A stretch of DNA of 64,000 nucleotides from the NCBI GenBank assembly GCA_036679645.1, contig JAZDCY010000042.1, forward strand, positions 96,001 through 160,000, read 5' to 3'. The position numbers and the translations under genes are program-made. Numbering within the stretch: position 1 is the first letter of the stretch; the number at the start of each line of letters is the position of its first letter. Shown here one piece after another: positions 1-64,000 of the stretch. Under the pieces are notes generated by a model. The model did no database searches and had not been told where the DNA came from. It worked only from the letters and a program-made list of their open reading frames with translations. This DNA comes from Gemmatimonadota bacterium (GTDB lineage: Bacteria > Gemmatimonadota > Gemmatimonadetes > Gemmatimonadales > GWC2-71-9).

Positions 1-840
1 ACGGTCGCGCTCGTCGGCGATGGGGGAGACGAGCTGTTCGCTGGTTACAACCGTTACGGGTATGGACGTCACGTGTTGCGTCGAGTGAGCGCGCTGCCAC
101 GATTCCTGCGGCGGGTGGCCGCCGCGGGAATAACGAGCGTGAGCCCGCGCGCGTGGAATAGGATGTACCGCGGGGCCAGCGCCGTTCTGCCAAGGGTGGA
201 CGGACACCGTCTCGTCGGGGAAAAACTGCACAAGGTCGCTGCGATCTTGGACTCATGGGACGACGCTGAGGGGTATCGTTCCCTCCTCTCGGCCTGGCAA
301 CATCCAGAGAGAGTGGTGAACAGCAGCTCCGCGTTGGATGACGATGTCTTGCGCCTGCTGAGCGCCGACTCACCGTCGCACATTCTCGATCGCATGATGC
401 TAGCGGATCAACTGACCTATTTGCCTGATGACCTGCTGGCTAAGGTGGACCGGGCCAGCATGGCCGTGAGTTTGGAAGTCCGCGCACCTCTGCTCGACCA
501 CCGCATCGTGGAGTTCGCCTGGCGTCTGCCGCTCGACATGAAGGTCCGCAACGGAACCAATAAGTGGATTTTGCGCCAAGTGCTCTATCGGCACGTGCCG
601 CGGACGCTCCTGGACCGCCCTAAGACAGGGTTTTCGGTACCGATCGAGGCGTGGCTCCGGGGCCCCCTGCGGGCCTGGGCCGAAGACTTGCTGGCAGGGA
701 TACATTCGATCCCTATACTACGCGCAGAGCCCGCCTTGAGGGCGTGGCGCGATCTGATGACGGAACGGCGTGGTGGCGGGCTAGCACTTTGGGCCCTCTT
801 GCTCTTCCTGGACTGGCAGTCACATTGGAAAGCGACATGA
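1..840 (+). CDS. asnB: Asparagine synthase (glutamine-hydrolysing)-type amidotransferase, C-terminal part; 5' end is outside the window
   Basis: Frame is open from base 1: TVALVGDGGDELFAGY, YLPDDLLAKVDRASMAVSLEVRAPLLDH and RPKTGFSVP are hallmark AsnB motifs. In a glycan locus it is probably a sugar amidotransferase. Confidence 0.92.
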   Translation, partial: TVALVGDGGDELFAGYNRYGYGRHVLRRVSALPRFLRRVAAAGITSVSPRAWNRMYRGASAVLPRVDGHRLVGEKLHKVAAILDSWDDAEGYRSLLSAWQHPERVVNSSSALDDDVLRLLSADSPSHILDRMMLADQLTYLPDDLLAKVDRASMAVSLEVRAPLLDHRIVEFAWRLPLDMKVRNGTNKWILRQVLYRHVPRTLLDRPKTGFSVPIEAWLRGPLRAWAEDLLAGIHSIPILRAEPALRAWRDLMTERRGGGLALWALLLFLDWQSHWKAT

Positions 841-859
841 CGCATCCGCTCGCTCTCGC

Positions 860-2059
860 ATGATGCGCATCCTCTACGTGTGGGATGCCGACTACCCTTG
901 GGATGTCCGGACCGAGAAGATCTGCCTTAGCCTAACGCAAGACGGCCATCAAGTCGTCATCGCGGCACGCAATCGCCAAGGCTTGCCGCGTAGCGAGACC
1001 CGGCCCGAAGGCGTGGTCGAGAGACTGCCTCCGTTTCGATTCCCGGGCGGCGACTATTTGTCTTTTCCCGCATTCTTCAATCCGTTCTGGCTGGGACACC
1101 TGCGCAAACTGCACCGGCGGCACCGAATCGATCTCGTCATCGTGCGGGATCTGCCGCTAGCACCCACCGCCCTCCTGACATTTCGAGGAAGGTGCCCTGT
1201 GATCCTAGACATGGCTGAAAACTACCCGGCCATGATCGCGGATATCTGGGATGATGGGCGTGCACATCCATGGGATTTCGTCGTCAGAAACCCGCGAATC
1301 GTTGCAGCGATCGAACGGCATGCGCTGCGCCGCGTGACCCATGTTTTGACCGTCGTGGAAGAGTCGCAAGCCCGGCTGCTCCGACTGGGCGTCCCGGCAG
1401 AGCGTGTGTCGGTAGTGTCGAATACCCCTCCACTGAGCCGAATCACCGAACTTGCCCGTCGGTCTGAAAGCGACCCCCTGCGCGTTGTGTACCTGGGACT
1501 CATGGAAACGCACCGCGGAGTGACGCAGTTGCTAGAGGCCGCCAAGCTGCTAACTGACGCCGGCATTGCGTTGCGTCTAGATCTGGTCGGGGACGGGAGA
1601 GACCACGACGCATACCGAGCCCATGCCGCCCGGCTTGGCATGCGTGCACCTGCGCTTGTGTTTCACGGCCGCCTCCGCCACGAGCAGGCGATCGAGGTGG
1701 TGACCCGGAGCCACATTGGCGTGGTCCCCCACCACGCCAGGGAATCATGGAACACGACCATTCCGAACAAGCTGTTCGATTACATGGCAGCCGGCCTAGC
1801 GGTCGTCAGTTCAGACGCTGTCCCCGCAGCGCGGATCATCGCGGAAACTGGAGCCGGGCTGGTGTTCCGCGGCGTCAACGCGACGGATCTGGCGGCGAAA
1901 TTGCGTATGCTTCTCGATCTTTCGTCGTGGGACCGGTGCCGGCACAATGGTCAGCAAGCCGTGCGAACGCGGTACAACTGGGAAGCAGACTCAGCCGTGT
2001 TGCTCAGTGTCGCGTCACGATTACAGCAAAGAATCCTGCGCGGACAGCGGACCGCCTGA
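860..2059 (+). CDS. Glycosyltransferase family 4 (GT-B)
   Basis: MRILY N-terminus, VYLGLMETHRG, PNKLFDYMAAGLAVVSSD, YNW. Confidence 0.9.
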   Translation: MMRILYVWDADYPWDVRTEKICLSLTQDGHQVVIAARNRQGLPRSETRPEGVVERLPPFRFPGGDYLSFPAFFNPFWLGHLRKLHRRHRIDLVIVRDLPLAPTALLTFRGRCPVILDMAENYPAMIADIWDDGRAHPWDFVVRNPRIVAAIERHALRRVTHVLTVVEESQARLLRLGVPAERVSVVSNTPPLSRITELARRSESDPLRVVYLGLMETHRGVTQLLEAAKLLTDAGIALRLDLVGDGRDHDAYRAHAARLGMRAPALVFHGRLRHEQAIEVVTRSHIGVVPHHARESWNTTIPNKLFDYMAAGLAVVSSDAVPAARIIAETGAGLVFRGVNATDLAAKLRMLLDLSSWDRCRHNGQQAVRTRYNWEADSAVLLSVASRLQQRILRGQRTA

Positions 2060-2157
2060 ACTCAGAGCTGTCGAGCGTAATCGGATGGTTGGAGTCTCGA
2101 CGAGTTGCGCTACGCCGTGGCTATTCTGGTCGGCAAGGACAAGGTGGCCGGGTGGCT

Positions 2158-3696
2158 CTACGGCATGAACCCAATCGGCCCGACCTTTGACACTACCATC
2201 TGATCGTAGAAGGGGATGCCAGCGGAGGCCGGGTTGGCCCAGTTCTCCCACCATAGCACTTCGACCTGGCATGGTGTCGTCGTACAGCCGAGCTGGTTGC
2301 GATCAAAGACCACGTTCGTCATCTGAGTTCGGAGCGTTGGACTACCGGTGCAAGCACCGTCCGTCCCGCAATCGTCTATCCACATCTCGATCAGCCCGTC
2401 GCCAACGGTGCCCTGTGAGTTCAAGCGAGCGTGCACCTCGAAGAAATACCACCGGCCGCTCTCCAGCGAGATGCCGCTGATGTTAGGACTCTGGCAGATG
2501 TCGCTGCCATTAATGATCTGGATATACGGTGTGGCCGTGCTGCTCGCGCTTCCAGTTCCGCAATTGAACTGGACATTAAACCAGGTAATGTCGCCATTGG
2601 CCTTGGTAAAGTTGGTGGATTTCTCCGCCCCCCACATGTAGCCCGCCTCGGCCTTGTAGTACCACCGAGCCCACAGCTCGGTGACCGGGCCACCGGCGAA
2701 CTTGTGCATCGCCATGTTCACTCCGCCGACGGACGTATGCAAACCACCGTGGGCCGCGCAATTCGTGCCATTCGCACCTGCGGCGCCACAAACCGCTGCC
2801 CCAGGCGGAGTGATCGGATTGGCGAAGATGTTACCGCACCAGCCCTTCTGCTCCTCCGTGAAGCCGCCATTGTCACAATCCTGCGTATACCAGAAGCCAG
2901 CCTCAAAATCGTCACAGTATAGCATGTTCGGGTCCGACCCGTCGCACCCCGGTTCCGACGAGTTGTAGAACTCGCCCACAACGGGCGGAACGGGCGGAGC
3001 GAGGCCGGTGGCGGTGAAGGTCACAGGTGATCCCGTAAGACCATCGCTCGTCGCCGTAAGCGTGTTCGTACCAGGAATTGACCCTAGCGTCCAGTTGCCG
3101 ACCCTGGCCACGCCGTCCGCGCCGGTCGTCTGGATCGGACCTGTGATGCTGCCAGCGCCACTCATTACGGCGAACGTGACCTCCACACCTACCTGGGGAT
3201 TGTTAGACTGATCCAGGACGATGACACTAGGGGCCGTCGCAACCTGAGCACCAACGAAGACTGACTGGTTGTCCCCGTCGTTCACGGCCAGAAGGGGAGC
3301 CGAGCCCGCAAGGCCGGTGGCGGTGAAGGTCACAGATGATCCCGGAAGAACCTCGCTCGTCGCCGTAAGCATGTTCGTACCAGCAGTTGGCCCGAGCGTC
3401 CAACTGCCGACCTTGGCCACGCCGTCCAAGCCGGTCGTCTGGTTCGGACCGGTGATGCTGCCAGCGCCACTCATTACGGCGAACGTGACCTCCACACCTG
3501 CCTGGGGATTGTTAGACTGATCCAGGACGATGGCACTAGGGGCCGTTGCAGCCTGAGTACCAACGAAGGCTGACTGGTTGTCCCCGTCGTTCACGACGAT
3601 CTGGGTCGCGGTGGCAACCACCATGGCCTGTGGGCCCCCGCACCCGAGGATGCAGCCAATCGGGACCAGGAGGGCAAGGCTGCGCTGGAGGGACAT
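2158..3696 (-). CDS. Lipoprotein with two tandem Big-1 (bacterial Ig-like) domains and a Cys-rich C-terminal beta-jelly-roll / polysaccharide-lyase-like domain
   Basis: ATG 3696 gives the signal peptide MSLQRSLALLVPIGCILGC (lipobox ILGC). Two GDNQ...VTF...WTLG...VTFTATG repeats follow. The C-terminus has CDDFE, ELWARWYY, GRWYFFEVHARLN, DGLIEMWID and FYDQMVVS. Confidence 0.75.
   Translation of the reverse strand: MSLQRSLALLVPIGCILGCGGPQAMVVATATQIVVNDGDNQSAFVGTQAATAPSAIVLDQSNNPQAGVEVTFAVMSGAGSITGPNQTTGLDGVAKVGSWTLGPTAGTNMLTATSEVLPGSSVTFTATGLAGSAPLLAVNDGDNQSVFVGAQVATAPSVIVLDQSNNPQVGVEVTFAVMSGAGSITGPIQTTGADGVARVGNWTLGSIPGTNTLTATSDGLTGSPVTFTATGLAPPVPPVVGEFYNSSEPGCDGSDPNMLYCDDFEAGFWYTQDCDNGGFTEEQKGWCGNIFANPITPPGAAVCGAAGANGTNCAAHGGLHTSVGGVNMAMHKFAGGPVTELWARWYYKAEAGYMWGAEKSTNFTKANGDITWFNVQFNCGTGSASSTATPYIQIINGSDICQSPNISGISLESGRWYFFEVHARLNSQGTVGDGLIEMWIDDCGTDGACTGSPTLRTQMTNVVFDRNQLGCTTTPCQVEVLWWENWANPASAGIPFYDQMVVSKVGPIGFMP
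3002..3595. repeat. Internal tandem duplication, period 309 bp (103 codons), encoding the two Big-1 domains
   Basis: 3002-3286 aligns with 3311-3595; e.g. aggccggtggcggtgaaggtcaca and ctggggattgttagactgatccaggacga occur in both copies. Confidence 0.9.
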
Positions 3697-3944
3697 CTTG
3701 GCTCCTGCGGTTGGTTTCCTTCCCCGCTTCCGGCGGACTCGGCGGAAAGGAACCGTCAAACTGGCTAGCTCCAAGGGAGCCCCAGATTCTAGCCCAGGCC
3801 ACCCGCGCGAGTCAAGAGACACCAAGCCCGCGAAATGGATACCCGCCGCGGAGACTGCTCTTGAACGACGACGGCGACTTGCGCCCAAGAACCCCGAGCG
3901 TGGCGTGCATGAAACACTGGATCCAACCTCAAGGCTCCCGCGCC

Positions 3945-3958
3945 GGTACGCGTCTTGC
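3945..3958 (+). promoter_or_regulatory. Putative sigma54 (-24/-12) promoter of the SGNH gene
   Basis: GGTACGcgtcTTGCta, GG-N10-GC spacing, close to consensus TGGCACG-N4-TTGCW; about 40 nt before RBS GAGGT + TTG 4000. Confidence 0.6.
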
Positions 3959-3999
3959 TAGAGGGGTTGCGATTGGCTCCTGCCCCACATGAGGTACGT

Positions 4000-5208
4000 T
4001 TGACTACTCCACCCGCGAGCCGTCTTCCACTTTGGAAGCGCCTTGTCTTCACCGCCGTGCCGGTCATCCTCCTGGGCGCCACGCTGGAGGTCGGTGCCGT
4101 CCTCGTCCTGCGTCACACGCAAGGCTACGACGGTCGCCACCTCCTTCATTACGTGTTTGACCCATACAAGAACGTACTTCCGACGCCGAACCTGGTGGAC
4201 CTGCGCGGCGTCCGGCACGAAAGCCACGGCTTCCGGCGGGATACCGACGTCTCTCACGCAAAGCCACCCGGAACATATCGCATCTTTCTGATGGGCGCCT
4301 CCACGGCGTACGGGCTCGGTGGTCTGTGGCCGCACATCCAGCGCGACTGGCCGGTCCTGCAGAGCGATCAGACTATTGACCATTATCTTGAGGAGATGCT
4401 GCAGGACTCCCTCGGAGTCCCCGTTGAAGTGATTAATGCCGCCATCGCGAGTGTCTGGATGCACCACCACTTGATCTACCTCAACCAGACCATCCTTGGC
4501 TTCGATCCCGACATGATCCTTTTCCTAGACGGCTTCAATGACTGGTACATGGTAGACCCGAGCCACGATCAGTTTGCGTCCTACGCATACCAAGAGACGT
4601 CCGCTGTCATTATGGGCGACCCGACCCTGTACAGCCTGGCCTATATGAACAGCTGGTGGATCTTCCGCACCAGCGCGTTTGCCCACCTCGCAATCCGATC
4701 GTTGCGGTCGGCTAAGGCATTGTTGATATCCCCTCCGAAGAACCGCACTCCGGTCAATGTCGAGGAGGCGCTCGCCATCCACCGTGAAGTGTTCGGTCGC
4801 ACGGCGCTGAAGATGATCGACCGGATCGCCGTTCTCCTGCACCACGAAGGAATCCGAGCCGTTTTCATGCAACAGCCCCAACTTATCCTCGAACGTGAGC
4901 GTTCGCAGATGCCCGAGGTTGAGCGGAGGCTGTTCGAGTTCAACGTCGCAAGCTGGCTGCCCGGTTGGGAGGAGTTCATACACCGGGCAGTACCCGAGGT
5001 CTCGAGGCGCGTAGCCGAGACCGTCGCAAAGGATGGCCAGACCTATCTGGACCTCACGGGAATCCTTCGCCAAATGGATGGACAGGTATTCACCGACTAC
5101 GCGCATCTCACGCCCGAGGCGAACCACGTGCTGGCACAACGCGTCTTCCGGCACATCATGCCCATGATCCGTAGTGACATCGGGCGGGTCAACAGGCAGC
5201 CGTTCTAG
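4000..5208 (+). CDS. SGNH/GDSL hydrolase-like membrane-anchored protein (polysaccharide O-acylation accessory)
   Basis: N-terminal TM helix, GFRR, YRIFLMGASTAYG, VEVINAA, DGFND, FTDYAHLT. Start placed at TTG 4000 after GAGGT (ORF is open from 3955). Confidence 0.8.
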   Translation: MTTPPASRLPLWKRLVFTAVPVILLGATLEVGAVLVLRHTQGYDGRHLLHYVFDPYKNVLPTPNLVDLRGVRHESHGFRRDTDVSHAKPPGTYRIFLMGASTAYGLGGLWPHIQRDWPVLQSDQTIDHYLEEMLQDSLGVPVEVINAAIASVWMHHHLIYLNQTILGFDPDMILFLDGFNDWYMVDPSHDQFASYAYQETSAVIMGDPTLYSLAYMNSWWIFRTSAFAHLAIRSLRSAKALLISPPKNRTPVNVEEALAIHREVFGRTALKMIDRIAVLLHHEGIRAVFMQQPQLILERERSQMPEVERRLFEFNVASWLPGWEEFIHRAVPEVSRRVAETVAKDGQTYLDLTGILRQMDGQVFTDYAHLTPEANHVLAQRVFRHIMPMIRSDIGRVNRQPF

Positions 5209-5412
5209 ATCCTCTCGCCATCCACTTCGCACGTCCGCCGGCCACCTGTGGTCGATACGCCTTGGGTCCGCTCCGGACGTGGGCCGGTTAGCTGAACGGC
5301 GGAGAAAGGTCCTCGAGACACGGGATCGGGATACGCCCTGAAGTCAGCCTCCCTATAAGTGCTTATGTCAGAACAAGGTAGCTGGAGTTGATGCGGGGAC
5401 GTTCACCGACCG

Positions 5413-6627
5413 ATGATTGGCATTATCCGTGCAGACGCTTCGTTCTGTATGTACCTGAGTCGGCCGGCGTCCCGTCTGCGGCAGCTCCTGCCCAACCTTG
5501 CCCTCTTCGCACTCGGGACCGTGGCGTCGATGGGCCTCGCTGAGGTGATCGTCCGCCTGGCTGCCCCACAGCAGCTGATCCAGCTGCGACCGGACCTCTT
5601 CCGACCCGTCGACTCACTCGGCTGGATGCACCAGCCGAACATCCATACCCAAGTGAACACTGGGAACGGACCCGTCTGGATGCACACAGACAGCAGCGGC
5701 TTCCGTGTGGCCAAGGCGGGGCGAGCGGGAGGTCGGCCCCGCGTGCTGGTTCTCGGTGATTCATTCCTGGCCGCAATGCAAGTCGAGTATGAGCAAAGCT
5801 TACCCGGGCTGATGGAGCAGTGTTTGGCGTCCTCCAGTGGACAAACCGCCGAAGTGTGGAACACTGCCGTCAGCGGTTGGGGCCCGAATCAGTATTACTT
5901 GCAGGCCGCTCGGGTGCTCAACGCCGCGACGTTTGACGTGATGGTTGTCGGAGTCTTTCTTGGGAACGATGTCGTCGACTACCGTCGACCGTATGCGCCG
6001 CGTGAGCCGTGGCCGCGGCGCCGGTTCCGCGTACCTCGAGATTTTACGCCGCGGGAGTTCATCGACGCCATTCTTGCACCGATCAATGACGGCCTCGAAA
6101 CTCGGTCGCACCTGTTCGTCTTTCTCAAGAACCGATTCCAGGGTATCTTGATGCGCCTTGGTTTAACGGCAATCGAGGTTCCTACGGAATTGCGCCGAGA
6201 CCAGGCGAGCTCGCCGCGCTGGAGTATTACTGCGGACATTCTTGCCGCGATGGACTCCCTGGCGACAGTCCACGGAATCTCCGCCCTTTTCGTTCTCATT
6301 CCGTCGATAGAGCAGGTGGACGCCCAAGTCCTGAAGACCAGGGTCCACGCGTTTGGGATCGAGCCAGGGTCGCTCGACGTGGATCAGCCAAGTCGTCTGC
6401 TTTCCGCTGAGCTCGGAAAACGAAAACTCCGGTACGTTTCACTCCTCGAGCCATTACGCACAGCCCAAGCCCGCGGTCTGTCGCTGTACGGCCGCGTGGA
6501 CACGCATCCCAGCGCAGACGGTCACCGAGTCATGTGGAATGCAGTCGCTCCGGAACTCTCGGACGTGCTCGGACTCCCAACGGGCGATTACGCCCGTGTG
6601 CCCCACCAGGCCTGTAGGGTAGAATGA
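5413..6627 (+). CDS. SGNH hydrolase-like protein (AlgX/AlgJ-like)
   Basis: TM helix, VLVLGDSF, NTAVSGWGP, GND, DTHPSADGH; alternative start ATG 5449. Confidence 0.82.
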   Translation: MIGIIRADASFCMYLSRPASRLRQLLPNLALFALGTVASMGLAEVIVRLAAPQQLIQLRPDLFRPVDSLGWMHQPNIHTQVNTGNGPVWMHTDSSGFRVAKAGRAGGRPRVLVLGDSFLAAMQVEYEQSLPGLMEQCLASSSGQTAEVWNTAVSGWGPNQYYLQAARVLNAATFDVMVVGVFLGNDVVDYRRPYAPREPWPRRRFRVPRDFTPREFIDAILAPINDGLETRSHLFVFLKNRFQGILMRLGLTAIEVPTELRRDQASSPRWSITADILAAMDSLATVHGISALFVLIPSIEQVDAQVLKTRVHAFGIEPGSLDVDQPSRLLSAELGKRKLRYVSLLEPLRTAQARGLSLYGRVDTHPSADGHRVMWNAVAPELSDVLGLPTGDYARVPHQACRVE

Positions 6628-7961
6628 GTCGCCGCCCCACACCGGTTCCCACGGCACCCGCACCTCCGTGGCCTGCTTGGGTGACCGGGCGCGGCGCCGC
6701 GGCCGTTCCGCGGATCCCGCAACGGCTGGGCGTGCTGTTCCCCCTGCTCCTGGTTTGGCTCGCCTTCGAGTTTGGACGACCCCCCGTAACGCTGAGGATC
6801 CCCCTCCTCATTGCGGTTACGTTGGGCGTGGGCTGGGCTCTCAAGAGTGATAAGCGATTGGGTACCTTGGCGTGGGGATTCCTCAGTTTCCTTGGCGTAA
6901 TGGTTATTGGCATTCCGCTGGCAGAAAACGAGTTCTCAGCGGTGTGGACCACCTATTACATGGTGGCGTTGACGTTTGTTGTCATACCCCTCCCGTCGAT
7001 CGTAACCAGCGTTCGACGACTGCGAGTCTTGACCCACGCACTCGTCGCGGTTGCCGTGTTCGTAGGTATTTGGGCCATGTTTCATGGCGGGTATGGGCCC
7101 TCGGGGGCGTTTGGGGGCCAGGACGAGAACTATGTGGCGGCACTGATGGGGATGAGTATTCCATTGGCGTATTTTTCCATCTACTGTGAATCGCGGCGAG
7201 TAGTAAGGACGCTCCTCGTGCTCGCGATCCTCGTGTTCTGCAGCGCGACGGTCGTGAGCTTTTCGCGAGGTGGATTCGTTGGTATGTTCGCCGTGGGCCT
7301 GTATTGCATCATGCGATCGCGCAGAAAGGGACTTGGCCTCGGCATGTTCGCGGCCGTGACCGCAGGTGTATTGGTGTTTGCTAGCACCGCGTACCTTCAA
7401 GAGGTAAAGACAATCACGAATTACCAAGAAGGCACCGCCGACCTCCGCCTTCAACTGTGGGCAATGGGTTTGCGAGCGTGGCAGGCAAGTCCGTTCCTCG
7501 GAGTCGGGCCTGGAAACTTCCGTTGGGTCGTCGGAGAGTACCAGTCGGTCGAGCAACTGGAGATGATCGGACGAGCCGTGGGGGGAAGTTACGCGCATTC
7601 TCTGTACGTAGAGTTACTGGTGGACCTGGGGTTAGTCGGTGCGATCATCTTTGGCGTAATCGTCCTGCGTACATGGACCGACCTCCGTCGCGTACAGCGA
7701 GGCGGCGTTAGGCCGCCGGGCGAGAGCGATCACGTCGCGTTGGGTCATTACGCGGACGCCATTCGTGCAAGCATGCTAGCCGTCCTTGTGAATGGGCTGT
7801 TCTTGTCCTTGTTGTACTACGCCCATATCTGGGTGCTGGTTGCAGTGGGAAGCGCAATCACCCAGATGTATGACTCCCGAATGAGGGGGATTGAAATCGG
7901 GAAGATGTCGACACCTCGACCGGGAGCACGTGTGAGCTCGGCAAAGAGGACCAGACGGTGA
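6624..7961 (+). CDS. O-antigen ligase / Wzy polymerase family membrane protein
   Basis: Multi-TM; DEN, SFSRGG, R..LW, PFLGVGPGNF, AHSLYVELLVDLG. Confidence 0.85.
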   Translation: MSRRPTPVPTAPAPPWPAWVTGRGAAAVPRIPQRLGVLFPLLLVWLAFEFGRPPVTLRIPLLIAVTLGVGWALKSDKRLGTLAWGFLSFLGVMVIGIPLAENEFSAVWTTYYMVALTFVVIPLPSIVTSVRRLRVLTHALVAVAVFVGIWAMFHGGYGPSGAFGGQDENYVAALMGMSIPLAYFSIYCESRRVVRTLLVLAILVFCSATVVSFSRGGFVGMFAVGLYCIMRSRRKGLGLGMFAAVTAGVLVFASTAYLQEVKTITNYQEGTADLRLQLWAMGLRAWQASPFLGVGPGNFRWVVGEYQSVEQLEMIGRAVGGSYAHSLYVELLVDLGLVGAIIFGVIVLRTWTDLRRVQRGGVRPPGESDHVALGHYADAIRASMLAVLVNGLFLSLLYYAHIWVLVAVGSAITQMYDSRMRGIEIGKMSTPRPGARVSSAKRTRR

Positions 7962-9181
7962 CGGCGGCGCCAAGCGGAGGCAAGCACCGAGACGCGCGCG
8001 GGACCACGAGATCAATGAGACTGTTCACCAATGGATTGATTGCCGCCACTGCCGTTCTGCTCTCGGTCGCGTTCATCGAGCTGGGGCTCCGCGTGGCCCT
8101 CCCGCAGCCGCTTGGCGTAATCCACCATGATCCCTATGGCCTCCCGGTGCACTGGCCAGGGCTGGTCACCTATCTGCCACGATTCGGCCAACGCATATCG
8201 TTCAATTCCGCTGGCATGCGCGACCGAGAACATGCCCTAGCGAAGCCGCCAGGCACATGCCGAGTACTGGTACTGGGTGATTCCTTTATGGAAGCACTAC
8301 AAGTGCGCTTCGACTCCTCGTTCCCTGCCCTGCTCGAGCGGGGTCTCGCGGCGGAGTCGCGAAATCCGATCGAAGTTGTCAGTGCCGGCGTGGGCGGATG
8401 GGGAACGGCCGAGCAGTTGCGGTATCTAACGGACTACGGCTTATCGTGGAGTCCGGATTTGGTACTCATCATGATGACGCTACACAACGATATAAGCGAT
8501 AACCTGCGCGAGCAGTTCTACTCCGTACGCAATGGTGTCCTCACGGAGCAACCCCGAAGGCGAGCGTCGGTCCTTGGCTACAAGCTAGTACAGCTGAAGA
8601 GTTATCTGGCCACCCACTCTCACTTTTTCCAGCTCCTAAGAAAGGCCAGACTTAATCGGCAAATCAGTACTACGGGAAAGCAATTACGTGCTCATGTCGT
8701 GGACTTGCTTGCCGAGTCGACGCCACCGAGCATCGTGCAGGGCTTTGAGCTCACCGAACTGCTGCTGGAGGAGATCCGCAGCCTTACGATGGCTAGGTCA
8801 GGTCGTGTGGTTCTGGTGTTGCTGCCACTCCAGACACAGGTCTCGGACGCCCGTTTCGCTGCCTTCGTTCGTACCGCCGCCGACACGACATCACAGATGC
8901 ACCTCGACGAGCCGCAGCGATACATGAGGGCCATCGCCGACCGCCTCGGCCTGCCGGTGATTGATCTCTTACCGGGATTCCGCGAGTGGACAGCTACCGG
9001 CGGATCTGCCCTTTATCTGAAAGGCGACGGACATTGGACCGAGGGCGGCCACCGCCTCGCGGCTGCGATGGTCGCGAAGGAACTGCGGCGCCACCAACCG
9101 TTGCCGTGGCGTGAAATCCAAACGCCCTCTGGGCCAGATGCCGAGGCTCACTGCATCGCGTTACCGGAAGTTGGAACCTAG
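7958..9181 (+). CDS. SGNH hydrolase-like protein (AlgX/AlgJ-like)
   Basis: NSAGMRD, RVLVLGDSF, GVGGWGT, HND, DGHWTEGGH. Confidence 0.82.
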   Translation: MTAAPSGGKHRDARGTTRSMRLFTNGLIAATAVLLSVAFIELGLRVALPQPLGVIHHDPYGLPVHWPGLVTYLPRFGQRISFNSAGMRDREHALAKPPGTCRVLVLGDSFMEALQVRFDSSFPALLERGLAAESRNPIEVVSAGVGGWGTAEQLRYLTDYGLSWSPDLVLIMMTLHNDISDNLREQFYSVRNGVLTEQPRRRASVLGYKLVQLKSYLATHSHFFQLLRKARLNRQISTTGKQLRAHVVDLLAESTPPSIVQGFELTELLLEEIRSLTMARSGRVVLVLLPLQTQVSDARFAAFVRTAADTTSQMHLDEPQRYMRAIADRLGLPVIDLLPGFREWTATGGSALYLKGDGHWTEGGHRLAAAMVAKELRRHQPLPWREIQTPSGPDAEAHCIALPEVGT

Positions 9182-9209
9182 AAGCTGGTTTGCCATTGTG
9201 CCGCGCTGA

Positions 9210-10175
9210 CTAGGCCGGGACAGCCAGTAGCTCCCGCCATGCAGCGCGCCATTTCCTCACAACCAAATCGGCAGCCCAGCGCCACTGCATGCCCCTCCAT
9301 TCAGGTGGCGACAGGATGCCCGGACCGTTCCGCGTGGTCCGTAGCCAGTCGAGTAGCTGTCCTACAGGAACGAACCAGCCCGGCCTTTCCGCCAAGCGCT
9401 CAAGGAGGAGGCGCGTCTGTGGATGAACAGATCCCCCAGACGCAAACCCTTTGCCGAGGTGCGTTGCTACGATGCAGATGCCTCCTTCGCGTTCCAGCCG
9501 TTCCTGACTTGCGGGACCGATGAGACGGTTGAACTCTCCAACATCCTCGGCATCGGTGGCGGAGAACCACCATCGTACAAGGGGCCGGCGCGGATCGTGA
9601 TACGGCATCGAGGGGTTGATGCGACAAAGATTGATCTCTGAGAACGTCAGATTGCGCACGTACGTGATTTGGGCTGTCAGGTCACCCCACCACCATGGCG
9701 TGCCCGGGACGTGCCCGCAGAAACGTCGCCCGCTCTTTCCGAGAGCACGGGCGTAGAGGGTGCGAAGCAGCGGGTCATCGATGCGCTCGATCCCCCAGTA
9801 CAGGTTTTCGCGATTGGACGCATGGTTGGCGTAGACCCGTGGCGGTGCGCCAAACAGCTCCCGAAACCGGGTCAGGCCCCGCTCAGTGCGGTCACGCGTG
9901 GAACTCTCCATCGTCGCACCATGGTACGCAATCTCGAAGCCCCGCGAAGCTAGCTGGCGGACGAAGTCGAGGTACAGCTCGTCCTCCAGTGTGCTTGAGG
10001 TGCCAAATTTTCGGCTGCCCTCCGGGCAGGCGAAGGGCCAAACCGTCTTGGTCGTGCGGAACCCGAGTTCCTCAAGAAGACGATATACCGGCCCCACGTT
10101 CTCAAGGGTGGCAACGTCAGTATCGTCCATGATCGTGAACGCAAAACGCTTCCCGTCCGGGAGCATCGATCTCAC
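9210..10175 (-). CDS. Putative polysaccharide deacetylase-like (NodB-fold) protein
   Basis: AFTIMDDTD, GFEIAYHG, IVATH, GWFVPV; divergent member of the fold. Confidence 0.6.
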   Translation of the reverse strand: MRSMLPDGKRFAFTIMDDTDVATLENVGPVYRLLEELGFRTTKTVWPFACPEGSRKFGTSSTLEDELYLDFVRQLASRGFEIAYHGATMESSTRDRTERGLTRFRELFGAPPRVYANHASNRENLYWGIERIDDPLLRTLYARALGKSGRRFCGHVPGTPWWWGDLTAQITYVRNLTFSEINLCRINPSMPYHDPRRPLVRWWFSATDAEDVGEFNRLIGPASQERLEREGGICIVATHLGKGFASGGSVHPQTRLLLERLAERPGWFVPVGQLLDWLRTTRNGPGILSPPEWRGMQWRWAADLVVRKWRAAWRELLAVPA

Positions 10176-10389
10176 GCGGCGCTAAGGAGATCGAGAATAG
10201 AGCGTTATTCCTGGCTGCACGCCGCACGCTCGATCCAGGCCTGGCGAACGCGTCGGCCAGCACTGCCACGCAGGCTTCGATCCGCCATTAAACCTCGGCG
10301 AACACCGTCGCTGACTGATCGACGGGTCCCAGATGGCGCGAACTTCGCGTGCAAGCCGCGAGAAGTCGCCCCCGAATCCCGCACTCTCC

Positions 10390-12297
10390 TCATTCCCTAA
10401 GCGTTGCAGCGGCCGCTGTAAACGTGTCACGATCCTCGAGGATGGGCTCCAGCTTACGAGCAAGGTAACTGTAGTCGATCTGCGGATTCGGCGGCGGCAC
10501 GAGCGCGGCGTCGCGGCTCCGGGCACACTCGAGCGTGTCAACGATCGCTTCATGGTCACGGGGATCCACAACCCGCAGCCCGAGGTCCCGTGCCTCTCGC
10601 GCCGTGGCGGTGGGCGCACTCGCGAGAACCAGCGTAGGAATCCTCATGGCGACTAATTCGTAAAGCTTGGCGGGGATCTGCAGATCCTGGTCTTGGGCGA
10701 GGACTACAGCGAGGTCCGAACGCACCGACACGCGAAGCGCCTCAGAAGGGGGTATGAGGCCGAGCAGCTCCACGTTTGCCGTGAGGCCGAGCCGCTCGAT
10801 CTCGTCTCGAAGATCCATCTCGTGCGCGCCCTCGACGTGGCCAGCGACTCGTAGGACCACCGGCGTCGTCGCGTCCGCCGTGTTCCGGTCCAAGAGGGTG
10901 CGCAATCCACGCAGCACCTGTGTCAGTTCCCGATTCCCATAAAGAGTTCCCACGTAGCTGACCACAAACCCGGGATCGCGCTCTCCCATATCTGCAGGGA
11001 GGCATTCGTGGTCCACTCCATTCCGCAGCCATACGACCGCTGCCGATGGATAGCACTCCCGGAGGGCCTGCGCCAACTCCCGTGTGTTGGCGATGATCCC
11101 GTCCGCGGCGCGGAAAGTTTGGCGCTCGAGCCACGGGATCAGTCGCCGAGCCGAGCCGCTCCCGAGAACATCGCTCCAGCGCCCCAAGTCACCGCCTGGA
11201 CTCCACCAGGGATCTCTGAGATCGATGAGCCAGCGCACGCGTGTGCCAGCGGTGGCTAACGCAGCGACGACGTGAGCAGAATGCGGGGGCCCACTACTCA
11301 CAACGACATGCGGCTGCACCTGCCGGATGAGGGAGCGCGTCCGGAGGACCGCTCGCCAAATCCAGCCACGACTCTGATCCGGCAGTTCCAGCAGTGCGGA
11401 TATCTCCAATCGAAGGCGGTCGACGCGGCTGTTGCGTTTCCCTGAGGCCTGATGTCGTGACGCTAGCCGCGCACGTTGGTTCGCGCGGACTAGTCTTCGG
11501 TACCAGTCGTTCAGCGTGGGCAGCCGCCGGCACGTAGTGATGTCGACGTGGTGAAGAGTCCTCGGCGCAAGACCGGATGCGGCCGTGAGCACGTTCACAC
11601 GCCAACCCAATGACGCGAGGTGTCTTGAAAGACCCAGCCAGCGAAGACCTCCCACCGCACCGTCCGGGGGAAAGTGATAGGAGATCACCAGTGCGCTGCG
11701 GCGGGCCGAGCGTGGGGCTCCTGCGGTGGCCATCCCTGGAGCCGATGCCAGCCGGGGCATTGGCTCCAGAACCGCGCCAGCGACGATGCGCACGCAACGG
11801 TCGATGCGGTCATAACACGCGTCGAACGTCTCGCGGGGCTGATCAAAGGGATCCGGAATGCGCCGAGTCTCGATGTCTAGCGGATCGAAGTCGCCGAGCA
11901 GGAGTACCACCGCCCTGGCGCCGTAGGCGCCAAGGGCTCCCCTCTGAGCCGGGTCCATCACGAATACCACGTCGGCCTCGGTCAGGGCCTCGGCGGTCAA
12001 CTGGCGGGAAATGTGCCCGGTCAGGTCCACGCCCCTGGCCTTAGCTGCAGCTATGGCTTCTGCTGGAGCCGGGCGGCCACCATCGAGAAATCCAGAGGAT
12101 TCCACCTGCGGTCCTTCCGCGCCCACGTCGGCGATCCGAGCGGCAAGTACGTGGTGCGCGTAAGGACTGCGGCAAATGTTGCCATGACACACGAATAACA
12201 GCCGGCGAAGGTCGCGCTTCCGACGAAGGACGGCAAGCCCCGCACCGCGCCGACGACGATGGAGTAGACGATCCGGCGCGTATTTGATCCACCGCAT
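10390..12297 (-). CDS. Fusion: low-molecular-weight protein tyrosine phosphatase (Wzb-like) + GT4 glycosyltransferase
   Basis: N-terminal LFVCHGNICRSP P-loop and IPDPF; C-terminal VISYHFPP, DLRDPW, YVGTLYG, PAKLYEL; one frame with no stop. ATG 12297 chosen (ORF is open from 12348). Confidence 0.8.
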   Translation of the reverse strand: MRWIKYAPDRLLHRRRRGAGLAVLRRKRDLRRLLFVCHGNICRSPYAHHVLAARIADVGAEGPQVESSGFLDGGRPAPAEAIAAAKARGVDLTGHISRQLTAEALTEADVVFVMDPAQRGALGAYGARAVVLLLGDFDPLDIETRRIPDPFDQPRETFDACYDRIDRCVRIVAGAVLEPMPRLASAPGMATAGAPRSARRSALVISYHFPPDGAVGGLRWLGLSRHLASLGWRVNVLTAASGLAPRTLHHVDITTCRRLPTLNDWYRRLVRANQRARLASRHQASGKRNSRVDRLRLEISALLELPDQSRGWIWRAVLRTRSLIRQVQPHVVVSSGPPHSAHVVAALATAGTRVRWLIDLRDPWWSPGGDLGRWSDVLGSGSARRLIPWLERQTFRAADGIIANTRELAQALRECYPSAAVVWLRNGVDHECLPADMGERDPGFVVSYVGTLYGNRELTQVLRGLRTLLDRNTADATTPVVLRVAGHVEGAHEMDLRDEIERLGLTANVELLGLIPPSEALRVSVRSDLAVVLAQDQDLQIPAKLYELVAMRIPTLVLASAPTATAREARDLGLRVVDPRDHEAIVDTLECARSRDAALVPPPNPQIDYSYLARKLEPILEDRDTFTAAAATLRE

Positions 12298-12399
12298 AAA
12301 GGAGCGAAACCCGCTCACGTGTGAGGGAGACCAAGCAAGCATGCCCAATCAAGAAAGCACTTGATCGCCGGGACCGAGCGCCTTCGACCCCTCTTAAAC

Positions 12400-12648
12400 A
12401 AGTCGGCCGTCACGGTATAGTCGCCAGGGGGCAAGAGGGCAAAGCCGAATCTGCCTTCGGCATCTGTGACCTCGACAAACTCTTAGGCCTCCTGCGAGGT
12501 CGTGCAGGCGGACTATGGCATCGCCGATCGTCTCACCGGCCACGGTTTGCAAGCGGCCGGTCACGGAACCCGATGTCATGCCTTGCGCCGCCGCCGCCGT
12601 CGGTACGATGGCTGCAACAGCGACCACGATGACGATGGATGGTTTCAC
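12400..12648 (-). pseudogene. Frameshifted 5' stub of a TonB-dependent receptor gene (signal peptide + carboxypeptidase-regulatory-like domain)
   Basis: GTG 12648 gives (M)KPSIVIVVAVAAIVPTAAAAQGMTSGSVTGRL...DAIVRL. After a shift near 12485 another frame reads EFVEVTDAEGRFGFALLPPGDYTVTA, matching ADGGFRFAMLAPGMYAVTA of the intact receptor; homology then ends. Confidence 0.75.
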
Positions 12649-12705
12649 GAGCCTTCTTGCCCAATGGCGCTCGAAAGCGCCGAGAAGTCTAGCATGGGGC
12701 AGTGC

Positions 12706-12719
12706 GCAATGATAGCGCC
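12706..12719 (-). promoter_or_regulatory. Putative sigma54 promoter upstream of the TonB stub / phosphatase-GT fusion
   Basis: GGCGCTatcaTTGC on the minus strand, GG-N10-GC, 58 nt before GTG 12648. Confidence 0.45.
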
Positions 12720-12922
12720 GACGGTGGGGGGGGTTGGCACGTGTTGGCACCCAGTGCCTTCCAGGGTTAGCGTAGAAACAACGAAGCTTGGCGACCGACA
12801 GCCTCCGCCACAATAGCAAGAGCCAGACGTGAGGCGTCAGCAGTCGAAAACGATGGGGCGGCAAGACATACGTCGTTTTCTTGACCCATGGGCGCGGCGT
12901 AGCAGGCTAAGCATGAGCCACG

Positions 12923-14116
12923 TCATAGGGTGCCCCGTAGCCAAGATGCGTTACCATTCAGATCCGGCTCGCTTTGCCTACTGTGGGTCGGGACGGTCAT
13001 CAACTGGCGGGCCAACGTACGAGCCCCCTCGAACCCCTGCGCGGCGTTCGAAACGCGGCGGTCAAAACCGGGCAAATCCGCTAGTGATCTGGCGTATGCT
13101 GGCAAGATGCCGAGGCGCACTAGCGCGGCGTAGCTCGCTCCGTGCGTTTCACGAGAGCACAGGACCGGAAGCCGCAGGTATCCCGGATCCCCCCCACAAA
13201 CGACCGTGGGCAAGCATGGCTCGGCCCCCTCGATGACCTCCGCAGCAAGCCGGCCCGCCGCGCGGCGACGAGCTGTCCTCTCCACATCGTCCAAACCCGC
13301 CGTGAGAGCCAGAACAGCTCGACACGAGAGCGAGGCGTCGCGAGCCGCGTGCGGATCCCGGTAAATCGTCTCGCCCAGCCTGAGGAATGGCAGCGCGGTG
13401 GGAAGCCAGTAAAGCGTCGGTCGCCCAAAAAGCCACTGCGCCCCCAGCGCAATCATCTCGATGATCCCCCGGCGTCCTGGGCGGAGTCTTGTCAGTGCCC
13501 AATCGAGTATCGCTCGTCCCTGCTCGTCGTGGGCGAGTAGCGCTCCGCCTCCCCCGCCGGTCGTGCCTTTCCCTCGCCCGAAACTGAGGACAGCCACGCT
13601 CCCAAATCCACCGAGCGCCCTCCCTTGATACCGCCCCCCCGCCCCTTGTGCCGCGTCCTCGATGCACGGGACGTCGAATTCACGAACCAGTTCCATAACC
13701 CGCGACATGTCCACCGGGAAACCGTACAGGTGAGCGACGACAAGTGCCCTTGCCCCGTGCTCCAGAGCAGCCCTCAACGAATCAAAGTCTGGCCCGAGGG
13801 TCTTCGGATCGACATCGTACAGTACGACGGGAACGTCAGCCGTGTCCGCTGCCGTTGCGACATCGTAGCACGAATACGCAGGAAGCGCGACCGGGACTCG
13901 AGGTTGGTCCTTGAGTGCGCCCGCGATGGCGAGGGCGAGGGCGGATGTTCCGCTGTCGGTGAACAGAGCGTGGTCGGTCCCGAATCGCCGTTGGATCCAG
14001 GTGCGCACCGTTTCTTCAGCGCTGGCGGCGTCACCGGTCACGGCCGCGCGGAAGCCGGCTGCCAGCGCTCGCAACGTGATCGGTGAGTATACCGGGAGCT
14101 GCCGCCGGAGTGTCAC
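12923..14116 (-). CDS. DegT/DnrJ/EryC1/StrS family PLP-dependent sugar aminotransferase
   Basis: SGTSAL, VAHLYG, IEDAAQG, LSFGRGK (PLP lysine); GTG 14116 overlaps the stop of the upstream gene (GTGA). Confidence 0.85.
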   Translation of the reverse strand: MTLRRQLPVYSPITLRALAAGFRAAVTGDAASAEETVRTWIQRRFGTDHALFTDSGTSALALAIAGALKDQPRVPVALPAYSCYDVATAADTADVPVVLYDVDPKTLGPDFDSLRAALEHGARALVVAHLYGFPVDMSRVMELVREFDVPCIEDAAQGAGGRYQGRALGGFGSVAVLSFGRGKGTTGGGGGALLAHDEQGRAILDWALTRLRPGRRGIIEMIALGAQWLFGRPTLYWLPTALPFLRLGETIYRDPHAARDASLSCRAVLALTAGLDDVERTARRRAAGRLAAEVIEGAEPCLPTVVCGGDPGYLRLPVLCSRETHGASYAALVRLGILPAYARSLADLPGFDRRVSNAAQGFEGARTLARQLMTVPTHSRQSEPDLNGNASWLRGTL

Positions 14117-15141
14117 GGGATGTACTGCACCACCCTCGGCCCTACCGCGTTGGCCACGGCGATCGGCAGGCGACGCCACACGTGCGGCCCCCATGAGAAC
14201 CTACCATCATCCGGTGTAGGGGTACCCAGCTCTCCCCTCGGTCCCGCCTGATACCACCACAATTGGTGATCCCGCGATCCCCACTGCCGCTTGAAGCGGT
14301 GCGTCCCGCTACCCGGCGTGCACCGACCGAAATTGAAAACCCGGATTCCCTCCTCTACGCAGCGCTCCATGAACTTCCAATACAGGAGCATGTTGGGGGC
14401 GATCCGGTTGTATGCCCGCAGCGACGACGCCCACGTGATCTCGAACTCGTCGTCCCATCGGAACCCACAACCCGACGCCACTGGACGACCTCTTAGGTAC
14501 GCGCACCCGAACCACACACTCTCCGGGAACTCATCTACGATCCGCTCAAAGAGACTCCGAGACTGAGCAGGCGTCCCCAGGTCCCGCATGTGTCGACAAA
14601 ATATGTCGTAGAAAGGACCAAGTTCCCGGCGGCCAAAGCGAACCTCCACTCCCTCCTTCATGGGACGTCGTACCTGGCTGCGCACTTTCGTCCTGAGACC
14701 GTCCCAGAGCGGGGCGGGGTCGTCCTTGGGAAGGTCGAGAAGCACTGTGATTTTCCGGTGAGACACGGCGAGGTCTGTCGCCAGTTCGTGCCGACTGCGC
14801 AGTTCCAGCAGGTCTGCGCCGTCCTCCTCTGCCTGCTTCGTCGCCGCCCCGCAGAGCGCAGTAACAGCATCGGGCTCGCCCACCGGCCCTCCGTAATTCA
14901 AGAACGGCATGGAAACGAGGAAATGTCCAAACAGGCGGCTTCGGACCCGCACCAGTGGAAGAGCGCCGTTCAGAGTTCCACTCTCGGACCTGCTTTCGAG
15001 GTAGATGCACTCATGGCCGAACACAGACTCGATGATTCGTTTCCAGCCGAACTGATGAAAGTGCGTGGATTGCAGCTGTGCGGTGACAAAACCATCCCAC
15101 TCCGTCGGACTGCCGCTGAACCGGCTAATCGCGACGGTCAC
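14113..15141 (-). CDS. FemAB-related GNAT protein, XrtA/PEP-CTERM system-associated
   Basis: SRLFGHFLVSMPFLNYGG, MRDLGTP, APNMLLYW, FNFGR, GTHRFKRQWG, WRRLP. Confidence 0.88.
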   Translation of the reverse strand: MTVAISRFSGSPTEWDGFVTAQLQSTHFHQFGWKRIIESVFGHECIYLESRSESGTLNGALPLVRVRSRLFGHFLVSMPFLNYGGPVGEPDAVTALCGAATKQAEEDGADLLELRSRHELATDLAVSHRKITVLLDLPKDDPAPLWDGLRTKVRSQVRRPMKEGVEVRFGRRELGPFYDIFCRHMRDLGTPAQSRSLFERIVDEFPESVWFGCAYLRGRPVASGCGFRWDDEFEITWASSLRAYNRIAPNMLLYWKFMERCVEEGIRVFNFGRCTPGSGTHRFKRQWGSRDHQLWWYQAGPRGELGTPTPDDGRFSWGPHVWRRLPIAVANAVGPRVVQYIP

Positions 15142-16016
15142 GACGTAGCGGGCGACAGAACCGCTGCAAGATTCTCGGCAATCGGCCTGAACCGGAACTC
15201 CGACAGCAGCCGTCGAAGACGCGGCAACGTGCGACGGAGTCCAGTGTAGTGCCGGAACCGGCTCCAGGCGGAGGCTGCTACGCGCGGCTGATCAGGATCG
15301 ACCTCCCACGGGTGCACGTAGAACGTCCCTGGGACCCCACGCTTTGCCGCGTCTTCAAATGCCGCCCGCACGAGCGCATATGGAAAGATTCGGAAGTACG
15401 CGCCGCCGGCCGCAGGTAGGTTCTGGCCGACGCGTCGAAGAGTGCAGGGCGGGACCTCATAGATTCCGCCCCGAGGACGGTCGATCCAATGCGGGTCGCG
15501 CCCTCCCGACACGTACCCATACCCCCGACGTTTGATCGGGAACAGACTGGAGTCGTACCGATACCCTTCCTCTATCAGAATGTCGAGTGCCCACTCCCGG
15601 CCGCGGACGATCGAAAAGCTCGGCGCCCGATAGCCGACGACCTTGCAGCCAATGAGATCCTCAAGGATCGCCTTCGAGCGGCGCACCGACTTGCGAAAGG
15701 CGTCGGGCGTGAGTTCGGTCACCCGCCGATGCCCCCAACCGTGCGATGCGATTTCGTGACCCGCATCGGAGATCGCGCGCACGACATCCGCGTGTTTCTC
15801 GGCAATCCAGCCGAGCACAAAGAACGTCCCCCGCGTCTCATGGGCCGCGAGAAACTCGAGCAACCGTTCCACGTTCCGGGCGACACGACTTTCCAAAGTC
15901 TCCCATGCGGCGCGATCGACAAAGCGCTCGAACGCCGAGACCTGGAAATGCTCCTCGACATCGACCGTGAAGAAATGCTGGACTTCAATAGAGCGCGACG
16001 ATCGGTTCGCGCTCAC
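15138..16016 (-). CDS. Polysaccharide deacetylase, XrtA/PEP-CTERM locus subfamily (DUF3473 C-terminus)
   Basis: FTVDVEEHFQVSAF, TFFVLGWIAE, GHEIASHG, GYRAPSFS, GGAYFR, FYVHPWEVDPDQP. Confidence 0.92.
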   Translation of the reverse strand: MSANRSSRSIEVQHFFTVDVEEHFQVSAFERFVDRAAWETLESRVARNVERLLEFLAAHETRGTFFVLGWIAEKHADVVRAISDAGHEIASHGWGHRRVTELTPDAFRKSVRRSKAILEDLIGCKVVGYRAPSFSIVRGREWALDILIEEGYRYDSSLFPIKRRGYGYVSGGRDPHWIDRPRGGIYEVPPCTLRRVGQNLPAAGGAYFRIFPYALVRAAFEDAAKRGVPGTFYVHPWEVDPDQPRVAASAWSRFRHYTGLRRTLPRLRRLLSEFRFRPIAENLAAVLSPATS

Positions 16017-16076
16017 CTATGGAGCCCGGGGTAGCAGTTCATCGCCCCCTCACGAACCGGCAGACAGCTGGACATT

Positions 16077-17072
16077 CTATTGAAGTGTGACATCCGCGTT
16101 CACTCGTGGTTTGAGCAGCCAGGCACCACTGCCGTCGGGCACCAGGACACCAGTCACGTCCATGACCGTCGCCTGCGTCACGCTGTCCGGTAGGGTGATA
16201 ATCGGGATCGTCAGCCCAGCATCGATATCGAACACGATCTCGAGTGCTCCGGAACCATCGTCCGCCGTCACCACGAAATCGAACTGCCGCGTCGTGGTGT
16301 CACTGATCGTTGCGGTGACGACGCGGACGAGAGCCGCATCGAGACGTGCGCTGTCGGCAGTTGCCGCCAAGGCCGTCGTAATGCGTTCGGCCGGCCTCAC
16401 CGTCCCAACACCGAGCAGGAACGCTTGCACGAAATCGAGCGTCGGCTGCCCGTCCCGACTGCCCCGGCGGCCGAGAAGTCGCACACTGTCGCCCGCGGCT
16501 ACCGTCTGGAACTGGACGCGCGTCGCCCGGAGCGAAGTGGCCGCGTCGCCGACGTGAAGCGTCGTGTCCCCAAACGCGTTGAGGGCGGTGAGTGCTACCG
16601 CTTCCGTGAAAACACGCTCGCCCACCGGCAGTTGCTTCAGCTCGGTCAGGCTCACGCTGGGGAAACTCACGCCCATTAGGATCGAGACCGAGTCGGCCGG
16701 GCGGACCGTCACCGTCGCCGAGTCGTTTAGTACGATGATAGCGGTATCACCCACCGTACTCGTATCGATCAGGACGTCGTACCTCCCGACCGGAAGATCC
16801 TCAATGCTGTACGTCCCCTGACTGTTCGAGGTCCCCACACCTGCCGTATCGAGGCCGCCCGCCACGACCAGGTACACGCGTAGATCCTCCATAGGGAGGT
16901 CGCTGCCATCGGCCCGGCCATTCCCATCACCATCGAAGAAGGCCGAACCAAAAACACTCCCGGTGGCCTCAACCGCCAGCACACGATCTTCGCCGGCGTT
17001 CTGGCATCCGAGCGTGAGCAAACCCACTAACAGACAGGGGGAAAGGCGGAAGGGCGGAAGGGCGGAAGGCAT
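16077..17072 (-). CDS. Lipoprotein with SdrD-B-like domain and repeated OB-like modules; partner of the TonB receptor
   Basis: ATG 17072 overlaps the receptor stop (TAATG); lipobox LTLGC; FFDGDGNGRADGSD, GTYSIEDLPVGRYDV; ends LKPR..AD. Confidence 0.72.
   Translation of the reverse strand: MPSALPPFRLSPCLLVGLLTLGCQNAGEDRVLAVEATGSVFGSAFFDGDGNGRADGSDLPMEDLRVYLVVAGGLDTAGVGTSNSQGTYSIEDLPVGRYDVLIDTSTVGDTAIIVLNDSATVTVRPADSVSILMGVSFPSVSLTELKQLPVGERVFTEAVALTALNAFGDTTLHVGDAATSLRATRVQFQTVAAGDSVRLLGRRGSRDGQPTLDFVQAFLLGVGTVRPAERITTALAATADSARLDAALVRVVTATISDTTTRQFDFVVTADDGSGALEIVFDIDAGLTIPIITLPDSVTQATVMDVTGVLVPDGSGAWLLKPRVNADVTLQ
17045..17068. repeat. Perfect tandem repeat (GGCGGAAG)x3 in the signal-peptide codons
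   Basis: Three exact 8-mers at 17045, 17053 and 17061. Confidence 0.85.
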
Positions 17073-20032
17073 TAGTAATTCACCCTTAGGCCAAAGCGGA
17101 AGGCTCGGCCGCTGGTTCGAAACGCGGTTGGTTGGCCGAAACCGGGATTCGCAATCAACGGGACCGTGACGGTGCCCGCTGCGGCATCTGTGGTAAGAGT
17201 CTGCGTGGGATCGACCAGGTAAAGCGCCCGGTCGATCACCGGGCTGTCCTCGTCCATCACGTTCAGCGCATCGATCTGGAGTGACACCGGGTATCCACCT
17301 AACGAAAACGGGCCAATCTCGAGTCGCAGATTCAGTCGATCCACCGCGGGCCCGCGACACGAATTCCGCTCGGCGAATTGTCCCGTTTGCGTTTGGAGAC
17401 ACGGCCACGCGACAACGAGGTCGTCTACGCCTGTGATCCCGTCGTCCACGAACGCCGGGTCGTTGCGTGCGGAACCGTCTCCGTTGGCATCCACGCCGTC
17501 CCGGTAGCCCGGCGTGAAGGGGTATCCCGACCGGTATCGATAGAGCGCGGCGATGCTCAGCCCTTCATGGCCCAGCACGCGAAGAACCGCCGCCACCGAT
17601 AGACGATGTGGGATGTCGAAATCCGACCGCCCGTCGGCCCAATCGAGGCCGGCGAGCGAATCGGGAAAGGGCGTGAGCTGCCCCTCCAGCCCGCCACGAC
17701 GACCCGAGAGCCAGTTGTCGCTCGTCTGGGAGTAGCGGTAGTCCGCATACAATTCCAACACCCGTCCCATGCGACTCTCGAGCGCCAGTCGAACGTCCCA
17801 GTACTCCGACTCGCCGTCGGTATTGATCGCCGAGATGAGATCGAAGCCGGCGAAACGCCGGTTGGACCCCGGCGTTGCCGCGAGAATGCCTCCCAACTGC
17901 TGCAACTCCCCATAGATCGGTCGTCCGTTCTGATCGGTCGCCGTGACACTCGGCAAGATGTTCAGATCCTGACGACGCGGCAGAAAGTCGGTGTGCCGAA
18001 ATGCGGTCGAGAGATGGAGCGCGCTGTTGTGTCCCAGAGTGCGCGTGATCCCGAACGACGCACGGCTGGAACGTGGCGGTTCGTAGTTCGGCGCGAACAA
18101 CACGAGACGCTGACCTGTGACAGATGCGGCACTCACGGGCGGTGCATCCGGCCATGAGGTGAGGTTCCCTACCCCGCGCCGTACCTCGACACGGCCCGCA
18201 TGACTCACCAGCTCGCCCAGCAACCCTGGATCGGCGAGATCGTAGAAGACACCCGTGCGCGCGATCACGATCCACTCGCCACGATTCCCAATATCCCAGG
18301 TGAGACTGGCACGGGGGCTGAACTTGCCACGCGTCCTGGTCAGTGAATCGTTGGCCAATCCGCTGCGCGCCAGAAACTCGGTGTTGGCGGGGATCCTGGT
18401 CTGGGGAAGGAATTCCGACTCATACCGCAGTCCTATCTGGAAATCCAGATCGGGCGCGAGGCTCCATCGGTCTTGGAGAAAGACGCCCACCAACTGAGTC
18501 GAGAAACTGGACACAGGAAGCGAGCCCACGGCCTGCGTAAAAACGCCGCTTCGAACGTCCAGATCGACGGCGCGCGAGAACGCGAACTCGCCCGCGCTCC
18601 CGAACGCAAACGTCTGATCCCAAGAGTTGAATTCCCCGTCTAACCCAAGCTTGATCTGATGCGTGCCGCTCGAAAAGTGCAACGTCTCGCGTGCGCGCAC
18701 GGTCGACCGCTCAAATCTGGCCGGGAGACGCGCGTCGCTCCCGAATGCGATCGCTTCGTCCACGATGCGGGTCGAGGGAATCGCATCGGCGGTGTACTCA
18801 CGTTTTCCAAACTCGAAACCCACACGTGCCTCGTTGGCGAGGGCGCCACCCCAATACGAGGTGAGCGACGCCGTTGCGGCGAGATCGCTCCCGTCCAGCG
18901 TCGTCCCCGGCGTCCATGTCCCGTCAGGCCCCACGTCCACACCGTCTCCCGTAACAGAAGCGAACTGCCCGCGCACGCTGAGCTGTTGCCCCTCGGCGAG
19001 GCGCCAGTCGAACCGGGCGTAGACCGTCGCTGCGTCGGTCTCCGTGACGCGTGGTCGGAGGAACGGTGCCAGGTCCACGCCCAGCGAATCCGTGCTGGCT
19101 GCCAGCGCAACGTCGACGGGTCGTGGTACCCACGCGCGCGGCAGCGGTGAGCGGACCCGGTTCACCTCGGCGCCGATCACGAAGAACGCCGTATCCGCGA
19201 TAATCGGCCCGCCGACGCGCAGTCCGCCGCGCACCGATCCGAACGATATCAGGTCCCCGCCAAAACGGTCCGACGAGACGAGCGCGTCACCGGTCCAGTC
19301 GCCGAAGAGCGAGACCTCGAGCCGTTGCGGCGCACGCCTAGTATCGGCAAGGAACCATCCGCCGGCATAGCCAGACCACTCGACGTCCGTCTCATCGGAA
19401 ACCAGTGTGGACCGAACGAGCGCGCTAGGCACGAACGCGGACAACTGCGTGCGATCGACGAGCCACGGGTGCCGCGCGCCGCTAGTGCGCAGACCGTCAG
19501 ATACCGCACCGCTCGATGCCGCTGGCAGGCCGTCGATCTCGAGTGCATCTCCGCCCAACGCCATCTGCTCGCCCAACTCGCCGAGGTTGCGGCGACCGTC
19601 GGGGACCTGCTCGAGTTCGAGACGACCGAATGCGCGACTCAGCGGGTCCAGCTCAAGCGCCGATGCTGCGAACCGAACGGTATCGATCGTCATCACGGGC
19701 GGGTCCGCAAACGGCAGCTCGATGGTGAGGTCAACGTCACGCGCCCGTCGCACGGGGACGTCAAGGACCGTGCGCGGTTGAAAACCGAGTTCTTCCGCAG
19801 TGACAGCGTACATTCCCGGTGCGAGCATCGCGAAACGGAAGCCCCCATCGGCAGACGCAACGTCAACCTGCATCATCCCGGTCGTTGCCTCACGGAGGAG
19901 GACGCGGGCCCCCGCGATGGGAGCACCGGCGCTATCGATTACCGTTCCACGCAACGATCCGGCAGTTATGCTCTGGGCTTCGAGCGGCGCCGCGGCGCCG
20001 ATGAGAGCGAGGGCTACGATATAGTGCCGCAG
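17072..20032 (-). CDS. TonB-dependent outer-membrane receptor (Oar-like) with N-terminal carboxypeptidase-regulatory-like domain
   Basis: Signal ...PLEAQ, GTVID..GAPIAGA.V, VGGPIIAD, FLQDRW, GLRYE, FSPR, SDFDIPHR, C-terminal FRFGLRVNY. Probable start CTG 20032 after GGAGGAG (ORF is open from 20119). Confidence 0.88.
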   Translation of the reverse strand: MRHYIVALALIGAAAPLEAQSITAGSLRGTVIDSAGAPIAGARVLLREATTGMMQVDVASADGGFRFAMLAPGMYAVTAEELGFQPRTVLDVPVRRARDVDLTIELPFADPPVMTIDTVRFAASALELDPLSRAFGRLELEQVPDGRRNLGELGEQMALGGDALEIDGLPAASSGAVSDGLRTSGARHPWLVDRTQLSAFVPSALVRSTLVSDETDVEWSGYAGGWFLADTRRAPQRLEVSLFGDWTGDALVSSDRFGGDLISFGSVRGGLRVGGPIIADTAFFVIGAEVNRVRSPLPRAWVPRPVDVALAASTDSLGVDLAPFLRPRVTETDAATVYARFDWRLAEGQQLSVRGQFASVTGDGVDVGPDGTWTPGTTLDGSDLAATASLTSYWGGALANEARVGFEFGKREYTADAIPSTRIVDEAIAFGSDARLPARFERSTVRARETLHFSSGTHQIKLGLDGEFNSWDQTFAFGSAGEFAFSRAVDLDVRSGVFTQAVGSLPVSSFSTQLVGVFLQDRWSLAPDLDFQIGLRYESEFLPQTRIPANTEFLARSGLANDSLTRTRGKFSPRASLTWDIGNRGEWIVIARTGVFYDLADPGLLGELVSHAGRVEVRRGVGNLTSWPDAPPVSAASVTGQRLVLFAPNYEPPRSSRASFGITRTLGHNSALHLSTAFRHTDFLPRRQDLNILPSVTATDQNGRPIYGELQQLGGILAATPGSNRRFAGFDLISAINTDGESEYWDVRLALESRMGRVLELYADYRYSQTSDNWLSGRRGGLEGQLTPFPDSLAGLDWADGRSDFDIPHRLSVAAVLRVLGHEGLSIAALYRYRSGYPFTPGYRDGVDANGDGSARNDPAFVDDGITGVDDLVVAWPCLQTQTGQFAERNSCRGPAVDRLNLRLEIGPFSLGGYPVSLQIDALNVMDEDSPVIDRALYLVDPTQTLTTDAAAGTVTVPLIANPGFGQPTAFRTSGRAFRFGLRVNY

Positions 20033-20089
20033 TGCTCCTCCACACGATGGGGAGACAGGCTTAGCATGAATGAAGCAACGGATGGGGAC

Positions 20090-20103
20090 GCAATCCTGGA
20101 GCC
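20090..20103 (-). promoter_or_regulatory. Putative sigma54 promoter of the TonB-receptor/XrtA-associated operon
   Basis: GGCTCCaggaTTGC (GG-N10-GC); the identical 14-mer is kept in the duplicated copy at 28315-28328. Confidence 0.5.
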
Positions 20104-20140
20104 CCCTGGCAACGACCATTCAGGAGTATGCAGTATCACA

Positions 20141-20169
20141 CGTAAGCGCATGTCATGCAAGGGGATGCG
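20141..20169. promoter_or_regulatory. 29-bp IHF-like quasi-palindromic element, copy 1
   Basis: CGTAAGCGCATGTCATGCAAGGGGATGCG; near-identical copy at 28367 and a related copy at 34122. Confidence 0.5.
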
Positions 20170-20225
20170 GTATCCAACCCCGACACGTCGCGCATTCAAC
20201 ACACGCACCCGCCAGATGGTGTAGC

Positions 20226-21419
20226 GTGATCGCAACAGGTCAAAGACAAGTCCGTAACACGTGGGTTCTCTCAGCCATCGTCGGCCTCATTCTCTGGCTC
20301 ACTCTTGTTCCCGGAACCCAGCAGCGCACATCTCCTTTTGGCTGCCTGCTCTGCGGTGAGGAAGGCTTGTCGGACGCCATCCGGAACGTCATCCTCTTCG
20401 CCCCATTCGGCTTCGCCCTGGCGCGGCACGGAATGAAACCGTTCGCAGCGCTGCTGCTCGGGGCGGCGTTCTCCATCGGCGTCGAGGGGACGCAGTTCTT
20501 CGTTCCCGGCCGGGACGCGGGCCTGGCCGACGTGCTAACGAATATGATCGGGACGGCGGCGGGCACGCTACTGTTCGCCACGCGCTGGAGCTGGCTCATG
20601 CCGGCTTCGCGACCAGCTGCGAGGCGCTCGCTGGTCGCATCGCTCGTTATGCTGGCCACCGTCCTGATGACCGGGTGGCTGCTCCAGACCTCCCTGCCCC
20701 ACAATAGTTATTTCGGTCATTGGACACCCCGATTCGGCCACCTAGAGTGGTATCGTGGGACCGTGATGGAGGCAGAGGTGGGAGGGATCCCCACTCCGTC
20801 GGGGGAGATCGATTCGTCGGAGGCGGTGCGGTCCTTGTTGCTAGAACGAACGCCGGTACGGGTGCGTGCGCTCGCGGGGCCCCCCGTGCCCGCCCTGGGC
20901 TCGCTGTTCAGTATCACAGACGGGGAGCGCGGGATTCTCCTGATCGGACCGGATCGGGACGACCTCGTCCTGCAGATCCGGCTGCGGGCAGCCGAAGTGC
21001 GGCTGGACTATCCGGACAGGCGATTTCGCGGTGTGATGGCAACAGTAGATCCGGGAGACACTATCCAGGTAGTCGTGTGGGGCAACGCAGACGGGTACTG
21101 CATCGCGTTGAATGATCGCGAAACCTGCGACCTCGGATTCTCCGCTGGTGCGGGGTGGACGTTCATCCAGAACATCTCCGCCCTACCGCCATGGGCCAAG
21201 GAAGGAATGAATGGGCTCTGGATCATGCTGCTAGTCATTCCGTTCGGTTTCTGGGCCCGGATGAGCTGGCAAAGCACAGCTGGAGGAATCCTCCTTGTCG
21301 CGGGCCTGTTGATCGCTCCTTCTTGGGTCCACCTGAACGCCACAAGTATTGTCGAATGGGCTGGAGCCCTGTCGGGAGCACTCGGCGGAGCACTCGCCCG
21401 GCAGATGATAGGCCGGTGA
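20226..21419 (+). CDS. VanZ-like family membrane protein with extended C-terminal domain
   Basis: CLLCG, DAIRNVILFAPFG, VEGTQFFVPGRD..LADVLTN.IG; start uncertain (GTG 20226 used; ORF is open from 20070). Confidence 0.8.
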   Translation: MIATGQRQVRNTWVLSAIVGLILWLTLVPGTQQRTSPFGCLLCGEEGLSDAIRNVILFAPFGFALARHGMKPFAALLLGAAFSIGVEGTQFFVPGRDAGLADVLTNMIGTAAGTLLFATRWSWLMPASRPAARRSLVASLVMLATVLMTGWLLQTSLPHNSYFGHWTPRFGHLEWYRGTVMEAEVGGIPTPSGEIDSSEAVRSLLLERTPVRVRALAGPPVPALGSLFSITDGERGILLIGPDRDDLVLQIRLRAAEVRLDYPDRRFRGVMATVDPGDTIQVVVWGNADGYCIALNDRETCDLGFSAGAGWTFIQNISALPPWAKEGMNGLWIMLLVIPFGFWARMSWQSTAGGILLVAGLLIAPSWVHLNATSIVEWAGALSGALGGALARQMIGR

Positions 21420-21474
21420 GGGATTAACGGTCCCACAGCACCGGCTGTTCTTGGCTGCGCGGCCAAGGATGGCG

Positions 21475-21633
21475 CTAGAAGATCGTGTAAATGAAAGGCG
21501 CCAGTGCCGAGCCTTGGGCGAAAACCAGCAGCGCACCCACAAGGACCATAACAACGACTATCGGGAGCAACCAGAATTTCTTGCGGGCTCTCATGAAAGC
21601 CCAAAATTCACGGAACAAACTCGAATGGCTCAT
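21475..21633 (-). CDS. DUF5989 / SxtK-like small membrane protein (52 aa; not in the ORF track)
   Basis: Hand translation: MSHSSLFREFWAFMRARKKFWLLPIVVVMVLVGALLVFAQGSALAPFIYTIF*. Confidence 0.9.
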   Translation of the reverse strand: MSHSSLFREFWAFMRARKKFWLLPIVVVMVLVGALLVFAQGSALAPFIYTIF

Positions 21634-21641
21634 ATCACGCC

Positions 21642-22061
21642 CTAGAATTGACGTTCCAAGTCACTGCGACTGCCAGTCGTGCGCCCAACCCAAACGGACG
21701 GCCTACCGTGATGCGTCGTCATCGGATTCCGGCCAAACAGACGCATCACACCTCCAATGGGTGCGATGAGGACGAAGTAGATGATTCCCATAAAAATGGG
21801 GGTCGTCACCTTTGAAATGGCATGCGCCAGACCCATCCACGCTCGATGCACCGGCCCCAAATGAGCTGGGATCAGTAGCCCGGCGAGGATCAGAAAACCA
21901 CCGATGCTCCAGAACACGAGAGCCACGGGCTCATGCCCTCTCCACCACACGATGCCACCGAGGACCAGAAACGCAATCCCCACGGTGAGTCCGAACTTGC
22001 GCCCTTCGCGAGGGCTTAGTCGAGCTGGAATTCTTCCCGCCAATCTCCCTCCTCTTTCCAC
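21642..22061 (-). CDS. SxtJ-family membrane protein
   Basis: RKFGLT, P...WMGLA, PIFMGIIYF..APIG, ends ERQF; start may be TTG 22043. Confidence 0.85.
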   Translation of the reverse strand: MERGGRLAGRIPARLSPREGRKFGLTVGIAFLVLGGIVWWRGHEPVALVFWSIGGFLILAGLLIPAHLGPVHRAWMGLAHAISKVTTPIFMGIIYFVLIAPIGGVMRLFGRNPMTTHHGRPSVWVGRTTGSRSDLERQF

Positions 22062-23845
22062 TCGGGCTGCGTCGCCTTCTGAAGTACGAAGGGCCCGAGC
22101 ACCAGGACGTCAATATGGGTCCGCATGAAGCATCGGTACGCGTCCGCTGGTGTGCAAACGATCGGCTCTCCGCGCACGTTGAACGACGTGTTCACCACAA
22201 CGCCACATCCAGTCTGGCGCTCGAACTCCTCGATCAAGTCGTGGTAGTCCGGATTGGTCTCGCGCGAGACCGTCTGGACCCGCGCAGAGTAGTCCACGTG
22301 TGTGATCGCCGGGAGGTCGGAGCGAGGAACGTTCAGTTTCTCGATACCCCAGAGCCCCTCCTGAGCATCGGTCATGCGGATCTGGCGGTCCTTCTTGACG
22401 TCGGCGACCAATAACATATACGGCGAATCGCTGTCCAGTTCAAAGTAATCGCTCACTCGCTCGCGCAGGACACTCGGAGCAAAGGGGCGAAAGCTCTCCC
22501 GAAACTTGATCTTCAGGTTCATCTGCGCCTGCATCTTGGGACTGCGGGGGTCGCCAAGGATGCTACGCGAGCCCAGAGCTCGCGGTCCAAACTCCATGCG
22601 CCCGTTGAACCAGCCGACGATCCTCTCGCTCGCCATCGCCTCCGCCACGCAGCGATGTAGATCTGATCGCTCGCGCCGTTCGTACGCTGCGCCGACGGAT
22701 TGCAAGTACTCCTCAATCTCCGTGTCCGAGAAACTCGGACCGAGGTACGCACCACGCATTCCATCACCGCTAGACGGAACCGTGCGGGGCTGTTTGCAGT
22801 GCCGGTGCCAGATGAGCTGCGCGACCCCGAGTGCGCCACCCGCATCTCCCGCCGCGGGCTGGATCCAGAGTCGCTTGAAGGGTCCCTCTCGTAGCAGCCG
22901 GCCGTTCCCCACGCAGTTGAGCGCGACACCGCCGGCGAGGCAGAGATTCTCGAGACCCGTTTCACGGTGCACCGCGCGCGCCATGCGCAGCATGACCTCT
23001 TCGGTTACGTCCTGTATTGAACGCGCGAGATCCATTTCCCGCTGGGTCAGCTTGGATTCGGGCTTACGGGGCGGACCGCCAAAGAGATTCGAGAACGCCC
23101 CATTCGTCATGGTCAGGCCCGTGAGGTAGTTGAAGTACTTCTGGTTCAACGTGAACGAGCCGTCTTCCTTGAGATCCATCAACTCTGTGAGGATCGTCTT
23201 GACGTATCTTGGCTCACCGTACGGGGCCAGCCCCATGATTTTGTACTCACCGGAATTCACCTTGAAGCCGGTGAAGTAGGTAAACGCAGAGTAGAGCAAC
23301 CCCAGTGAGTCGGGCCAGTGCAACTCCTTGAGCAGTTCGATCTCCGACCCCCGGCCAACGCCGAACGATGCCGTCGCCCACTCACCCACGCCGTCCATCG
23401 TGAGAAACGCGGCCTCCTCGAAGGGCGAGGGGAAGAACGCGGAAGCCGCGTGTGATTCATGATGCTCGGCATAGAGGATCTGCCCATCGAAAGCGAGGTC
23501 ATCGCGTAACTGCCGATCGATGTACAGCTTTTCCTTGATCCAGAGCGGTCCGGCCATCAGGAACGATCGAAACCCGCTTGGTGCCACACCAAGATAAGTC
23601 TCCAGGATTCGTTCAAACTTCAGCAGCGGCTTGTCGTAGAACCCGACATATGCGAGGTCCGCAGTGGTGATTTCCCCGGCTTTCAAGCAATAGTCGACCG
23701 CGTGCTTGGGGAACGAAGAGTCACCCTTCTTCCGCGTGAACCGCTCTTCCTGCGCCGCCGCGACGATCTCCCCATCGCGAAGCAGACATGCCGCGCTATC
23801 GTGATAGAAGGCCGAGATTCCAAGTATGTATCTGCTTGCCGTCAC
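22016..23845 (-). CDS. O-carbamoyltransferase (CmcH/NodU/SxtI family)
   Basis: ILGISAFYHDSAA, EERFTR, EHHESHAASAF, DGVGEW, GEYKIMGLAPYG, AGGVALNC, EFGPRALGSRS, KFRESFRPFAP, NTSFNVRGEPIV. Confidence 0.95.
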   Translation of the reverse strand: MTASRYILGISAFYHDSAACLLRDGEIVAAAQEERFTRKKGDSSFPKHAVDYCLKAGEITTADLAYVGFYDKPLLKFERILETYLGVAPSGFRSFLMAGPLWIKEKLYIDRQLRDDLAFDGQILYAEHHESHAASAFFPSPFEEAAFLTMDGVGEWATASFGVGRGSEIELLKELHWPDSLGLLYSAFTYFTGFKVNSGEYKIMGLAPYGEPRYVKTILTELMDLKEDGSFTLNQKYFNYLTGLTMTNGAFSNLFGGPPRKPESKLTQREMDLARSIQDVTEEVMLRMARAVHRETGLENLCLAGGVALNCVGNGRLLREGPFKRLWIQPAAGDAGGALGVAQLIWHRHCKQPRTVPSSGDGMRGAYLGPSFSDTEIEEYLQSVGAAYERRERSDLHRCVAEAMASERIVGWFNGRMEFGPRALGSRSILGDPRSPKMQAQMNLKIKFRESFRPFAPSVLRERVSDYFELDSDSPYMLLVADVKKDRQIRMTDAQEGLWGIEKLNVPRSDLPAITHVDYSARVQTVSRETNPDYHDLIEEFERQTGCGVVVNTSFNVRGEPIVCTPADAYRCFMRTHIDVLVLGPFVLQKATQPEWKEEGDWREEFQLD

Positions 23846-24055
23846 CGAAGCTCCCGTGCGTTCCGTGCATCCGCATTCCAATCAACTTCGCATCGTAAAC
23901 GCAAGAGATGGGCTTCCTGTGGGACCCAGCGGGGCAGACCTTGTAACGAACACGACCGCAACACGTTACGTAGGCCCAGGTCACATGCCGGACCGAACGC
24001 TGTTGCATCGGCGCAACGGCCGTTCAGCACGATGATCGAGGTATCGCCCACAGTA

Positions 24056-24934
24056 CTAGACCAACTCGCCTAGCAACCCCGGATCGGCGAGATCGTAGAA
24101 AATACCCGTATGTGCGATCACCATCCACTCGCCACGACTCCCGATATCCCACGTGAGGCTCATGCGGGGGCTGAACTTGCCGCGTGTCTCATCCAATGAG
24201 TCGTTCGCCAATCCGCTGCGCGCCAGGAACTCGGCGTTGGCGGGGATACTGGTCTGGGGGAGAAATTCCCATTCGTAGCGCAGCCCCACCTGCAAGTCGA
24301 GACCCGGCGCGAGTCTCCACCTGTCGTGGAGAAGGAGTCCCAACAACTGCGTGGAGAAACTCGAAATCGGAAGCGAGCCCACGGCCTGCGTGAACACACC
24401 GCTCCGAACGTCCAGATCGACAGCGCGCGAGAAAGCGAACTCGCCCGCACTCCCGAACGCGAAAGTCTGTTTCCAGGAGCTGAAATCTCCGTCCGCACCG
24501 AGCTTGATCTGACGCGTGCCGCTCCAGAGGTGAAACGTTTCGCGGGCGCGCACGGTCGATCTCTCGAATCTGGCCGGAAGACGTGCGTCACTCCCGAAGG
24601 CGATCGCCTCATCCACGATGCGGGTGGAAGGAATCGCGGCGGCGGCGTAGCCGCGTTGTCCGAACTCGAATCCCACGCGCGCCTCGTTTGCGAAGCCGGA
24701 GCCCCAATGCGACGTGAGTGCCGCAGTCGCGGCGAGATCGCTCCCCTCCAGGGTCGTCCCCGGCGTCCACGTCCCGTCAGGTCCCACATCCACACCGTCC
24801 CCGGCGACCGTCGCGAACTGCCCGCGCACGCTGAGCTGTTGCCCCTTGGCGAGGCGCCAGTCGAACCGGCCATAAACGGTGGCCGCGTCGGTTTTGCGGA
24901 TTTCGGTGACACGCGGTCGGAGGGCCGGTGCCAG
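24056..24934 (-). pseudogene. Internal fragment of a second copy of the TonB-dependent receptor
   Basis: Aligns to 18207-19072. By hand count about 42 substitutions plus a 3-aa insertion over about 290 aa (about 85% identity). No signal peptide and no C-terminal barrel half. Confidence 0.88.
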
Positions 24935-25239
24935 CGTTCCGACATCACACGCGCGACGCAAGGGTCGCGTTCAATTGCGCCGTTGTGATGTTGCGTGACT
25001 GCAACGTGTCAGATGAAGCGCTAGGGACCTGCGGAATCCTGGTCTCTCAGGCGCATCAGCGTCAGCGCGGTCAGGCCGTCGTGGGTTTCGTGTTGGGGGC
25101 GTGCTCCACGAAGTCCCGCGACAGGTGGTTGGTGATGCCAGACGGACGCGGGCCCGACCGTCGCGACCGCCAGCACCCTGGGGGGACCCCAACGATCCCA
25201 TGGGTCCGCATCAGGCGCGCAGCCCGCTGTGCAACAGTG

Positions 25240-26208
25240 TCAACGGTCGTCGACAATTGATCTTACGGTTGACGCGAGCCACCGCGTGAAGGCTCCTGTA
25301 TCACCTACGTAAAGATGAGACCCCTCAGCGCATCGCCATGAATCTCCGTTCAACTCAGCATGCACATCACTCAAGAACGGCGCGTCAAGCACTTGCTGAG
25401 CAACATCCCAATACTCTGTCTGTGGATACCGTTCGTTCTCGATGCTCCTGCGCTCTCCACAAGTAGGCAACATCACGAACAGGACAGTTCCACCACGCCT
25501 CTGAATTGCATCGACACTCGACTGCACTCTTCGCAGAATGCTGTCACGCTGGAAGGGGCTTGCCTGTCTTCCGTCCAGCCGGAATTGCTCATAGTCGTCA
25601 GAACCGAGAGGGTGTTCCCGATAGTCCCTTGCCAACGGCTGGAATCGGTCATCACGCGTCGTGAAGTCAGGAGGATCTGGCATCACTCGCAGAACCGCTC
25701 CACCTACGAGACTTCGCCAATTCAGCGTCGGATGGCGCAGCGGTATTGCCGAAGGAAGCCATTGCCGGATCCACGTCTCCAAGCGGCGAGACGGACTCAA
25801 ACGATACTCATCGTACGCCGCGGCTGCTTCAAGGAATATGCTCGGGTTCTGATCAACATTGAAGACAAAGAAGGGCGCAAAACCTACGACGGCAATCCCT
25901 GAGAATGACCTATCCTGCGCAACATGCTCCAACACCGGTACCGGTGAAGTGGCGACGAGCGCCAGGTTGTACACTGGTCGCTCAGGCCAGACTTCTTCCC
26001 ACACTATTGGATCTATCGCCGCCTGTGCTCTAGACGAGCCAAGAATCACCACTGACTTCGTGGATACCCGCGCGCGCATCGCCGCCCAGACTGAAGCGCT
26101 GTTCGGAACCCCAGGCGTAAAGCCGCGTGCACGCCATCCTACAGTCCACAACGAAACCCCAACTCCGGCAACCACCACAGCAGCGAGCCACATTGGGAGC
26201 CACTGCAT
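25240..26208 (-). CDS. SGNH-like periplasmic partner of the MBOAT (AlgJ/DltD-like)
   Basis: TM helix, VILGSSR, YNLAL, EGSHL; directly downstream of the MBOAT. Start ATG 26208 (ORF is open from 26250). Confidence 0.65.
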   Translation of the reverse strand: MQWLPMWLAAVVVAGVGVSLWTVGWRARGFTPGVPNSASVWAAMRARVSTKSVVILGSSRAQAAIDPIVWEEVWPERPVYNLALVATSPVPVLEHVAQDRSFSGIAVVGFAPFFVFNVDQNPSIFLEAAAAYDEYRLSPSRRLETWIRQWLPSAIPLRHPTLNWRSLVGGAVLRVMPDPPDFTTRDDRFQPLARDYREHPLGSDDYEQFRLDGRQASPFQRDSILRRVQSSVDAIQRRGGTVLFVMLPTCGERRSIENERYPQTEYWDVAQQVLDAPFLSDVHAELNGDSWRCAEGSHLYVGDTGAFTRWLASTVRSIVDDR

Positions 26209-26224
26209 ACGAGGCAGTCTGGAT

Positions 26225-27643
26225 CTAGAATTGGAAGTAGATGAACGCACGGTCAGTCACCGGGGTAACAAGGATTGCAAACAGCATGATCGCTATCAGG
26301 CATACCTTAGCCAACAATGGAAATCGCAGCCATTTCTCCTCAAGGCTAGAATCTCTCATCCACCAGTGCCAGAGAAGCAGCGCTGCGGTAACGGCGAATA
26401 CAGTCAGCACACTATCCTCTCCAATCACGATGTTCCTGTCACCTGCTATGCCTGCCATTGATGACACGATTCTCACAGCGCTCCTCCAATCTGGCGCGCG
26501 AAAAAACACCCATGTGAAACACACCGCTACGTAGGTGATGAGTATGAGTCCGAACATCGCCCATTTCTTTGTTGTAAGCGCACAAATGTAAGACATGCTC
26601 TTCACACGACGCTCGACCATGAGGAATGCACCGTGCAGCCCCCCCCATACGACAAATCTCCACGCAGCACCATGCCACAGGCCACCCAGCAGCATCGTCA
26701 CCAACAGGTTGACCTGCGTGCGCCGCGCGCCCAACCGATTGCCGCCCAATGGCACATACAGGTAATCTCGTAGCCACGAAGAAAGCGATATGTGCCATCT
26801 CCGCCAAAAATCTGAGAAACCCATGGCTGCGTACGGATATCGGAAGTTGTCAGGCAACGCGAAGCCCAACATCAAACCAACTCCAATGGCACACGTGGAA
26901 TAGCCTGCGAAGTCGAAGAAGATCTGCGCTGAGAACGCCAATGTTCCAACCCAGGCATCAACGAAGCCAGCATCCACAGCATTCGAATAGACATGATCGG
27001 CGATCGGTGCCATCATGCTATCAGCAAGAACCACCTTCTGAAATAGCCCGACTAAGAATAAAGTGGCACCCCACGCGAATTCGTCCTTGTCTGCTCTCCG
27101 GACTGTCGTACACTGTGGCAGGAAATGTGACGCGCGGACAATTGGTCCCGCGACCAATTGCGGGAAGAACGAGACGAACAGCGCGAAATCGACGAACCTC
27201 GGCCAAGGGTCTAGCTTACCGCGGTACACATCGATCGTATAAGACAACGTCTGAAACGTGTAGAATGAGATGCCAACGGGCAGGATGATACCGAGGTCCA
27301 CCGGCTCGTATTCGACACCGAGTAGTCGGAGAAACGCGTTGAAGTTGCCGAGGAGGAAATCTCCATATTTGAATGCTGCCAAGAGACCGAGATTCGTGAA
27401 GAGGCTCCAGGACAACAAGAGTTTCCTCTGGTGGTCGGTTGCTGCGGGCATCCGTTTGGCGAGGTGCCAGTCCACTAGTGTTGAGAATGCCAGTAATAGG
27501 ACGAATGGTGGATTCCAAGCGCCGTAGAAGATGTATGAAGCCAGAACGAGGAATGTCTTCTTCGCGCGCCATGAAGCGCGAGACGTGTGCATGAGAAGCA
27601 CGGCGGCGAAGAACAGCAGGAATGTGATGGAATTGAAAACCAT
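26225..27643 (-). CDS. MBOAT family O-acyltransferase (AlgI-like)
   Basis: MVFNS, LPVGISFYTFQ, FFPQLVAGPIVRA, FDFAGYS, FWRRWHISLSSWLRDYLY, GLWHGA, FIYFQF. Confidence 0.95.
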   Translation of the reverse strand: MVFNSITFLLFFAAVLLMHTSRASWRAKKTFLVLASYIFYGAWNPPFVLLLAFSTLVDWHLAKRMPAATDHQRKLLLSWSLFTNLGLLAAFKYGDFLLGNFNAFLRLLGVEYEPVDLGIILPVGISFYTFQTLSYTIDVYRGKLDPWPRFVDFALFVSFFPQLVAGPIVRASHFLPQCTTVRRADKDEFAWGATLFLVGLFQKVVLADSMMAPIADHVYSNAVDAGFVDAWVGTLAFSAQIFFDFAGYSTCAIGVGLMLGFALPDNFRYPYAAMGFSDFWRRWHISLSSWLRDYLYVPLGGNRLGARRTQVNLLVTMLLGGLWHGAAWRFVVWGGLHGAFLMVERRVKSMSYICALTTKKWAMFGLILITYVAVCFTWVFFRAPDWRSAVRIVSSMAGIAGDRNIVIGEDSVLTVFAVTAALLLWHWWMRDSSLEEKWLRFPLLAKVCLIAIMLFAILVTPVTDRAFIYFQF

Positions 27644-28129
27644 TGTAGCGGTACCGATCTTGGACAAGTGGGCGGTTCATCACGCCGCCTTTTTTGTGAG
27701 CGCCTGACGGGCATCGGCCGGGGTTCGATGGCCGTGCCATTCAAGGAACGACTCACATTATGCGTCTCGATACAATAGCGATGACCCCGCGTGCTTCCTC
27801 AAACGTGCAGTTGTTTCTTCCCCCCTGTACTCAGATCGGCCACGCTTGAACCGGCGGCCACGTTAGGGTGCGTATTTCAGTGCATTCAGACACCCAGTCC
27901 GGAGCGCGCTCGGCGCCGAACAGACGCTTGAGACGCTCCGCTTCGAATGGGTGCAAAACCCGCATCAGACAGTCCGCCAGCGGTCGCAGTTGGTGCGCCG
28001 ATCATGGTTACACAGCGGTAAGACCTGTGTTGTTGCTCAAGAGCGGGAAATGCACGCGGTTCTGATACGACGCTCGGCACATCGGTCCGGCTATTGTGGG
28101 AAACAGAAGTACGCTACGGACATTGGCGA

Positions 28130-28258
28130 GGGCGCACCCGCGAACGGCGCGCCAGCTGTGTAGATCACCGTTCCACGTATCGATCCGGCACTTATGCTCT
28201 GGGCTTCGAGCGGCGTTACGGCGCCGATGAGAGCGAGGGCTACGATGTAGTGCCGCAG
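28130..28258 (-). pseudogene. 5' stub of the second TonB-receptor copy
   Basis: LRHYIVALALIGAVTPLEAQSISAGSIRGTVI versus LRHYIVALALIGAAAPLEAQSITAGSLRGTVI; DNA 28130-28397 matches 19906-20169 including the upstream non-coding region; frame stops at 28091. Confidence 0.88.
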
Positions 28259-28314
28259 TGCTCCTCCAACAGATGGAAACACAGGTTTGACGTGAATGAA
28301 GCAACGGACGGGAT

Positions 28315-28328
28315 GCAATCCTGGAGCC
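28315..28328 (-). promoter_or_regulatory. Putative sigma54 promoter (duplicate of 20090-20103), now upstream of the MBOAT cassette
   Basis: GGCTCCaggaTTGC. Confidence 0.48.
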
Positions 28329-28366
28329 CCGTACCAGCGGCCCGGCAGAACCTCCACAGTATCACA

Positions 28367-28395
28367 CGTAAACGCATGTCATGCAAGGGGATGCG
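28367..28395. promoter_or_regulatory. 29-bp IHF-like element, copy 2
   Basis: CGTAAACGCATGTCATGCAAGGGGATGCG, 1 mismatch to copy 1. Confidence 0.5.
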
Positions 28396-28735
28396 TGCGT
28401 GACCACAGTCACGGCACTTACGTGCCCGACCCAGTCGTACCAATGATGTGGTATGATCGCTACAATATCCCCAGTACCTAGAGGCATGGGATCCGTAGGA
28501 CATAGCTGAGCCGCGATCCGTTGCACACCTCGTCCACCGCCCAGTGTCCCGTGCCGAAAAACCTGAAGCACCTACGACCAGAGCATGCATCTTGCGAGTG
28601 CGTGAGCGCTATCATGGTCACTCCGAATAGAACGCGCGCGCGTGAGAAACGGACGACACGCTCGGTAACGGTAGTCCCCGAGAGCCTCGTTGCGGCTCGC
28701 CACCCGAGTTCCTCCGTGCGCCCGGTCCGAATACG

Positions 28736-30394
28736 GTGCAGTTCCCACTCGAAGTCCTAGAAACTCCGCGGTCGCGCCTCCGGCAGGGTGCCGTGATCGT
28801 GCTGCTTCTCAGCCACGCAGTTCTCGCGTGGCTCGCGCGCCTCCCGGCAATCCTGACGGCCCAGGATGACGCCTATTACTTGCTCCTGGGGCGGTCGCTT
28901 CGGCACTTCAGCTATGCCGACATTTTCCAGATAGGCGCGCCAGCCCACCGTCTGTATCCGCCCGGCTACCCAGGATTCCTCGCCGTATTGACGAGCGTTT
29001 TCGGGGAGCGGCTCGACCTCCTCGTGAGCGCCAACATCGTGCTATCCGTATTGGTACTTGCCCTCGTCTACAAAGTGATCAGACAAGTGTCGTCGGACTG
29101 GCTCGCCCTCGCGTCGTTAGCCGTGCTCGTCGTCAATCCCGCGCTCGTGTTTACCCCGGGGATACTCCGTTCGGAGACACTGTTTGCTAGCCTGACCGTT
29201 CTCGCGCTCTTCGCTATCCGCACACCTCACTCGACGCGCAGGCAACTCATCATTGCAGGCACGGCCTGTACGCTGGCAGCGCTAACACGAACGATCGGCG
29301 TTGCGCTTCTCGTAGCCACCGCTGTTCACTGGTTCCTCGAACGGCGCTGGCGGGCCGCGAGCGTGCTGGTGGTCATCGGGGGCGGATTGGCCGGCGCCTG
29401 GCTGGTCTGGTCATTCATGGCTCCCGTCCAATTCGCGGGCGCATCGTACGCTGCAGACTTCGCCGGCTCCCCCTCCCACGGAGCATTGGGCAGCCCCGGA
29501 CTGCTGCACACCGTTGTAACTCGGGTCATGAACAACCTCCCGGAATATGTCGGGCGATCCCTTCCCGCGGCGCTGGCATTCCCAACGCTGCCCGGGACCG
29601 TAGTGGACAACCTGTTTGCGGCGGGGGTTGTCGTCGTTGGACTCACGACAGGGATCATCGTGTTCTTCCGCGCGTGGCGCGTTGCGGGCCTCTACCTGGT
29701 CGTGTATCTCGGCGTGCTCGCAGTTTGGCCATATCGCTCAGGCCGATTCCTCACTCCCCTGTTACCGATCGTGGTCCCAGCAATCCTCATCGGGACGTAC
29801 CAGCTGCTCGCGGTGCGGTGGCGCCAAGTTGCCCGTGTGACCACGACCGCATTGGCGGCGTACCTGTTCGCGGGTGGGACCTATCGCTCGATAGCGACCA
29901 TCAGTGCGGGCGCGTGCCCGCGCGGCTCCCGATACCCGGACAGGAGTTGCGTGAGCCCCGACCAAGCGAGCTTCTTTGCCACACTCCGCTTCATCGAAGC
30001 GAACACGCCGGCGGACGCCACGTTCCTCACCGCCAAGCCGCAACCGCTGTTCTACTATACCGGTCGCCAAACCATTTCGCGCGAGGCCGCAGCCGCACAG
30101 ACTCCCGGGACACTGACGGGCTTTCTCCAGAATCAGAATGTTGACTACATTCTCTTAGCAAGTCTCAACTCCCTCGAGATGAGTCGGTTTCCTGACTTGC
30201 TGGAGCCGAATTGCCGGACTCTCGCAGTAGTTGCGCAGTTCCCTCCCCGTACCGCTCTCTTTCGACCGCGCGCTCAAGCTGATCCGGACGACACGACGGC
30301 GTGCGAGGTCCTCGCTGACCTGCGCCGCGCCAACCTCAACCGGGACTTCGCCAGCGAGTTCAACCCTGCCCGACACAACAAGCGGCGGCAGTAG
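28736..30394 (+). CDS. GT-C fold membrane glycosyltransferase (ArnT/PMT-like)
   Basis: DDAYY..LG.SL, YPPGYP, RSE.LF, LTRTIG, RFLTPLLP; multi-TM. Confidence 0.78.
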   Translation: MQFPLEVLETPRSRLRQGAVIVLLLSHAVLAWLARLPAILTAQDDAYYLLLGRSLRHFSYADIFQIGAPAHRLYPPGYPGFLAVLTSVFGERLDLLVSANIVLSVLVLALVYKVIRQVSSDWLALASLAVLVVNPALVFTPGILRSETLFASLTVLALFAIRTPHSTRRQLIIAGTACTLAALTRTIGVALLVATAVHWFLERRWRAASVLVVIGGGLAGAWLVWSFMAPVQFAGASYAADFAGSPSHGALGSPGLLHTVVTRVMNNLPEYVGRSLPAALAFPTLPGTVVDNLFAAGVVVVGLTTGIIVFFRAWRVAGLYLVVYLGVLAVWPYRSGRFLTPLLPIVVPAILIGTYQLLAVRWRQVARVTTTALAAYLFAGGTYRSIATISAGACPRGSRYPDRSCVSPDQASFFATLRFIEANTPADATFLTAKPQPLFYYTGRQTISREAAAAQTPGTLTGFLQNQNVDYILLASLNSLEMSRFPDLLEPNCRTLAVVAQFPPRTALFRPRAQADPDDTTACEVLADLRRANLNRDFASEFNPARHNKRRQ

Positions 30395-30620
30395 CCGGCC
30401 ATCGCATAGATGCTGCATCCCAGTAACATGCGCCAAAGGAGTTGGAGTGCGGGCCGGTTCGGTGCCCCCCCCCTTGCCCTCGGTTGGTACGCGGCTCACG
30501 GGGGGACGGCGCCCGACCGACGGTGACGTCCAGCAATCCCGATCGGCGTTGGCCAATGACTCTCGCACGCCTCTTGCGCCTGGAGCGAGCATTACTCTTC
30601 CTGGGCAGACCGAGGTCTGA

Positions 30621-32162
30621 TTGCAGATGAAGCCGAGAACGCCACCGGGCGCTCGCAACGTCAGAATGGGCCCTCACCCCTCAATCACGGCTGTGGTTGT
30701 CGCACGGAGAGACTCCGTGCCTGACCACCTTCGTGACCTCGCCACCTCATGCCATGCCCTCGGCATAGAGCTCGTCGTGGTCGGAGTCGCCGATCGCGCG
30801 GTCACTCACACCGTGGAGCAGTTGTCACCCGCGGTGCGCGCGGTCGCGGCGCCCGGGAGCGCCACGGCCGCCGAGCTGCGCCGTATCGGACTCGCGAGTA
30901 CCGACGCCGACATCATCGCCTTTGTCGACACAACACCGGCCGGCGCGATACGCCGGCTGGAGGCTCTTGTTCTTGCCACTCGAGGCGGGGGGGATACCCC
31001 GAACCCCAAGGCCGAACCATTCCTCTCGGTGACCGTCCCTGCACATGGCTGCGCGGAGACTCTCCCCCGCTGCCTGCGTGCCTTGCGGGCGTCTGACCTC
31101 GCACCCGCTCAGTGGGAACTTGTCGTAGTCGATGACGCCAGCACCGACGAAACCGAACTGGTGGCAGCCGAGTATGCCGACACGGTCGTGCGGCTGGCTG
31201 GCAACCCCTACGGGCCGGCCTACGCCCGGAATCGCGGCGCAGACGTGAGCCGCGGCACGGCCCTCGTTTTTGTGGACTCGGACGTCGTCGTTCATCCCGA
31301 TGCCCTGTCACGGTGCGCCGAGCGGTTGTCCACCGACTCCGAAGTGAGCGCCGTGTTCGGTTGCTACGATATGGCGCCGGAGGCACCCGGCCTCTTATCA
31401 AAATACCGCAACCTGCTTCATCACTACGTACATCAGGCGAACGCGGGCCCGGCCGAAACGTTTTGGGCCGGTCTGGGTGCCGTTCGCCGAGGCGTGTTCC
31501 AGGCGGTCGGCGGATTTGACGAGTGGCACTACTCCCGACCTCAGATTGAGGACATCGAGTTGGGAAGAAGACTCCGGCGCGCCGGCCGGACCATCGTACT
31601 CGACCCAAGCATCCAGGGCACACACCTCAAGCGATGGACGCTTGGGCGCATGCTCGCGACCGACTTCAAGAGCCGCGGCGTACCCTGGATGTGGCTGCTA
31701 CTCCACGAGGGCCCGTCACCGGGTTCGGCAGCGCTCAACCTGCGCCGTACGCAGCGGTGGTGCGTCGTGCTTGCCGGGCTGGTCATCCTGGCGGCCGTCG
31801 CATCTCTGAAGTATGGATGGTTGGCGCTCGGAGTAGCGGGGGTCGCCGGCATCGCCATCCTGATGTTGAACCACCAGTTCTACATGTTTCTCAGGAAGCG
31901 ACTTGGCCTGCTGTCGACGCTCGCTTGCATCCCACTACACTTTGCCTACTTTGTCGTCGCCCTGCTATCGTCAGGATCGGGGTGGATCATGCAGGTCTTC
32001 CTCGGGGAGCCCGCACCTTCTCCGGAGCGAGAGGCCTTCGCGCAGGTGGGCTTCAAGACATGGCCGCCCCCGCTAGCACAGCGGTCAACCATGTGGCGCG
32101 CGCCTACCCCTCGAGATCCCGACGCGCCCGTGCGGCGGTCCGCCGTCTCCAATCCGGAATAG
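30621..32162 (+). CDS. GT2 glycosyltransferase with an extra partial GT-A N-terminal domain and C-terminal TM helices
   Basis: SVTVPAH, VVVDDASTDET, GPAYARNRG, FVDSD, GGFDE, IEDIELG. Confidence 0.88.
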   Translation: MQMKPRTPPGARNVRMGPHPSITAVVVARRDSVPDHLRDLATSCHALGIELVVVGVADRAVTHTVEQLSPAVRAVAAPGSATAAELRRIGLASTDADIIAFVDTTPAGAIRRLEALVLATRGGGDTPNPKAEPFLSVTVPAHGCAETLPRCLRALRASDLAPAQWELVVVDDASTDETELVAAEYADTVVRLAGNPYGPAYARNRGADVSRGTALVFVDSDVVVHPDALSRCAERLSTDSEVSAVFGCYDMAPEAPGLLSKYRNLLHHYVHQANAGPAETFWAGLGAVRRGVFQAVGGFDEWHYSRPQIEDIELGRRLRRAGRTIVLDPSIQGTHLKRWTLGRMLATDFKSRGVPWMWLLLHEGPSPGSAALNLRRTQRWCVVLAGLVILAAVASLKYGWLALGVAGVAGIAILMLNHQFYMFLRKRLGLLSTLACIPLHFAYFVVALLSSGSGWIMQVFLGEPAPSPEREAFAQVGFKTWPPPLAQRSTMWRAPTPRDPDAPVRRSAVSNPE

Positions 32163-32195
32163 CGACCAGAGCGGAGTGCTGAGCCCTGGCCACCA

Positions 32196-33722
32196 ATGAG
32201 CGAGTCCACCTTGCCCCGTTCGGTTACGCCACTGCGCTCGGGTGATCATACCGTCGTGATTGGGGGCGGCCCGGCCGGACTCACGGCGGCCTATTTGCTT
32301 GCGAAGGACGGCAACGCGGTAACCGTGCTCGAGGCAGACGATCAGCTTGGGGGCATCTCCCGCACCGCTGAGTACAAAGGGTATCGCTTCGATATCGGGG
32401 GCCACAGGTTCTTTACGAAGGTCAAGCCCGTTGAGGACTTGTGGCAGGAGATCCTTGGCTCCGAGTTCATCCAGGTCCCCCGTCTTTCGCGCATCTTCTA
32501 CAATGGGACGTTCTTCGACTACCCGCTCAAGGCTATCAATGCACTGCGCGGACTGGGACTCTGGAACGCCATCCGCATCGTTGCGAGTTATCTGCATGCG
32601 CACTACCACCCAAGCGAGGTGGAGGAAAACTTCGAGCAGTGGGTCACGAACCGTTTTGGGAAGCGTCTCTATGAAATCTTCTTCAAGACCTATACGGAAA
32701 AAGTGTGGGGCATCCCCTGCACAGAGATTCGTGCGGAATGGGCCGCGCAGCGTATCCAGGGCCTCTCGCTTGCCAAGGCCATTCTGTCCGCCACTTCCCT
32801 CACAAAGCGGTCAACCAAGATCAAGAGCCTCATCAACGAGTTCCAGTATCCTCGGCTGGGACCGGGCCAGATGTGGGAACGCTGCGCCGAGTTGATCACC
32901 GAGCGAGGCGGCTGCGTCCGCATGGGTCACTACGTGACTGGTCTGGAGATGGCCGACGGCCGTGTTCGGGCGGCACAGGTATCCACCTCCGACGGCGAGC
33001 AACGCATAACAGGAGATCACTTCATCTCGACGATGCCCGTTCGGTCACTGGTGCGCGCCCTCGACGGGACGCCATCGGAAGTCCGTCAGGCGGCCGAGGG
33101 ACTCCGCTACCGGGATTTTCTCGTCGTTGCCCTTATCATCGATCAGGCTGATCTGTTCCCCGACAATTGGATATACATCCACACGTCCGGTGTCCAGGTC
33201 GGACGGATCCAGAACTTCGGCAACTGGAGCAAGGCGATGGTCCCGACTCCGGGTCACAGTTGTCTGGGGCTCGAGTACTTCTGCTTCAAAGGCGACGGTT
33301 TGTGGGAGATGCCGGACGCGGATCTGATTGCACTGGCCACTCAGGAACTCGCGACTCTGCGGTTGGCTGACCCCACGAGAGTCGTCGATGGAACGGTCGT
33401 CCGAATGCCGAAGGCCTATCCCATCTACGACGGCTCCTACCGTGAGCATCTCGACCGCGTGCGCTCCTATGTCGATGACATTCCCAACTTGCACCCTGTC
33501 GGCCGCAACGGGATGCACAAGTACAACAACCAGGATCACTCGATGCTCACTGCTATGATGACAATCTGGAATATGCGGGGCGCGCAGCACGACGTGTGGG
33601 CGGTCAACACCGACTTCGAATATCACGAGGAGCAGCGTCTGGAGGAGCCTGCGGGACCATCCCAAGCCGGGGCCTCGGCTGCGGGGAACGGGCCGGCGTC
33701 CCATGAGCAGCGAAATGACTGA
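32196..33722 (+). CDS. FAD-dependent oxidoreductase (HemY-like / UDP-galactopyranose-mutase-related family)
   Basis: VIGGGPAGL, GG..RT, FDIGGHRFF, YTEKVWG, KAYP.YD, GRNGMHKYNNQDHSML. Confidence 0.85.
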   Translation: MSESTLPRSVTPLRSGDHTVVIGGGPAGLTAAYLLAKDGNAVTVLEADDQLGGISRTAEYKGYRFDIGGHRFFTKVKPVEDLWQEILGSEFIQVPRLSRIFYNGTFFDYPLKAINALRGLGLWNAIRIVASYLHAHYHPSEVEENFEQWVTNRFGKRLYEIFFKTYTEKVWGIPCTEIRAEWAAQRIQGLSLAKAILSATSLTKRSTKIKSLINEFQYPRLGPGQMWERCAELITERGGCVRMGHYVTGLEMADGRVRAAQVSTSDGEQRITGDHFISTMPVRSLVRALDGTPSEVRQAAEGLRYRDFLVVALIIDQADLFPDNWIYIHTSGVQVGRIQNFGNWSKAMVPTPGHSCLGLEYFCFKGDGLWEMPDADLIALATQELATLRLADPTRVVDGTVVRMPKAYPIYDGSYREHLDRVRSYVDDIPNLHPVGRNGMHKYNNQDHSMLTAMMTIWNMRGAQHDVWAVNTDFEYHEEQRLEEPAGPSQAGASAAGNGPASHEQRND

Positions 33723-34068
33723 GCCTCTACCGCACGAACTCCGGCTCGCCTTTGCACCACTGCACAAACGGGCGTTCGGCATGGCGGTGGGTGCGGCCGC
33801 TGCGATCGTCGTGTTTGGGGCGACAGCCGTGTACCTGCTCCGGGACCCGCAACCCGGCTTCGACTTGGGTCTGCTGGCAGAGTATTTCTACGGCTATACG
33901 GTCTCCTGGCTTGGCGCGTTCGTGGGAGCGGCGTGGGCCTTCGTAGCCGGATTCGCCGCGGGTTGGTTCGCGGCCTTTTGCCACAATCTCGTGATTGCCG
34001 TGTCGCTGTTCATCGGCCGGACCCGCGAAGAGCTGCGGGCCAATCGCGACTTCCTGGACCACATCTGA
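33703..34068 (+). CDS. Small 2-TM membrane protein
   Basis: L..RAFG.A.G ... LL..YFYGY.VS..GA.VG...F..G...GW..A...N; homologue at 47820-48131. Confidence 0.75.
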   Translation: MSSEMTEPLPHELRLAFAPLHKRAFGMAVGAAAAIVVFGATAVYLLRDPQPGFDLGLLAEYFYGYTVSWLGAFVGAAWAFVAGFAAGWFAAFCHNLVIAVSLFIGRTREELRANRDFLDHI

Positions 34069-34121
34069 TCCAGCAGCCCATGCGGCGCCCACCAGGGCCC
34101 CTCAGACCGATCCGTACCACA

Positions 34122-34150
34122 GGTAAGCACATGTCATATAAGGTGATACG
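34122..34150. promoter_or_regulatory. 29-bp IHF-like element, copy 3, upstream of the second VanZ-like gene
   Basis: GGTAAGCACATGTCATATAAGGTGATACG; flanks (gtaccaca, ccaac) resemble those of copy 1. Confidence 0.5.
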
Positions 34151-34207
34151 ACACCAACTTTCAAAAATGTGGCGCGTCGAACGCTCAAGTCAGCCAAGGA
34201 CCGTTGT

Positions 34208-35272
34208 ATGAGCACAACAGTCGGGAGATCTGCGCGGTCTTCCTGGCTGCTGCCGGTGATCGTGGTCCTCATTACCACGGTCACACTCGTGCCCCAATTG
34301 CACCAAGCGACGTCTCCTCTTGGGTGCTTGCTCTGCGGGGAAGAAGGCCTTTCCGATGCCATCCGGAACGTCATTCTCTTCGCCCCTTTGGGAATCGCCT
34401 TGGCGGCGCGCGGCATGAAACTGTTCACCGCGCTGCTGTTCGGGGCGGCGTTTTCCATCGGCGTCGAGGGGGCGCAGTTCTTCAGGCTGCTCCAAGCTTC
34501 CCTGCCCCGGAGCCGCTACTTCGGACAGTGGACTCCCAAACTGCGTCACCTGGAGTGGTATCACGGGACGGTGCTGGACGCGTCGGTCGGCGGCACCCCG
34601 ATCCCTTCCTGGGAAATCGGTCCCTCGGCCGCGGTCCGCTCGTCGTTGCTGGACGGGGCCACCGTGCTCGTGCACGCGATCGCGGGACCACCCGTCCCCG
34701 CCCTCGGCTCTCTGTTCAGCATCACCGATCACCGACAGCGGGGCATCTTGCTAATCGGACCCAACCAGGACGACCTCGTCTTCCAGGTACGTCCGCGCGC
34801 CGCCGATGTTCTGCTGGATCACCCCAGCAGACGATTCCGTGGCGCGATGGACGGGGTCCATCCCGGTGACACGATCGTCGTTGTGGTGAGCGGCTCCGAT
34901 GACGCGATCTGCATCGCGCTGAACAATCGGCAGGACTGCAATGTTGGCTTCTCTGCCGGCGTGGGGTGGACGTTCATCCAGAACATCTCCGCGCTGCCAT
35001 CATGGGCCGAGAAAGCGATGAACGCGCTCTGGACCATGCTGCTCATGCTACCCTACGCATTTTGGGTCAGACGCGGGTGGCACGGCATCGTTGGAGCCGT
35101 CGTGATCCTCCTTGCCTTATCACTGGCTCCTGTCTTCGTACACCTCGAGCCGATGCGACCCGCGGTGTGGGCGGGCGCGATCATGGGCCTCACCCTCGGG
35201 CGGTTCCTCCAGAAACTGACGGCCCAATCGCAGCAACGGACCGCGTTGCCTGGCGGAAGCTCAGAATCATAG
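34208..35272 (+). CDS. Second VanZ-like protein carrying an in-frame 58-codon deletion (possibly non-functional)
   Basis: Paralog of 20226-21419; GVEGAQFF joins directly to RLLQASLP at about 34484. Confidence 0.78.
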   Translation: MSTTVGRSARSSWLLPVIVVLITTVTLVPQLHQATSPLGCLLCGEEGLSDAIRNVILFAPLGIALAARGMKLFTALLFGAAFSIGVEGAQFFRLLQASLPRSRYFGQWTPKLRHLEWYHGTVLDASVGGTPIPSWEIGPSAAVRSSLLDGATVLVHAIAGPPVPALGSLFSITDHRQRGILLIGPNQDDLVFQVRPRAADVLLDHPSRRFRGAMDGVHPGDTIVVVVSGSDDAICIALNNRQDCNVGFSAGVGWTFIQNISALPSWAEKAMNALWTMLLMLPYAFWVRRGWHGIVGAVVILLALSLAPVFVHLEPMRPAVWAGAIMGLTLGRFLQKLTAQSQQRTALPGGSSES

Positions 35273-35273
35273 G

Positions 35274-36155
35274 ATGAGCGACCCTCCGGAGCTATCCGTC
35301 GTCATCGCCTGCGACCATTCCGGCCACACCCTCCCGCGCACGCTCCGGTCGGTTGCGGAGTCGCTGACGGGAGTAGCTGGCGAGGTTCTGCTGGTCTACC
35401 GTGGCGACGAGCCACCACACGGGCACACGGTCGCCGGGGAGAATGCTCGATACGTCACGGCGCCCGCGGACGCCTCCGTACCAGTGCTGTGGGCTCGTGG
35501 CATCAAGGCAGCCACCGGCGAAGTCGTGGCACTTACAACGGGACACTTCGAGGTGAGTCGGACCTGGGCACGTGCCTTGCTCTCCGAGGTCCGCACGGGC
35601 GCCGTCGGCGCGAGCGGCCCCATTCGACTCGAGGCACACACGGACGTGGTGAGTCGGGCAGTCTATTTCACACGCTACTCGAGCTTCATGAATCCGCCCG
35701 AGGGACCCGCTCACGAGATTCCTGGAGACAACGCAGCGTATGCTCGAAGTGCGCTAGTGCGGCACGCAAGCACATTCGCGAGGGGGTTCTGGGAGGTCGA
35801 GTTCCACCGCCGTATCCGCGCCGAGGGGGGGAGCTTGACATTTACAAACGACGCCTCGGCCCAGATTGGCCTGTCCTACCGTTTCGGGCCGTTCTTCCGC
35901 CAACGATTTCACCACGGCCGGCACTACGGAGCGTACCGCGTCCGACACCGCACACCACGGTGGCGCGTCGCCGGCGTGGCGCCGTTGGTCCCTCTTGTTC
36001 TGGTTGCGCGGATCTTCCTGCGCGCCGTACGCGTTCCCGGAACCCGCATTGCCGCCCTGTCGGCGCTCCCCGCTCTCATCCCTTTTACGATTGCGTGGGC
36101 AGCGGGCGAGGCAATCGGTGCGCTGGCCGGCACCGGCGAGCCAGGTTTCGCATGA
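35274..36155 (+). CDS. GT2-like glycosyltransferase (degenerate DxD)
   Basis: LSVVIA, GEVVALTTGH, GDNAAY.R, FWE, RFHHGR. Confidence 0.75.
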   Translation: MSDPPELSVVIACDHSGHTLPRTLRSVAESLTGVAGEVLLVYRGDEPPHGHTVAGENARYVTAPADASVPVLWARGIKAATGEVVALTTGHFEVSRTWARALLSEVRTGAVGASGPIRLEAHTDVVSRAVYFTRYSSFMNPPEGPAHEIPGDNAAYARSALVRHASTFARGFWEVEFHRRIRAEGGSLTFTNDASAQIGLSYRFGPFFRQRFHHGRHYGAYRVRHRTPRWRVAGVAPLVPLVLVARIFLRAVRVPGTRIAALSALPALIPFTIAWAAGEAIGALAGTGEPGFA

Positions 36156-37063
36156 CTGCACCCGATCCCACCCGCGATGGGTCGGGGACGCCCGTCGTAT
36201 CGGTGGTGGTGGCGTCCTTTCGCGCTGAGAAGCTGCTGAACAGTTGTCTCGACTCCCTCCTGCAGCAATGCGCGGACTTAGGCGCCGAACTACTCGTTGC
36301 GCGCGCCGGAACCGTGGGCCTCGCGCCACTACAGGAACGCTGGCCTACCGTTCGGTTCATTGCCGCGCCAGCGGGGAGTTCGATCCCCGAGTTACGCGGG
36401 ATCGGTCTGGAGGCAGCGCTTGGTGACGTGGTCGCGCTGACCGAAGACCACTGCGTCGCGTCGCCTGACTGGCTGCGCGTGCTGGTCGGGGCAGCCGATC
36501 ATGTTGACGCCGTCGGTGGAGCGATGGACAACGCACAGCGGACGCGTGTGTTGGATTGGGCTGCGTTTTTTTCCGAGTACGGCTTCTTCGCAAAAGGCGC
36601 CGGCACCGGGTCCCGCCCGCTGATCACTGGCGCGAACGTTGCGTACCGACGTAGCGTGGTTGGGGACGTGGCGGCGATGGCGCGGCGTGGCGAGTGGGAG
36701 AACGTCGTCCACGACCACTTGATCGCGGCGGGACACGCACTGGCCTTCGTCGAGGGGGCTGCAGTTTCCCAGAACCAGAACTACCATTTTGGGAGTTTTT
36801 GCATCGACCGGTTCGTGCACGGGCGTGACTACGCCCGCCGACGTCTAGTTACCGAGGGCCCAATGCGACGACGCTGGTGGCGCGTCCTCACGTCTCCCGT
36901 TCTCCCCATCATTCTGACGGCGCGCATCGCGCGCGTCATCGGCCAATCACAGCAAGCCGCCTTCCGACGTGCCCTACCTTTCACGTTCGTCTTCCTCGCC
37001 GCCTGGGGTGTCGGAGAAGCCGTCGGGTACGTGCTCGGTCCACGAGGACAGGCGGTTCCATGA
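36152..37063 (+). CDS. GT2-like glycosyltransferase
   Basis: ATG 36152 overlaps the previous stop; VSVVVAS, GDVVALTEDH, GANVAY.R, WE. Confidence 0.8.
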   Translation: MTAPDPTRDGSGTPVVSVVVASFRAEKLLNSCLDSLLQQCADLGAELLVARAGTVGLAPLQERWPTVRFIAAPAGSSIPELRGIGLEAALGDVVALTEDHCVASPDWLRVLVGAADHVDAVGGAMDNAQRTRVLDWAAFFSEYGFFAKGAGTGSRPLITGANVAYRRSVVGDVAAMARRGEWENVVHDHLIAAGHALAFVEGAAVSQNQNYHFGSFCIDRFVHGRDYARRRLVTEGPMRRRWWRVLTSPVLPIILTARIARVIGQSQQAAFRRALPFTFVFLAAWGVGEAVGYVLGPRGQAVP

Positions 37064-37956
37064 CCGATGGGCCCGACCTCTCGATCATCATTCCATCGGT
37101 CAATGGATGGTGCGACCTCGCGGGGTGCCTCGAGGCGTGCACGGCGCAACTGGGTCCCGGACGGGTTGAGGTCGTTGTCGCCGACCGTGTGGGTAATTCG
37201 GTTCGCACGCGGCTGCGGAAGCGATTCCCGCAGGTTCGCCTACTCGAGGCGCCACCTGGGACGACCATCCCCGCGCTGCGCGGCATGGGCGTACGCGCTG
37301 CACGCGGTCGGGTAGTCGGCGTGATCGAGGACCACATCATCGTACCCGAGGATTGGGCGGAACGCATGCTCGCCGCGCATCGCGCGGGTGCTCTGGTAGT
37401 TGGTGGAGCGGTCGACAACGCGGCGCGCGAAACCATCACGGATTGGGCGGCCTTCCTATGTGAGTATAGCCACTGCCTTGTACCGCCGAGCGGACCGGCC
37501 GACTGGCTGGTGGGCAACAACGTCACGTATCAGCGAGACGTGCTGCAGCGCTTCATATCGGTCTTCGACGATGAGCGCTGGGAGAACGACCTGCACGATG
37601 CCATGCGTCGTGATGGCATCGTACTCGTGAGCCACCCAGAGATCCGCGTGGGACACAAGAAACACTACCGCGCGACGGAATACCTGAGCCAGCGCTATCT
37701 CTACTCCCGGGCGTTCGCTGGCTTGCGCTTCGCCAAGGCGAGCGCGTTGCGCCGCGCCGTGTTCGGCATCGCTGCGCTGGCCTTGCCCCCTGTCCTCTTC
37801 TATCGCATCGTGTCCCGCGTGTGGCGCAGCGGGCGCTACCGCCGCGAGCTCGTTAGGTCCCTTCCGCTGTTGCTTCCCTTCGTGCTCGCGTGGACGAGCG
37901 GAGAGATCGTTGGCTCATGGTTCGGTCCGAATGACGCGCTCTCCCGGGTCTGTTGA
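37060..37956 (+). CDS. GT2-like glycosyltransferase
   Basis: ATG 37060 overlaps the previous stop; LSIIIPS, GRVVGVIEDH, GNNVTY.R, WE. Confidence 0.8.
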   Translation: MTDGPDLSIIIPSVNGWCDLAGCLEACTAQLGPGRVEVVVADRVGNSVRTRLRKRFPQVRLLEAPPGTTIPALRGMGVRAARGRVVGVIEDHIIVPEDWAERMLAAHRAGALVVGGAVDNAARETITDWAAFLCEYSHCLVPPSGPADWLVGNNVTYQRDVLQRFISVFDDERWENDLHDAMRRDGIVLVSHPEIRVGHKKHYRATEYLSQRYLYSRAFAGLRFAKASALRRAVFGIAALALPPVLFYRIVSRVWRSGRYRRELVRSLPLLLPFVLAWTSGEIVGSWFGPNDALSRVC

Positions 37957-37996
37957 CGTGACGGAGGAGGCAGCCTCCCAGAGGAGGTGACTCGCC

Positions 37997-39175
37997 ATGC
38001 GAATCGGGATCGATCTGTCTTGCTGGGCGAATGAGCGTGGATATGGCCGGTACGTCCGCGAACTCGTACCGACCATGATTGGTTCGGCACCGACAGACGA
38101 GTTCGTCGGCTACATCGATGCGCCATCGCGGGATCTCTTCGAGTTCGAAGCACCTAACCTGGAGATTGTCGAAGTCCCACAACGTGCTCCGCCCACCGTT
38201 GCGGCCAGCACCGACGGGAGCCGGTCACCCATCGACATGTTGCGCTTCACCCAGGCCGTGTGGCGGACCGCACCGAGCGTATTCTTTTCGCCGTCCGTGT
38301 ATACGTACTTCCCGCTTCCCCCCCGGCAACGTGCGGTCGTCGCCGTCCACGACGCCATCGCGGAACGTTTTCCGCACCTCACACTCCCATCGAGACGGGC
38401 TCGTTGGTTCTGGAACGCGAAGGTTCGCCTCGCGCTGTGGCAATGTCGCCTCGTGATTACCGTGTCCGAGTTCGCCGCGGACGAACTCGAGGCGGTGCTC
38501 CGGATTCCGCGCTCGCGCATCCGTGTGACACTCGAGGCACCGGCGCCCGCGTACCGACCGAGCGAAGGCGCGCAGGACATCGCCGCTGCGGCCGGGCGCG
38601 CCGGTCTCCCCCAGGGAGCCAAATGGTTCGTGTACGTCGGTGGATTCAATCCGCACAAGAACGTCGACGGCATCGTACGGGCCTACGCCGCGGCAGTTGC
38701 CGAGCTGCCCGATCCGGCTCCGTACCTCCTCCTCGTCGGATCCACGAGCCGGAACGTCTTCTTCGGAAATACGAAAGCGATTCGAGCCGTGGTGGCGGAG
38801 TACAACCTCGAGGCACAGGTCCTTTGGACCGGATTCGTTCCGGACGACGAGCTCCGGCACTTGTTGTCGGGGGCGATCGCCCTCGTCATGTTCTCGGAGA
38901 GCGAAGGATTCGGCCTCCCCGCCATCGAGGCGGCTGCGTGCGGAACGCCGGTCATCGCGCCTACAGCGAGCCCGCTCCCGCAACTTCTCGCCGGCGGCGG
39001 GGTTTTCGTCGAGCCACGTGACTTGTCGGCTCTACAAACTGGCATGACGATGCTCGCGACTGCGCCCGATCGCCGACAGGCGCTCGCGAGCGCGGCGCTC
39101 GCGGGAGCACGCCGCCTATCGTGGCGAGCCTCGGCGGCCCGGGCACTCGACGCGTTGAGGGAGGCGGCGGCATGA
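37997..39175 (+). CDS. GT4 glycosyltransferase
   Basis: MRIGID, G.GRY, HD, YVGG.NPHKN, SESEGFGLPAIEA; RBS GAGGAGGT. Confidence 0.92.
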   Translation: MRIGIDLSCWANERGYGRYVRELVPTMIGSAPTDEFVGYIDAPSRDLFEFEAPNLEIVEVPQRAPPTVAASTDGSRSPIDMLRFTQAVWRTAPSVFFSPSVYTYFPLPPRQRAVVAVHDAIAERFPHLTLPSRRARWFWNAKVRLALWQCRLVITVSEFAADELEAVLRIPRSRIRVTLEAPAPAYRPSEGAQDIAAAAGRAGLPQGAKWFVYVGGFNPHKNVDGIVRAYAAAVAELPDPAPYLLLVGSTSRNVFFGNTKAIRAVVAEYNLEAQVLWTGFVPDDELRHLLSGAIALVMFSESEGFGLPAIEAAACGTPVIAPTASPLPQLLAGGGVFVEPRDLSALQTGMTMLATAPDRRQALASAALAGARRLSWRASAARALDALREAAA

Positions 39176-40434
39176 ACGCGTTGCGGTTCTGCATGATCAC
39201 CACGTTCTACCCGCCCTACAACTTCGGCGGTGACGGCATTGGGGTGCAGCGCCTGTCACAGGCGCTCGTTCGTCGCGGACATCAGGTCACCGTCGTGCAC
39301 AACGCGAGCGCCTATCATCTGCTGAGCAATGGGGTGGCGCCCGAACCGCCCCAGCCAGACGGAGTCGAGGTAGTGTCACTCGAGCACCGGTTGGGACGAG
39401 CCGCGGCACTGCTGGACCACCAGTCGGGCCGGCCCCTCGTACACGGCCGGCGCCTCAAACGGCTGCTGGAGTCGGGTGGGTACGACGTGATCAACTTCCA
39501 CAACATCTCGCTCGCCGGTGGGCCGGGCGTACTCGGGCTGGGCAACGCCATCAAGCTCTACATGGCGCACGAGCACTGGCTCATCTGTCCGTCCCACGTC
39601 TTGTGGCGTCATGGCCGAGAAGTTTGCACCGGGCGCGAGTGCCTCCGCTGCGTCCTGCATTATCGGCGCCCGCCGCAGATGTGGCGATACACCGGGTTTC
39701 TGGAGCGGCAGCTCAGCTACGTGGACACGTTCATCGCGATGTCCGAGTTCAGTCGCGCGAAGCATCGTGAATTCGGTTTCCCGCGCCCCATGGAGGTACT
39801 ACCCTACTTCCTACCTGACGAAACGCAACCCGATTCGATCGACGACCACCCGTCGCCGTACGAAAGGCCATACTTCCTGTTCGTCGGCCGGCTCGAGCGT
39901 ATCAAAGGTGTGGAAGACGTGATCCCGATCTTCGCCGACTACGGGGATGCCGATTTCGTTATTGCGGGCGATGGAGAGCACCGTGCTGTTCTCGAGTCCC
40001 TCGCCGCCGAGAATCCCCGGATCCACTTTCTGGGACGGGTGCCGACCGACGAACTGCAGCGCTACTACCGGCACGCTATCGCGTTGATCGTTCCGTCGGT
40101 CTGCTACGAGACGTTCGGGATCATACTCATCGAAGCGTTCCGGGCCGGCGTGCCCGTTATCGCGCGCCGCATCGGCCCATTTCCGGAATTGATCGATCGT
40201 AGCGGCGCCGGCCTATTGTTCGACGACCCCGAGCAGCTGCGTACTGCGCTCGCCCGGGTCCAACACGACATGGATGGCCGCGCCAGGCTCGCCTCGGCGG
40301 GACTACGCGCGTTTGAGCGGTATTGGTCGGAGGAGGCCGTTATGCCTCAGTACCTAGACATCGTCAAGCGGGCGGCCCAGCGGCGGGGGAATCATCACGT
40401 CGCCGCTGCGGTCGCTGCAGAGGGCTCTGCATGA
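39172..40434 (+). CDS. GT4 glycosyltransferase with Cys cluster
   Basis: FVGRLERIKG, PSVCYETFGIILIEA; WLICP...CTGRECLRC. Confidence 0.9.
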   Translation: MNALRFCMITTFYPPYNFGGDGIGVQRLSQALVRRGHQVTVVHNASAYHLLSNGVAPEPPQPDGVEVVSLEHRLGRAAALLDHQSGRPLVHGRRLKRLLESGGYDVINFHNISLAGGPGVLGLGNAIKLYMAHEHWLICPSHVLWRHGREVCTGRECLRCVLHYRRPPQMWRYTGFLERQLSYVDTFIAMSEFSRAKHREFGFPRPMEVLPYFLPDETQPDSIDDHPSPYERPYFLFVGRLERIKGVEDVIPIFADYGDADFVIAGDGEHRAVLESLAAENPRIHFLGRVPTDELQRYYRHAIALIVPSVCYETFGIILIEAFRAGVPVIARRIGPFPELIDRSGAGLLFDDPEQLRTALARVQHDMDGRARLASAGLRAFERYWSEEAVMPQYLDIVKRAAQRRGNHHVAAAVAAEGSA

Positions 40435-41402
40435 GAATCTTCATTACCGGTGGCGCGGGCTTTATCGGTTCGCACCTCGCCCAGCGGCTGATAGATGACG
40501 ACCATCGCGTCATCGCCCTAGATGACCTCTCCACCGGACAGATGGAGAATATCGAGCACCTCATCGGCAACGACCGCTTCGACTACCGCATCGGGTCGGT
40601 GCGAGACGCGCCGCTCGTAGCCGAGCTCGTCGACCGGTGCGACCTCACGGTGCACCTAGCGGCGGCGGTTGGGGTTCGACTCATCATCGAGCGCCCGGTC
40701 CACACCATCGAGACGAATGTGCACGGAACCGAGATCGTCCTCGAGGCAGTCGCGCGCAAGCAGAAGCCGATCCTGATTGCCTCCACGTCGGAGGTGTACG
40801 GCAAAGCCGCATCGCCGTTCGTGGAGGAGGCGGATCTCGTCCTCGGCCCCACGTCCCACAGCCGTTGGGCCTATGCGTGCTCGAAAGCGCTCGACGAGTG
40901 GCTCGCGTTGGCATACGCGCGAGAGAAGGGCGTCCCTGTGGTGATCGCCCGGCTCTTCAATACGGTCGGCCCCCGGCAAACCGGGCGCTACGGGATGGTG
41001 CTACCCACCTTCGTATCGCAGGCGCTACGGGGCGACCCAGTTACCGTCTTCGGGACCGGAGAGCAATCGCGCTGTTTCGGGCACGTCCGCGACGCGACCG
41101 AAGCGATGGTCCGGCTCATGGAGCACGCGTCTACCACCGGCGAAGTGTTCAACGTAGGGACCGACCAAGAGGTCACGATCAATCGTCTGGCGGAAATGGT
41201 CGTCTCGGCCACGGGAAGCCGGTCGGAGGTCGTTCATATCCCGTACGACGAAGCTTATGCCGAGGGCTTCGAAGACATGCACCGGCGCGTTCCGGACGTC
41301 GCTAAGCTCGAGCGCATGACCGGCTTTCGTCCGCGCATCCCCCTGGAGCAAATCATCGAGGACGTGGTTGTGCACCAACGAGCCGTTGCGGCACGCGATT
41401 AG
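40431..41402 (+). CDS. NAD-dependent nucleotide-sugar epimerase/dehydratase (extended SDR)
   Basis: TGGAGFIG, HLAA, ASTSEVYG, YACSK, RLFNTVGPRQ. Confidence 0.92.
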   Translation: MRIFITGGAGFIGSHLAQRLIDDDHRVIALDDLSTGQMENIEHLIGNDRFDYRIGSVRDAPLVAELVDRCDLTVHLAAAVGVRLIIERPVHTIETNVHGTEIVLEAVARKQKPILIASTSEVYGKAASPFVEEADLVLGPTSHSRWAYACSKALDEWLALAYAREKGVPVVIARLFNTVGPRQTGRYGMVLPTFVSQALRGDPVTVFGTGEQSRCFGHVRDATEAMVRLMEHASTTGEVFNVGTDQEVTINRLAEMVVSATGSRSEVVHIPYDEAYAEGFEDMHRRVPDVAKLERMTGFRPRIPLEQIIEDVVVHQRAVAARD

Positions 41403-41416
41403 TCCCCGATCGATCG

Positions 41417-42142
41417 ATGCGTGGAATCCTGACCTATCATTCGATAGACGAGACCGCGTCCGTCATATCCGTAGGCGCCACCGCGTTCCGCGCGCACATG
41501 CGATGGCTGGCGAACGCCGACGTAGAGGTAACGACGGTTGGAGACTTGATGAGCGCTCCAACAATCCGTAACGCCGTCGCAATCACTTTCGACGACGCGT
41601 TCGAAAACTTCGCGACCCAGGCATGGCCCGTGCTCCGCGAATTTGGGCTGCCAGCAACCTTATTTGTCGTCACGGGTTTCGCCGGCGGTACGAATGCATG
41701 GGAGATGTCTTCCACCCTGCCCACACTGCCGCTGCTCGACTGGGACGCCTTGGGGAAGCTCGCCGACGACGGGCTCGAGCTGGCAGCCCATAGCGTGAGC
41801 CACCCCGACCTGCGTGTAGTGTCGGATGCCGCCCTGAACGACGAAGTGGTCGGATCGGTGGAGCGCATCGAGATGGAGACCGGTCGACGGCCCATCGGGT
41901 TCGCCTTCCCCTACGGCGCGTGCGACCGGCGGGTGGTCGACGCCGTCCAGGGTGCATGTGGGTGGGCGTGCACCACTGTCCTGCGACCGCTGGGACGAAA
42001 CGAAGATCGTCACCGTCTGCCGCGGCTGGACGCGTACTATCTCCGTCGGCCCGGGCGGCTCGAAACATGGGGACCGCGACTGCAACGCTACCTCCGGTTG
42101 CGCGCCGTTGGCCGCCAAGTCCGCCAGGCGTTCAGGTCCTAG
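41417..42142 (+). CDS. Polysaccharide deacetylase (CE4)
   Basis: ILTYHS, ITFDD, ATLFV, AHSVSH, FAFPYG. Confidence 0.9.
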   Translation: MRGILTYHSIDETASVISVGATAFRAHMRWLANADVEVTTVGDLMSAPTIRNAVAITFDDAFENFATQAWPVLREFGLPATLFVVTGFAGGTNAWEMSSTLPTLPLLDWDALGKLADDGLELAAHSVSHPDLRVVSDAALNDEVVGSVERIEMETGRRPIGFAFPYGACDRRVVDAVQGACGWACTTVLRPLGRNEDRHRLPRLDAYYLRRPGRLETWGPRLQRYLRLRAVGRQVRQAFRS

Positions 42143-42152
42143 GTGTCACCCC

Positions 42153-43148
42153 GTGACCAACGTGCCGTACGTCTGCCCACGTTGCCGCGGCCCGCTCGAT
42201 GCCTCGGTCGACCTCTATGGCTGCGGCCAGTGCGACACGACGTACCCCATCATCGCCGGTATCCCCGACTTCCGAGTGACGGCCGATCCATGGCTCGACT
42301 TCGAGGGCGATCGGGACAAGGCGATCCGGCTGCACTCGGTGACGGCCAATCTCAGTTTTGAGGAGAGCGTTCGCGCCTATTGGGACATGACCCCGAGCAC
42401 ACCTCGATGGTTGGCCGACCGCTTCGTCGGTCATGTGACGCGAGCGCAGCAACGGTCGGCCGAATGGCTCGACACGCTGGATGTGAGGGGCGACATCTCG
42501 GATCGCCTCACGTTGGACCTGGGGTGCGGGACGGGCGATCTGCTGGCGGCATGCGCCGTCCGAGCCGAGCGGGCGATCGGTATCGACATCGCACTCCGCT
42601 GGCTCGTCGTCGCGCGCCGTCGGCCGGAACTCCAAAACGACAACAACGCCCTGGTGTGCTGCAACGCTGAGCACCTGCCTTTTCCGCAGAACACGTTCTC
42701 GCGAGTGACTGCGTTGGGTTTGCTCGAGCATTGCACCCACCCCGAGCCTGTGTGCCGCGAGGCGTTTCGGGTGCTGAGGCCAGACGGTCGGATGCACGTG
42801 CGCACGGTCAACCGCTACTCGCTGCTACCGGAACCGCATGTGCAGCTGTGGGGAGTCGGATTCCTTCCGCGACGACTAGCCCCTGCATACGTCGAGCTGC
42901 GGACTGGAGGCCCCTATGAGCACCACCGTACCCTGTCCGCCAGAGAGCTTCGCCATGCATTCTGCGGCGCCGGTTTTCGAAACGTGTCCGCGCGCGCGGC
43001 GATCGTATTGCCTGCGGAGGGAAGCCAGATGGGAACGGTTGGCCAGTCGATGATTCCTGTGTACGCCGCGCTGCGCCGGTTTCCCATTGTGCGCGCCGTG
43101 GTCGCGTGGATCGCACCGCTCGTCGAGTGCTCGGGGGAGGTCGCGTGA
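42153..43148 (+). CDS. Class I SAM methyltransferase with N-terminal Trm112-like Zn ribbon
   Basis: CPRC...CGQC..YPIIAGIP; LDLGCGTG, AEHLPF, RVLRPDG. Confidence 0.85.
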   Translation: MTNVPYVCPRCRGPLDASVDLYGCGQCDTTYPIIAGIPDFRVTADPWLDFEGDRDKAIRLHSVTANLSFEESVRAYWDMTPSTPRWLADRFVGHVTRAQQRSAEWLDTLDVRGDISDRLTLDLGCGTGDLLAACAVRAERAIGIDIALRWLVVARRRPELQNDNNALVCCNAEHLPFPQNTFSRVTALGLLEHCTHPEPVCREAFRVLRPDGRMHVRTVNRYSLLPEPHVQLWGVGFLPRRLAPAYVELRTGGPYEHHRTLSARELRHAFCGAGFRNVSARAAIVLPAEGSQMGTVGQSMIPVYAALRRFPIVRAVVAWIAPLVECSGEVA

Positions 43149-43921
43149 GCCTGCCACCGATCTTCAGCCCGGAGTACTACACGTATTGGCGTCGGTTCGA
43201 AGCTGCTTCGTGGTGGAGCGCGGGTATGCGCGACGTCGCGACGATGCTGCTGTCGCGCGTACCACTACCGGATGAGGGCCACGCGCTCGACGTCGGCTGC
43301 GGATCAGGACAGGGCATGTTCTGGTTTTGCGAGTTGCACCCGCGATGGCACGTCGCGGGTCTCGATCTCGGTGACGATGGCCTCCGCGCCGCGCGTAGTG
43401 GCGGCCTGGAAGGCATCCTGAAGGCGACGGCGACCGCACTCCCGTGTCCGGCACGGAGCGCGGACGTGATAATTACGCTCGACGTGCTCCAACACCTCCC
43501 ACTCGACGGCGGTGACGAAGTCGCCCTTCGCGAAATGCACCGCGTGCTCAAGCCCGGCGGAGTCCTGCTCATCCGGACCAACGCGCAAGCGTTCCCCAAG
43601 CGGCCGGACGACATTGAGGCACAATGGCATCGATACGCACCAGACGAACTCTGCGCGAAACTCGAGCGGACGGGATTCGAGATCCTCCGGCTCAGTAGGG
43701 TCAATGCACTCCTCGGTCTGGCCGAGATTCCCCGCGATCTCCGCCGCCGATCGGCAAGCAGCCACTCATCGTACGAAGTCGTGCATTCCACCCCGAAGGC
43801 GCAATGGCGGTGGCCCGCCAAGATCAAGCGTGGATGGCTCCGGTTCGAAGGGCGCGCGGTCTGCGCCGGTGTCCGGCTTCCCTTCGGTCGATCACTCGTT
43901 GCCCTCTGTCAGGCCAGGTAA
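43145..43921 (+). CDS. Class I SAM methyltransferase
   Basis: GTG 43145 overlaps the previous stop; LDVGCGSG, LDVLQHL, RVLKPGG. Confidence 0.88.
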   Translation: MSLPPIFSPEYYTYWRRFEAASWWSAGMRDVATMLLSRVPLPDEGHALDVGCGSGQGMFWFCELHPRWHVAGLDLGDDGLRAARSGGLEGILKATATALPCPARSADVIITLDVLQHLPLDGGDEVALREMHRVLKPGGVLLIRTNAQAFPKRPDDIEAQWHRYAPDELCAKLERTGFEILRLSRVNALLGLAEIPRDLRRRSASSHSSYEVVHSTPKAQWRWPAKIKRGWLRFEGRAVCAGVRLPFGRSLVALCQAR

Positions 43922-43961
43922 TCACAATGCGACGCAGACACACGCATTCCGGAACGCACGC

Positions 43962-45068
43962 ATGCGCACCGCGTTAGTTGGGCTCGGCAACGCCGGGTTC
44001 GATTTGCATCTGCCAGCGCTCGCAGCACTTCCGAATGCTGAAATCGTCGGAGCCTGCGATCTCGATGCCGACCGCCGTCGGCGCGCCGCCGAGCGGTGGG
44101 GAATCGCGGTCTTCGACGACCTGGACCTCATGCTGTCCGAGACGGCGCCGGAGGTTGTCATCGTCGCGACACCGCCGGACCACCACGCCGATCACTGCGC
44201 CCGGACGTTCGCAGCGGGCGCAGACGTGATCTGTGAGAAACCCTTGGCGCCGTCACTGGCGCAAGCTGACGAGATCCTTGCCGCTGCCGCGACGGCCGGT
44301 CGGCGCATCGCCGTGAACCACGAGTTCCGCGAAATGTGTATCATGCGCGCGGTTCGGGATCGGATCGGCCAGCCCGGCGTTGGCCCGCTGCGTTTCGTCC
44401 AAATCTGGCAGAACATGAACCTCCCGCCGTGGGACGAGCCCGGCTGGCGTGGGGAGTTAATGCAAGGGGTGCTCTTCGAGGCGGGCATACATCTCGTGGA
44501 TCTTGCCTTGGCGCTATTCGACGAGCGGCCGGTGGCGGTGTCCGCCACCGTCTCGACGGGCGGGACTCGCCCTGAGAAAACCGACGCTATCGCGGTCGCC
44601 ACGCTCGAGTTCTCGGACGGACGGTTGGCGAACGTCCTGCAGAACCGTCTCTGCCGCGGCGACACGCAATATTTCGAGGTCCGAGCGGACACGGAGGAAG
44701 CATCGCTTCGCGCGTCCTTCGGCGGGCGAGCCCGGCTCAGCGTCGGCCTCTTCCATAGCACCGCCCCGCACGCACGGATCGAGTACGGACCGGCCGGTAT
44801 CGCGTGGGGCGAACAGGGGGGACATCGGACGATGATCGCCCGCAACCCGCGCGACGCGGGCATGGTCGCAACTCGACGTCTCCTGGAAAAAACGCTCGAC
44901 GGCTTCCGGACCGGCGCTGCCGTGCCGGCCGACGGCCAGGCCGGGAAGGAAAGCCTGGAGGTCGTCGCGGCGTGTTACCACGCGGCAAAAACGGGTCGGC
45001 GGGTGGACCTGCACGGGGATGACCTTGCGCAGATCCGCTCCGTCCCCATCAGCCAGATGATTGGGTGA
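43962..45068 (+). CDS. Gfo/Idh/MocA family oxidoreductase
   Basis: VGLGNAG, VATPP..H, VICEKP, GIHLVD. Confidence 0.9.
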   Translation: MRTALVGLGNAGFDLHLPALAALPNAEIVGACDLDADRRRRAAERWGIAVFDDLDLMLSETAPEVVIVATPPDHHADHCARTFAAGADVICEKPLAPSLAQADEILAAAATAGRRIAVNHEFREMCIMRAVRDRIGQPGVGPLRFVQIWQNMNLPPWDEPGWRGELMQGVLFEAGIHLVDLALALFDERPVAVSATVSTGGTRPEKTDAIAVATLEFSDGRLANVLQNRLCRGDTQYFEVRADTEEASLRASFGGRARLSVGLFHSTAPHARIEYGPAGIAWGEQGGHRTMIARNPRDAGMVATRRLLEKTLDGFRTGAAVPADGQAGKESLEVVAACYHAAKTGRRVDLHGDDLAQIRSVPISQMIG

Positions 45069-45215
45069 CCGAGCGCGCAACCAGACCGCCACGGCGAAGC
45101 CGCGATGTTGCGCGCGTGCAACACATACGGGTCAGGCAGCTAACTGTTGGCATAAGCGCAGCCATCTTAGAGGAAAATGAGACCCCACCGGCACAGGTGC
45201 GTCGGTCGCGCTCTC

Positions 45216-46178
45216 CTAGACCGGTTCGCCCCGACCGTCTGACAACGGGTGTTTCGGCTCGTAGAGCATGTCGAGCACCAACGCCACCAATAGACACTGC
45301 ACACCAATGATGATCGGCAGTGCGGCGACAAACACCGTTCCCGCGGTCGCGGCGGTCGCCGTCGTGGACGAGTGCCACCAGCGAATCCCCCCGAACACGA
45401 CGCCAAACGTCACCGCAGGAACCCCAACCAGCACACACAGTGTCAGGACGTTGAAGTCTCGAAGGACGTAGCGCCAGATGAATCGGCGTAGCAGGCCTCG
45501 GACCTGCAGAGCCGGGAATTGCAGCAGGGTCCTGACGATGCTGAGCGAGCTGCCTTCGTCCGCGTAGCGCGCGGGGAGCGGGACGTCGCAAACTACCGCG
45601 CCGAGGATGTTCAGCTCGATGAGCATGCTTGTCTCGAAGAAGTAGCGACGCTGAACACGCTGCACTTCGAGCTGGCGCAGCACCGCGCTGCGGATCGCCG
45701 TGAACCCATTGGTGGGATCCAACAACGACCAGTAGCCAGAGACGAGTTTCGTGAGGAACGACAGAATGCCATTCCCGATCAGGCGGACCCGCGGCATCGT
45801 GCGGAGGGCCCCGAAGTCCCAGAACCGATTTCCTTTCGCGTAGTCCGCTCTTCCATCCAGGAGGGGAGCTACGAGCAAGGGCAGATCGCTCCCCGCCATC
45901 TGCCCGTCTCCATCCATCTTGACGCAGATGTCTGCACCGCGCGCCATGGCGGCTTCGTAGCCCGTGAGGGCCGCCGCCCCGACCCCTCTGTTGCGCTCGT
46001 GGAACACGCTCACGACACGGGGGTCGTCGATGCGATCCAGCGCCCCCCGCGAACCATCCCGGCTCCCGTCGTCAACGAGAACGATCGTCCGCACCATCGA
46101 GGGGATCCCCGCGACCACCTCGGCGATATGTCGCTCCACGTTGAAGCACGGGATCACCACGGCGATGTGCATGCTCAC
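45216..46178 (-). CDS. GT2, DPM-synthase-like polyprenol-phosphate glycosyltransferase
   Basis: VVIPCFN, VDDGS, NRGVG, KMDGDGQ, KGNRF, DPTNGF, two C-terminal TM helices. Confidence 0.9.
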   Translation of the reverse strand: MSMHIAVVIPCFNVERHIAEVVAGIPSMVRTIVLVDDGSRDGSRGALDRIDDPRVVSVFHERNRGVGAAALTGYEAAMARGADICVKMDGDGQMAGSDLPLLVAPLLDGRADYAKGNRFWDFGALRTMPRVRLIGNGILSFLTKLVSGYWSLLDPTNGFTAIRSAVLRQLEVQRVQRRYFFETSMLIELNILGAVVCDVPLPARYADEGSSLSIVRTLLQFPALQVRGLLRRFIWRYVLRDFNVLTLCVLVGVPAVTFGVVFGGIRWWHSSTTATAATAGTVFVAALPIIIGVQCLLVALVLDMLYEPKHPLSDGRGEPV

Positions 46179-47638
46179 GGGGGACTCACGTAGACGCGTA
46201 CCATCCCGTCTCCGATCGTGCCAGGGAACTCGCGCGCCACGTCATACTCGTCGTGAACGTGGCGATGGAGTGCCGAGTCGTGCACGGCCAGGAGCCGCTC
46301 CAGCGTTGTCACGAGCCACAAGCGCTCGTGGGAACCCTCGAGGGCCACGAGATCGTCCAAGGTTTCGACTTGCATGAAGGGCAAGCCATAGTCGCCTAGC
46401 ACGTGGCCCGCAAGATGAACACCGACTCTTGCGTCCCCCGGTGCGGCCAACGAATCAACGGCGGCGGCAGCGCCGAGGAAATCCTGTTTGGGGTACCGGT
46501 AGTAACGCGGGAGGGGGGCCGCCGACACGATCACCACCACAAACAGTGCAATTGCAGTCACGAGCCGCGTGGCGCTCTCGCGCACCGGCAGGCGCTCGGC
46601 GGCCGCCCGGACCACCAGGAACGCACCCATCCCGCCTACGAGATACACGACAGGCAGGGCCGTCGCAAAATACCTGGGGTGTATTCCCGCACCGGAGAGC
46701 ACGAGCGCTACGCCCTGCACGATGACCGGCGCAATGAGCACCAGCATGACAAGGATTCGCCTGCGCAGCCACCACACGAGACCGATCATGCCGATCGTCG
46801 ATGCCATCGCCAACCCCAGGACTCCGCCGAACGCCGCACTCAGTCCCTCGAACACCTCGGCGACCAGCCAAAGGCCGATACGCGGACCCTCTACCGGGCT
46901 CGCGATGTTCGCCCGGGTGTACGCAAGCAGCGAGCCGAGAAACGGCAGGTAGAGCAATACGGTCGCGACCGCCGCGGCTGCTGCACTCGTGACAAAAGGT
47001 AGGGTCGGCACGTTCACGTCCGCGCGTCGCGCTCGCTTCAGGAGCACGGCCCCGAGAACGACAACCGCATGTCCACCAACGACAAAAACGCCGAGGACAT
47101 TCGCATACGCTGCCAGCGCTCCGACGACGGCGTACGCCACCCACGGAGCGCGGGATTCGGGCCGTTGCCACGCCCTCAGCAAGAGGTGGGACGCTAACAG
47201 GTACAGGAAAATGAGGGCCGTGTAACCGCGGGCGTTTTGCGAGAAGAAGATGTGATGGTACGAGAGCGCGAACAGTCCAGTTGCAAAGAGCGCCGCACGC
47301 GGCTGAAGCGTGTGCTCTACCAACCGGTAGAGCACCCACACCCCTGCCACACCGAAGATCACCGCGGGCAGCCGTATGCCGATAGGGCTCTCGCCAGAGA
47401 CCAGGTACCCCACGTGGGCGAGGACCTCGTAGAGCACATGGGTCGTCGTACCGGGCCACTCGGTGAGGATTGCGCCAGTCGACCGACGGATACTGTTGAG
47501 CGCCGACATCTCGTCGAGCCACAGCTGGCTCCCGACTCGCACGAGCCGCAAGACGCCCGCGACCACAATGATCGCGACCAGCCAGATACCCACACCGCGG
47601 ACTTCTGCCGACTCGGCCTGCGACTTGGGCTGCGTCAT
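46175..47638 (-). CDS. GT-C fold membrane glycosyltransferase (PMT-like)
   Basis: LWLDE, IRLP...G, SQNARGY, PRY; multi-TM; start ATG 47638. Confidence 0.82.
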   Translation of the reverse strand: MTQPKSQAESAEVRGVGIWLVAIIVVAGVLRLVRVGSQLWLDEMSALNSIRRSTGAILTEWPGTTTHVLYEVLAHVGYLVSGESPIGIRLPAVIFGVAGVWVLYRLVEHTLQPRAALFATGLFALSYHHIFFSQNARGYTALIFLYLLASHLLLRAWQRPESRAPWVAYAVVGALAAYANVLGVFVVGGHAVVVLGAVLLKRARRADVNVPTLPFVTSAAAAAVATVLLYLPFLGSLLAYTRANIASPVEGPRIGLWLVAEVFEGLSAAFGGVLGLAMASTIGMIGLVWWLRRRILVMLVLIAPVIVQGVALVLSGAGIHPRYFATALPVVYLVGGMGAFLVVRAAAERLPVRESATRLVTAIALFVVVIVSAAPLPRYYRYPKQDFLGAAAAVDSLAAPGDARVGVHLAGHVLGDYGLPFMQVETLDDLVALEGSHERLWLVTTLERLLAVHDSALHRHVHDEYDVAREFPGTIGDGMVRVYVSPP

Positions 47639-47715
47639 CAATGGGCCTGTTGAACGGCGTTCATGTACTCTCGAGGATTGCGATACTCCGACGGTTGCGC
47701 TGAGGGGCGGGGGGC

Positions 47716-47729
47716 GCAAATACTACGCC
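47716..47729 (-). promoter_or_regulatory. Putative sigma54 promoter of the GT-C/GT2 pair
   Basis: tGGCGTAgtatTTGC, GG-N10-GC. Confidence 0.5.
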
Positions 47730-47819
47730 ACAGGCAGCAGGGCCGGTCCCGCGCTAGAACGCTGGTCCGAAAAATGCGCCCGCCTACCAAGGACCTTTCA
47801 ACTCGGAATTGTCAGAATA

Positions 47820-48131
47820 GTGACTACGTCGCGGGAAGAAGAAGAACAGGAAGCGCTCCACCGGGCGATTCGTCGCCTGAACGCGAGGGCGTGGGGGATC
47901 GCCATGGGCCTCCTCATGGGCGGTGGATTGTTTGTCGCGACGAATGTCCTTGTGCTGCGGGGAGGTAGGAACGTCGGGCAGCACCTGAGCCTCCTCTCCA
48001 TCTATTTCCCCGGATACCGCGTCACGTTTCTCGGGAGCCTGGTCGGGTTTGTCTACGCGTTCGTGATCGGCTACGCGCTGGGACGCCTTATCGGGACCCT
48101 GTACAACCGGCTGGTCGGACCGTCCGCCTGA
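47820..48131 (+). CDS. Small 2-TM membrane protein (homologue of 33703-34068)
   Basis: LNARAWGIAMG...LSLLSIYFPGYRVTFLGSLVGFVYAF..GY..G....LYN; GTG 47820. Confidence 0.75.
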   Translation: MTTSREEEEQEALHRAIRRLNARAWGIAMGLLMGGGLFVATNVLVLRGGRNVGQHLSLLSIYFPGYRVTFLGSLVGFVYAFVIGYALGRLIGTLYNRLVGPSA

Positions 48132-48233
48132 AGACCGACAACGCAGTGCCGATGCCGTTCGTCGACACTCTCCAGACCCGGCCGCCAAGTTCCTCCACGT
48201 CACGTTCAAGACGGAGGATGGCGCACTCCGTAC

Positions 48234-49232
48234 CTAGACCACGTGCGCCTTCTGCTGCTTCCTAGCGTAGTACTGATCTTTGATCCACGCATATGTCGGC
48301 ACCAGTCCCTCACGGAGCTTCGTGCTGGGCGCCCATCCCAGCAGGTCGAGGATCATCGAATTGTCGCTGTTCCGGCCGTTCACGCCCTTTGGGGCGTCGA
48401 GGTTGTAGCGACGCCCGACCTCGATGCCGGCAATGTCGGCGATTATTTTCGCGAGACCGTTGATGGTGACCAACTCATCCGACCCGAGGTTGATGGGCTC
48501 TCCGATGTCACTGTCCATGATCCTGAGGATGCCCTCGATACAGTCATCGATGTACATGAAGCTCCGGGTTTGTTCTCCGTCGCCCCAGATCTCGATGTTG
48601 CGATCTCCAGTGTCCTTCGCCTGAATGATCTTTCGGCAGAGCGCAGCAGGGGCCTTTTCTCGCCCTCCATCCCACGTTCCATGGGGCCCATAGACGTTGT
48701 GGAAACGGGCCACACGCGTGTGCATGCCAAAATCCTCGCGGAAATGCCGACACATGCGCTCTGAAAAGAGCTTCTCCCAACCATAGCCGTCCTCGGGCAT
48801 GGCGGGGTACGCGTCTGATTCCTTGAGCGGCTTGACGTTGGGATCCATCTGCTTTTCGGCGGCGTAGACACACGCCGACGAGGAATAGAAATACCGCTGT
48901 GCATCGGCGTCTCGGCTGGCCATTAGCATGTGCGTGTTGATGAGCACCGAGATCATGCAGAGGGCTTTGTTGCTCTCGATGAACCCCATGCCGCCCATGT
49001 CGCAGGCGAGGGTGTAGACGTCCGACGCCCCCTTCGTGGCTTGACGACATGCGTCGAGGTCGCGCAGATCGAGTTGGAGGTTTTCCGCATCCGGAAGCAC
49101 CTGATACCACTGCTCAAACGGCTTGATGTCGATGCTTCGCACGTTCGCTCCAGCCTTCAGGAGGGCACCCACCAGATGTCCACCGATGAACCCACCTCCT
49201 CCTCCGACAACCACCAGGTCGTTTGCTTCCAT
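48234..49232 (-). CDS. GDP-mannose 3,5-epimerase-like NAD-dependent epimerase
   Basis: GGGGFIG, LACDMGGMGFI, YSSSACVY, DAYPAMPEDGYGWEK, RFHNVYGPHGTWDGGREKAPAALCRK, GVNGRNSDN. Confidence 0.85.
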   Translation of the reverse strand: MEANDLVVVGGGGGFIGGHLVGALLKAGANVRSIDIKPFEQWYQVLPDAENLQLDLRDLDACRQATKGASDVYTLACDMGGMGFIESNKALCMISVLINTHMLMASRDADAQRYFYSSSACVYAAEKQMDPNVKPLKESDAYPAMPEDGYGWEKLFSERMCRHFREDFGMHTRVARFHNVYGPHGTWDGGREKAPAALCRKIIQAKDTGDRNIEIWGDGEQTRSFMYIDDCIEGILRIMDSDIGEPINLGSDELVTINGLAKIIADIAGIEVGRRYNLDAPKGVNGRNSDNSMILDLLGWAPSTKLREGLVPTYAWIKDQYYARKQQKAHVV

Positions 49233-49307
49233 GCGGCCTCGCCCTACCGGTTTGGGCCTGTTGAAAGACGATCTCGCGGCCCCGGGCGGGCCACGTCAAT
49301 CCGATTC

Positions 49308-49321
49308 GCAAGTCGCGTTCC
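49308..49321 (-). promoter_or_regulatory. Putative sigma54 promoter of the epimerase
   Basis: tGGAACGcgacTTGC; identical 14-mer at 54075-54088. Confidence 0.7.
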
Positions 49322-49379
49322 ACTCATCGAGCCGCCCATACGCCCGCTCGGCAGATGGACCAGGGCCGTGACCGAGTGT

Positions 49380-49393
49380 GGAACAGAACTTGC
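49380..49393 (+). promoter_or_regulatory. Putative sigma54 promoter of the GT2-GT10 gene
   Basis: tGGAACAgaacTTGCt; identical 14-mer at 54168-54181. Confidence 0.7.
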
Positions 49394-49670
49394 TTTTTCG
49401 CGCCCGGCAACTCGTTGTGGATTAGGCATTTGGGTGCGGTTCGGGTTTGTTGGGGTACTCTACCTCCAGTCGAAGCGACGCCCGCCGGTAATCATCAGCT
49501 CTCCCACGAACCTGCTCGATGCACCGCGGTCCACTCGCGGGAGCGATCAGCACAGGCGGGCGGACCACGACTAACCCGGGGGCACTTGCCGGCTCTCAAG
49601 GTCGACCCGCGGTGTTCGTGCGCGCTCGCAGCAAGACAGTCGAGAACGGAACTTGCCTCTCGAGAATACC

Positions 49671-51851
49671 GTGACGACGAGTCCGAGCAGCCTGCCCCGG
49701 CCCGCTATCGCCATAGCGGCGTTCAACGCCGAGCGCTACCTGCCGAAGGCCCTCGAGACGATGCTGAGCCAGAGCCTCGAGGCCGCCGAGATCGCGGTCT
49801 GCGATGACGCGTCAACCGACCACACGCCGGAAATCCTCGCGGACTTCGCCTCCAGCAACGCGGGTATCCGCGTGATTCGCAACGAAGAGAGCATGGGCGG
49901 CTACGGTGCGATGAACCGCGCCGTGCGTGAGACGCGCGCCGATTACGTGGCCGTCTACCACGCCGACGACGTCTACCACCCGACAATCCTGGAGCAGGAG
50001 GTCGCCTACCTCGAGGCGCATCCCGCCGCTGGCGCGGTGCTCACTCTGGATTGGTTCATCGATGCCGACGGACACGAATACGACCGCGTCCGCCTGCCGC
50101 GCAGACTCCAGGACGTGACATCGTTTGATGCGCGGACGCTGACAGAGGCCATGCTTCGAAGCAAGTGCACGTTTCTCAGAACGCCCTCGGTGATGTTCCG
50201 CCGCTCGGCGTTCGACGCGGTTGGAGGGTTTGATCAAGAACAGTTCGGTATCTCTGCCGACGTCGACCTCTGGCTGCGCCTCTCGCTGGAGTACGAGATT
50301 GGTCTCTTGCACGAGTACCTTTACGGGTACCGACATCACTCTCGACAGTGGTCCGACGCGTACAGCAAACTGCGGACGACCCCCGAACTATTCTTCGCTG
50401 TGTTGGACAAACACTTGTCTCGGCCTGGGGTACGCGCACTTGTCACGCGCGAAGCCCTTACGCTGTATCGCATCTGGCAAGTCAAGGACGAGACCGAGCG
50501 CGCCGCCAATATTCTCCTGCTGGGTGATCACACGAAGGCGGTGGCACTTGTCAACTCGTCTTTCGTGCGACCGTTGTTACGCTCGTCACGGAAGTGGACC
50601 GTGCTGCGAATTCTCGCTTTGCGCTCCCTGGTGCGGTTGGCAGCTGCGGTCGGTGGCGGGCGTACTGCCCGCGCGGCCGTGTATATGGCCCGCTTCCGGA
50701 GGTGGTTGCCACGCCGGCTCGCCGCTCAGTCGGGGACCGCGGCGCAGACCCTCGCAGCGGAACCAACGGAGGACGACGGACACAAACGGCCATCCGCTCG
50801 GCCACGGCTTACCGTCTTTCTCGATCCCTTCTCGACGCACTTCTACGGTGACGGGATCTTCGACCCGGCGGCCAAGGTCAATCGGGACAACTTCCTGAGC
50901 CCGTGGCACCACCTGCACGACCGTTTCCGCGAACGGGGTGTTGAGATTCACACCGCTGACTACTTGGTGGACCGTACTCGACGGGCGGAGGTGAACGTCT
51001 ACTCGTCCTTCGGCGTCTTGGATCACTATCGCGATCTGGCGAAGCGACCGGATGTACTGCTCAATGCATTCTATCTGTTTGAGGTCATGGTGTTGGCCCC
51101 GGAGATGTACCGAGCGATCCCCGACCTCACACAGTACTTTCGATCGCTGTACTCCTGGACCGACGCCGATCACCTCGCGCCGTTTGTCTCTGGCCCCGTA
51201 ACGGTCAAGCCGTTCTTCATGCCGATGCCTCGCGACACCGTCATTGAACCGTACTGGTCGCGGACGGACCGCAACGGCATCGTACTCATCGCGGCGAACA
51301 AACGCGCGGTGGTCCCGCAGGGCGAGCTCTTCACCGAGCGCCTTCGGGCCATAAGACACTTCGCTAACCATGGCGGGATTCACATCTGGGGGCGCTGGTG
51401 GAACGAGCGGATCATGGACCTGGATGAAGAGTTTCGCGACCCGGTCCGGCGATCCTACCAAGGTGCCGCTGCCGAGAAGTACGATGTCTTGAGCCGGTAT
51501 CGCTTCGCCGTCTGCTACGAAAACATGGCACTCCGCGGCTGGATCACCGAGAAGATCTTCGACTGCTTCTACGCCGGGACCGTCCCCGTTTACCTCGGAG
51601 CGCCCGACATCACGGACCACGTCTCGAAAGATTGCTTCATCGACTTTGAGCAATTCGGAACATACGACGAGCTGAGTCGATTCATCGACCAGCTCGGCCC
51701 CCGCGAGCTCGAAGCGTACCGCGAAGCGGGACGCGACTGCCTCGCGAGCGAGGCCTTCGATCCGTTCAAACCGAAGAGCTTCGCCGATCGCTTCATCGCC
51801 GACATCGAAGCACAGCTGCGGGAGCACGCCTTAGAGCACGTCTGGCCATGA
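49671..51851 (+). CDS. Fusion: GT2 + GT10 (alpha-1,3/4-fucosyltransferase-like)
   Basis: N-terminal CDDASTD, YHADD, GGFD, DVDLWLRL; C-terminal KYDVLSRYRFAVCYEN...GWITEKIFDCFYAGTVPVYLGAP (GT10 motif). ORF is open from 49653. Confidence 0.85.
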   Translation: MTTSPSSLPRPAIAIAAFNAERYLPKALETMLSQSLEAAEIAVCDDASTDHTPEILADFASSNAGIRVIRNEESMGGYGAMNRAVRETRADYVAVYHADDVYHPTILEQEVAYLEAHPAAGAVLTLDWFIDADGHEYDRVRLPRRLQDVTSFDARTLTEAMLRSKCTFLRTPSVMFRRSAFDAVGGFDQEQFGISADVDLWLRLSLEYEIGLLHEYLYGYRHHSRQWSDAYSKLRTTPELFFAVLDKHLSRPGVRALVTREALTLYRIWQVKDETERAANILLLGDHTKAVALVNSSFVRPLLRSSRKWTVLRILALRSLVRLAAAVGGGRTARAAVYMARFRRWLPRRLAAQSGTAAQTLAAEPTEDDGHKRPSARPRLTVFLDPFSTHFYGDGIFDPAAKVNRDNFLSPWHHLHDRFRERGVEIHTADYLVDRTRRAEVNVYSSFGVLDHYRDLAKRPDVLLNAFYLFEVMVLAPEMYRAIPDLTQYFRSLYSWTDADHLAPFVSGPVTVKPFFMPMPRDTVIEPYWSRTDRNGIVLIAANKRAVVPQGELFTERLRAIRHFANHGGIHIWGRWWNERIMDLDEEFRDPVRRSYQGAAAEKYDVLSRYRFAVCYENMALRGWITEKIFDCFYAGTVPVYLGAPDITDHVSKDCFIDFEQFGTYDELSRFIDQLGPRELEAYREAGRDCLASEAFDPFKPKSFADRFIADIEAQLREHALEHVWP

Positions 51852-51885
51852 CACGTCGGCACCCCACGCTCCCGGAGATAGCTGA

Positions 51886-53082
51886 ATGACGCGTACGCGT
51901 GTCCTCGTCCTCGCCCGGAACTATCCCAATCCCGTATTGCCAACACTCGGGATCTGGACGGATCGCCTGACCCAAGCCGCGCAACACGTCGCCGATACGA
52001 CAGTGATCGCACCGATTCCGTGGTCTCCCCCGGGACTACCTGTCGAGTACTTCAGTCGCTTCCGCAAGGTCCCGAGGCGACGCGACGAAAGCGGTGTGCC
52101 GGTCCACCATCCGAGGGTCCTCACCGGACCCGGGTATTCCCTGCACCAGTTCGAGGCTGACCTCTGGTACCGACCCATCCGGCAGCTTGCCGCGCGGCTG
52201 CACGCGGCTCGGGCATTCGACATCATTCATGCGCACTTCATCTATCCGGAAGGCGTCATTGCGGCGAGGCTCTCCGAACACCTCGGCCTTCCCGTCGTAA
52301 CCACCGAGCAGGCGCCGTGGGACCCGTGGCTCAAGAGGTATCCTCGCGTCGGGAAACAAGTCCGCGCTGCCCTGCCCGCGATTCAGCGCGTGATGGCGGT
52401 AAGTGAGTTCTTGCGCAGGAACATCCACAGCGCGATCCCCAACATGCAGGTTCCGGTCGACGTGGTCCACAATGTCGTCGACGACAGCGTCTTCGACATC
52501 CGCAACGGCGAAGATGCATGGGATCCGGACCGGCTACTCTTTGTAGGGGTTGTCCGTCGCGTGAAGGGCCTCGATGTCCTCGTCCGCGCATTGCACCGCC
52601 TCGTAGAACACCGCCCCACGCTTCGTCTCGTAGTAGTAGGTGCCGCGTATTACCGTGGCTACGCACGAGATGAAGCCGAAGTGCGCGGACTGGTAGATCA
52701 ACTTGGGCTCATGAACCACGTCACGTGGGTCGGCCAGGCTCAGCCATCCGAGGTCGCGACGCACATGCGACGGAGCGCGGTAGTCGTGGTACCCAGCCGA
52801 AGCGAGACGTTCTCGGCAGTCACCGCAGAGGCCCTGGCAAGTGGGACACCGGTGGTCGCCACCCGCTGCGGAGGGCCCGAGGAGATCGTGACCCCTGAGA
52901 CCGGGTGCCTCGTGCCCAAGGAGGATCCGGCCGCCCTCGCTGACGCGATCGACGAGATGCTGCGGCGACGTCCCTCCATTGCCGGAGCGAGCCTACGACA
53001 ATACGCCGTCGCCCAGTTTGGGCGCGCCACCGCAACTCGCCGGCTGGGAACTCTGTACGATCGCGTGTTGGGAATCATCTGA
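51886..53082 (+). CDS. GT4 glycosyltransferase (TuaC-like)
   Basis: FDIIHAHF.YP.G, FVG....KG, PSRSETF...AEALASGTPVVAT. Confidence 0.9.
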   Translation: MTRTRVLVLARNYPNPVLPTLGIWTDRLTQAAQHVADTTVIAPIPWSPPGLPVEYFSRFRKVPRRRDESGVPVHHPRVLTGPGYSLHQFEADLWYRPIRQLAARLHAARAFDIIHAHFIYPEGVIAARLSEHLGLPVVTTEQAPWDPWLKRYPRVGKQVRAALPAIQRVMAVSEFLRRNIHSAIPNMQVPVDVVHNVVDDSVFDIRNGEDAWDPDRLLFVGVVRRVKGLDVLVRALHRLVEHRPTLRLVVVGAAYYRGYARDEAEVRGLVDQLGLMNHVTWVGQAQPSEVATHMRRSAVVVVPSRSETFSAVTAEALASGTPVVATRCGGPEEIVTPETGCLVPKEDPAALADAIDEMLRRRPSIAGASLRQYAVAQFGRATATRRLGTLYDRVLGII

Positions 53083-53191
53083 CTATCGCGATGGGCAGTC
53101 GCGAACGCTAGGGCGACAACTCGTCGCAGCTCGGCATGAGGCTAGCACGTCCCGCTCAGAGAACGTTGCAAGTCCGAATGGGCGCAGCCAT

Positions 53192-53213
53192 ACAACAGGT
53201 GTTACCCTGTTGT
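53192..53213. terminator. Hairpin between convergent genes; possible bidirectional terminator
   Basis: ACAACAGG-tgttac-CCTGTTGT, 8-bp perfect stem, no clear U-tract. Confidence 0.35.
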
Positions 53214-53230
53214 GCCACCGAACTGGAAAT

Positions 53231-54064
53231 TCATCGGGTGGGGGGTGCCCGCTCGGCGACACAGCACCACCGATGGGTATAAAAGTCGATACTCGGGTCA
53301 CTCCAAGCATGGAAGCGCGAGAGGAATGGCCGAGCAATCCGGTCCGCCAAGCGGCCCACTACCGCGAGGAGCCCCGTCCAGATTACCGGGAGGTGGGAGT
53401 AGCGGCGCCATATGGCCGGTATCCGGCCAATCTCCTGTGCGAGGAAGTCAAAGAATCCGTCGTCTCCAGCAGGCTCCAACGTGATCACCGCAAACCCGAG
53501 CCGAGGCAGCCAGTGCTCGTACCAATACCGAGCGAAGCCAGTGTGGAAGTGGTACGGCGAGAAGTGGGTGAACGAAACGAAGGGGGCTGTCAGGATCAGT
53601 CGGCCACCGGGCCGCAGCAACCTCGCCATTTCGCGGACCGCGCCGATTGGATCCGGGACGTGCTCCAGAACTTCCGTACAGAGAATGGCGTCGAAGGACC
53701 CGTCGGGTTCAGGAACGTCCATCACGTCGCACACCAGGTCGATACCGGACTGATCGAACGTGCCGGTCTGCAGGCCTGCTCCGTCTCCTCGCCCGTCATA
53801 GCGACCGAAATCCTGCGAAACGTAATGGAGGTGGGCGCAGGCGGGACGGAATCGAAGCTCACCTGCCCCCACGTCGAGCAGGCGCCATCCAGCAGGCAGG
53901 GCCTCCAACTGTGCCGAAACCCACGCCGCTCGGTCGGCGTCGTTTCGACGCCCAATCGAACGGGTCGCCATTACGATCCTTTGATTTGCAACGTCCGGCC
54001 ACCTCACCCCAAGCGGTTTCCATGCGTCGCGGAAGAAGCCAATCACTTTGACGCGTTTCGCCAC
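53231..54064 (-). CDS. Class I SAM methyltransferase
   Basis: LLDVGAGE, SFDAILCTEVLEHVPDP, LLRPGG, TAPF; start may be a downstream ATG (MATRS). Confidence 0.88.
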   Translation of the reverse strand: MAKRVKVIGFFRDAWKPLGVRWPDVANQRIVMATRSIGRRNDADRAAWVSAQLEALPAGWRLLDVGAGELRFRPACAHLHYVSQDFGRYDGRGDGAGLQTGTFDQSGIDLVCDVMDVPEPDGSFDAILCTEVLEHVPDPIGAVREMARLLRPGGRLILTAPFVSFTHFSPYHFHTGFARYWYEHWLPRLGFAVITLEPAGDDGFFDFLAQEIGRIPAIWRRYSHLPVIWTGLLAVVGRLADRIARPFLSRFHAWSDPSIDFYTHRWCCVAERAPPTR

Positions 54065-54074
54065 ATAGGCGGTC

Positions 54075-54088
54075 GCAAGTCGCGTTCC
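54075..54088 (-). promoter_or_regulatory. Putative sigma54 promoter of the methyltransferase
   Basis: GGAACGcgacTTGC. Confidence 0.7.
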
Positions 54089-54167
54089 TACACGCGACTC
54101 GCGGTTGGTTCCCAGTGCCCCTATCGTCTCGCGCCCTGCACGTGCCCGGAATCATAACGCGTTCTTG

Positions 54168-54181
54168 GGAACAGAACTTGC
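54168..54181 (+). promoter_or_regulatory. Putative sigma54 promoter of the flippase
   Basis: GGAACAgaacTTGC. Confidence 0.7.
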
Positions 54182-54349
54182 CCCTTCCGGGCGCGCGTCC
54201 ACCCAGCCTATTCCTACGTGCATGAGGCACAAGGAGCAGATTGCCCATCGGCCGTGATGCTTGCGCACGTGCTGCTTCAGGGAGCGGCTAACGATGAACA
54301 AGGCAGCCGCTGATCGCTTTGTTCGCGACGTCGATACCCATCTCCACGA

Positions 54350-55882
54350 GTGCGGGCTGAACCGGCCGTGGAACTGAACAGCCCGAGGACGGCAGCCAAG
54401 GGGGGCGCGGCCCCGCAGGCGTTCCAGCCGCTCCAGGCCATCATCGGGCTGGGCGCCATCCAAGCCGGTACGATGCTAGCCGGCCTTCTGCGTACCAAGG
54501 TGCTCGCGTTGCTGCTCGGCCCTGATGGGCTGGGGATCGTTGGCGTAATCGATCAGACCGTGGCCTTCTTCACGCACCTGGGCACCCTCAGCCTACCGCT
54601 TGCGGCGTTGAAGTTCCTGTCCAAGCGGAAGAGCGCAGGGATGGAAGCGTTCGCGCGGCTGTACCGAGCATTCCTCATGTCGCTCCTCGTCGCGAGCGTC
54701 CTCTCGACTGCGCTTGGCGTGGCACTCGCCTTCGCGCGGACCGGGGTCCTGTCGGACGAGCTCTCCCCTCATCGTACCGCGCTGATACTCGGGCTGCTGA
54801 CTGCCGCGCCGCTTGCCGTGGTGGCGCTGTTGCGCAATGTCCTCGCTACGCTCGAACGCTACCGGGCCGCCGCCCTGGTGGCACTCTTCGGCGCCGTGCT
54901 CCTCGTCGGCAGCTCGTACGCCGGTGTTCGGCTCGTTGGACTGCCAGGTCTCTACGTGGGAAACCTCGTGGTGCATACTATGTTGGCGGTACTTCTGATG
55001 GGGCTCATCCGGCGGGTCCCTGGTATGGGGACGCCCTCTCCCGGACCGGGCACGGTGGGCATCCTCCGGAGCGAGCGGGGATTGATCAGCTTTTGCACGA
55101 GCATCCACTTCCTCTCCTTGGCGTCGCCACTTGCGTACCTGGTCGCGCGCGTCACCATCCTATCGCATCACGGGGCGGAGGCGGCCGGCTTGTTCTACGC
55201 GGCATACGGCCTCGCCGTGGCAATTCGTGTAGTCCTAAACCAGGCCAACGGTCTCTACCTCAGCCCTATCGTGAACGAGAGCACCCCCAAGAACGTCCGG
55301 GCAGCCAAGGCCGGCGAGTATATGAGGGTTTTGATGGTGATCTTGGTGCTGGGCGCGGCTGCGGTCGCGCTCTTCCCGCAGCTGTTTCTCATAGCGCTCT
55401 ACTCGAAGCGTTTCCTGCCAGCCGGCGCATTCCTAGGCGCGTTCCTCGTTTCCGAAGCGATCCTGCTCGTCGCAGGCGTGTACCAGGCACTTCTCATAGG
55501 ATTCGACGACATTCGCTCACACGTCGCCATCTCGCTTGCTGGCAACGCTATCATTGCGGGCGTATCGCTGGCGCTGGTTCCGTCACAGGGACCGCTGGGC
55601 GCTGCGCTGGCGTTCATAGCGGGCCACACATTGATACTGCTGCTGACTGCCGGACGCCTTCAACACGCGCACGGCGCGCGCGGCGCCATGAAACCGTTCT
55701 CGCTCCTCCTGCTCGGCTTGCTCGTCCTTGCCCTCGGAGCGCTCTGGACGACGCGCGTCGATCCCCCGTTCGTGTGGAGAGCGTTGGCATACGTCGGCGT
55801 CGCAGTGGGTGCGCTGAGCCTGCTCAACGCTCACGAACGACGCTGGATACTCGCGCCCTGGCGCTCAACCCGGAACCAGTGA
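54350..55882 (+). CDS. Wzx-type oligosaccharide flippase (MOP superfamily)
   Basis: RTKVLALLLGPDGLG, G...AGLF.AA, LYS..F, G..GAALA; about 12-14 TM helices. Confidence 0.82.
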   Translation: MRAEPAVELNSPRTAAKGGAAPQAFQPLQAIIGLGAIQAGTMLAGLLRTKVLALLLGPDGLGIVGVIDQTVAFFTHLGTLSLPLAALKFLSKRKSAGMEAFARLYRAFLMSLLVASVLSTALGVALAFARTGVLSDELSPHRTALILGLLTAAPLAVVALLRNVLATLERYRAAALVALFGAVLLVGSSYAGVRLVGLPGLYVGNLVVHTMLAVLLMGLIRRVPGMGTPSPGPGTVGILRSERGLISFCTSIHFLSLASPLAYLVARVTILSHHGAEAAGLFYAAYGLAVAIRVVLNQANGLYLSPIVNESTPKNVRAAKAGEYMRVLMVILVLGAAAVALFPQLFLIALYSKRFLPAGAFLGAFLVSEAILLVAGVYQALLIGFDDIRSHVAISLAGNAIIAGVSLALVPSQGPLGAALAFIAGHTLILLLTAGRLQHAHGARGAMKPFSLLLLGLLVLALGALWTTRVDPPFVWRALAYVGVAVGALSLLNAHERRWILAPWRSTRNQ

Positions 55883-56040
55883 TACTGAGAAGATCCTAGT
55901 TGCCGGTCTAGGTGGACATTGTGGGGCAGGAAAGCCAGCGTGCGCGTACGGCTCGGAAACGCCTGCGGGTGCTGCGCGGGGGGGGAACACTCGTGGACGA
56001 GTGGTCGAAGAGCGAATGCATCTAGACCAGGTACCTCACG

Positions 56041-57159
56041 CTAGAGCGTGCGTCGTTGCGCCACTTCCCACAATGCATCCATCGTCTCTTCGGCGGTCCG
56101 CCGCCATGTGAACCGCGCTGCGCACTCCCTACCTGCCCGGCTGAGCTGCTCTCGGAGATCCGGTTCCGTCACAACCTGGGTAATCGCGTCCCGCAGAAGC
56201 TCGTGCGTGGGCTGTTCCAGCACCAGGGCGTGCTCACGGAATCCCTCACGCAAGGGCGCGTGGTCGACGGTCACGACCGGGGTACCGCAGGCCATCGCCT
56301 CCAAAATGGTTGCCGAGAGCCCTTCGTGTGTCGTCGGAAGGAAGAACGCGGTCGCTCCGGAGTACGCGGAGGCTAGATCGTCCTGTTCGAGGTGCGGGAT
56401 ATGGGTGACGCGGTCGCCGGTTTTCGTTTCCGCGACGTGCCGGTCGAAGTCGAGATTCACGTGGTTCGGCCCGACAAAGACGAACCGCGTCTCATCCGGC
56501 AACCTCCGAGCATCGCTGAACGCCCGTAGCAGCCCCGGAACATTTCGCCGATGCGACATCTTGCCGACGAACAACAGGTACGGACCGTCGTGTCCCACGA
56601 CCGCGGCTGCTCGACGGGCAACGATCTCGCGATCGTCCTGCCACCCGAACGGCGGCCCGACGCCTTGGTAGACGATGCGGATCTTGTCGGGGTCAGTGCC
56701 GTAGTACTCGACGAGGTCGTTCTTGGTCGAGATGGAATTGGCGAGCACCAGATCCGCGCGCCGCGCACTAGCCTTGTACATCGCCGAGTACCGATAGCGA
56801 TACCACCACGGGACGCGCTCGGCGTTGGGGCCTTCGTAGATTCCCTGGATACTCACAACCGAGCGCCCCCTGAAACCCAGTGGAATCGTATACGACGCCC
56901 CAAAGAGGATGTCGTCCGACCAGAGTGCCCGCCGCAACGTGACGTTCTCCCAGTAGAAGACCGGCAAGCGGGTCGGAAGCACCACGTGCTGCAGCGTTGG
57001 AGGGTTTGTCCACCGGTGCGCCGTTGAGGCAGGCGTGTAGCACCGCACCTCCTCGAACGGGACCGGTGCCGCCGCCCACTGGTGGAGCATGTGCTCGAGC
57101 CACCGGGCCGGGCCGGTTCGGGCCTGGACGAGCCGCTTTCCGTCTATTCCTAGACGCAT
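56041..57159 (-). CDS. GT4 glycosyltransferase
   Basis: MRLGIDG, TG..R, LFVG....RN, PTTHEGL...LEAMACGTPV, FTW. Confidence 0.9.
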   Translation of the reverse strand: MRLGIDGKRLVQARTGPARWLEHMLHQWAAAPVPFEEVRCYTPASTAHRWTNPPTLQHVVLPTRLPVFYWENVTLRRALWSDDILFGASYTIPLGFRGRSVVSIQGIYEGPNAERVPWWYRYRYSAMYKASARRADLVLANSISTKNDLVEYYGTDPDKIRIVYQGVGPPFGWQDDREIVARRAAAVVGHDGPYLLFVGKMSHRRNVPGLLRAFSDARRLPDETRFVFVGPNHVNLDFDRHVAETKTGDRVTHIPHLEQDDLASAYSGATAFFLPTTHEGLSATILEAMACGTPVVTVDHAPLREGFREHALVLEQPTHELLRDAITQVVTEPDLREQLSRAGRECAARFTWRRTAEETMDALWEVAQRRTL

Positions 57160-57172
57160 ATTGGGGTGACTG

Positions 57173-57186
57173 GCAAAACTCGTTCC
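57173..57186 (-). promoter_or_regulatory. Putative sigma54 promoter of the GT4 gene
   Basis: GGAACGagttTTGC, GG-N10-GC. Confidence 0.6.
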
Positions 57187-57299
57187 CAGGCAACAAGATA
57201 GGAACTGACTGGCGCCGGGCCGCGCGAGTGGCCGGGAGCATGCCTCTTGCACCGCCACGGGGCAGGGTCATGGTCGTCACCCAATCACCCACGTGGAAC

Positions 57300-58406
57300 A
57301 TGCGCGTTGCCGTCGTCGGACTCGGAGAAGCCGCAGTCGGTCTTCACCTCCCCGCCCTGGCCCGGATCTCATCGGCGTCACTCGCGGGCGTTTTCGATAC
57401 GGACACCGATTGCAGCACCGCCGCGGCGCGCCGGTTCGGGGTCCCGGCCTTTGAGTCGTTCGACCGGCTCCTGGAAATAGCACGTCCGGAAGTCGTCGTT
57501 GTCGGTACACCCCCGAGGTTCCACGAGGAATACTGTCTGACGAGCCTCGATGCCGGGGCACACGTGATCTGCGAGAAACCCTTCGCAACGAGCGTCGCCG
57601 AAGCCGACCGCATCATCGCCGCCGCCGGTCGCGCCGACCGCATGGTCGCGCTGAATCATGAATTCCGCGAGATGCCGATTTTCCGGGCGCTCCATACTGC
57701 GGTATCGGACGGGAGCGTCGGTGATCTGGTCTTCGCCCAGCTATGGCAAAACGTGGACATGCCACCCTGGAACGAAACAGGGTGGAGGGGCGCGTTGCGT
57801 CACCGTACCCTGTTCGAAGCCGGCGTGCATCTCGTGGACCTCGCCATCACGCTCTTTCGGGAGCTTCCGATATCGGTTTGGGCCATGACGTCGGGCGCGG
57901 GAGGCAACGGCCGAGTCGACGCGATCGTGATCCTCACGCTCGAGTTCTCCGGCGACCGCGTCGTGCAAATCATCCAGAATCGCGTTTGCCGCGGCGAGAA
58001 CCAATACCTGGAGGCTCGGGTCGAGGGCACGCTGGGGTCTCTGCGCGCCTCATTCGGCGGTCGGGCACGCGTGAGCTTGGGCTTGCTGCGCAGCACCACG
58101 CCGCACCTCCGGCTCGAGTTCGGCGCTTCTGGTGTGGCGTGGCGAGAAACGGGAACGAAACGAACCGTCATCGGTCGCAATTCGAAGGACCCCGGCATGG
58201 AGGCGACACGCTCCCTCTTCGCCGACACGTTGAGCGCCTTCGCGCAGGGCAGCGTTCCTCCTGTGAGTGCGGCCGACGCTCGTGACATGATACAGATCAT
58301 CGCGGCCTCATATCTCAGTGCCGAGCGCGGTCGTCGAATCTCCCTCACCGACACTGATGCGATGCGTAGTGTGCACGAGTTCGATCTCGGAGCGACCGGA
58401 CCGTGA
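57300..58406 (+). CDS. Gfo/Idh/MocA oxidoreductase (close paralog of 43962-45068)
   Basis: VGLG, GTPP..H, VICEKP, NHEFREM, WQN...PPW.E.GWRG, SFGGRAR. Confidence 0.9.
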   Translation: MRVAVVGLGEAAVGLHLPALARISSASLAGVFDTDTDCSTAAARRFGVPAFESFDRLLEIARPEVVVVGTPPRFHEEYCLTSLDAGAHVICEKPFATSVAEADRIIAAAGRADRMVALNHEFREMPIFRALHTAVSDGSVGDLVFAQLWQNVDMPPWNETGWRGALRHRTLFEAGVHLVDLAITLFRELPISVWAMTSGAGGNGRVDAIVILTLEFSGDRVVQIIQNRVCRGENQYLEARVEGTLGSLRASFGGRARVSLGLLRSTTPHLRLEFGASGVAWRETGTKRTVIGRNSKDPGMEATRSLFADTLSAFAQGSVPPVSAADARDMIQIIAASYLSAERGRRISLTDTDAMRSVHEFDLGATGP

Positions 58407-59395
58407 CGGCAGGCCTGCGCACCGTGATCGTAGGCGCCGGTCTCATGGGGCGATGGCACGCACACGCCGTTCGTCATAGCGGCGGTCGGGTCATTGCGGT
58501 CGTAGATCGGGATCGCTCGCGAGCCGAGGCGCTGGCGCGTCGCCACGGAGCCGCCGTCGGAACGTCGCTCGACAGCTTCGTGGAGCTGGACTCGAGCGCG
58601 GTCGTTCACGTTTGCACGCCGCTTGCGACCCACGAAGATCTTGCGTCGGCCGCGATCGATCGGGGCGCACATGTACTCGTCGAAAAGCCAATTGCACCCG
58701 ACACAGCCGCCGCGACACGAATGCTCGACCGCGCCGCAGAGTCCGGCGTCCTCCTCTGTCCCGTCCATCAATTCGTCTTTCAGAGCGGGACACGGGAGGC
58801 ACAGACGATGATGGACCGCATTGCCCCTCTGCGCCATATCGATGCCCTCGCGTGTTCCGCAGGCGCGGAGGACCACGCTCCGGGAACCCCGGCGGCCATC
58901 GCGGCGGCGATCCTTCCCCACCCGCTGTCGCTGCTCCGCGCGGTCGCCGCCGATCACTTTCCCGCCTTCGTGTGGAGCGCGATCTCGCCAGTACCAGGCG
59001 AGATTCGCGTGACCGGTGCGGGAGACGACGTCACGGCAAGCATCCTGGTTTCGATGAGCGGCCGTCCGACGAGGAACACGTTGCATTTGATAGGGGAGGG
59101 TGGCAGCATCCACCTTGACCTGTTTCACGGCTTCGCGGTCATCGAAACACCCACCGTCTCGCGATGGCGCAAGATCACGCATCCGCTGCGCTTGCCCACG
59201 AAGACATTGACGCGTGCCATCTGGAACCTGCAGAAACGTGCCGTCCGACGCGAGCCGGCCTATCCCGGCCTGCGGGAGCTCGTCAGTCGCTTCTACGCCG
59301 CAGCAAGGACCGGCAGTCCGGCACCCATCTCGGCAAGCGAGACGCTCGACGTAGCCGCGGCGTGCGACGCGATTGCAGCACAACTCCCTCGCTAG
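58403..59395 (+). CDS. Gfo/Idh/MocA oxidoreductase
   Basis: VGAGLMG, VHVCTP...H, HVLVEKP. Confidence 0.88.
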   Translation: MTAGLRTVIVGAGLMGRWHAHAVRHSGGRVIAVVDRDRSRAEALARRHGAAVGTSLDSFVELDSSAVVHVCTPLATHEDLASAAIDRGAHVLVEKPIAPDTAAATRMLDRAAESGVLLCPVHQFVFQSGTREAQTMMDRIAPLRHIDALACSAGAEDHAPGTPAAIAAAILPHPLSLLRAVAADHFPAFVWSAISPVPGEIRVTGAGDDVTASILVSMSGRPTRNTLHLIGEGGSIHLDLFHGFAVIETPTVSRWRKITHPLRLPTKTLTRAIWNLQKRAVRREPAYPGLRELVSRFYAAARTGSPAPISASETLDVAAACDAIAAQLPR

Positions 59396-59526
59396 TCACG
59401 ACGCAATCACGCGGCGTTGTCAGAGCACTTCTGGAGCAACGCAGCGAGCAGGCGTACGAGCATTGCTCCGGCAACAGCGAAATCAGTACGCCCCGCATCG
59501 GGTGCTGGCGACGCACGGATCGGTAT

Positions 59527-60183
59527 CTACGCCCGATTGTTCCTATCCGCTCGACGACTGAGGAATCCCGCCGCTTGGCTCGCGAGCGTCACGGCGAACA
59601 GCACCGCAAATAGGACGATCAGCCGTGGCTGGCGATGCTCGATGATCTGATATGCCACGCCATGCGCCAGGACGGTTCCGGCGGCGACGTAGTTCCACCG
59701 CTGGATCGATTTCCACGTCTGCGTACCGAACCTCCGGAGTGACCAGTCGTTTGATACTGCAAGGAGCACTGCGATCACGAGCCCACCTGCGAGCCCAGTC
59801 CAATTGGCGAATCCAAAGACGTCGTACCGGAGCGGGATTCGGTACCGTTGCGGCTCTTCCCACACGAAGTAAAGCCACGGCTTTCCGCGGAGGTGCACGA
59901 AGAGGCCAACGCCCACATGCGCGAGCGCGTAGACGCCAGCCCAGATACCCACGTCGCGTCGGAAATCCATGCTCACCGGATTGGGAAGACGACGCAACAC
60001 GTTGTAGGGCCCAATGACCAGCGAGGCTGCCAGGAGCGCCAGTCCGACATAGCCGGTCGATATGCTCAGAAGCCACACGGCGTCTGTGCTGGTGAGGCCA
60101 AAGTAGAATGCCGCGGTCAGGAGGCCACTAACAATCCCCAGGATCACGTGCCGACGTCCGCGGCGGACCCAATAGCGCGTCAC
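59527..60183 (-). CDS. Ferric-reductase-like transmembrane protein (MsrQ/YedZ-like heme b protein)
   Basis: TGY, RRDVGIWA..YA.AH, LAVSND.S.R, WK.IQR.NY, H. Confidence 0.8.
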   Translation of the reverse strand: MTRYWVRRGRRHVILGIVSGLLTAAFYFGLTSTDAVWLLSISTGYVGLALLAASLVIGPYNVLRRLPNPVSMDFRRDVGIWAGVYALAHVGVGLFVHLRGKPWLYFVWEEPQRYRIPLRYDVFGFANWTGLAGGLVIAVLLAVSNDWSLRRFGTQTWKSIQRWNYVAAGTVLAHGVAYQIIEHRQPRLIVLFAVLFAVTLASQAAGFLSRRADRNNRA

Positions 60184-60501
60184 CCTAGCGTTCGATATGG
60201 ACGTCGCGACATGCGTTCATCGAGTCAGCCACCAGGCGAGTGAGTGCACCAACGCCGTGCAGTCACGGAGCATCGCGTTACAGCGCTTCGCAAGCCGATC
60301 TCGGCATTGAACACCGCATGAGCTTCACGAGGCGTTCGTAGTGAGCGACGACCTCGGTATGGAGCGATCACGTTGCATATCCCTCGGCGCTCTTGCTAAG
60401 TTTAAGAATGCACCCGGCGCAGCCCCGCGTGTTGTGTCAAACCAACCTCCCAACTGGTTACGTTCAGCATTCTCTTCTCTCGGAACATCGCGCGCCGCGG
60501 A

Positions 60502-61266
60502 GTGCCTATGAACTCAGGCGACGGAGAGCACCAGACCAGATCGGGTGAGTCCCCCCCCCTTCCACTCCAGGCCATTGGCGTTAGCAAGTCATACGGCGAA
60601 CTCCGCGCAGTCATCAATCTAGACCTGCGGGTGTGTGCCGGAGATATCTACTGCCTCCTCGGGCCCAACGGGGCCGGCAAGACCACCACCATCAATCTTT
60701 TTCTCAACTTCACGCGGCCGGACACGGGGACGCTCCGCATAGGGGGCCTAGACGTCACGGTTCACCCGCTCAGAACGAAGGACCGCATTGCCTATGTCCC
60801 CGAGCAGGTGATGCTGTACCGTAGCCTGACGGGCCTCGAGAACTTGAGATATTTCACCGCCCTTTCGGGAAACCCGCGCCTCCGCAAGGACGAACTGAGC
60901 GGGTTTCTCGAACGCGCGGGGTTGGCCGCCGAGGCCGCTAACCGGCGGGTCGGCACGTATTCCAAAGGCATGCGCCAGAAGGTGGGGATTGCGATGGCGA
61001 TGGCCAAGGGCGCCGATGCCCTCCTCTTGGACGAGCCCACGTCAGGTCTGGACCCCAAAGCAAGCAACGAGTTTTCCGCCCTACTCGTCCAACTGGCTAA
61101 CACCGGCGTCGGCATACTGATGGCTACTCACGATCTGTTTCGCGCCAGGGAAACCGGAACCCGGGTCGGGATCATGCGGCATGGGCAGCTCGTGACCGAG
61201 CTGAGCACGCAATCCCTCGGGCATGCCGATCTCGAGCAAATCTATCTGCAGCACATGCACGACTGA
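60502..61266 (+). CDS. ABC transporter ATP-binding protein
   Basis: GPNGAGKTT, YSKGMRQK, LLLDEPTSGLD, ATHD. Confidence 0.95.
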   Translation: MPMNSGDGEHQTRSGESPPLPLQAIGVSKSYGELRAVINLDLRVCAGDIYCLLGPNGAGKTTTINLFLNFTRPDTGTLRIGGLDVTVHPLRTKDRIAYVPEQVMLYRSLTGLENLRYFTALSGNPRLRKDELSGFLERAGLAAEAANRRVGTYSKGMRQKVGIAMAMAKGADALLLDEPTSGLDPKASNEFSALLVQLANTGVGILMATHDLFRARETGTRVGIMRHGQLVTELSTQSLGHADLEQIYLQHMHD

Positions 61267-62708
61267 TGCCAATCGAATTGGGAGCGATCGTTCGTATCGC
61301 TCGCAAGGAATTGCGTGAGATCGCACGATCCGGGCAACTGCGCTGGGCAGCCGTGATTGTCAGTGTGCTGTTCGCGACTTCTCTCCTCCTTGGCTGGCGC
61401 GGGCAACAACGCATTCGGGCTGAGCGCGATGCTGCGGAACAGGTGGCGCGCGCCCAATGGGATCGTCAACCACCCAAGAATCCCCACACGGCGGCACACT
61501 ATGGCATGTATCTCTTCAAGCCGCGGCCCATCTTGTCGTACTTCGACGAGGGAATCACCCGCTGGGCTGGCGTGTCGGTATACCTGGTGGCACACATTCA
61601 GAAAACCGTCGCCAACGCCGCCGCCGAGGACGCCACGACCGCACTGCGGTTCGGGACTCTCTCGCCAGCAAGCGTTCTCCAACTGTTCGTTCCGCTACTC
61701 GTCATCCTCTTGGCGAGCCCCATGTTTGCCGTGGAGCGGGAGCGGGGCACCCTGAAGCAACTCCTCAGCCTCGGCATACATCCCACGACGCTCCTCGTGG
61801 GCAAAGCTACAGGCGCCGCCGTGGCCCTACTGGCGCTGCTGCTACCGGCGCTCGCCGTCGGTATCGCGATCATGTGGATTGGCGCAGGCACTGCGGCGGT
61901 GGTGGGGCACGCGCCCCGCCTACTACTCATGGCTGCTACGTACGCTGCATACGCCACCATCTGGCTACTGCTCTCGCTCGCCATTTCTGCGTGGGCGAAG
62001 ACGGGTCGTGCGGCACTCGTGTCGCTCATGGGGTTCTGGCTGTTCAGCTCGATAGTTGCGCCCCGTGTGGGCGCGGACGTCGCGAAGCACGCGTTTCGCC
62101 CGCCGGTCGCGGTCGACCTGGAGGCGCAGATTCTCAATGAGATCGGCTCACGGGTTTACGGTCAACGAGGGGCGCAGCGTGTCGCGGTAATGGAAGCCCA
62201 AGTTCTCGCTCAATACGGTGTGGAACGCGTTGAGGACCTCCCTATCAGCCTGATCGGCGCACAACTCCAGGCGGGCGAGGACACAGCCGCTGTCATCATC
62301 GATGAGCACTACGATCGCCTCTGGGCAACGTTCGAACGGCAGCATGCGACCGTAAGGGTATTGGCGCTCGCGGCACCTTTCATCGCCATTCGCTCTCTCT
62401 CCCAGGGGCTCGCCGGTACGGATGTCGCCCACCACCGACACTTCGCCCAGGCCGCGGAGCAGTACCGCCGCCGGTTTGTGCGCGTGCTCAACGACGACAT
62501 CACGCGAAACGCATCGAACACCGACTATGCCCGGTACCGCGGCGACGTAGATCTCTGGCGCCGTGCGCCCACTTTTTCGTACGCGCCGCCGCCGCTGCGG
62601 GAGGTGCTGCGCAACACTGCGGTCGACGCCATGACCCTTGGGGGATGGCTCGTGGCATCACTACTCGCCGCCGTCCTGGCGGTCCGACGCGGGTCGCTCG
62701 CCGACTGA
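61266..62708 (+). CDS. ABC-2 type permease, DUF3526-containing
   Basis: IARKE, KNPHTAAHYG, ERERGTL, LAGTD...H..F...AE.YR. Confidence 0.88.
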   Translation: MPIELGAIVRIARKELREIARSGQLRWAAVIVSVLFATSLLLGWRGQQRIRAERDAAEQVARAQWDRQPPKNPHTAAHYGMYLFKPRPILSYFDEGITRWAGVSVYLVAHIQKTVANAAAEDATTALRFGTLSPASVLQLFVPLLVILLASPMFAVERERGTLKQLLSLGIHPTTLLVGKATGAAVALLALLLPALAVGIAIMWIGAGTAAVVGHAPRLLLMAATYAAYATIWLLLSLAISAWAKTGRAALVSLMGFWLFSSIVAPRVGADVAKHAFRPPVAVDLEAQILNEIGSRVYGQRGAQRVAVMEAQVLAQYGVERVEDLPISLIGAQLQAGEDTAAVIIDEHYDRLWATFERQHATVRVLALAAPFIAIRSLSQGLAGTDVAHHRHFAQAAEQYRRRFVRVLNDDITRNASNTDYARYRGDVDLWRRAPTFSYAPPPLREVLRNTAVDAMTLGGWLVASLLAAVLAVRRGSLAD

Positions 62709-62715
62709 TGCCGGC

Positions 62716-64000
62716 ATGACGCTCCGTCTCGCGCAGATTGTCCGACAAGAACTGCTCCGCGTTCGGCGGGAGACAACATCGTGGATCCTGATCCTGATGC
62801 TCGCCGCGGCGTCGCTGTACGCCGTGCTGAGTGGTGCGATCACCGTGCGGGGGTACATGGGCATGGTTGAGGGAAGCGCCCAGCGTCAGGCCGCCCGCGT
62901 GGCTAACCTGCTGCGTCAAGTGGAGAGTGGCCACGAGTTCGGTTTGTACGATCCCGCCGACCCGGGCGCTGTGGGGTTTACTCTGGCGCCCCAATGGGTT
63001 GCTCTGCCACCCGGGCCATTCGCCGGTCTCGCTACCGGCCTGGCGGATGTGCTTCCAGTATTCCACCGCACGAGCTTGGCCACGCGGCAGGCGCTTTCAG
63101 CAGCCGACGACGAGGAAGAGAACCCCGATCGCCTCGCGCTGGGTCGCTTCGACCTCGCGTTTGTTATCGTCTACCTGTTTCCGCTCGTGCTCCTGGCGCT
63201 CACCTACAATGTTGTCTCGGAGGAACGGGAATCGGGTACGCTGCCACTGCTCCTCACACAGTCGATAACCTTGGGCGAACTCCTAGCGGGAAAGATGATC
63301 GTGCGCGGTGGAGCGGCGATAGTGGTTGTGGTGGCTATCTCTGTATTGGGTGCAGCGCTCGCCTCCGTCCAACTGCGAGCCGGCCACTTCACGCCCATGC
63401 TGCTCGTCTGGGTCGGAGTGACGATCATCTACGCTGGTTTCTGGCTGTCCCTCGCCGCCGCCGTCAACGTGTACGGACGGCACTCGAGCACCAACGCCAC
63501 GATTCTGATCTCGGCCTGGTTGCTGCTCACGATCGTCGTGCCCACCACGCTCAACGTCCTCGCCGAGCAACTGCATCCCGTTCCCTCGCGCATTCTTCTC
63601 ACCAATGCCATCCGTGATGCTACCGCTACGGCCGAGGCAAGGGGCGCCGACTTGCTGTCATCCTTCTACGGCGACCACCCGGAATTGGTGGCGCGGGCGT
63701 CCGTGCCGGACATGCAATCCTACTTCGCCACCAAGCTTGCTGTGAGGGAAGCCGTGCGCGAGGAGTCACGTCCCATCCGGGAGGCGTTCGAGGCGCAACT
63801 CGCCCGGCAGCGTTCACTGGCTGACCGGTATCGATTCGCCTCCGCCGCACTCCTCATGGATGATGCACTCACGTCTCTCGCGGGGACCGACATCCGAAGA
63901 CACATCGAATATCTGCGACAAGTAGGGGTCTTCGAAGACACGTGGGAGGAGTTCTTTGCCCCACGTATTGTGAGCCGCAGTGGGATGACCGCACAAACGT
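62716..64000 (+). CDS. Second ABC-2/DUF3526 permease; runs off the window end
   Basis: ATG 62716 MTLRLAQIVRQE; ENPDRLALGRFDLAFVIVYLFPL, EERESGTLPLL, FYGDHPE, LAGTD; not in the ORF track because it has no stop in the window. Confidence 0.88.
   Translation, partial: MTLRLAQIVRQELLRVRRETTSWILILMLAAASLYAVLSGAITVRGYMGMVEGSAQRQAARVANLLRQVESGHEFGLYDPADPGAVGFTLAPQWVALPPGPFAGLATGLADVLPVFHRTSLATRQALSAADDEEENPDRLALGRFDLAFVIVYLFPLVLLALTYNVVSEERESGTLPLLLTQSITLGELLAGKMIVRGGAAIVVVVAISVLGAALASVQLRAGHFTPMLLVWVGVTIIYAGFWLSLAAAVNVYGRHSSTNATILISAWLLLTIVVPTTLNVLAEQLHPVPSRILLTNAIRDATATAEARGADLLSSFYGDHPELVARASVPDMQSYFATKLAVREAVREESRPIREAFEAQLARQRSLADRYRFASAALLMDDALTSLAGTDIRRHIEYLRQVGVFEDTWEEFFAPRIVSRSGMTAQT

Follow-up and report, generated by a model that had tools for sequence, protein, structure and literature searches.

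Pairs of sigma54-dependent promoters that point outward from one intergenic gap and answer to one activator have been described in enterobacteria for zraP/zraSR and hyc/hyp (PMC4987338, PMC3844500). The account of PEP-CTERM/exosortase control by PrsK/PrsR in Proteobacteria offers a second parallel, with an exosortase-linked polysaccharide locus, a REC-type sigma54 activator and, as the likeness named for that system, an enhancer together with a -24/-12 site (PMC1569441). GGAAC replaces GGCAC at -24 both among the GGAA-headed sigma54 promoters reported to be used in Campylobacter jejuni (PMC3847290) and among the GGAAC-headed sites reported to be bound by sigma54 in E. coli (PMC4591121). The locus described here resembles each of these in the respects just given, and it shares its layout, its kind of locus and a conserved activator with promoter pairs in polysaccharide loci of other Gemmatimonadales. 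The back-to-back layout itself is thus of a known kind; what is odd here is that the 14-mers are identical in two regions and that a palindrome is missing from both. Positions below count from the first letter of the window, the whole stretch of 64,000 nucleotides that was analysed.

Two intergenic regions with the same pair of 14-mers

The block comprises the following genes and sites:

48234..49232, minus strand: NAD-dependent epimerase/dehydratase, GDP-fucose-synthase-like, under the family cut-off
49308..49321, minus strand: site A1, GGAAC-GCGAC-TTGC, predicted sigma54 -24/-12 promoter for the epimerase; predicted RNA start ~49296
49380..49393, plus strand: site B1, GGAAC-AGAAC-TTGC, predicted sigma54 promoter for GT2-GT10 and GT4; predicted RNA start ~49405
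49643..49656, plus strand: third similar site, AGAAC-GGAAC-TTGC, 14 nt ahead of the GT2-GT10 start codon; would yield a leaderless RNA
49671..51851, plus strand: GT2-GT10 fused glycosyltransferase
51886..53082, plus strand: GT4 glycosyltransferase
53231..53971, minus strand: SAM-dependent methyltransferase, start predicted at ATG 53971
54074..54103, no strand: inverted repeat overlapping A2, 12-nt arms with 1 mismatch and a 6-nt loop; missing in region 1
54075..54088, minus strand: site A2, same sequence as A1, predicted methyltransferase promoter; predicted RNA start ~54063
54168..54181, plus strand: site B2, same sequence as B1, predicted promoter of the Wzx-like flippase; predicted RNA start ~54193
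54368..55882, plus strand: Wzx-like polysaccharide flippase
57173..57186, minus strand: GGAAC-GAGTT-TTGC, 13 nt ahead of a GT4 start codon; left site of a third back-to-back pair
57237..57250, plus strand: AGCAT-GCCTC-TTGC, weaker sigma54-like site; right site of the third pair

The left 14-mer, GGAACGCGACTTGC, occupies minus-strand positions 49308-49321 and 54075-54088, and the right one, GGAACAGAACTTGC, plus-strand positions 49380-49393 and 54168-54181. All copies are exact, their order is the same both times, and the gaps measure 58 nt (region 1) and 79 nt (region 2), as the preliminary description had reported; its gene identities (epimerase, GT2-GT10, methyltransferase, Wzx-like) were likewise borne out. 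It had overlooked the third site at 49643 and the third pair at 57186/57237, which has a gap of 50 nt and is without the palindrome. In the whole-genome scan for both 14-mers that it proposed, each occurs twice in 4,049,736 bases, only in these two regions; with one mismatch allowed, the left motif is found at two more places and the right motif at none. The left match extends by 2 nt, to 16, and the other three of the four edges fall exactly on the motif edge.

Sites A and B are alike at 11 of 14 positions and together form an imperfect inverted repeat; their spacers have only AC in common and show no dyad. Two such sites would agree at all five spacer bases by chance about once in 420 when judged by the genome's own sites, or about once in 150 by those of relatives, so that the joint chance of both spacer identities is ~1e-5 to 1e-4 per region pair. 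The identity of the paired 14-mers is beyond chance. A public-run contig spanning 47500-58000 shows no difference from the window; it possibly derives from the source sample and therefore speaks only against a local assembly slip. Two sister runs give no coverage of these regions.

All four sites are intergenic, 75, 277, 103 and 186 nt from the gene starts, and each is oriented to a gene within ~300 nt, a weak test since a site in a divergent gap faces a gene whichever way it points. For the methyltransferase, ATG 53971 is a more probable start than GTG 54064. The block does not clearly stand out by its GC3, and we therefore propose no donor.

Probable sigma54 promoters and a candidate enhancer

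The four 14-mers are likely to be real sigma54 promoters, because the genome, which is probably that of a member of the Gemmatimonadales, carries rpoN, with a canonical RpoN box, and an NtrC-type activator belongs to the same exosortase/polysaccharide locus. This activator, an intact REC-AAA-HTH protein with GAFTGA and HTH_8, heads the locus beside a kinase, a priming transferase and an exosortase; sigma54 activators in the genome give 15 strong matches. All four sites show GG-N10-GC with TTGC at -12 at the exact spacing, and GG.AC-N5-TTGC occurs upstream of genes 25 times, versus 4-9 at other spacings. The earlier reading of the sites as sigma54 promoters is thus supported indirectly, by rpoN, by the activators and by a motif enriched at the right spacing. 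Counted genome-wide and unfiltered, GGAAC-N5-TTGC is not enriched (35 versus 31-58), and GGAAC heads are local in this genome, six of the eight upstream sites lying within 16 kb. Two GAAC-headed sites of the block stand 13-14 nt ahead of start codons, as do 17 of the 32 GG.A[CT] sites in relatives' loci; no genome-wide peak at 13-15 nt before start codons was seen in this genome.

The motif alone can mislead, since two palindromes that meet at 65211 account better for the GGAAC site there. If the 14-mers are taken for junctions between enhancer half-sites, that place is explained and the four sites are not. An ECF-type -35 reading (GAACTT) was dropped after inspection of both regions showed no -10 in common. 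A sigma70 scan gave 0 sites where 1.6 were expected, too few to be informative.

Back-to-back sigma54 pairs are common in relatives' polysaccharide loci, and most of them contain the palindrome TGTTGC-N6-GCAACA, which we infer to be a candidate enhancer for the locus activator. It is present in 14 of 16 and in 6 of 6 relatives' pairs and missing from all three pairs of this block, where the best scores in the two regions are 4.0 and 2.5, versus at least 11 elsewhere in the locus; neither region contains TGT-N4..16-ACA, and no activator-binding enhancer near the promoters was found in either gap. The support for this assignment is positional only, since in most of 41 genomes the reversed control is counted more often genome-wide than the palindrome itself. 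Two copies stand nearest to the block:

45106..45123, no strand: palindrome, nearest intergenic copy, score 21.3, in a convergent gap 4.2 kb from A1; candidate distant enhancer
45989..46006, no strand: palindrome copy within a GT2 gene, score 17.7, 3.3 kb from A1

The same activator is conserved in 30 of 40 relatives. Together with the candidate enhancer and with some sigma54 transcripts that are predicted to be leaderless, it would make up a testable regulon in Gemmatimonadota, a subject on which our literature search found no study. This inferred activator/enhancer regulon is a more useful by-product than the paired 14-mers.

Proposed origin and maintenance of the promoter pairs

We give about even chances to an explanation in which both pairs descend from one divergent promoter pair copied long ago and the sigma54 holoenzyme keeps the spacers under selection. 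One divergent promoter region would have been duplicated within the polysaccharide locus during its reshuffling, after which the genes behind the promoters would have been exchanged and the unbound DNA would have diverged. Holoenzyme would sit on each 14-mer facing outward, awaiting an activator, and every base under its footprint would have been retained because spacer bases set promoter output. As there is no close enhancer, the activator would have to work from a distant palindrome (45106, 45989, 65186) or from solution, or else a different one of the ~15 activators would be used, and the output would then lean more on the core sequence. Enhancers are reported to be effective at distances of 1.5-3 kb (PMC3844500).

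The locus contains duplicates that differ in age (65-83% identity); one of them comprises a promoter and the start of a gene, behind which an unrelated MBOAT gene now lies. Alignment of the middles and flanks of the two regions left no homology trace that would prove the copy: they align no better than shuffles (p 0.15-0.97), and a real duplicate in the same locus, taken as positive control, does align (p 0.005). The earlier statement that the DNA between the 14-mers is unrelated is thereby confirmed, and the alignment speaks against a recent duplication. A DNA search of 5 relatives returned short coding matches and no orthologous region; one relative has GT2, GT10 and GT4 homologs within an operon without these sites. 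Among family genomes, GT2-GT10 was matched in 1 of 150, Wzx in 1 of 200 and the epimerase in 11 of 200, and none of these matches has the sites upstream, several of the loci being incomplete at the edge or mid-operon.

The preliminary description had proposed a reusable bidirectional module. The layout does recur in relatives; the exact sequence version turned up in 0 of 60 other genomes, and relaxing it slightly gave 0 of 400 other genomes of the phylum. Its suggestion that the spacers are under selection is plausible, since orthologous sigma54 promoters with diverged flanks keep the same 14-mer in only 5 of 317 pairs. The same rate weighs against the copied-pair explanation, as both sites would stay identical about once in 3000 under ordinary selection, the pairs not being independent. 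A further point against it is that in E. coli the spacer positions of sigma54 sites are reported to change 8.6x faster than core positions (PMC4591121). Within relatives' loci, identical 14-mers were found in 0 of 110 and 0 of 239 site pairs.

It is unlikely that the promoters are real and their identity neutral, short tracts having been copied between or within the regions by template switching or gene conversion. An inverted partial copy of A2 does adjoin it, with 12-bp arms equalled in 3 of 300 shuffles, and both the resemblance of A to B and the many duplicates in the locus would fit. Nevertheless, two separate tracts ending at the motif edges in both regions would be needed, no other converted patch was found there, and 14-16 nt is a short length for ready homologous recombination.

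We find it similarly improbable that the sites arose independently, the block's promoters converging on a local preference, RGAAC-R-N-R-AC-TTGC, with exact identity partly the luck of a large scan. The third site at 49643 fits this preference, and on a Steroidobacteraceae-like contig a gene for polysaccharide export (wza) is preceded by a back-to-back pair, each site matching one here at 13 of 14 positions; that contig, however, was found with a pattern already fixing 11 of 14 bases per side. Among viral contigs, 0 had the tight pattern and 5 a loose one, and no viral relative of this wza was found; three of four metagenome matches were dropped, being centred in long perfect palindromes and likely assembly fold-backs. 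Against convergence, 60 relatives show no enrichment of GGAAC-N3-ACTTGC (41 matches versus ~70 for the reversed control), strict pairs at this spacing occur in 4 of 400 genomes, as in the control (4 of 400), and a single shared optimum would not predict spacers that differ between left and right.

That a second protein, either a repressor or a non-standard activator replacing the absent enhancer, reads the spacers of both sites seems quite doubtful. The spacer identity above that of orthologous promoters and the missing palindrome would suit it, and the gaps of 58 and 79 nt are two helical turns apart and within the 32-92 nt enhancer-to-promoter range given for the PEP-CTERM system (PMC1569441). 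However, the block holds no regulator gene, the spacers have little in common and no dyad, no further motif is shared by both regions, the 14-mers occur nowhere else in the genome, and the gaps of relatives' pairs span 20 to 200 nt and, on inspection, follow no obvious phase. The extra spacer-reading factor proposed earlier thus lacks positive evidence, including any enrichment of GGAAC-N3-ACTTGC in relatives, and randomised spacers alter sigma54 promoter strength by themselves (PMC12096077). Under the copied-pair explanation such a protein is not needed. Classic nifH spacer mutants reportedly relieve enhancer dependence, a point on which none of these explanations rests. An equally doubtful idea is an enhancer-free class of back-to-back sigma54 promoters whose core 14-mers carry the specificity, a second protein or the holoenzyme at the opposite site reading the spacer and replacing the enhancer; if true, it would break the rule that sigma54 promoter specificity comes from a separate enhancer and would provide a portable two-way module placeable before new polysaccharide genes.

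Very improbably, the 14-mers are not promoters and instead form the imperfectly inverted termini of a very small element, mobile or serving recombination, whose middle varies, as the 11/14 inverted repeat, the many short intergenic repeat families of the genome and the direct repeats flanking a 4.8 kb three-gene unit might suggest, but there are only 2 copies, no target-site duplication was seen in either region, folding is unremarkable (z -1.4 to -1.7), Rfam gave no match, the bases that are conserved match the sigma54 signature exactly, single sites of this form stand 13-14 nt before start codons, and none of the joints listed for the public-run data falls here. A MITE/REP-like element was rejected, the many copies, target-site duplication and strong hairpin of such elements not being found.

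If the copied-pair explanation is true, the two regions would be a small natural example of sigma54 spacer bases held by selection, and promoter pairs would be reused in the reshuffling of polysaccharide loci, which is useful and unsurprising.

Comparison with described systems

In zraP/zraSR and hyc/hyp, as the cited accounts describe them, the activator is known and the hyc/hyp enhancer is defined, whereas here no enhancer was found in the gap and the same core-sequence pair occurs twice. Compared with PrsK/PrsR as described, the candidate enhancer here is TGTTGC-N6-GCAACA, not a motif ending in TTTACA, and the host belongs to Gemmatimonadota. An exosortase of the EpsH family is present in the locus, with the XrtA-associated families TIGR03006 and TIGR03019 above cut-off; for PrsR (TIGR02915), 0 of 45 matches exceed the cut-off, the best reaching 400 of 503 bits and the locus activator 373, and a word-enrichment count of the DNA upstream of relatives' sites did not place the TTTACA-ending motif among its highest-ranking words. 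Set against the C. jejuni and E. coli sites as reported (PMC3847290, PMC4591121), GGAAC is here a local feature and not a genome-wide consensus. The promoter pairs of other Gemmatimonadales polysaccharide loci differ in that they mostly have the palindrome and GGCAC or GGTAC heads, and do not recur letter for letter.

Predicted sigma54 promoters in the polysaccharide locus

The window is part of a polysaccharide locus that extends well beyond 100 kb and includes XrtA-associated genes; most of the best relatives of one locus protein belong to the Gemmatimonadales. Two divergent intergenic regions carry the same left motif (GGAAC-GCGAC-TTGC) and right motif (GGAAC-AGAAC-TTGC). A sequence check placed all four 14-mers at the positions and on the strands first described, the two motifs being 58 nt apart in region 1 and 79 nt apart in region 2:

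49308-49321, minus strand: left motif, region 1 (site A1), between the epimerase and GT2-GT10 genes
49380-49393, plus strand: right motif, region 1 (B1)
54075-54088, minus strand: left motif, region 2 (A2), between the methyltransferase and Wzx-like flippase genes
54168-54181, plus strand: right motif, region 2 (B2)

A single rpoN, its RpoN box canonical, is present in the genome, in keeping with the preliminary description, which had read these sites as sigma54 promoters. The genome contains 15 strong activator matches, none of which reaches the PrsR cut-off. At the head of the locus (C38:61378-62940, on the contig holding the window), a REC-AAA-HTH activator with GAFTGA stands alongside a histidine kinase, a priming sugar transferase and an exosortase; of 40 relatives, 30 conserve this activator (E < 1e-150). 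Across 2054 upstream regions, delimited by gene calls made in this analysis, GG.AC-N5-TTGC occurs 25 times versus 4-9 times at nine other spacings. Its GGAAC-N5-TTGC form is found upstream of genes eight times in the genome, six of them within 16 kb in this block. The unfiltered genome shows no enrichment of the motif (35 versus 31-58), and GGCAC-N5-TTGC is enriched in 80 loci from relatives (45 versus 7-20). Judged from sequence, the four 14-mers are very probably sigma54 promoters.

Within these 80 loci, 17 of the 32 sites near start codons sit 13-15 nt before them, 11 of these 17 belonging to one orthologous gene; in L005-L053, loci outside the host genome, such sites lie upstream of the XrtA deacetylase. 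The GAAC-headed sites at 49643 and 57186 in the window have the same spacing. This peak is missing in 13 other regions (0/13) and genome-wide in the host genome. Sites so placed predict leaderless sigma54 transcripts.

Origin and maintenance of the identical spacers

A genome scan found exactly two exact copies of each 14-mer in 4,049,736 bases; with one mismatch allowed, the left motif gains two further places and the right motif gains none. The locus has 43 intergenic regions, among which there are 10 exact matches of at least 14 nt versus 0.86 expected, seven of them in one other, clearly duplicated region. The middles of regions 1 and 2, previously called unrelated, and their flanks align no better than dinucleotide shuffles (p 0.15-0.97), whereas that duplicated region beats them (p 0.005). 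The pairing is thus neither noise nor a recent duplication.

The chance of a common five-base spacer is 1/420 to 1/150 per site, and identical within-locus site pairs are absent from relatives (0/110 and 0/239), so that common descent is the likelier origin of the identical spacers. The locus offers precedent: its internal duplicates are 65-83% identical, and the start and promoter of a TonB-receptor gene were copied, an MBOAT gene now lying behind the copy. In one relative, GT2, GT10 and GT4 homologs lie within an operon without these sites. Descent alone is insufficient: among orthologous promoters whose flanks have diverged to the extent seen in regions 1 and 2 (0.26 and 0.34), only 5 of 317 pairs have the 14-mer in common, and sigma54 spacer positions change fast in E. 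coli (PMC4591121). Something held the spacer bases. Identity between the two regions stops at the motif edges, which points to the footprint of the holoenzyme, and randomised spacers change sigma54 promoter strength (PMC12096077). A divergent sigma54 pair copied long ago, its spacers held by the holoenzyme, is the best reading, and we give it an even chance. The gap difference of 21 nt equals two helical turns, a coincidence expected roughly one time in four.

Short-patch copying, in which the identity would have arisen without selection, is an improbable reading; the inverted partial copy adjoining site A2 (reached by 3/300 shuffles) keeps this idea alive. Independent origin of identical sites is no more probable, as relatives show no enrichment of the GGAAC-N3-ACTTGC class. 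That an extra factor reads the spacer bases, as first proposed, seems slightly less plausible still, for regions 1 and 2 have no additional motif in common. A non-promoter element is very unlikely.

Other repeats were noted. The TonB-receptor duplicate is split in two and ~82% identical (17072-20119, 24056-24961, 28133-28400); VanZ-like genes (20277-21232 / 34259-35043) are 72-80% identical and Gfo/Idh/MocA genes (44214-44813 / 57552-58148) 65%. An Ig-like-domain gene holds a 288-nt tandem repeat (92%; 2999-3286 / 3308-3595). An exact 13-mer, near chance level, is common to 47642-47654 and 49253-49265, just upstream of a PMT-like gene and the epimerase. Many intergenic gaps of the host genome are rich in short tandem repeats whose 7-8-base units form inverted arms and fall into many families (for example C58:72639, C68:5005, C73:11194).

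Back-to-back layout and a candidate enhancer

The proposed reusable bidirectional module stands as a layout recurring in relatives, and not as an exact sequence. Back-to-back site pairs number 16 in 82 loci versus 0-5 at control spacings, and six (in four regions) versus 0-1 in stretches of 13 genomes, two of these stretches being common to the 82-locus set. The twin-14-mer version occurs in 0/60 and 0/400 other genomes, and a looser pattern in 4/400, its control level. A metagenome scan gave four matches, three of them discarded as fold-back artefacts. The one retained (L120:86-166) is a GGAAC-headed back-to-back pair, its sites 53 nt apart, that precedes a wza-like gene; the named relatives of this gene are Steroidobacteraceae. 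Both sites match one in the window at 13/14 positions, a lead only, because the search pattern itself fixed most of those bases. Elsewhere in the host genome, C84:7088-7180 carries a further pair with a gap of 78, its minus-side site GGAAC-headed and a palindrome at 7063, flanked by genes that read in translation as flavin-reductase-like and malate-synthase-like.

Upstream of relatives' sites, TGT-N12-ACA occurs in 17 of 87 windows versus 2.4 expected, an excess that leads to the palindrome TGTTGC-N6-GCAACA. A matrix built from relatives alone gives 40 intergenic matches in the host genome, 13 of them on C38, a contig with 5.8% of the intergenic bases (p 2e-7); counted simply across the genome, the palindrome is no more frequent than its reversed control. 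In 18 of 25 loci, the host genome included, a match lies upstream of the activator gene, versus 0/25 inside that gene.

Copies of the palindrome
Window (matrix scan): 3899, 20220, 24001, 24989, 28447, 34202, 45106
Host contig C38 (matrix scan): 61139, 74200, 88052, 161186
L168-L192: upstream of the activator gene

The palindrome is concentrated in this locus. We infer that it is the binding site of the locus activator, and it is a candidate enhancer for a regulon of polysaccharide genes in Gemmatimonadales. It accompanies 14 of the 16 pairs of the 82-locus set, a partly circular count as these are training loci, and all six of the 13-genome set. It is absent from regions 1 and 2 and from a third pair at 57186/57237 (best scores 4.0, 2.5 and 2.0). 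The nearest copies are at 45106, 45989, 56525 (a weak one) and 65186. Distances of 1.5-3 kb are within the reach of enhancers (PMC3844500). Just beyond the window end, C38:161186-161223 contains two tandem palindromes 20 bp apart; the GGAAC-N5-TTGC read there is their joint, a trap for sigma54 motif scans.

Comparison with known sigma54 promoters

Our literature search, with most subscription journals outside its coverage, found neither repeated sigma54 core pairs nor this Gemmatimonadales regulon, and the available text of PMC12316311 does not mention Gemmatimonadota. A GGAAC-type head is known from the sigma54 consensus of Campylobacter jejuni, GGaa-N6-tTGCTt (PMC3847290), GGAAC-headed sites are bound in E. 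coli (PMC4591121) and divergent sigma54 pairs have been described in enterobacteria (PMC4987338). The twin 14-mer pairs are real and unusual in detail, and of a known kind.
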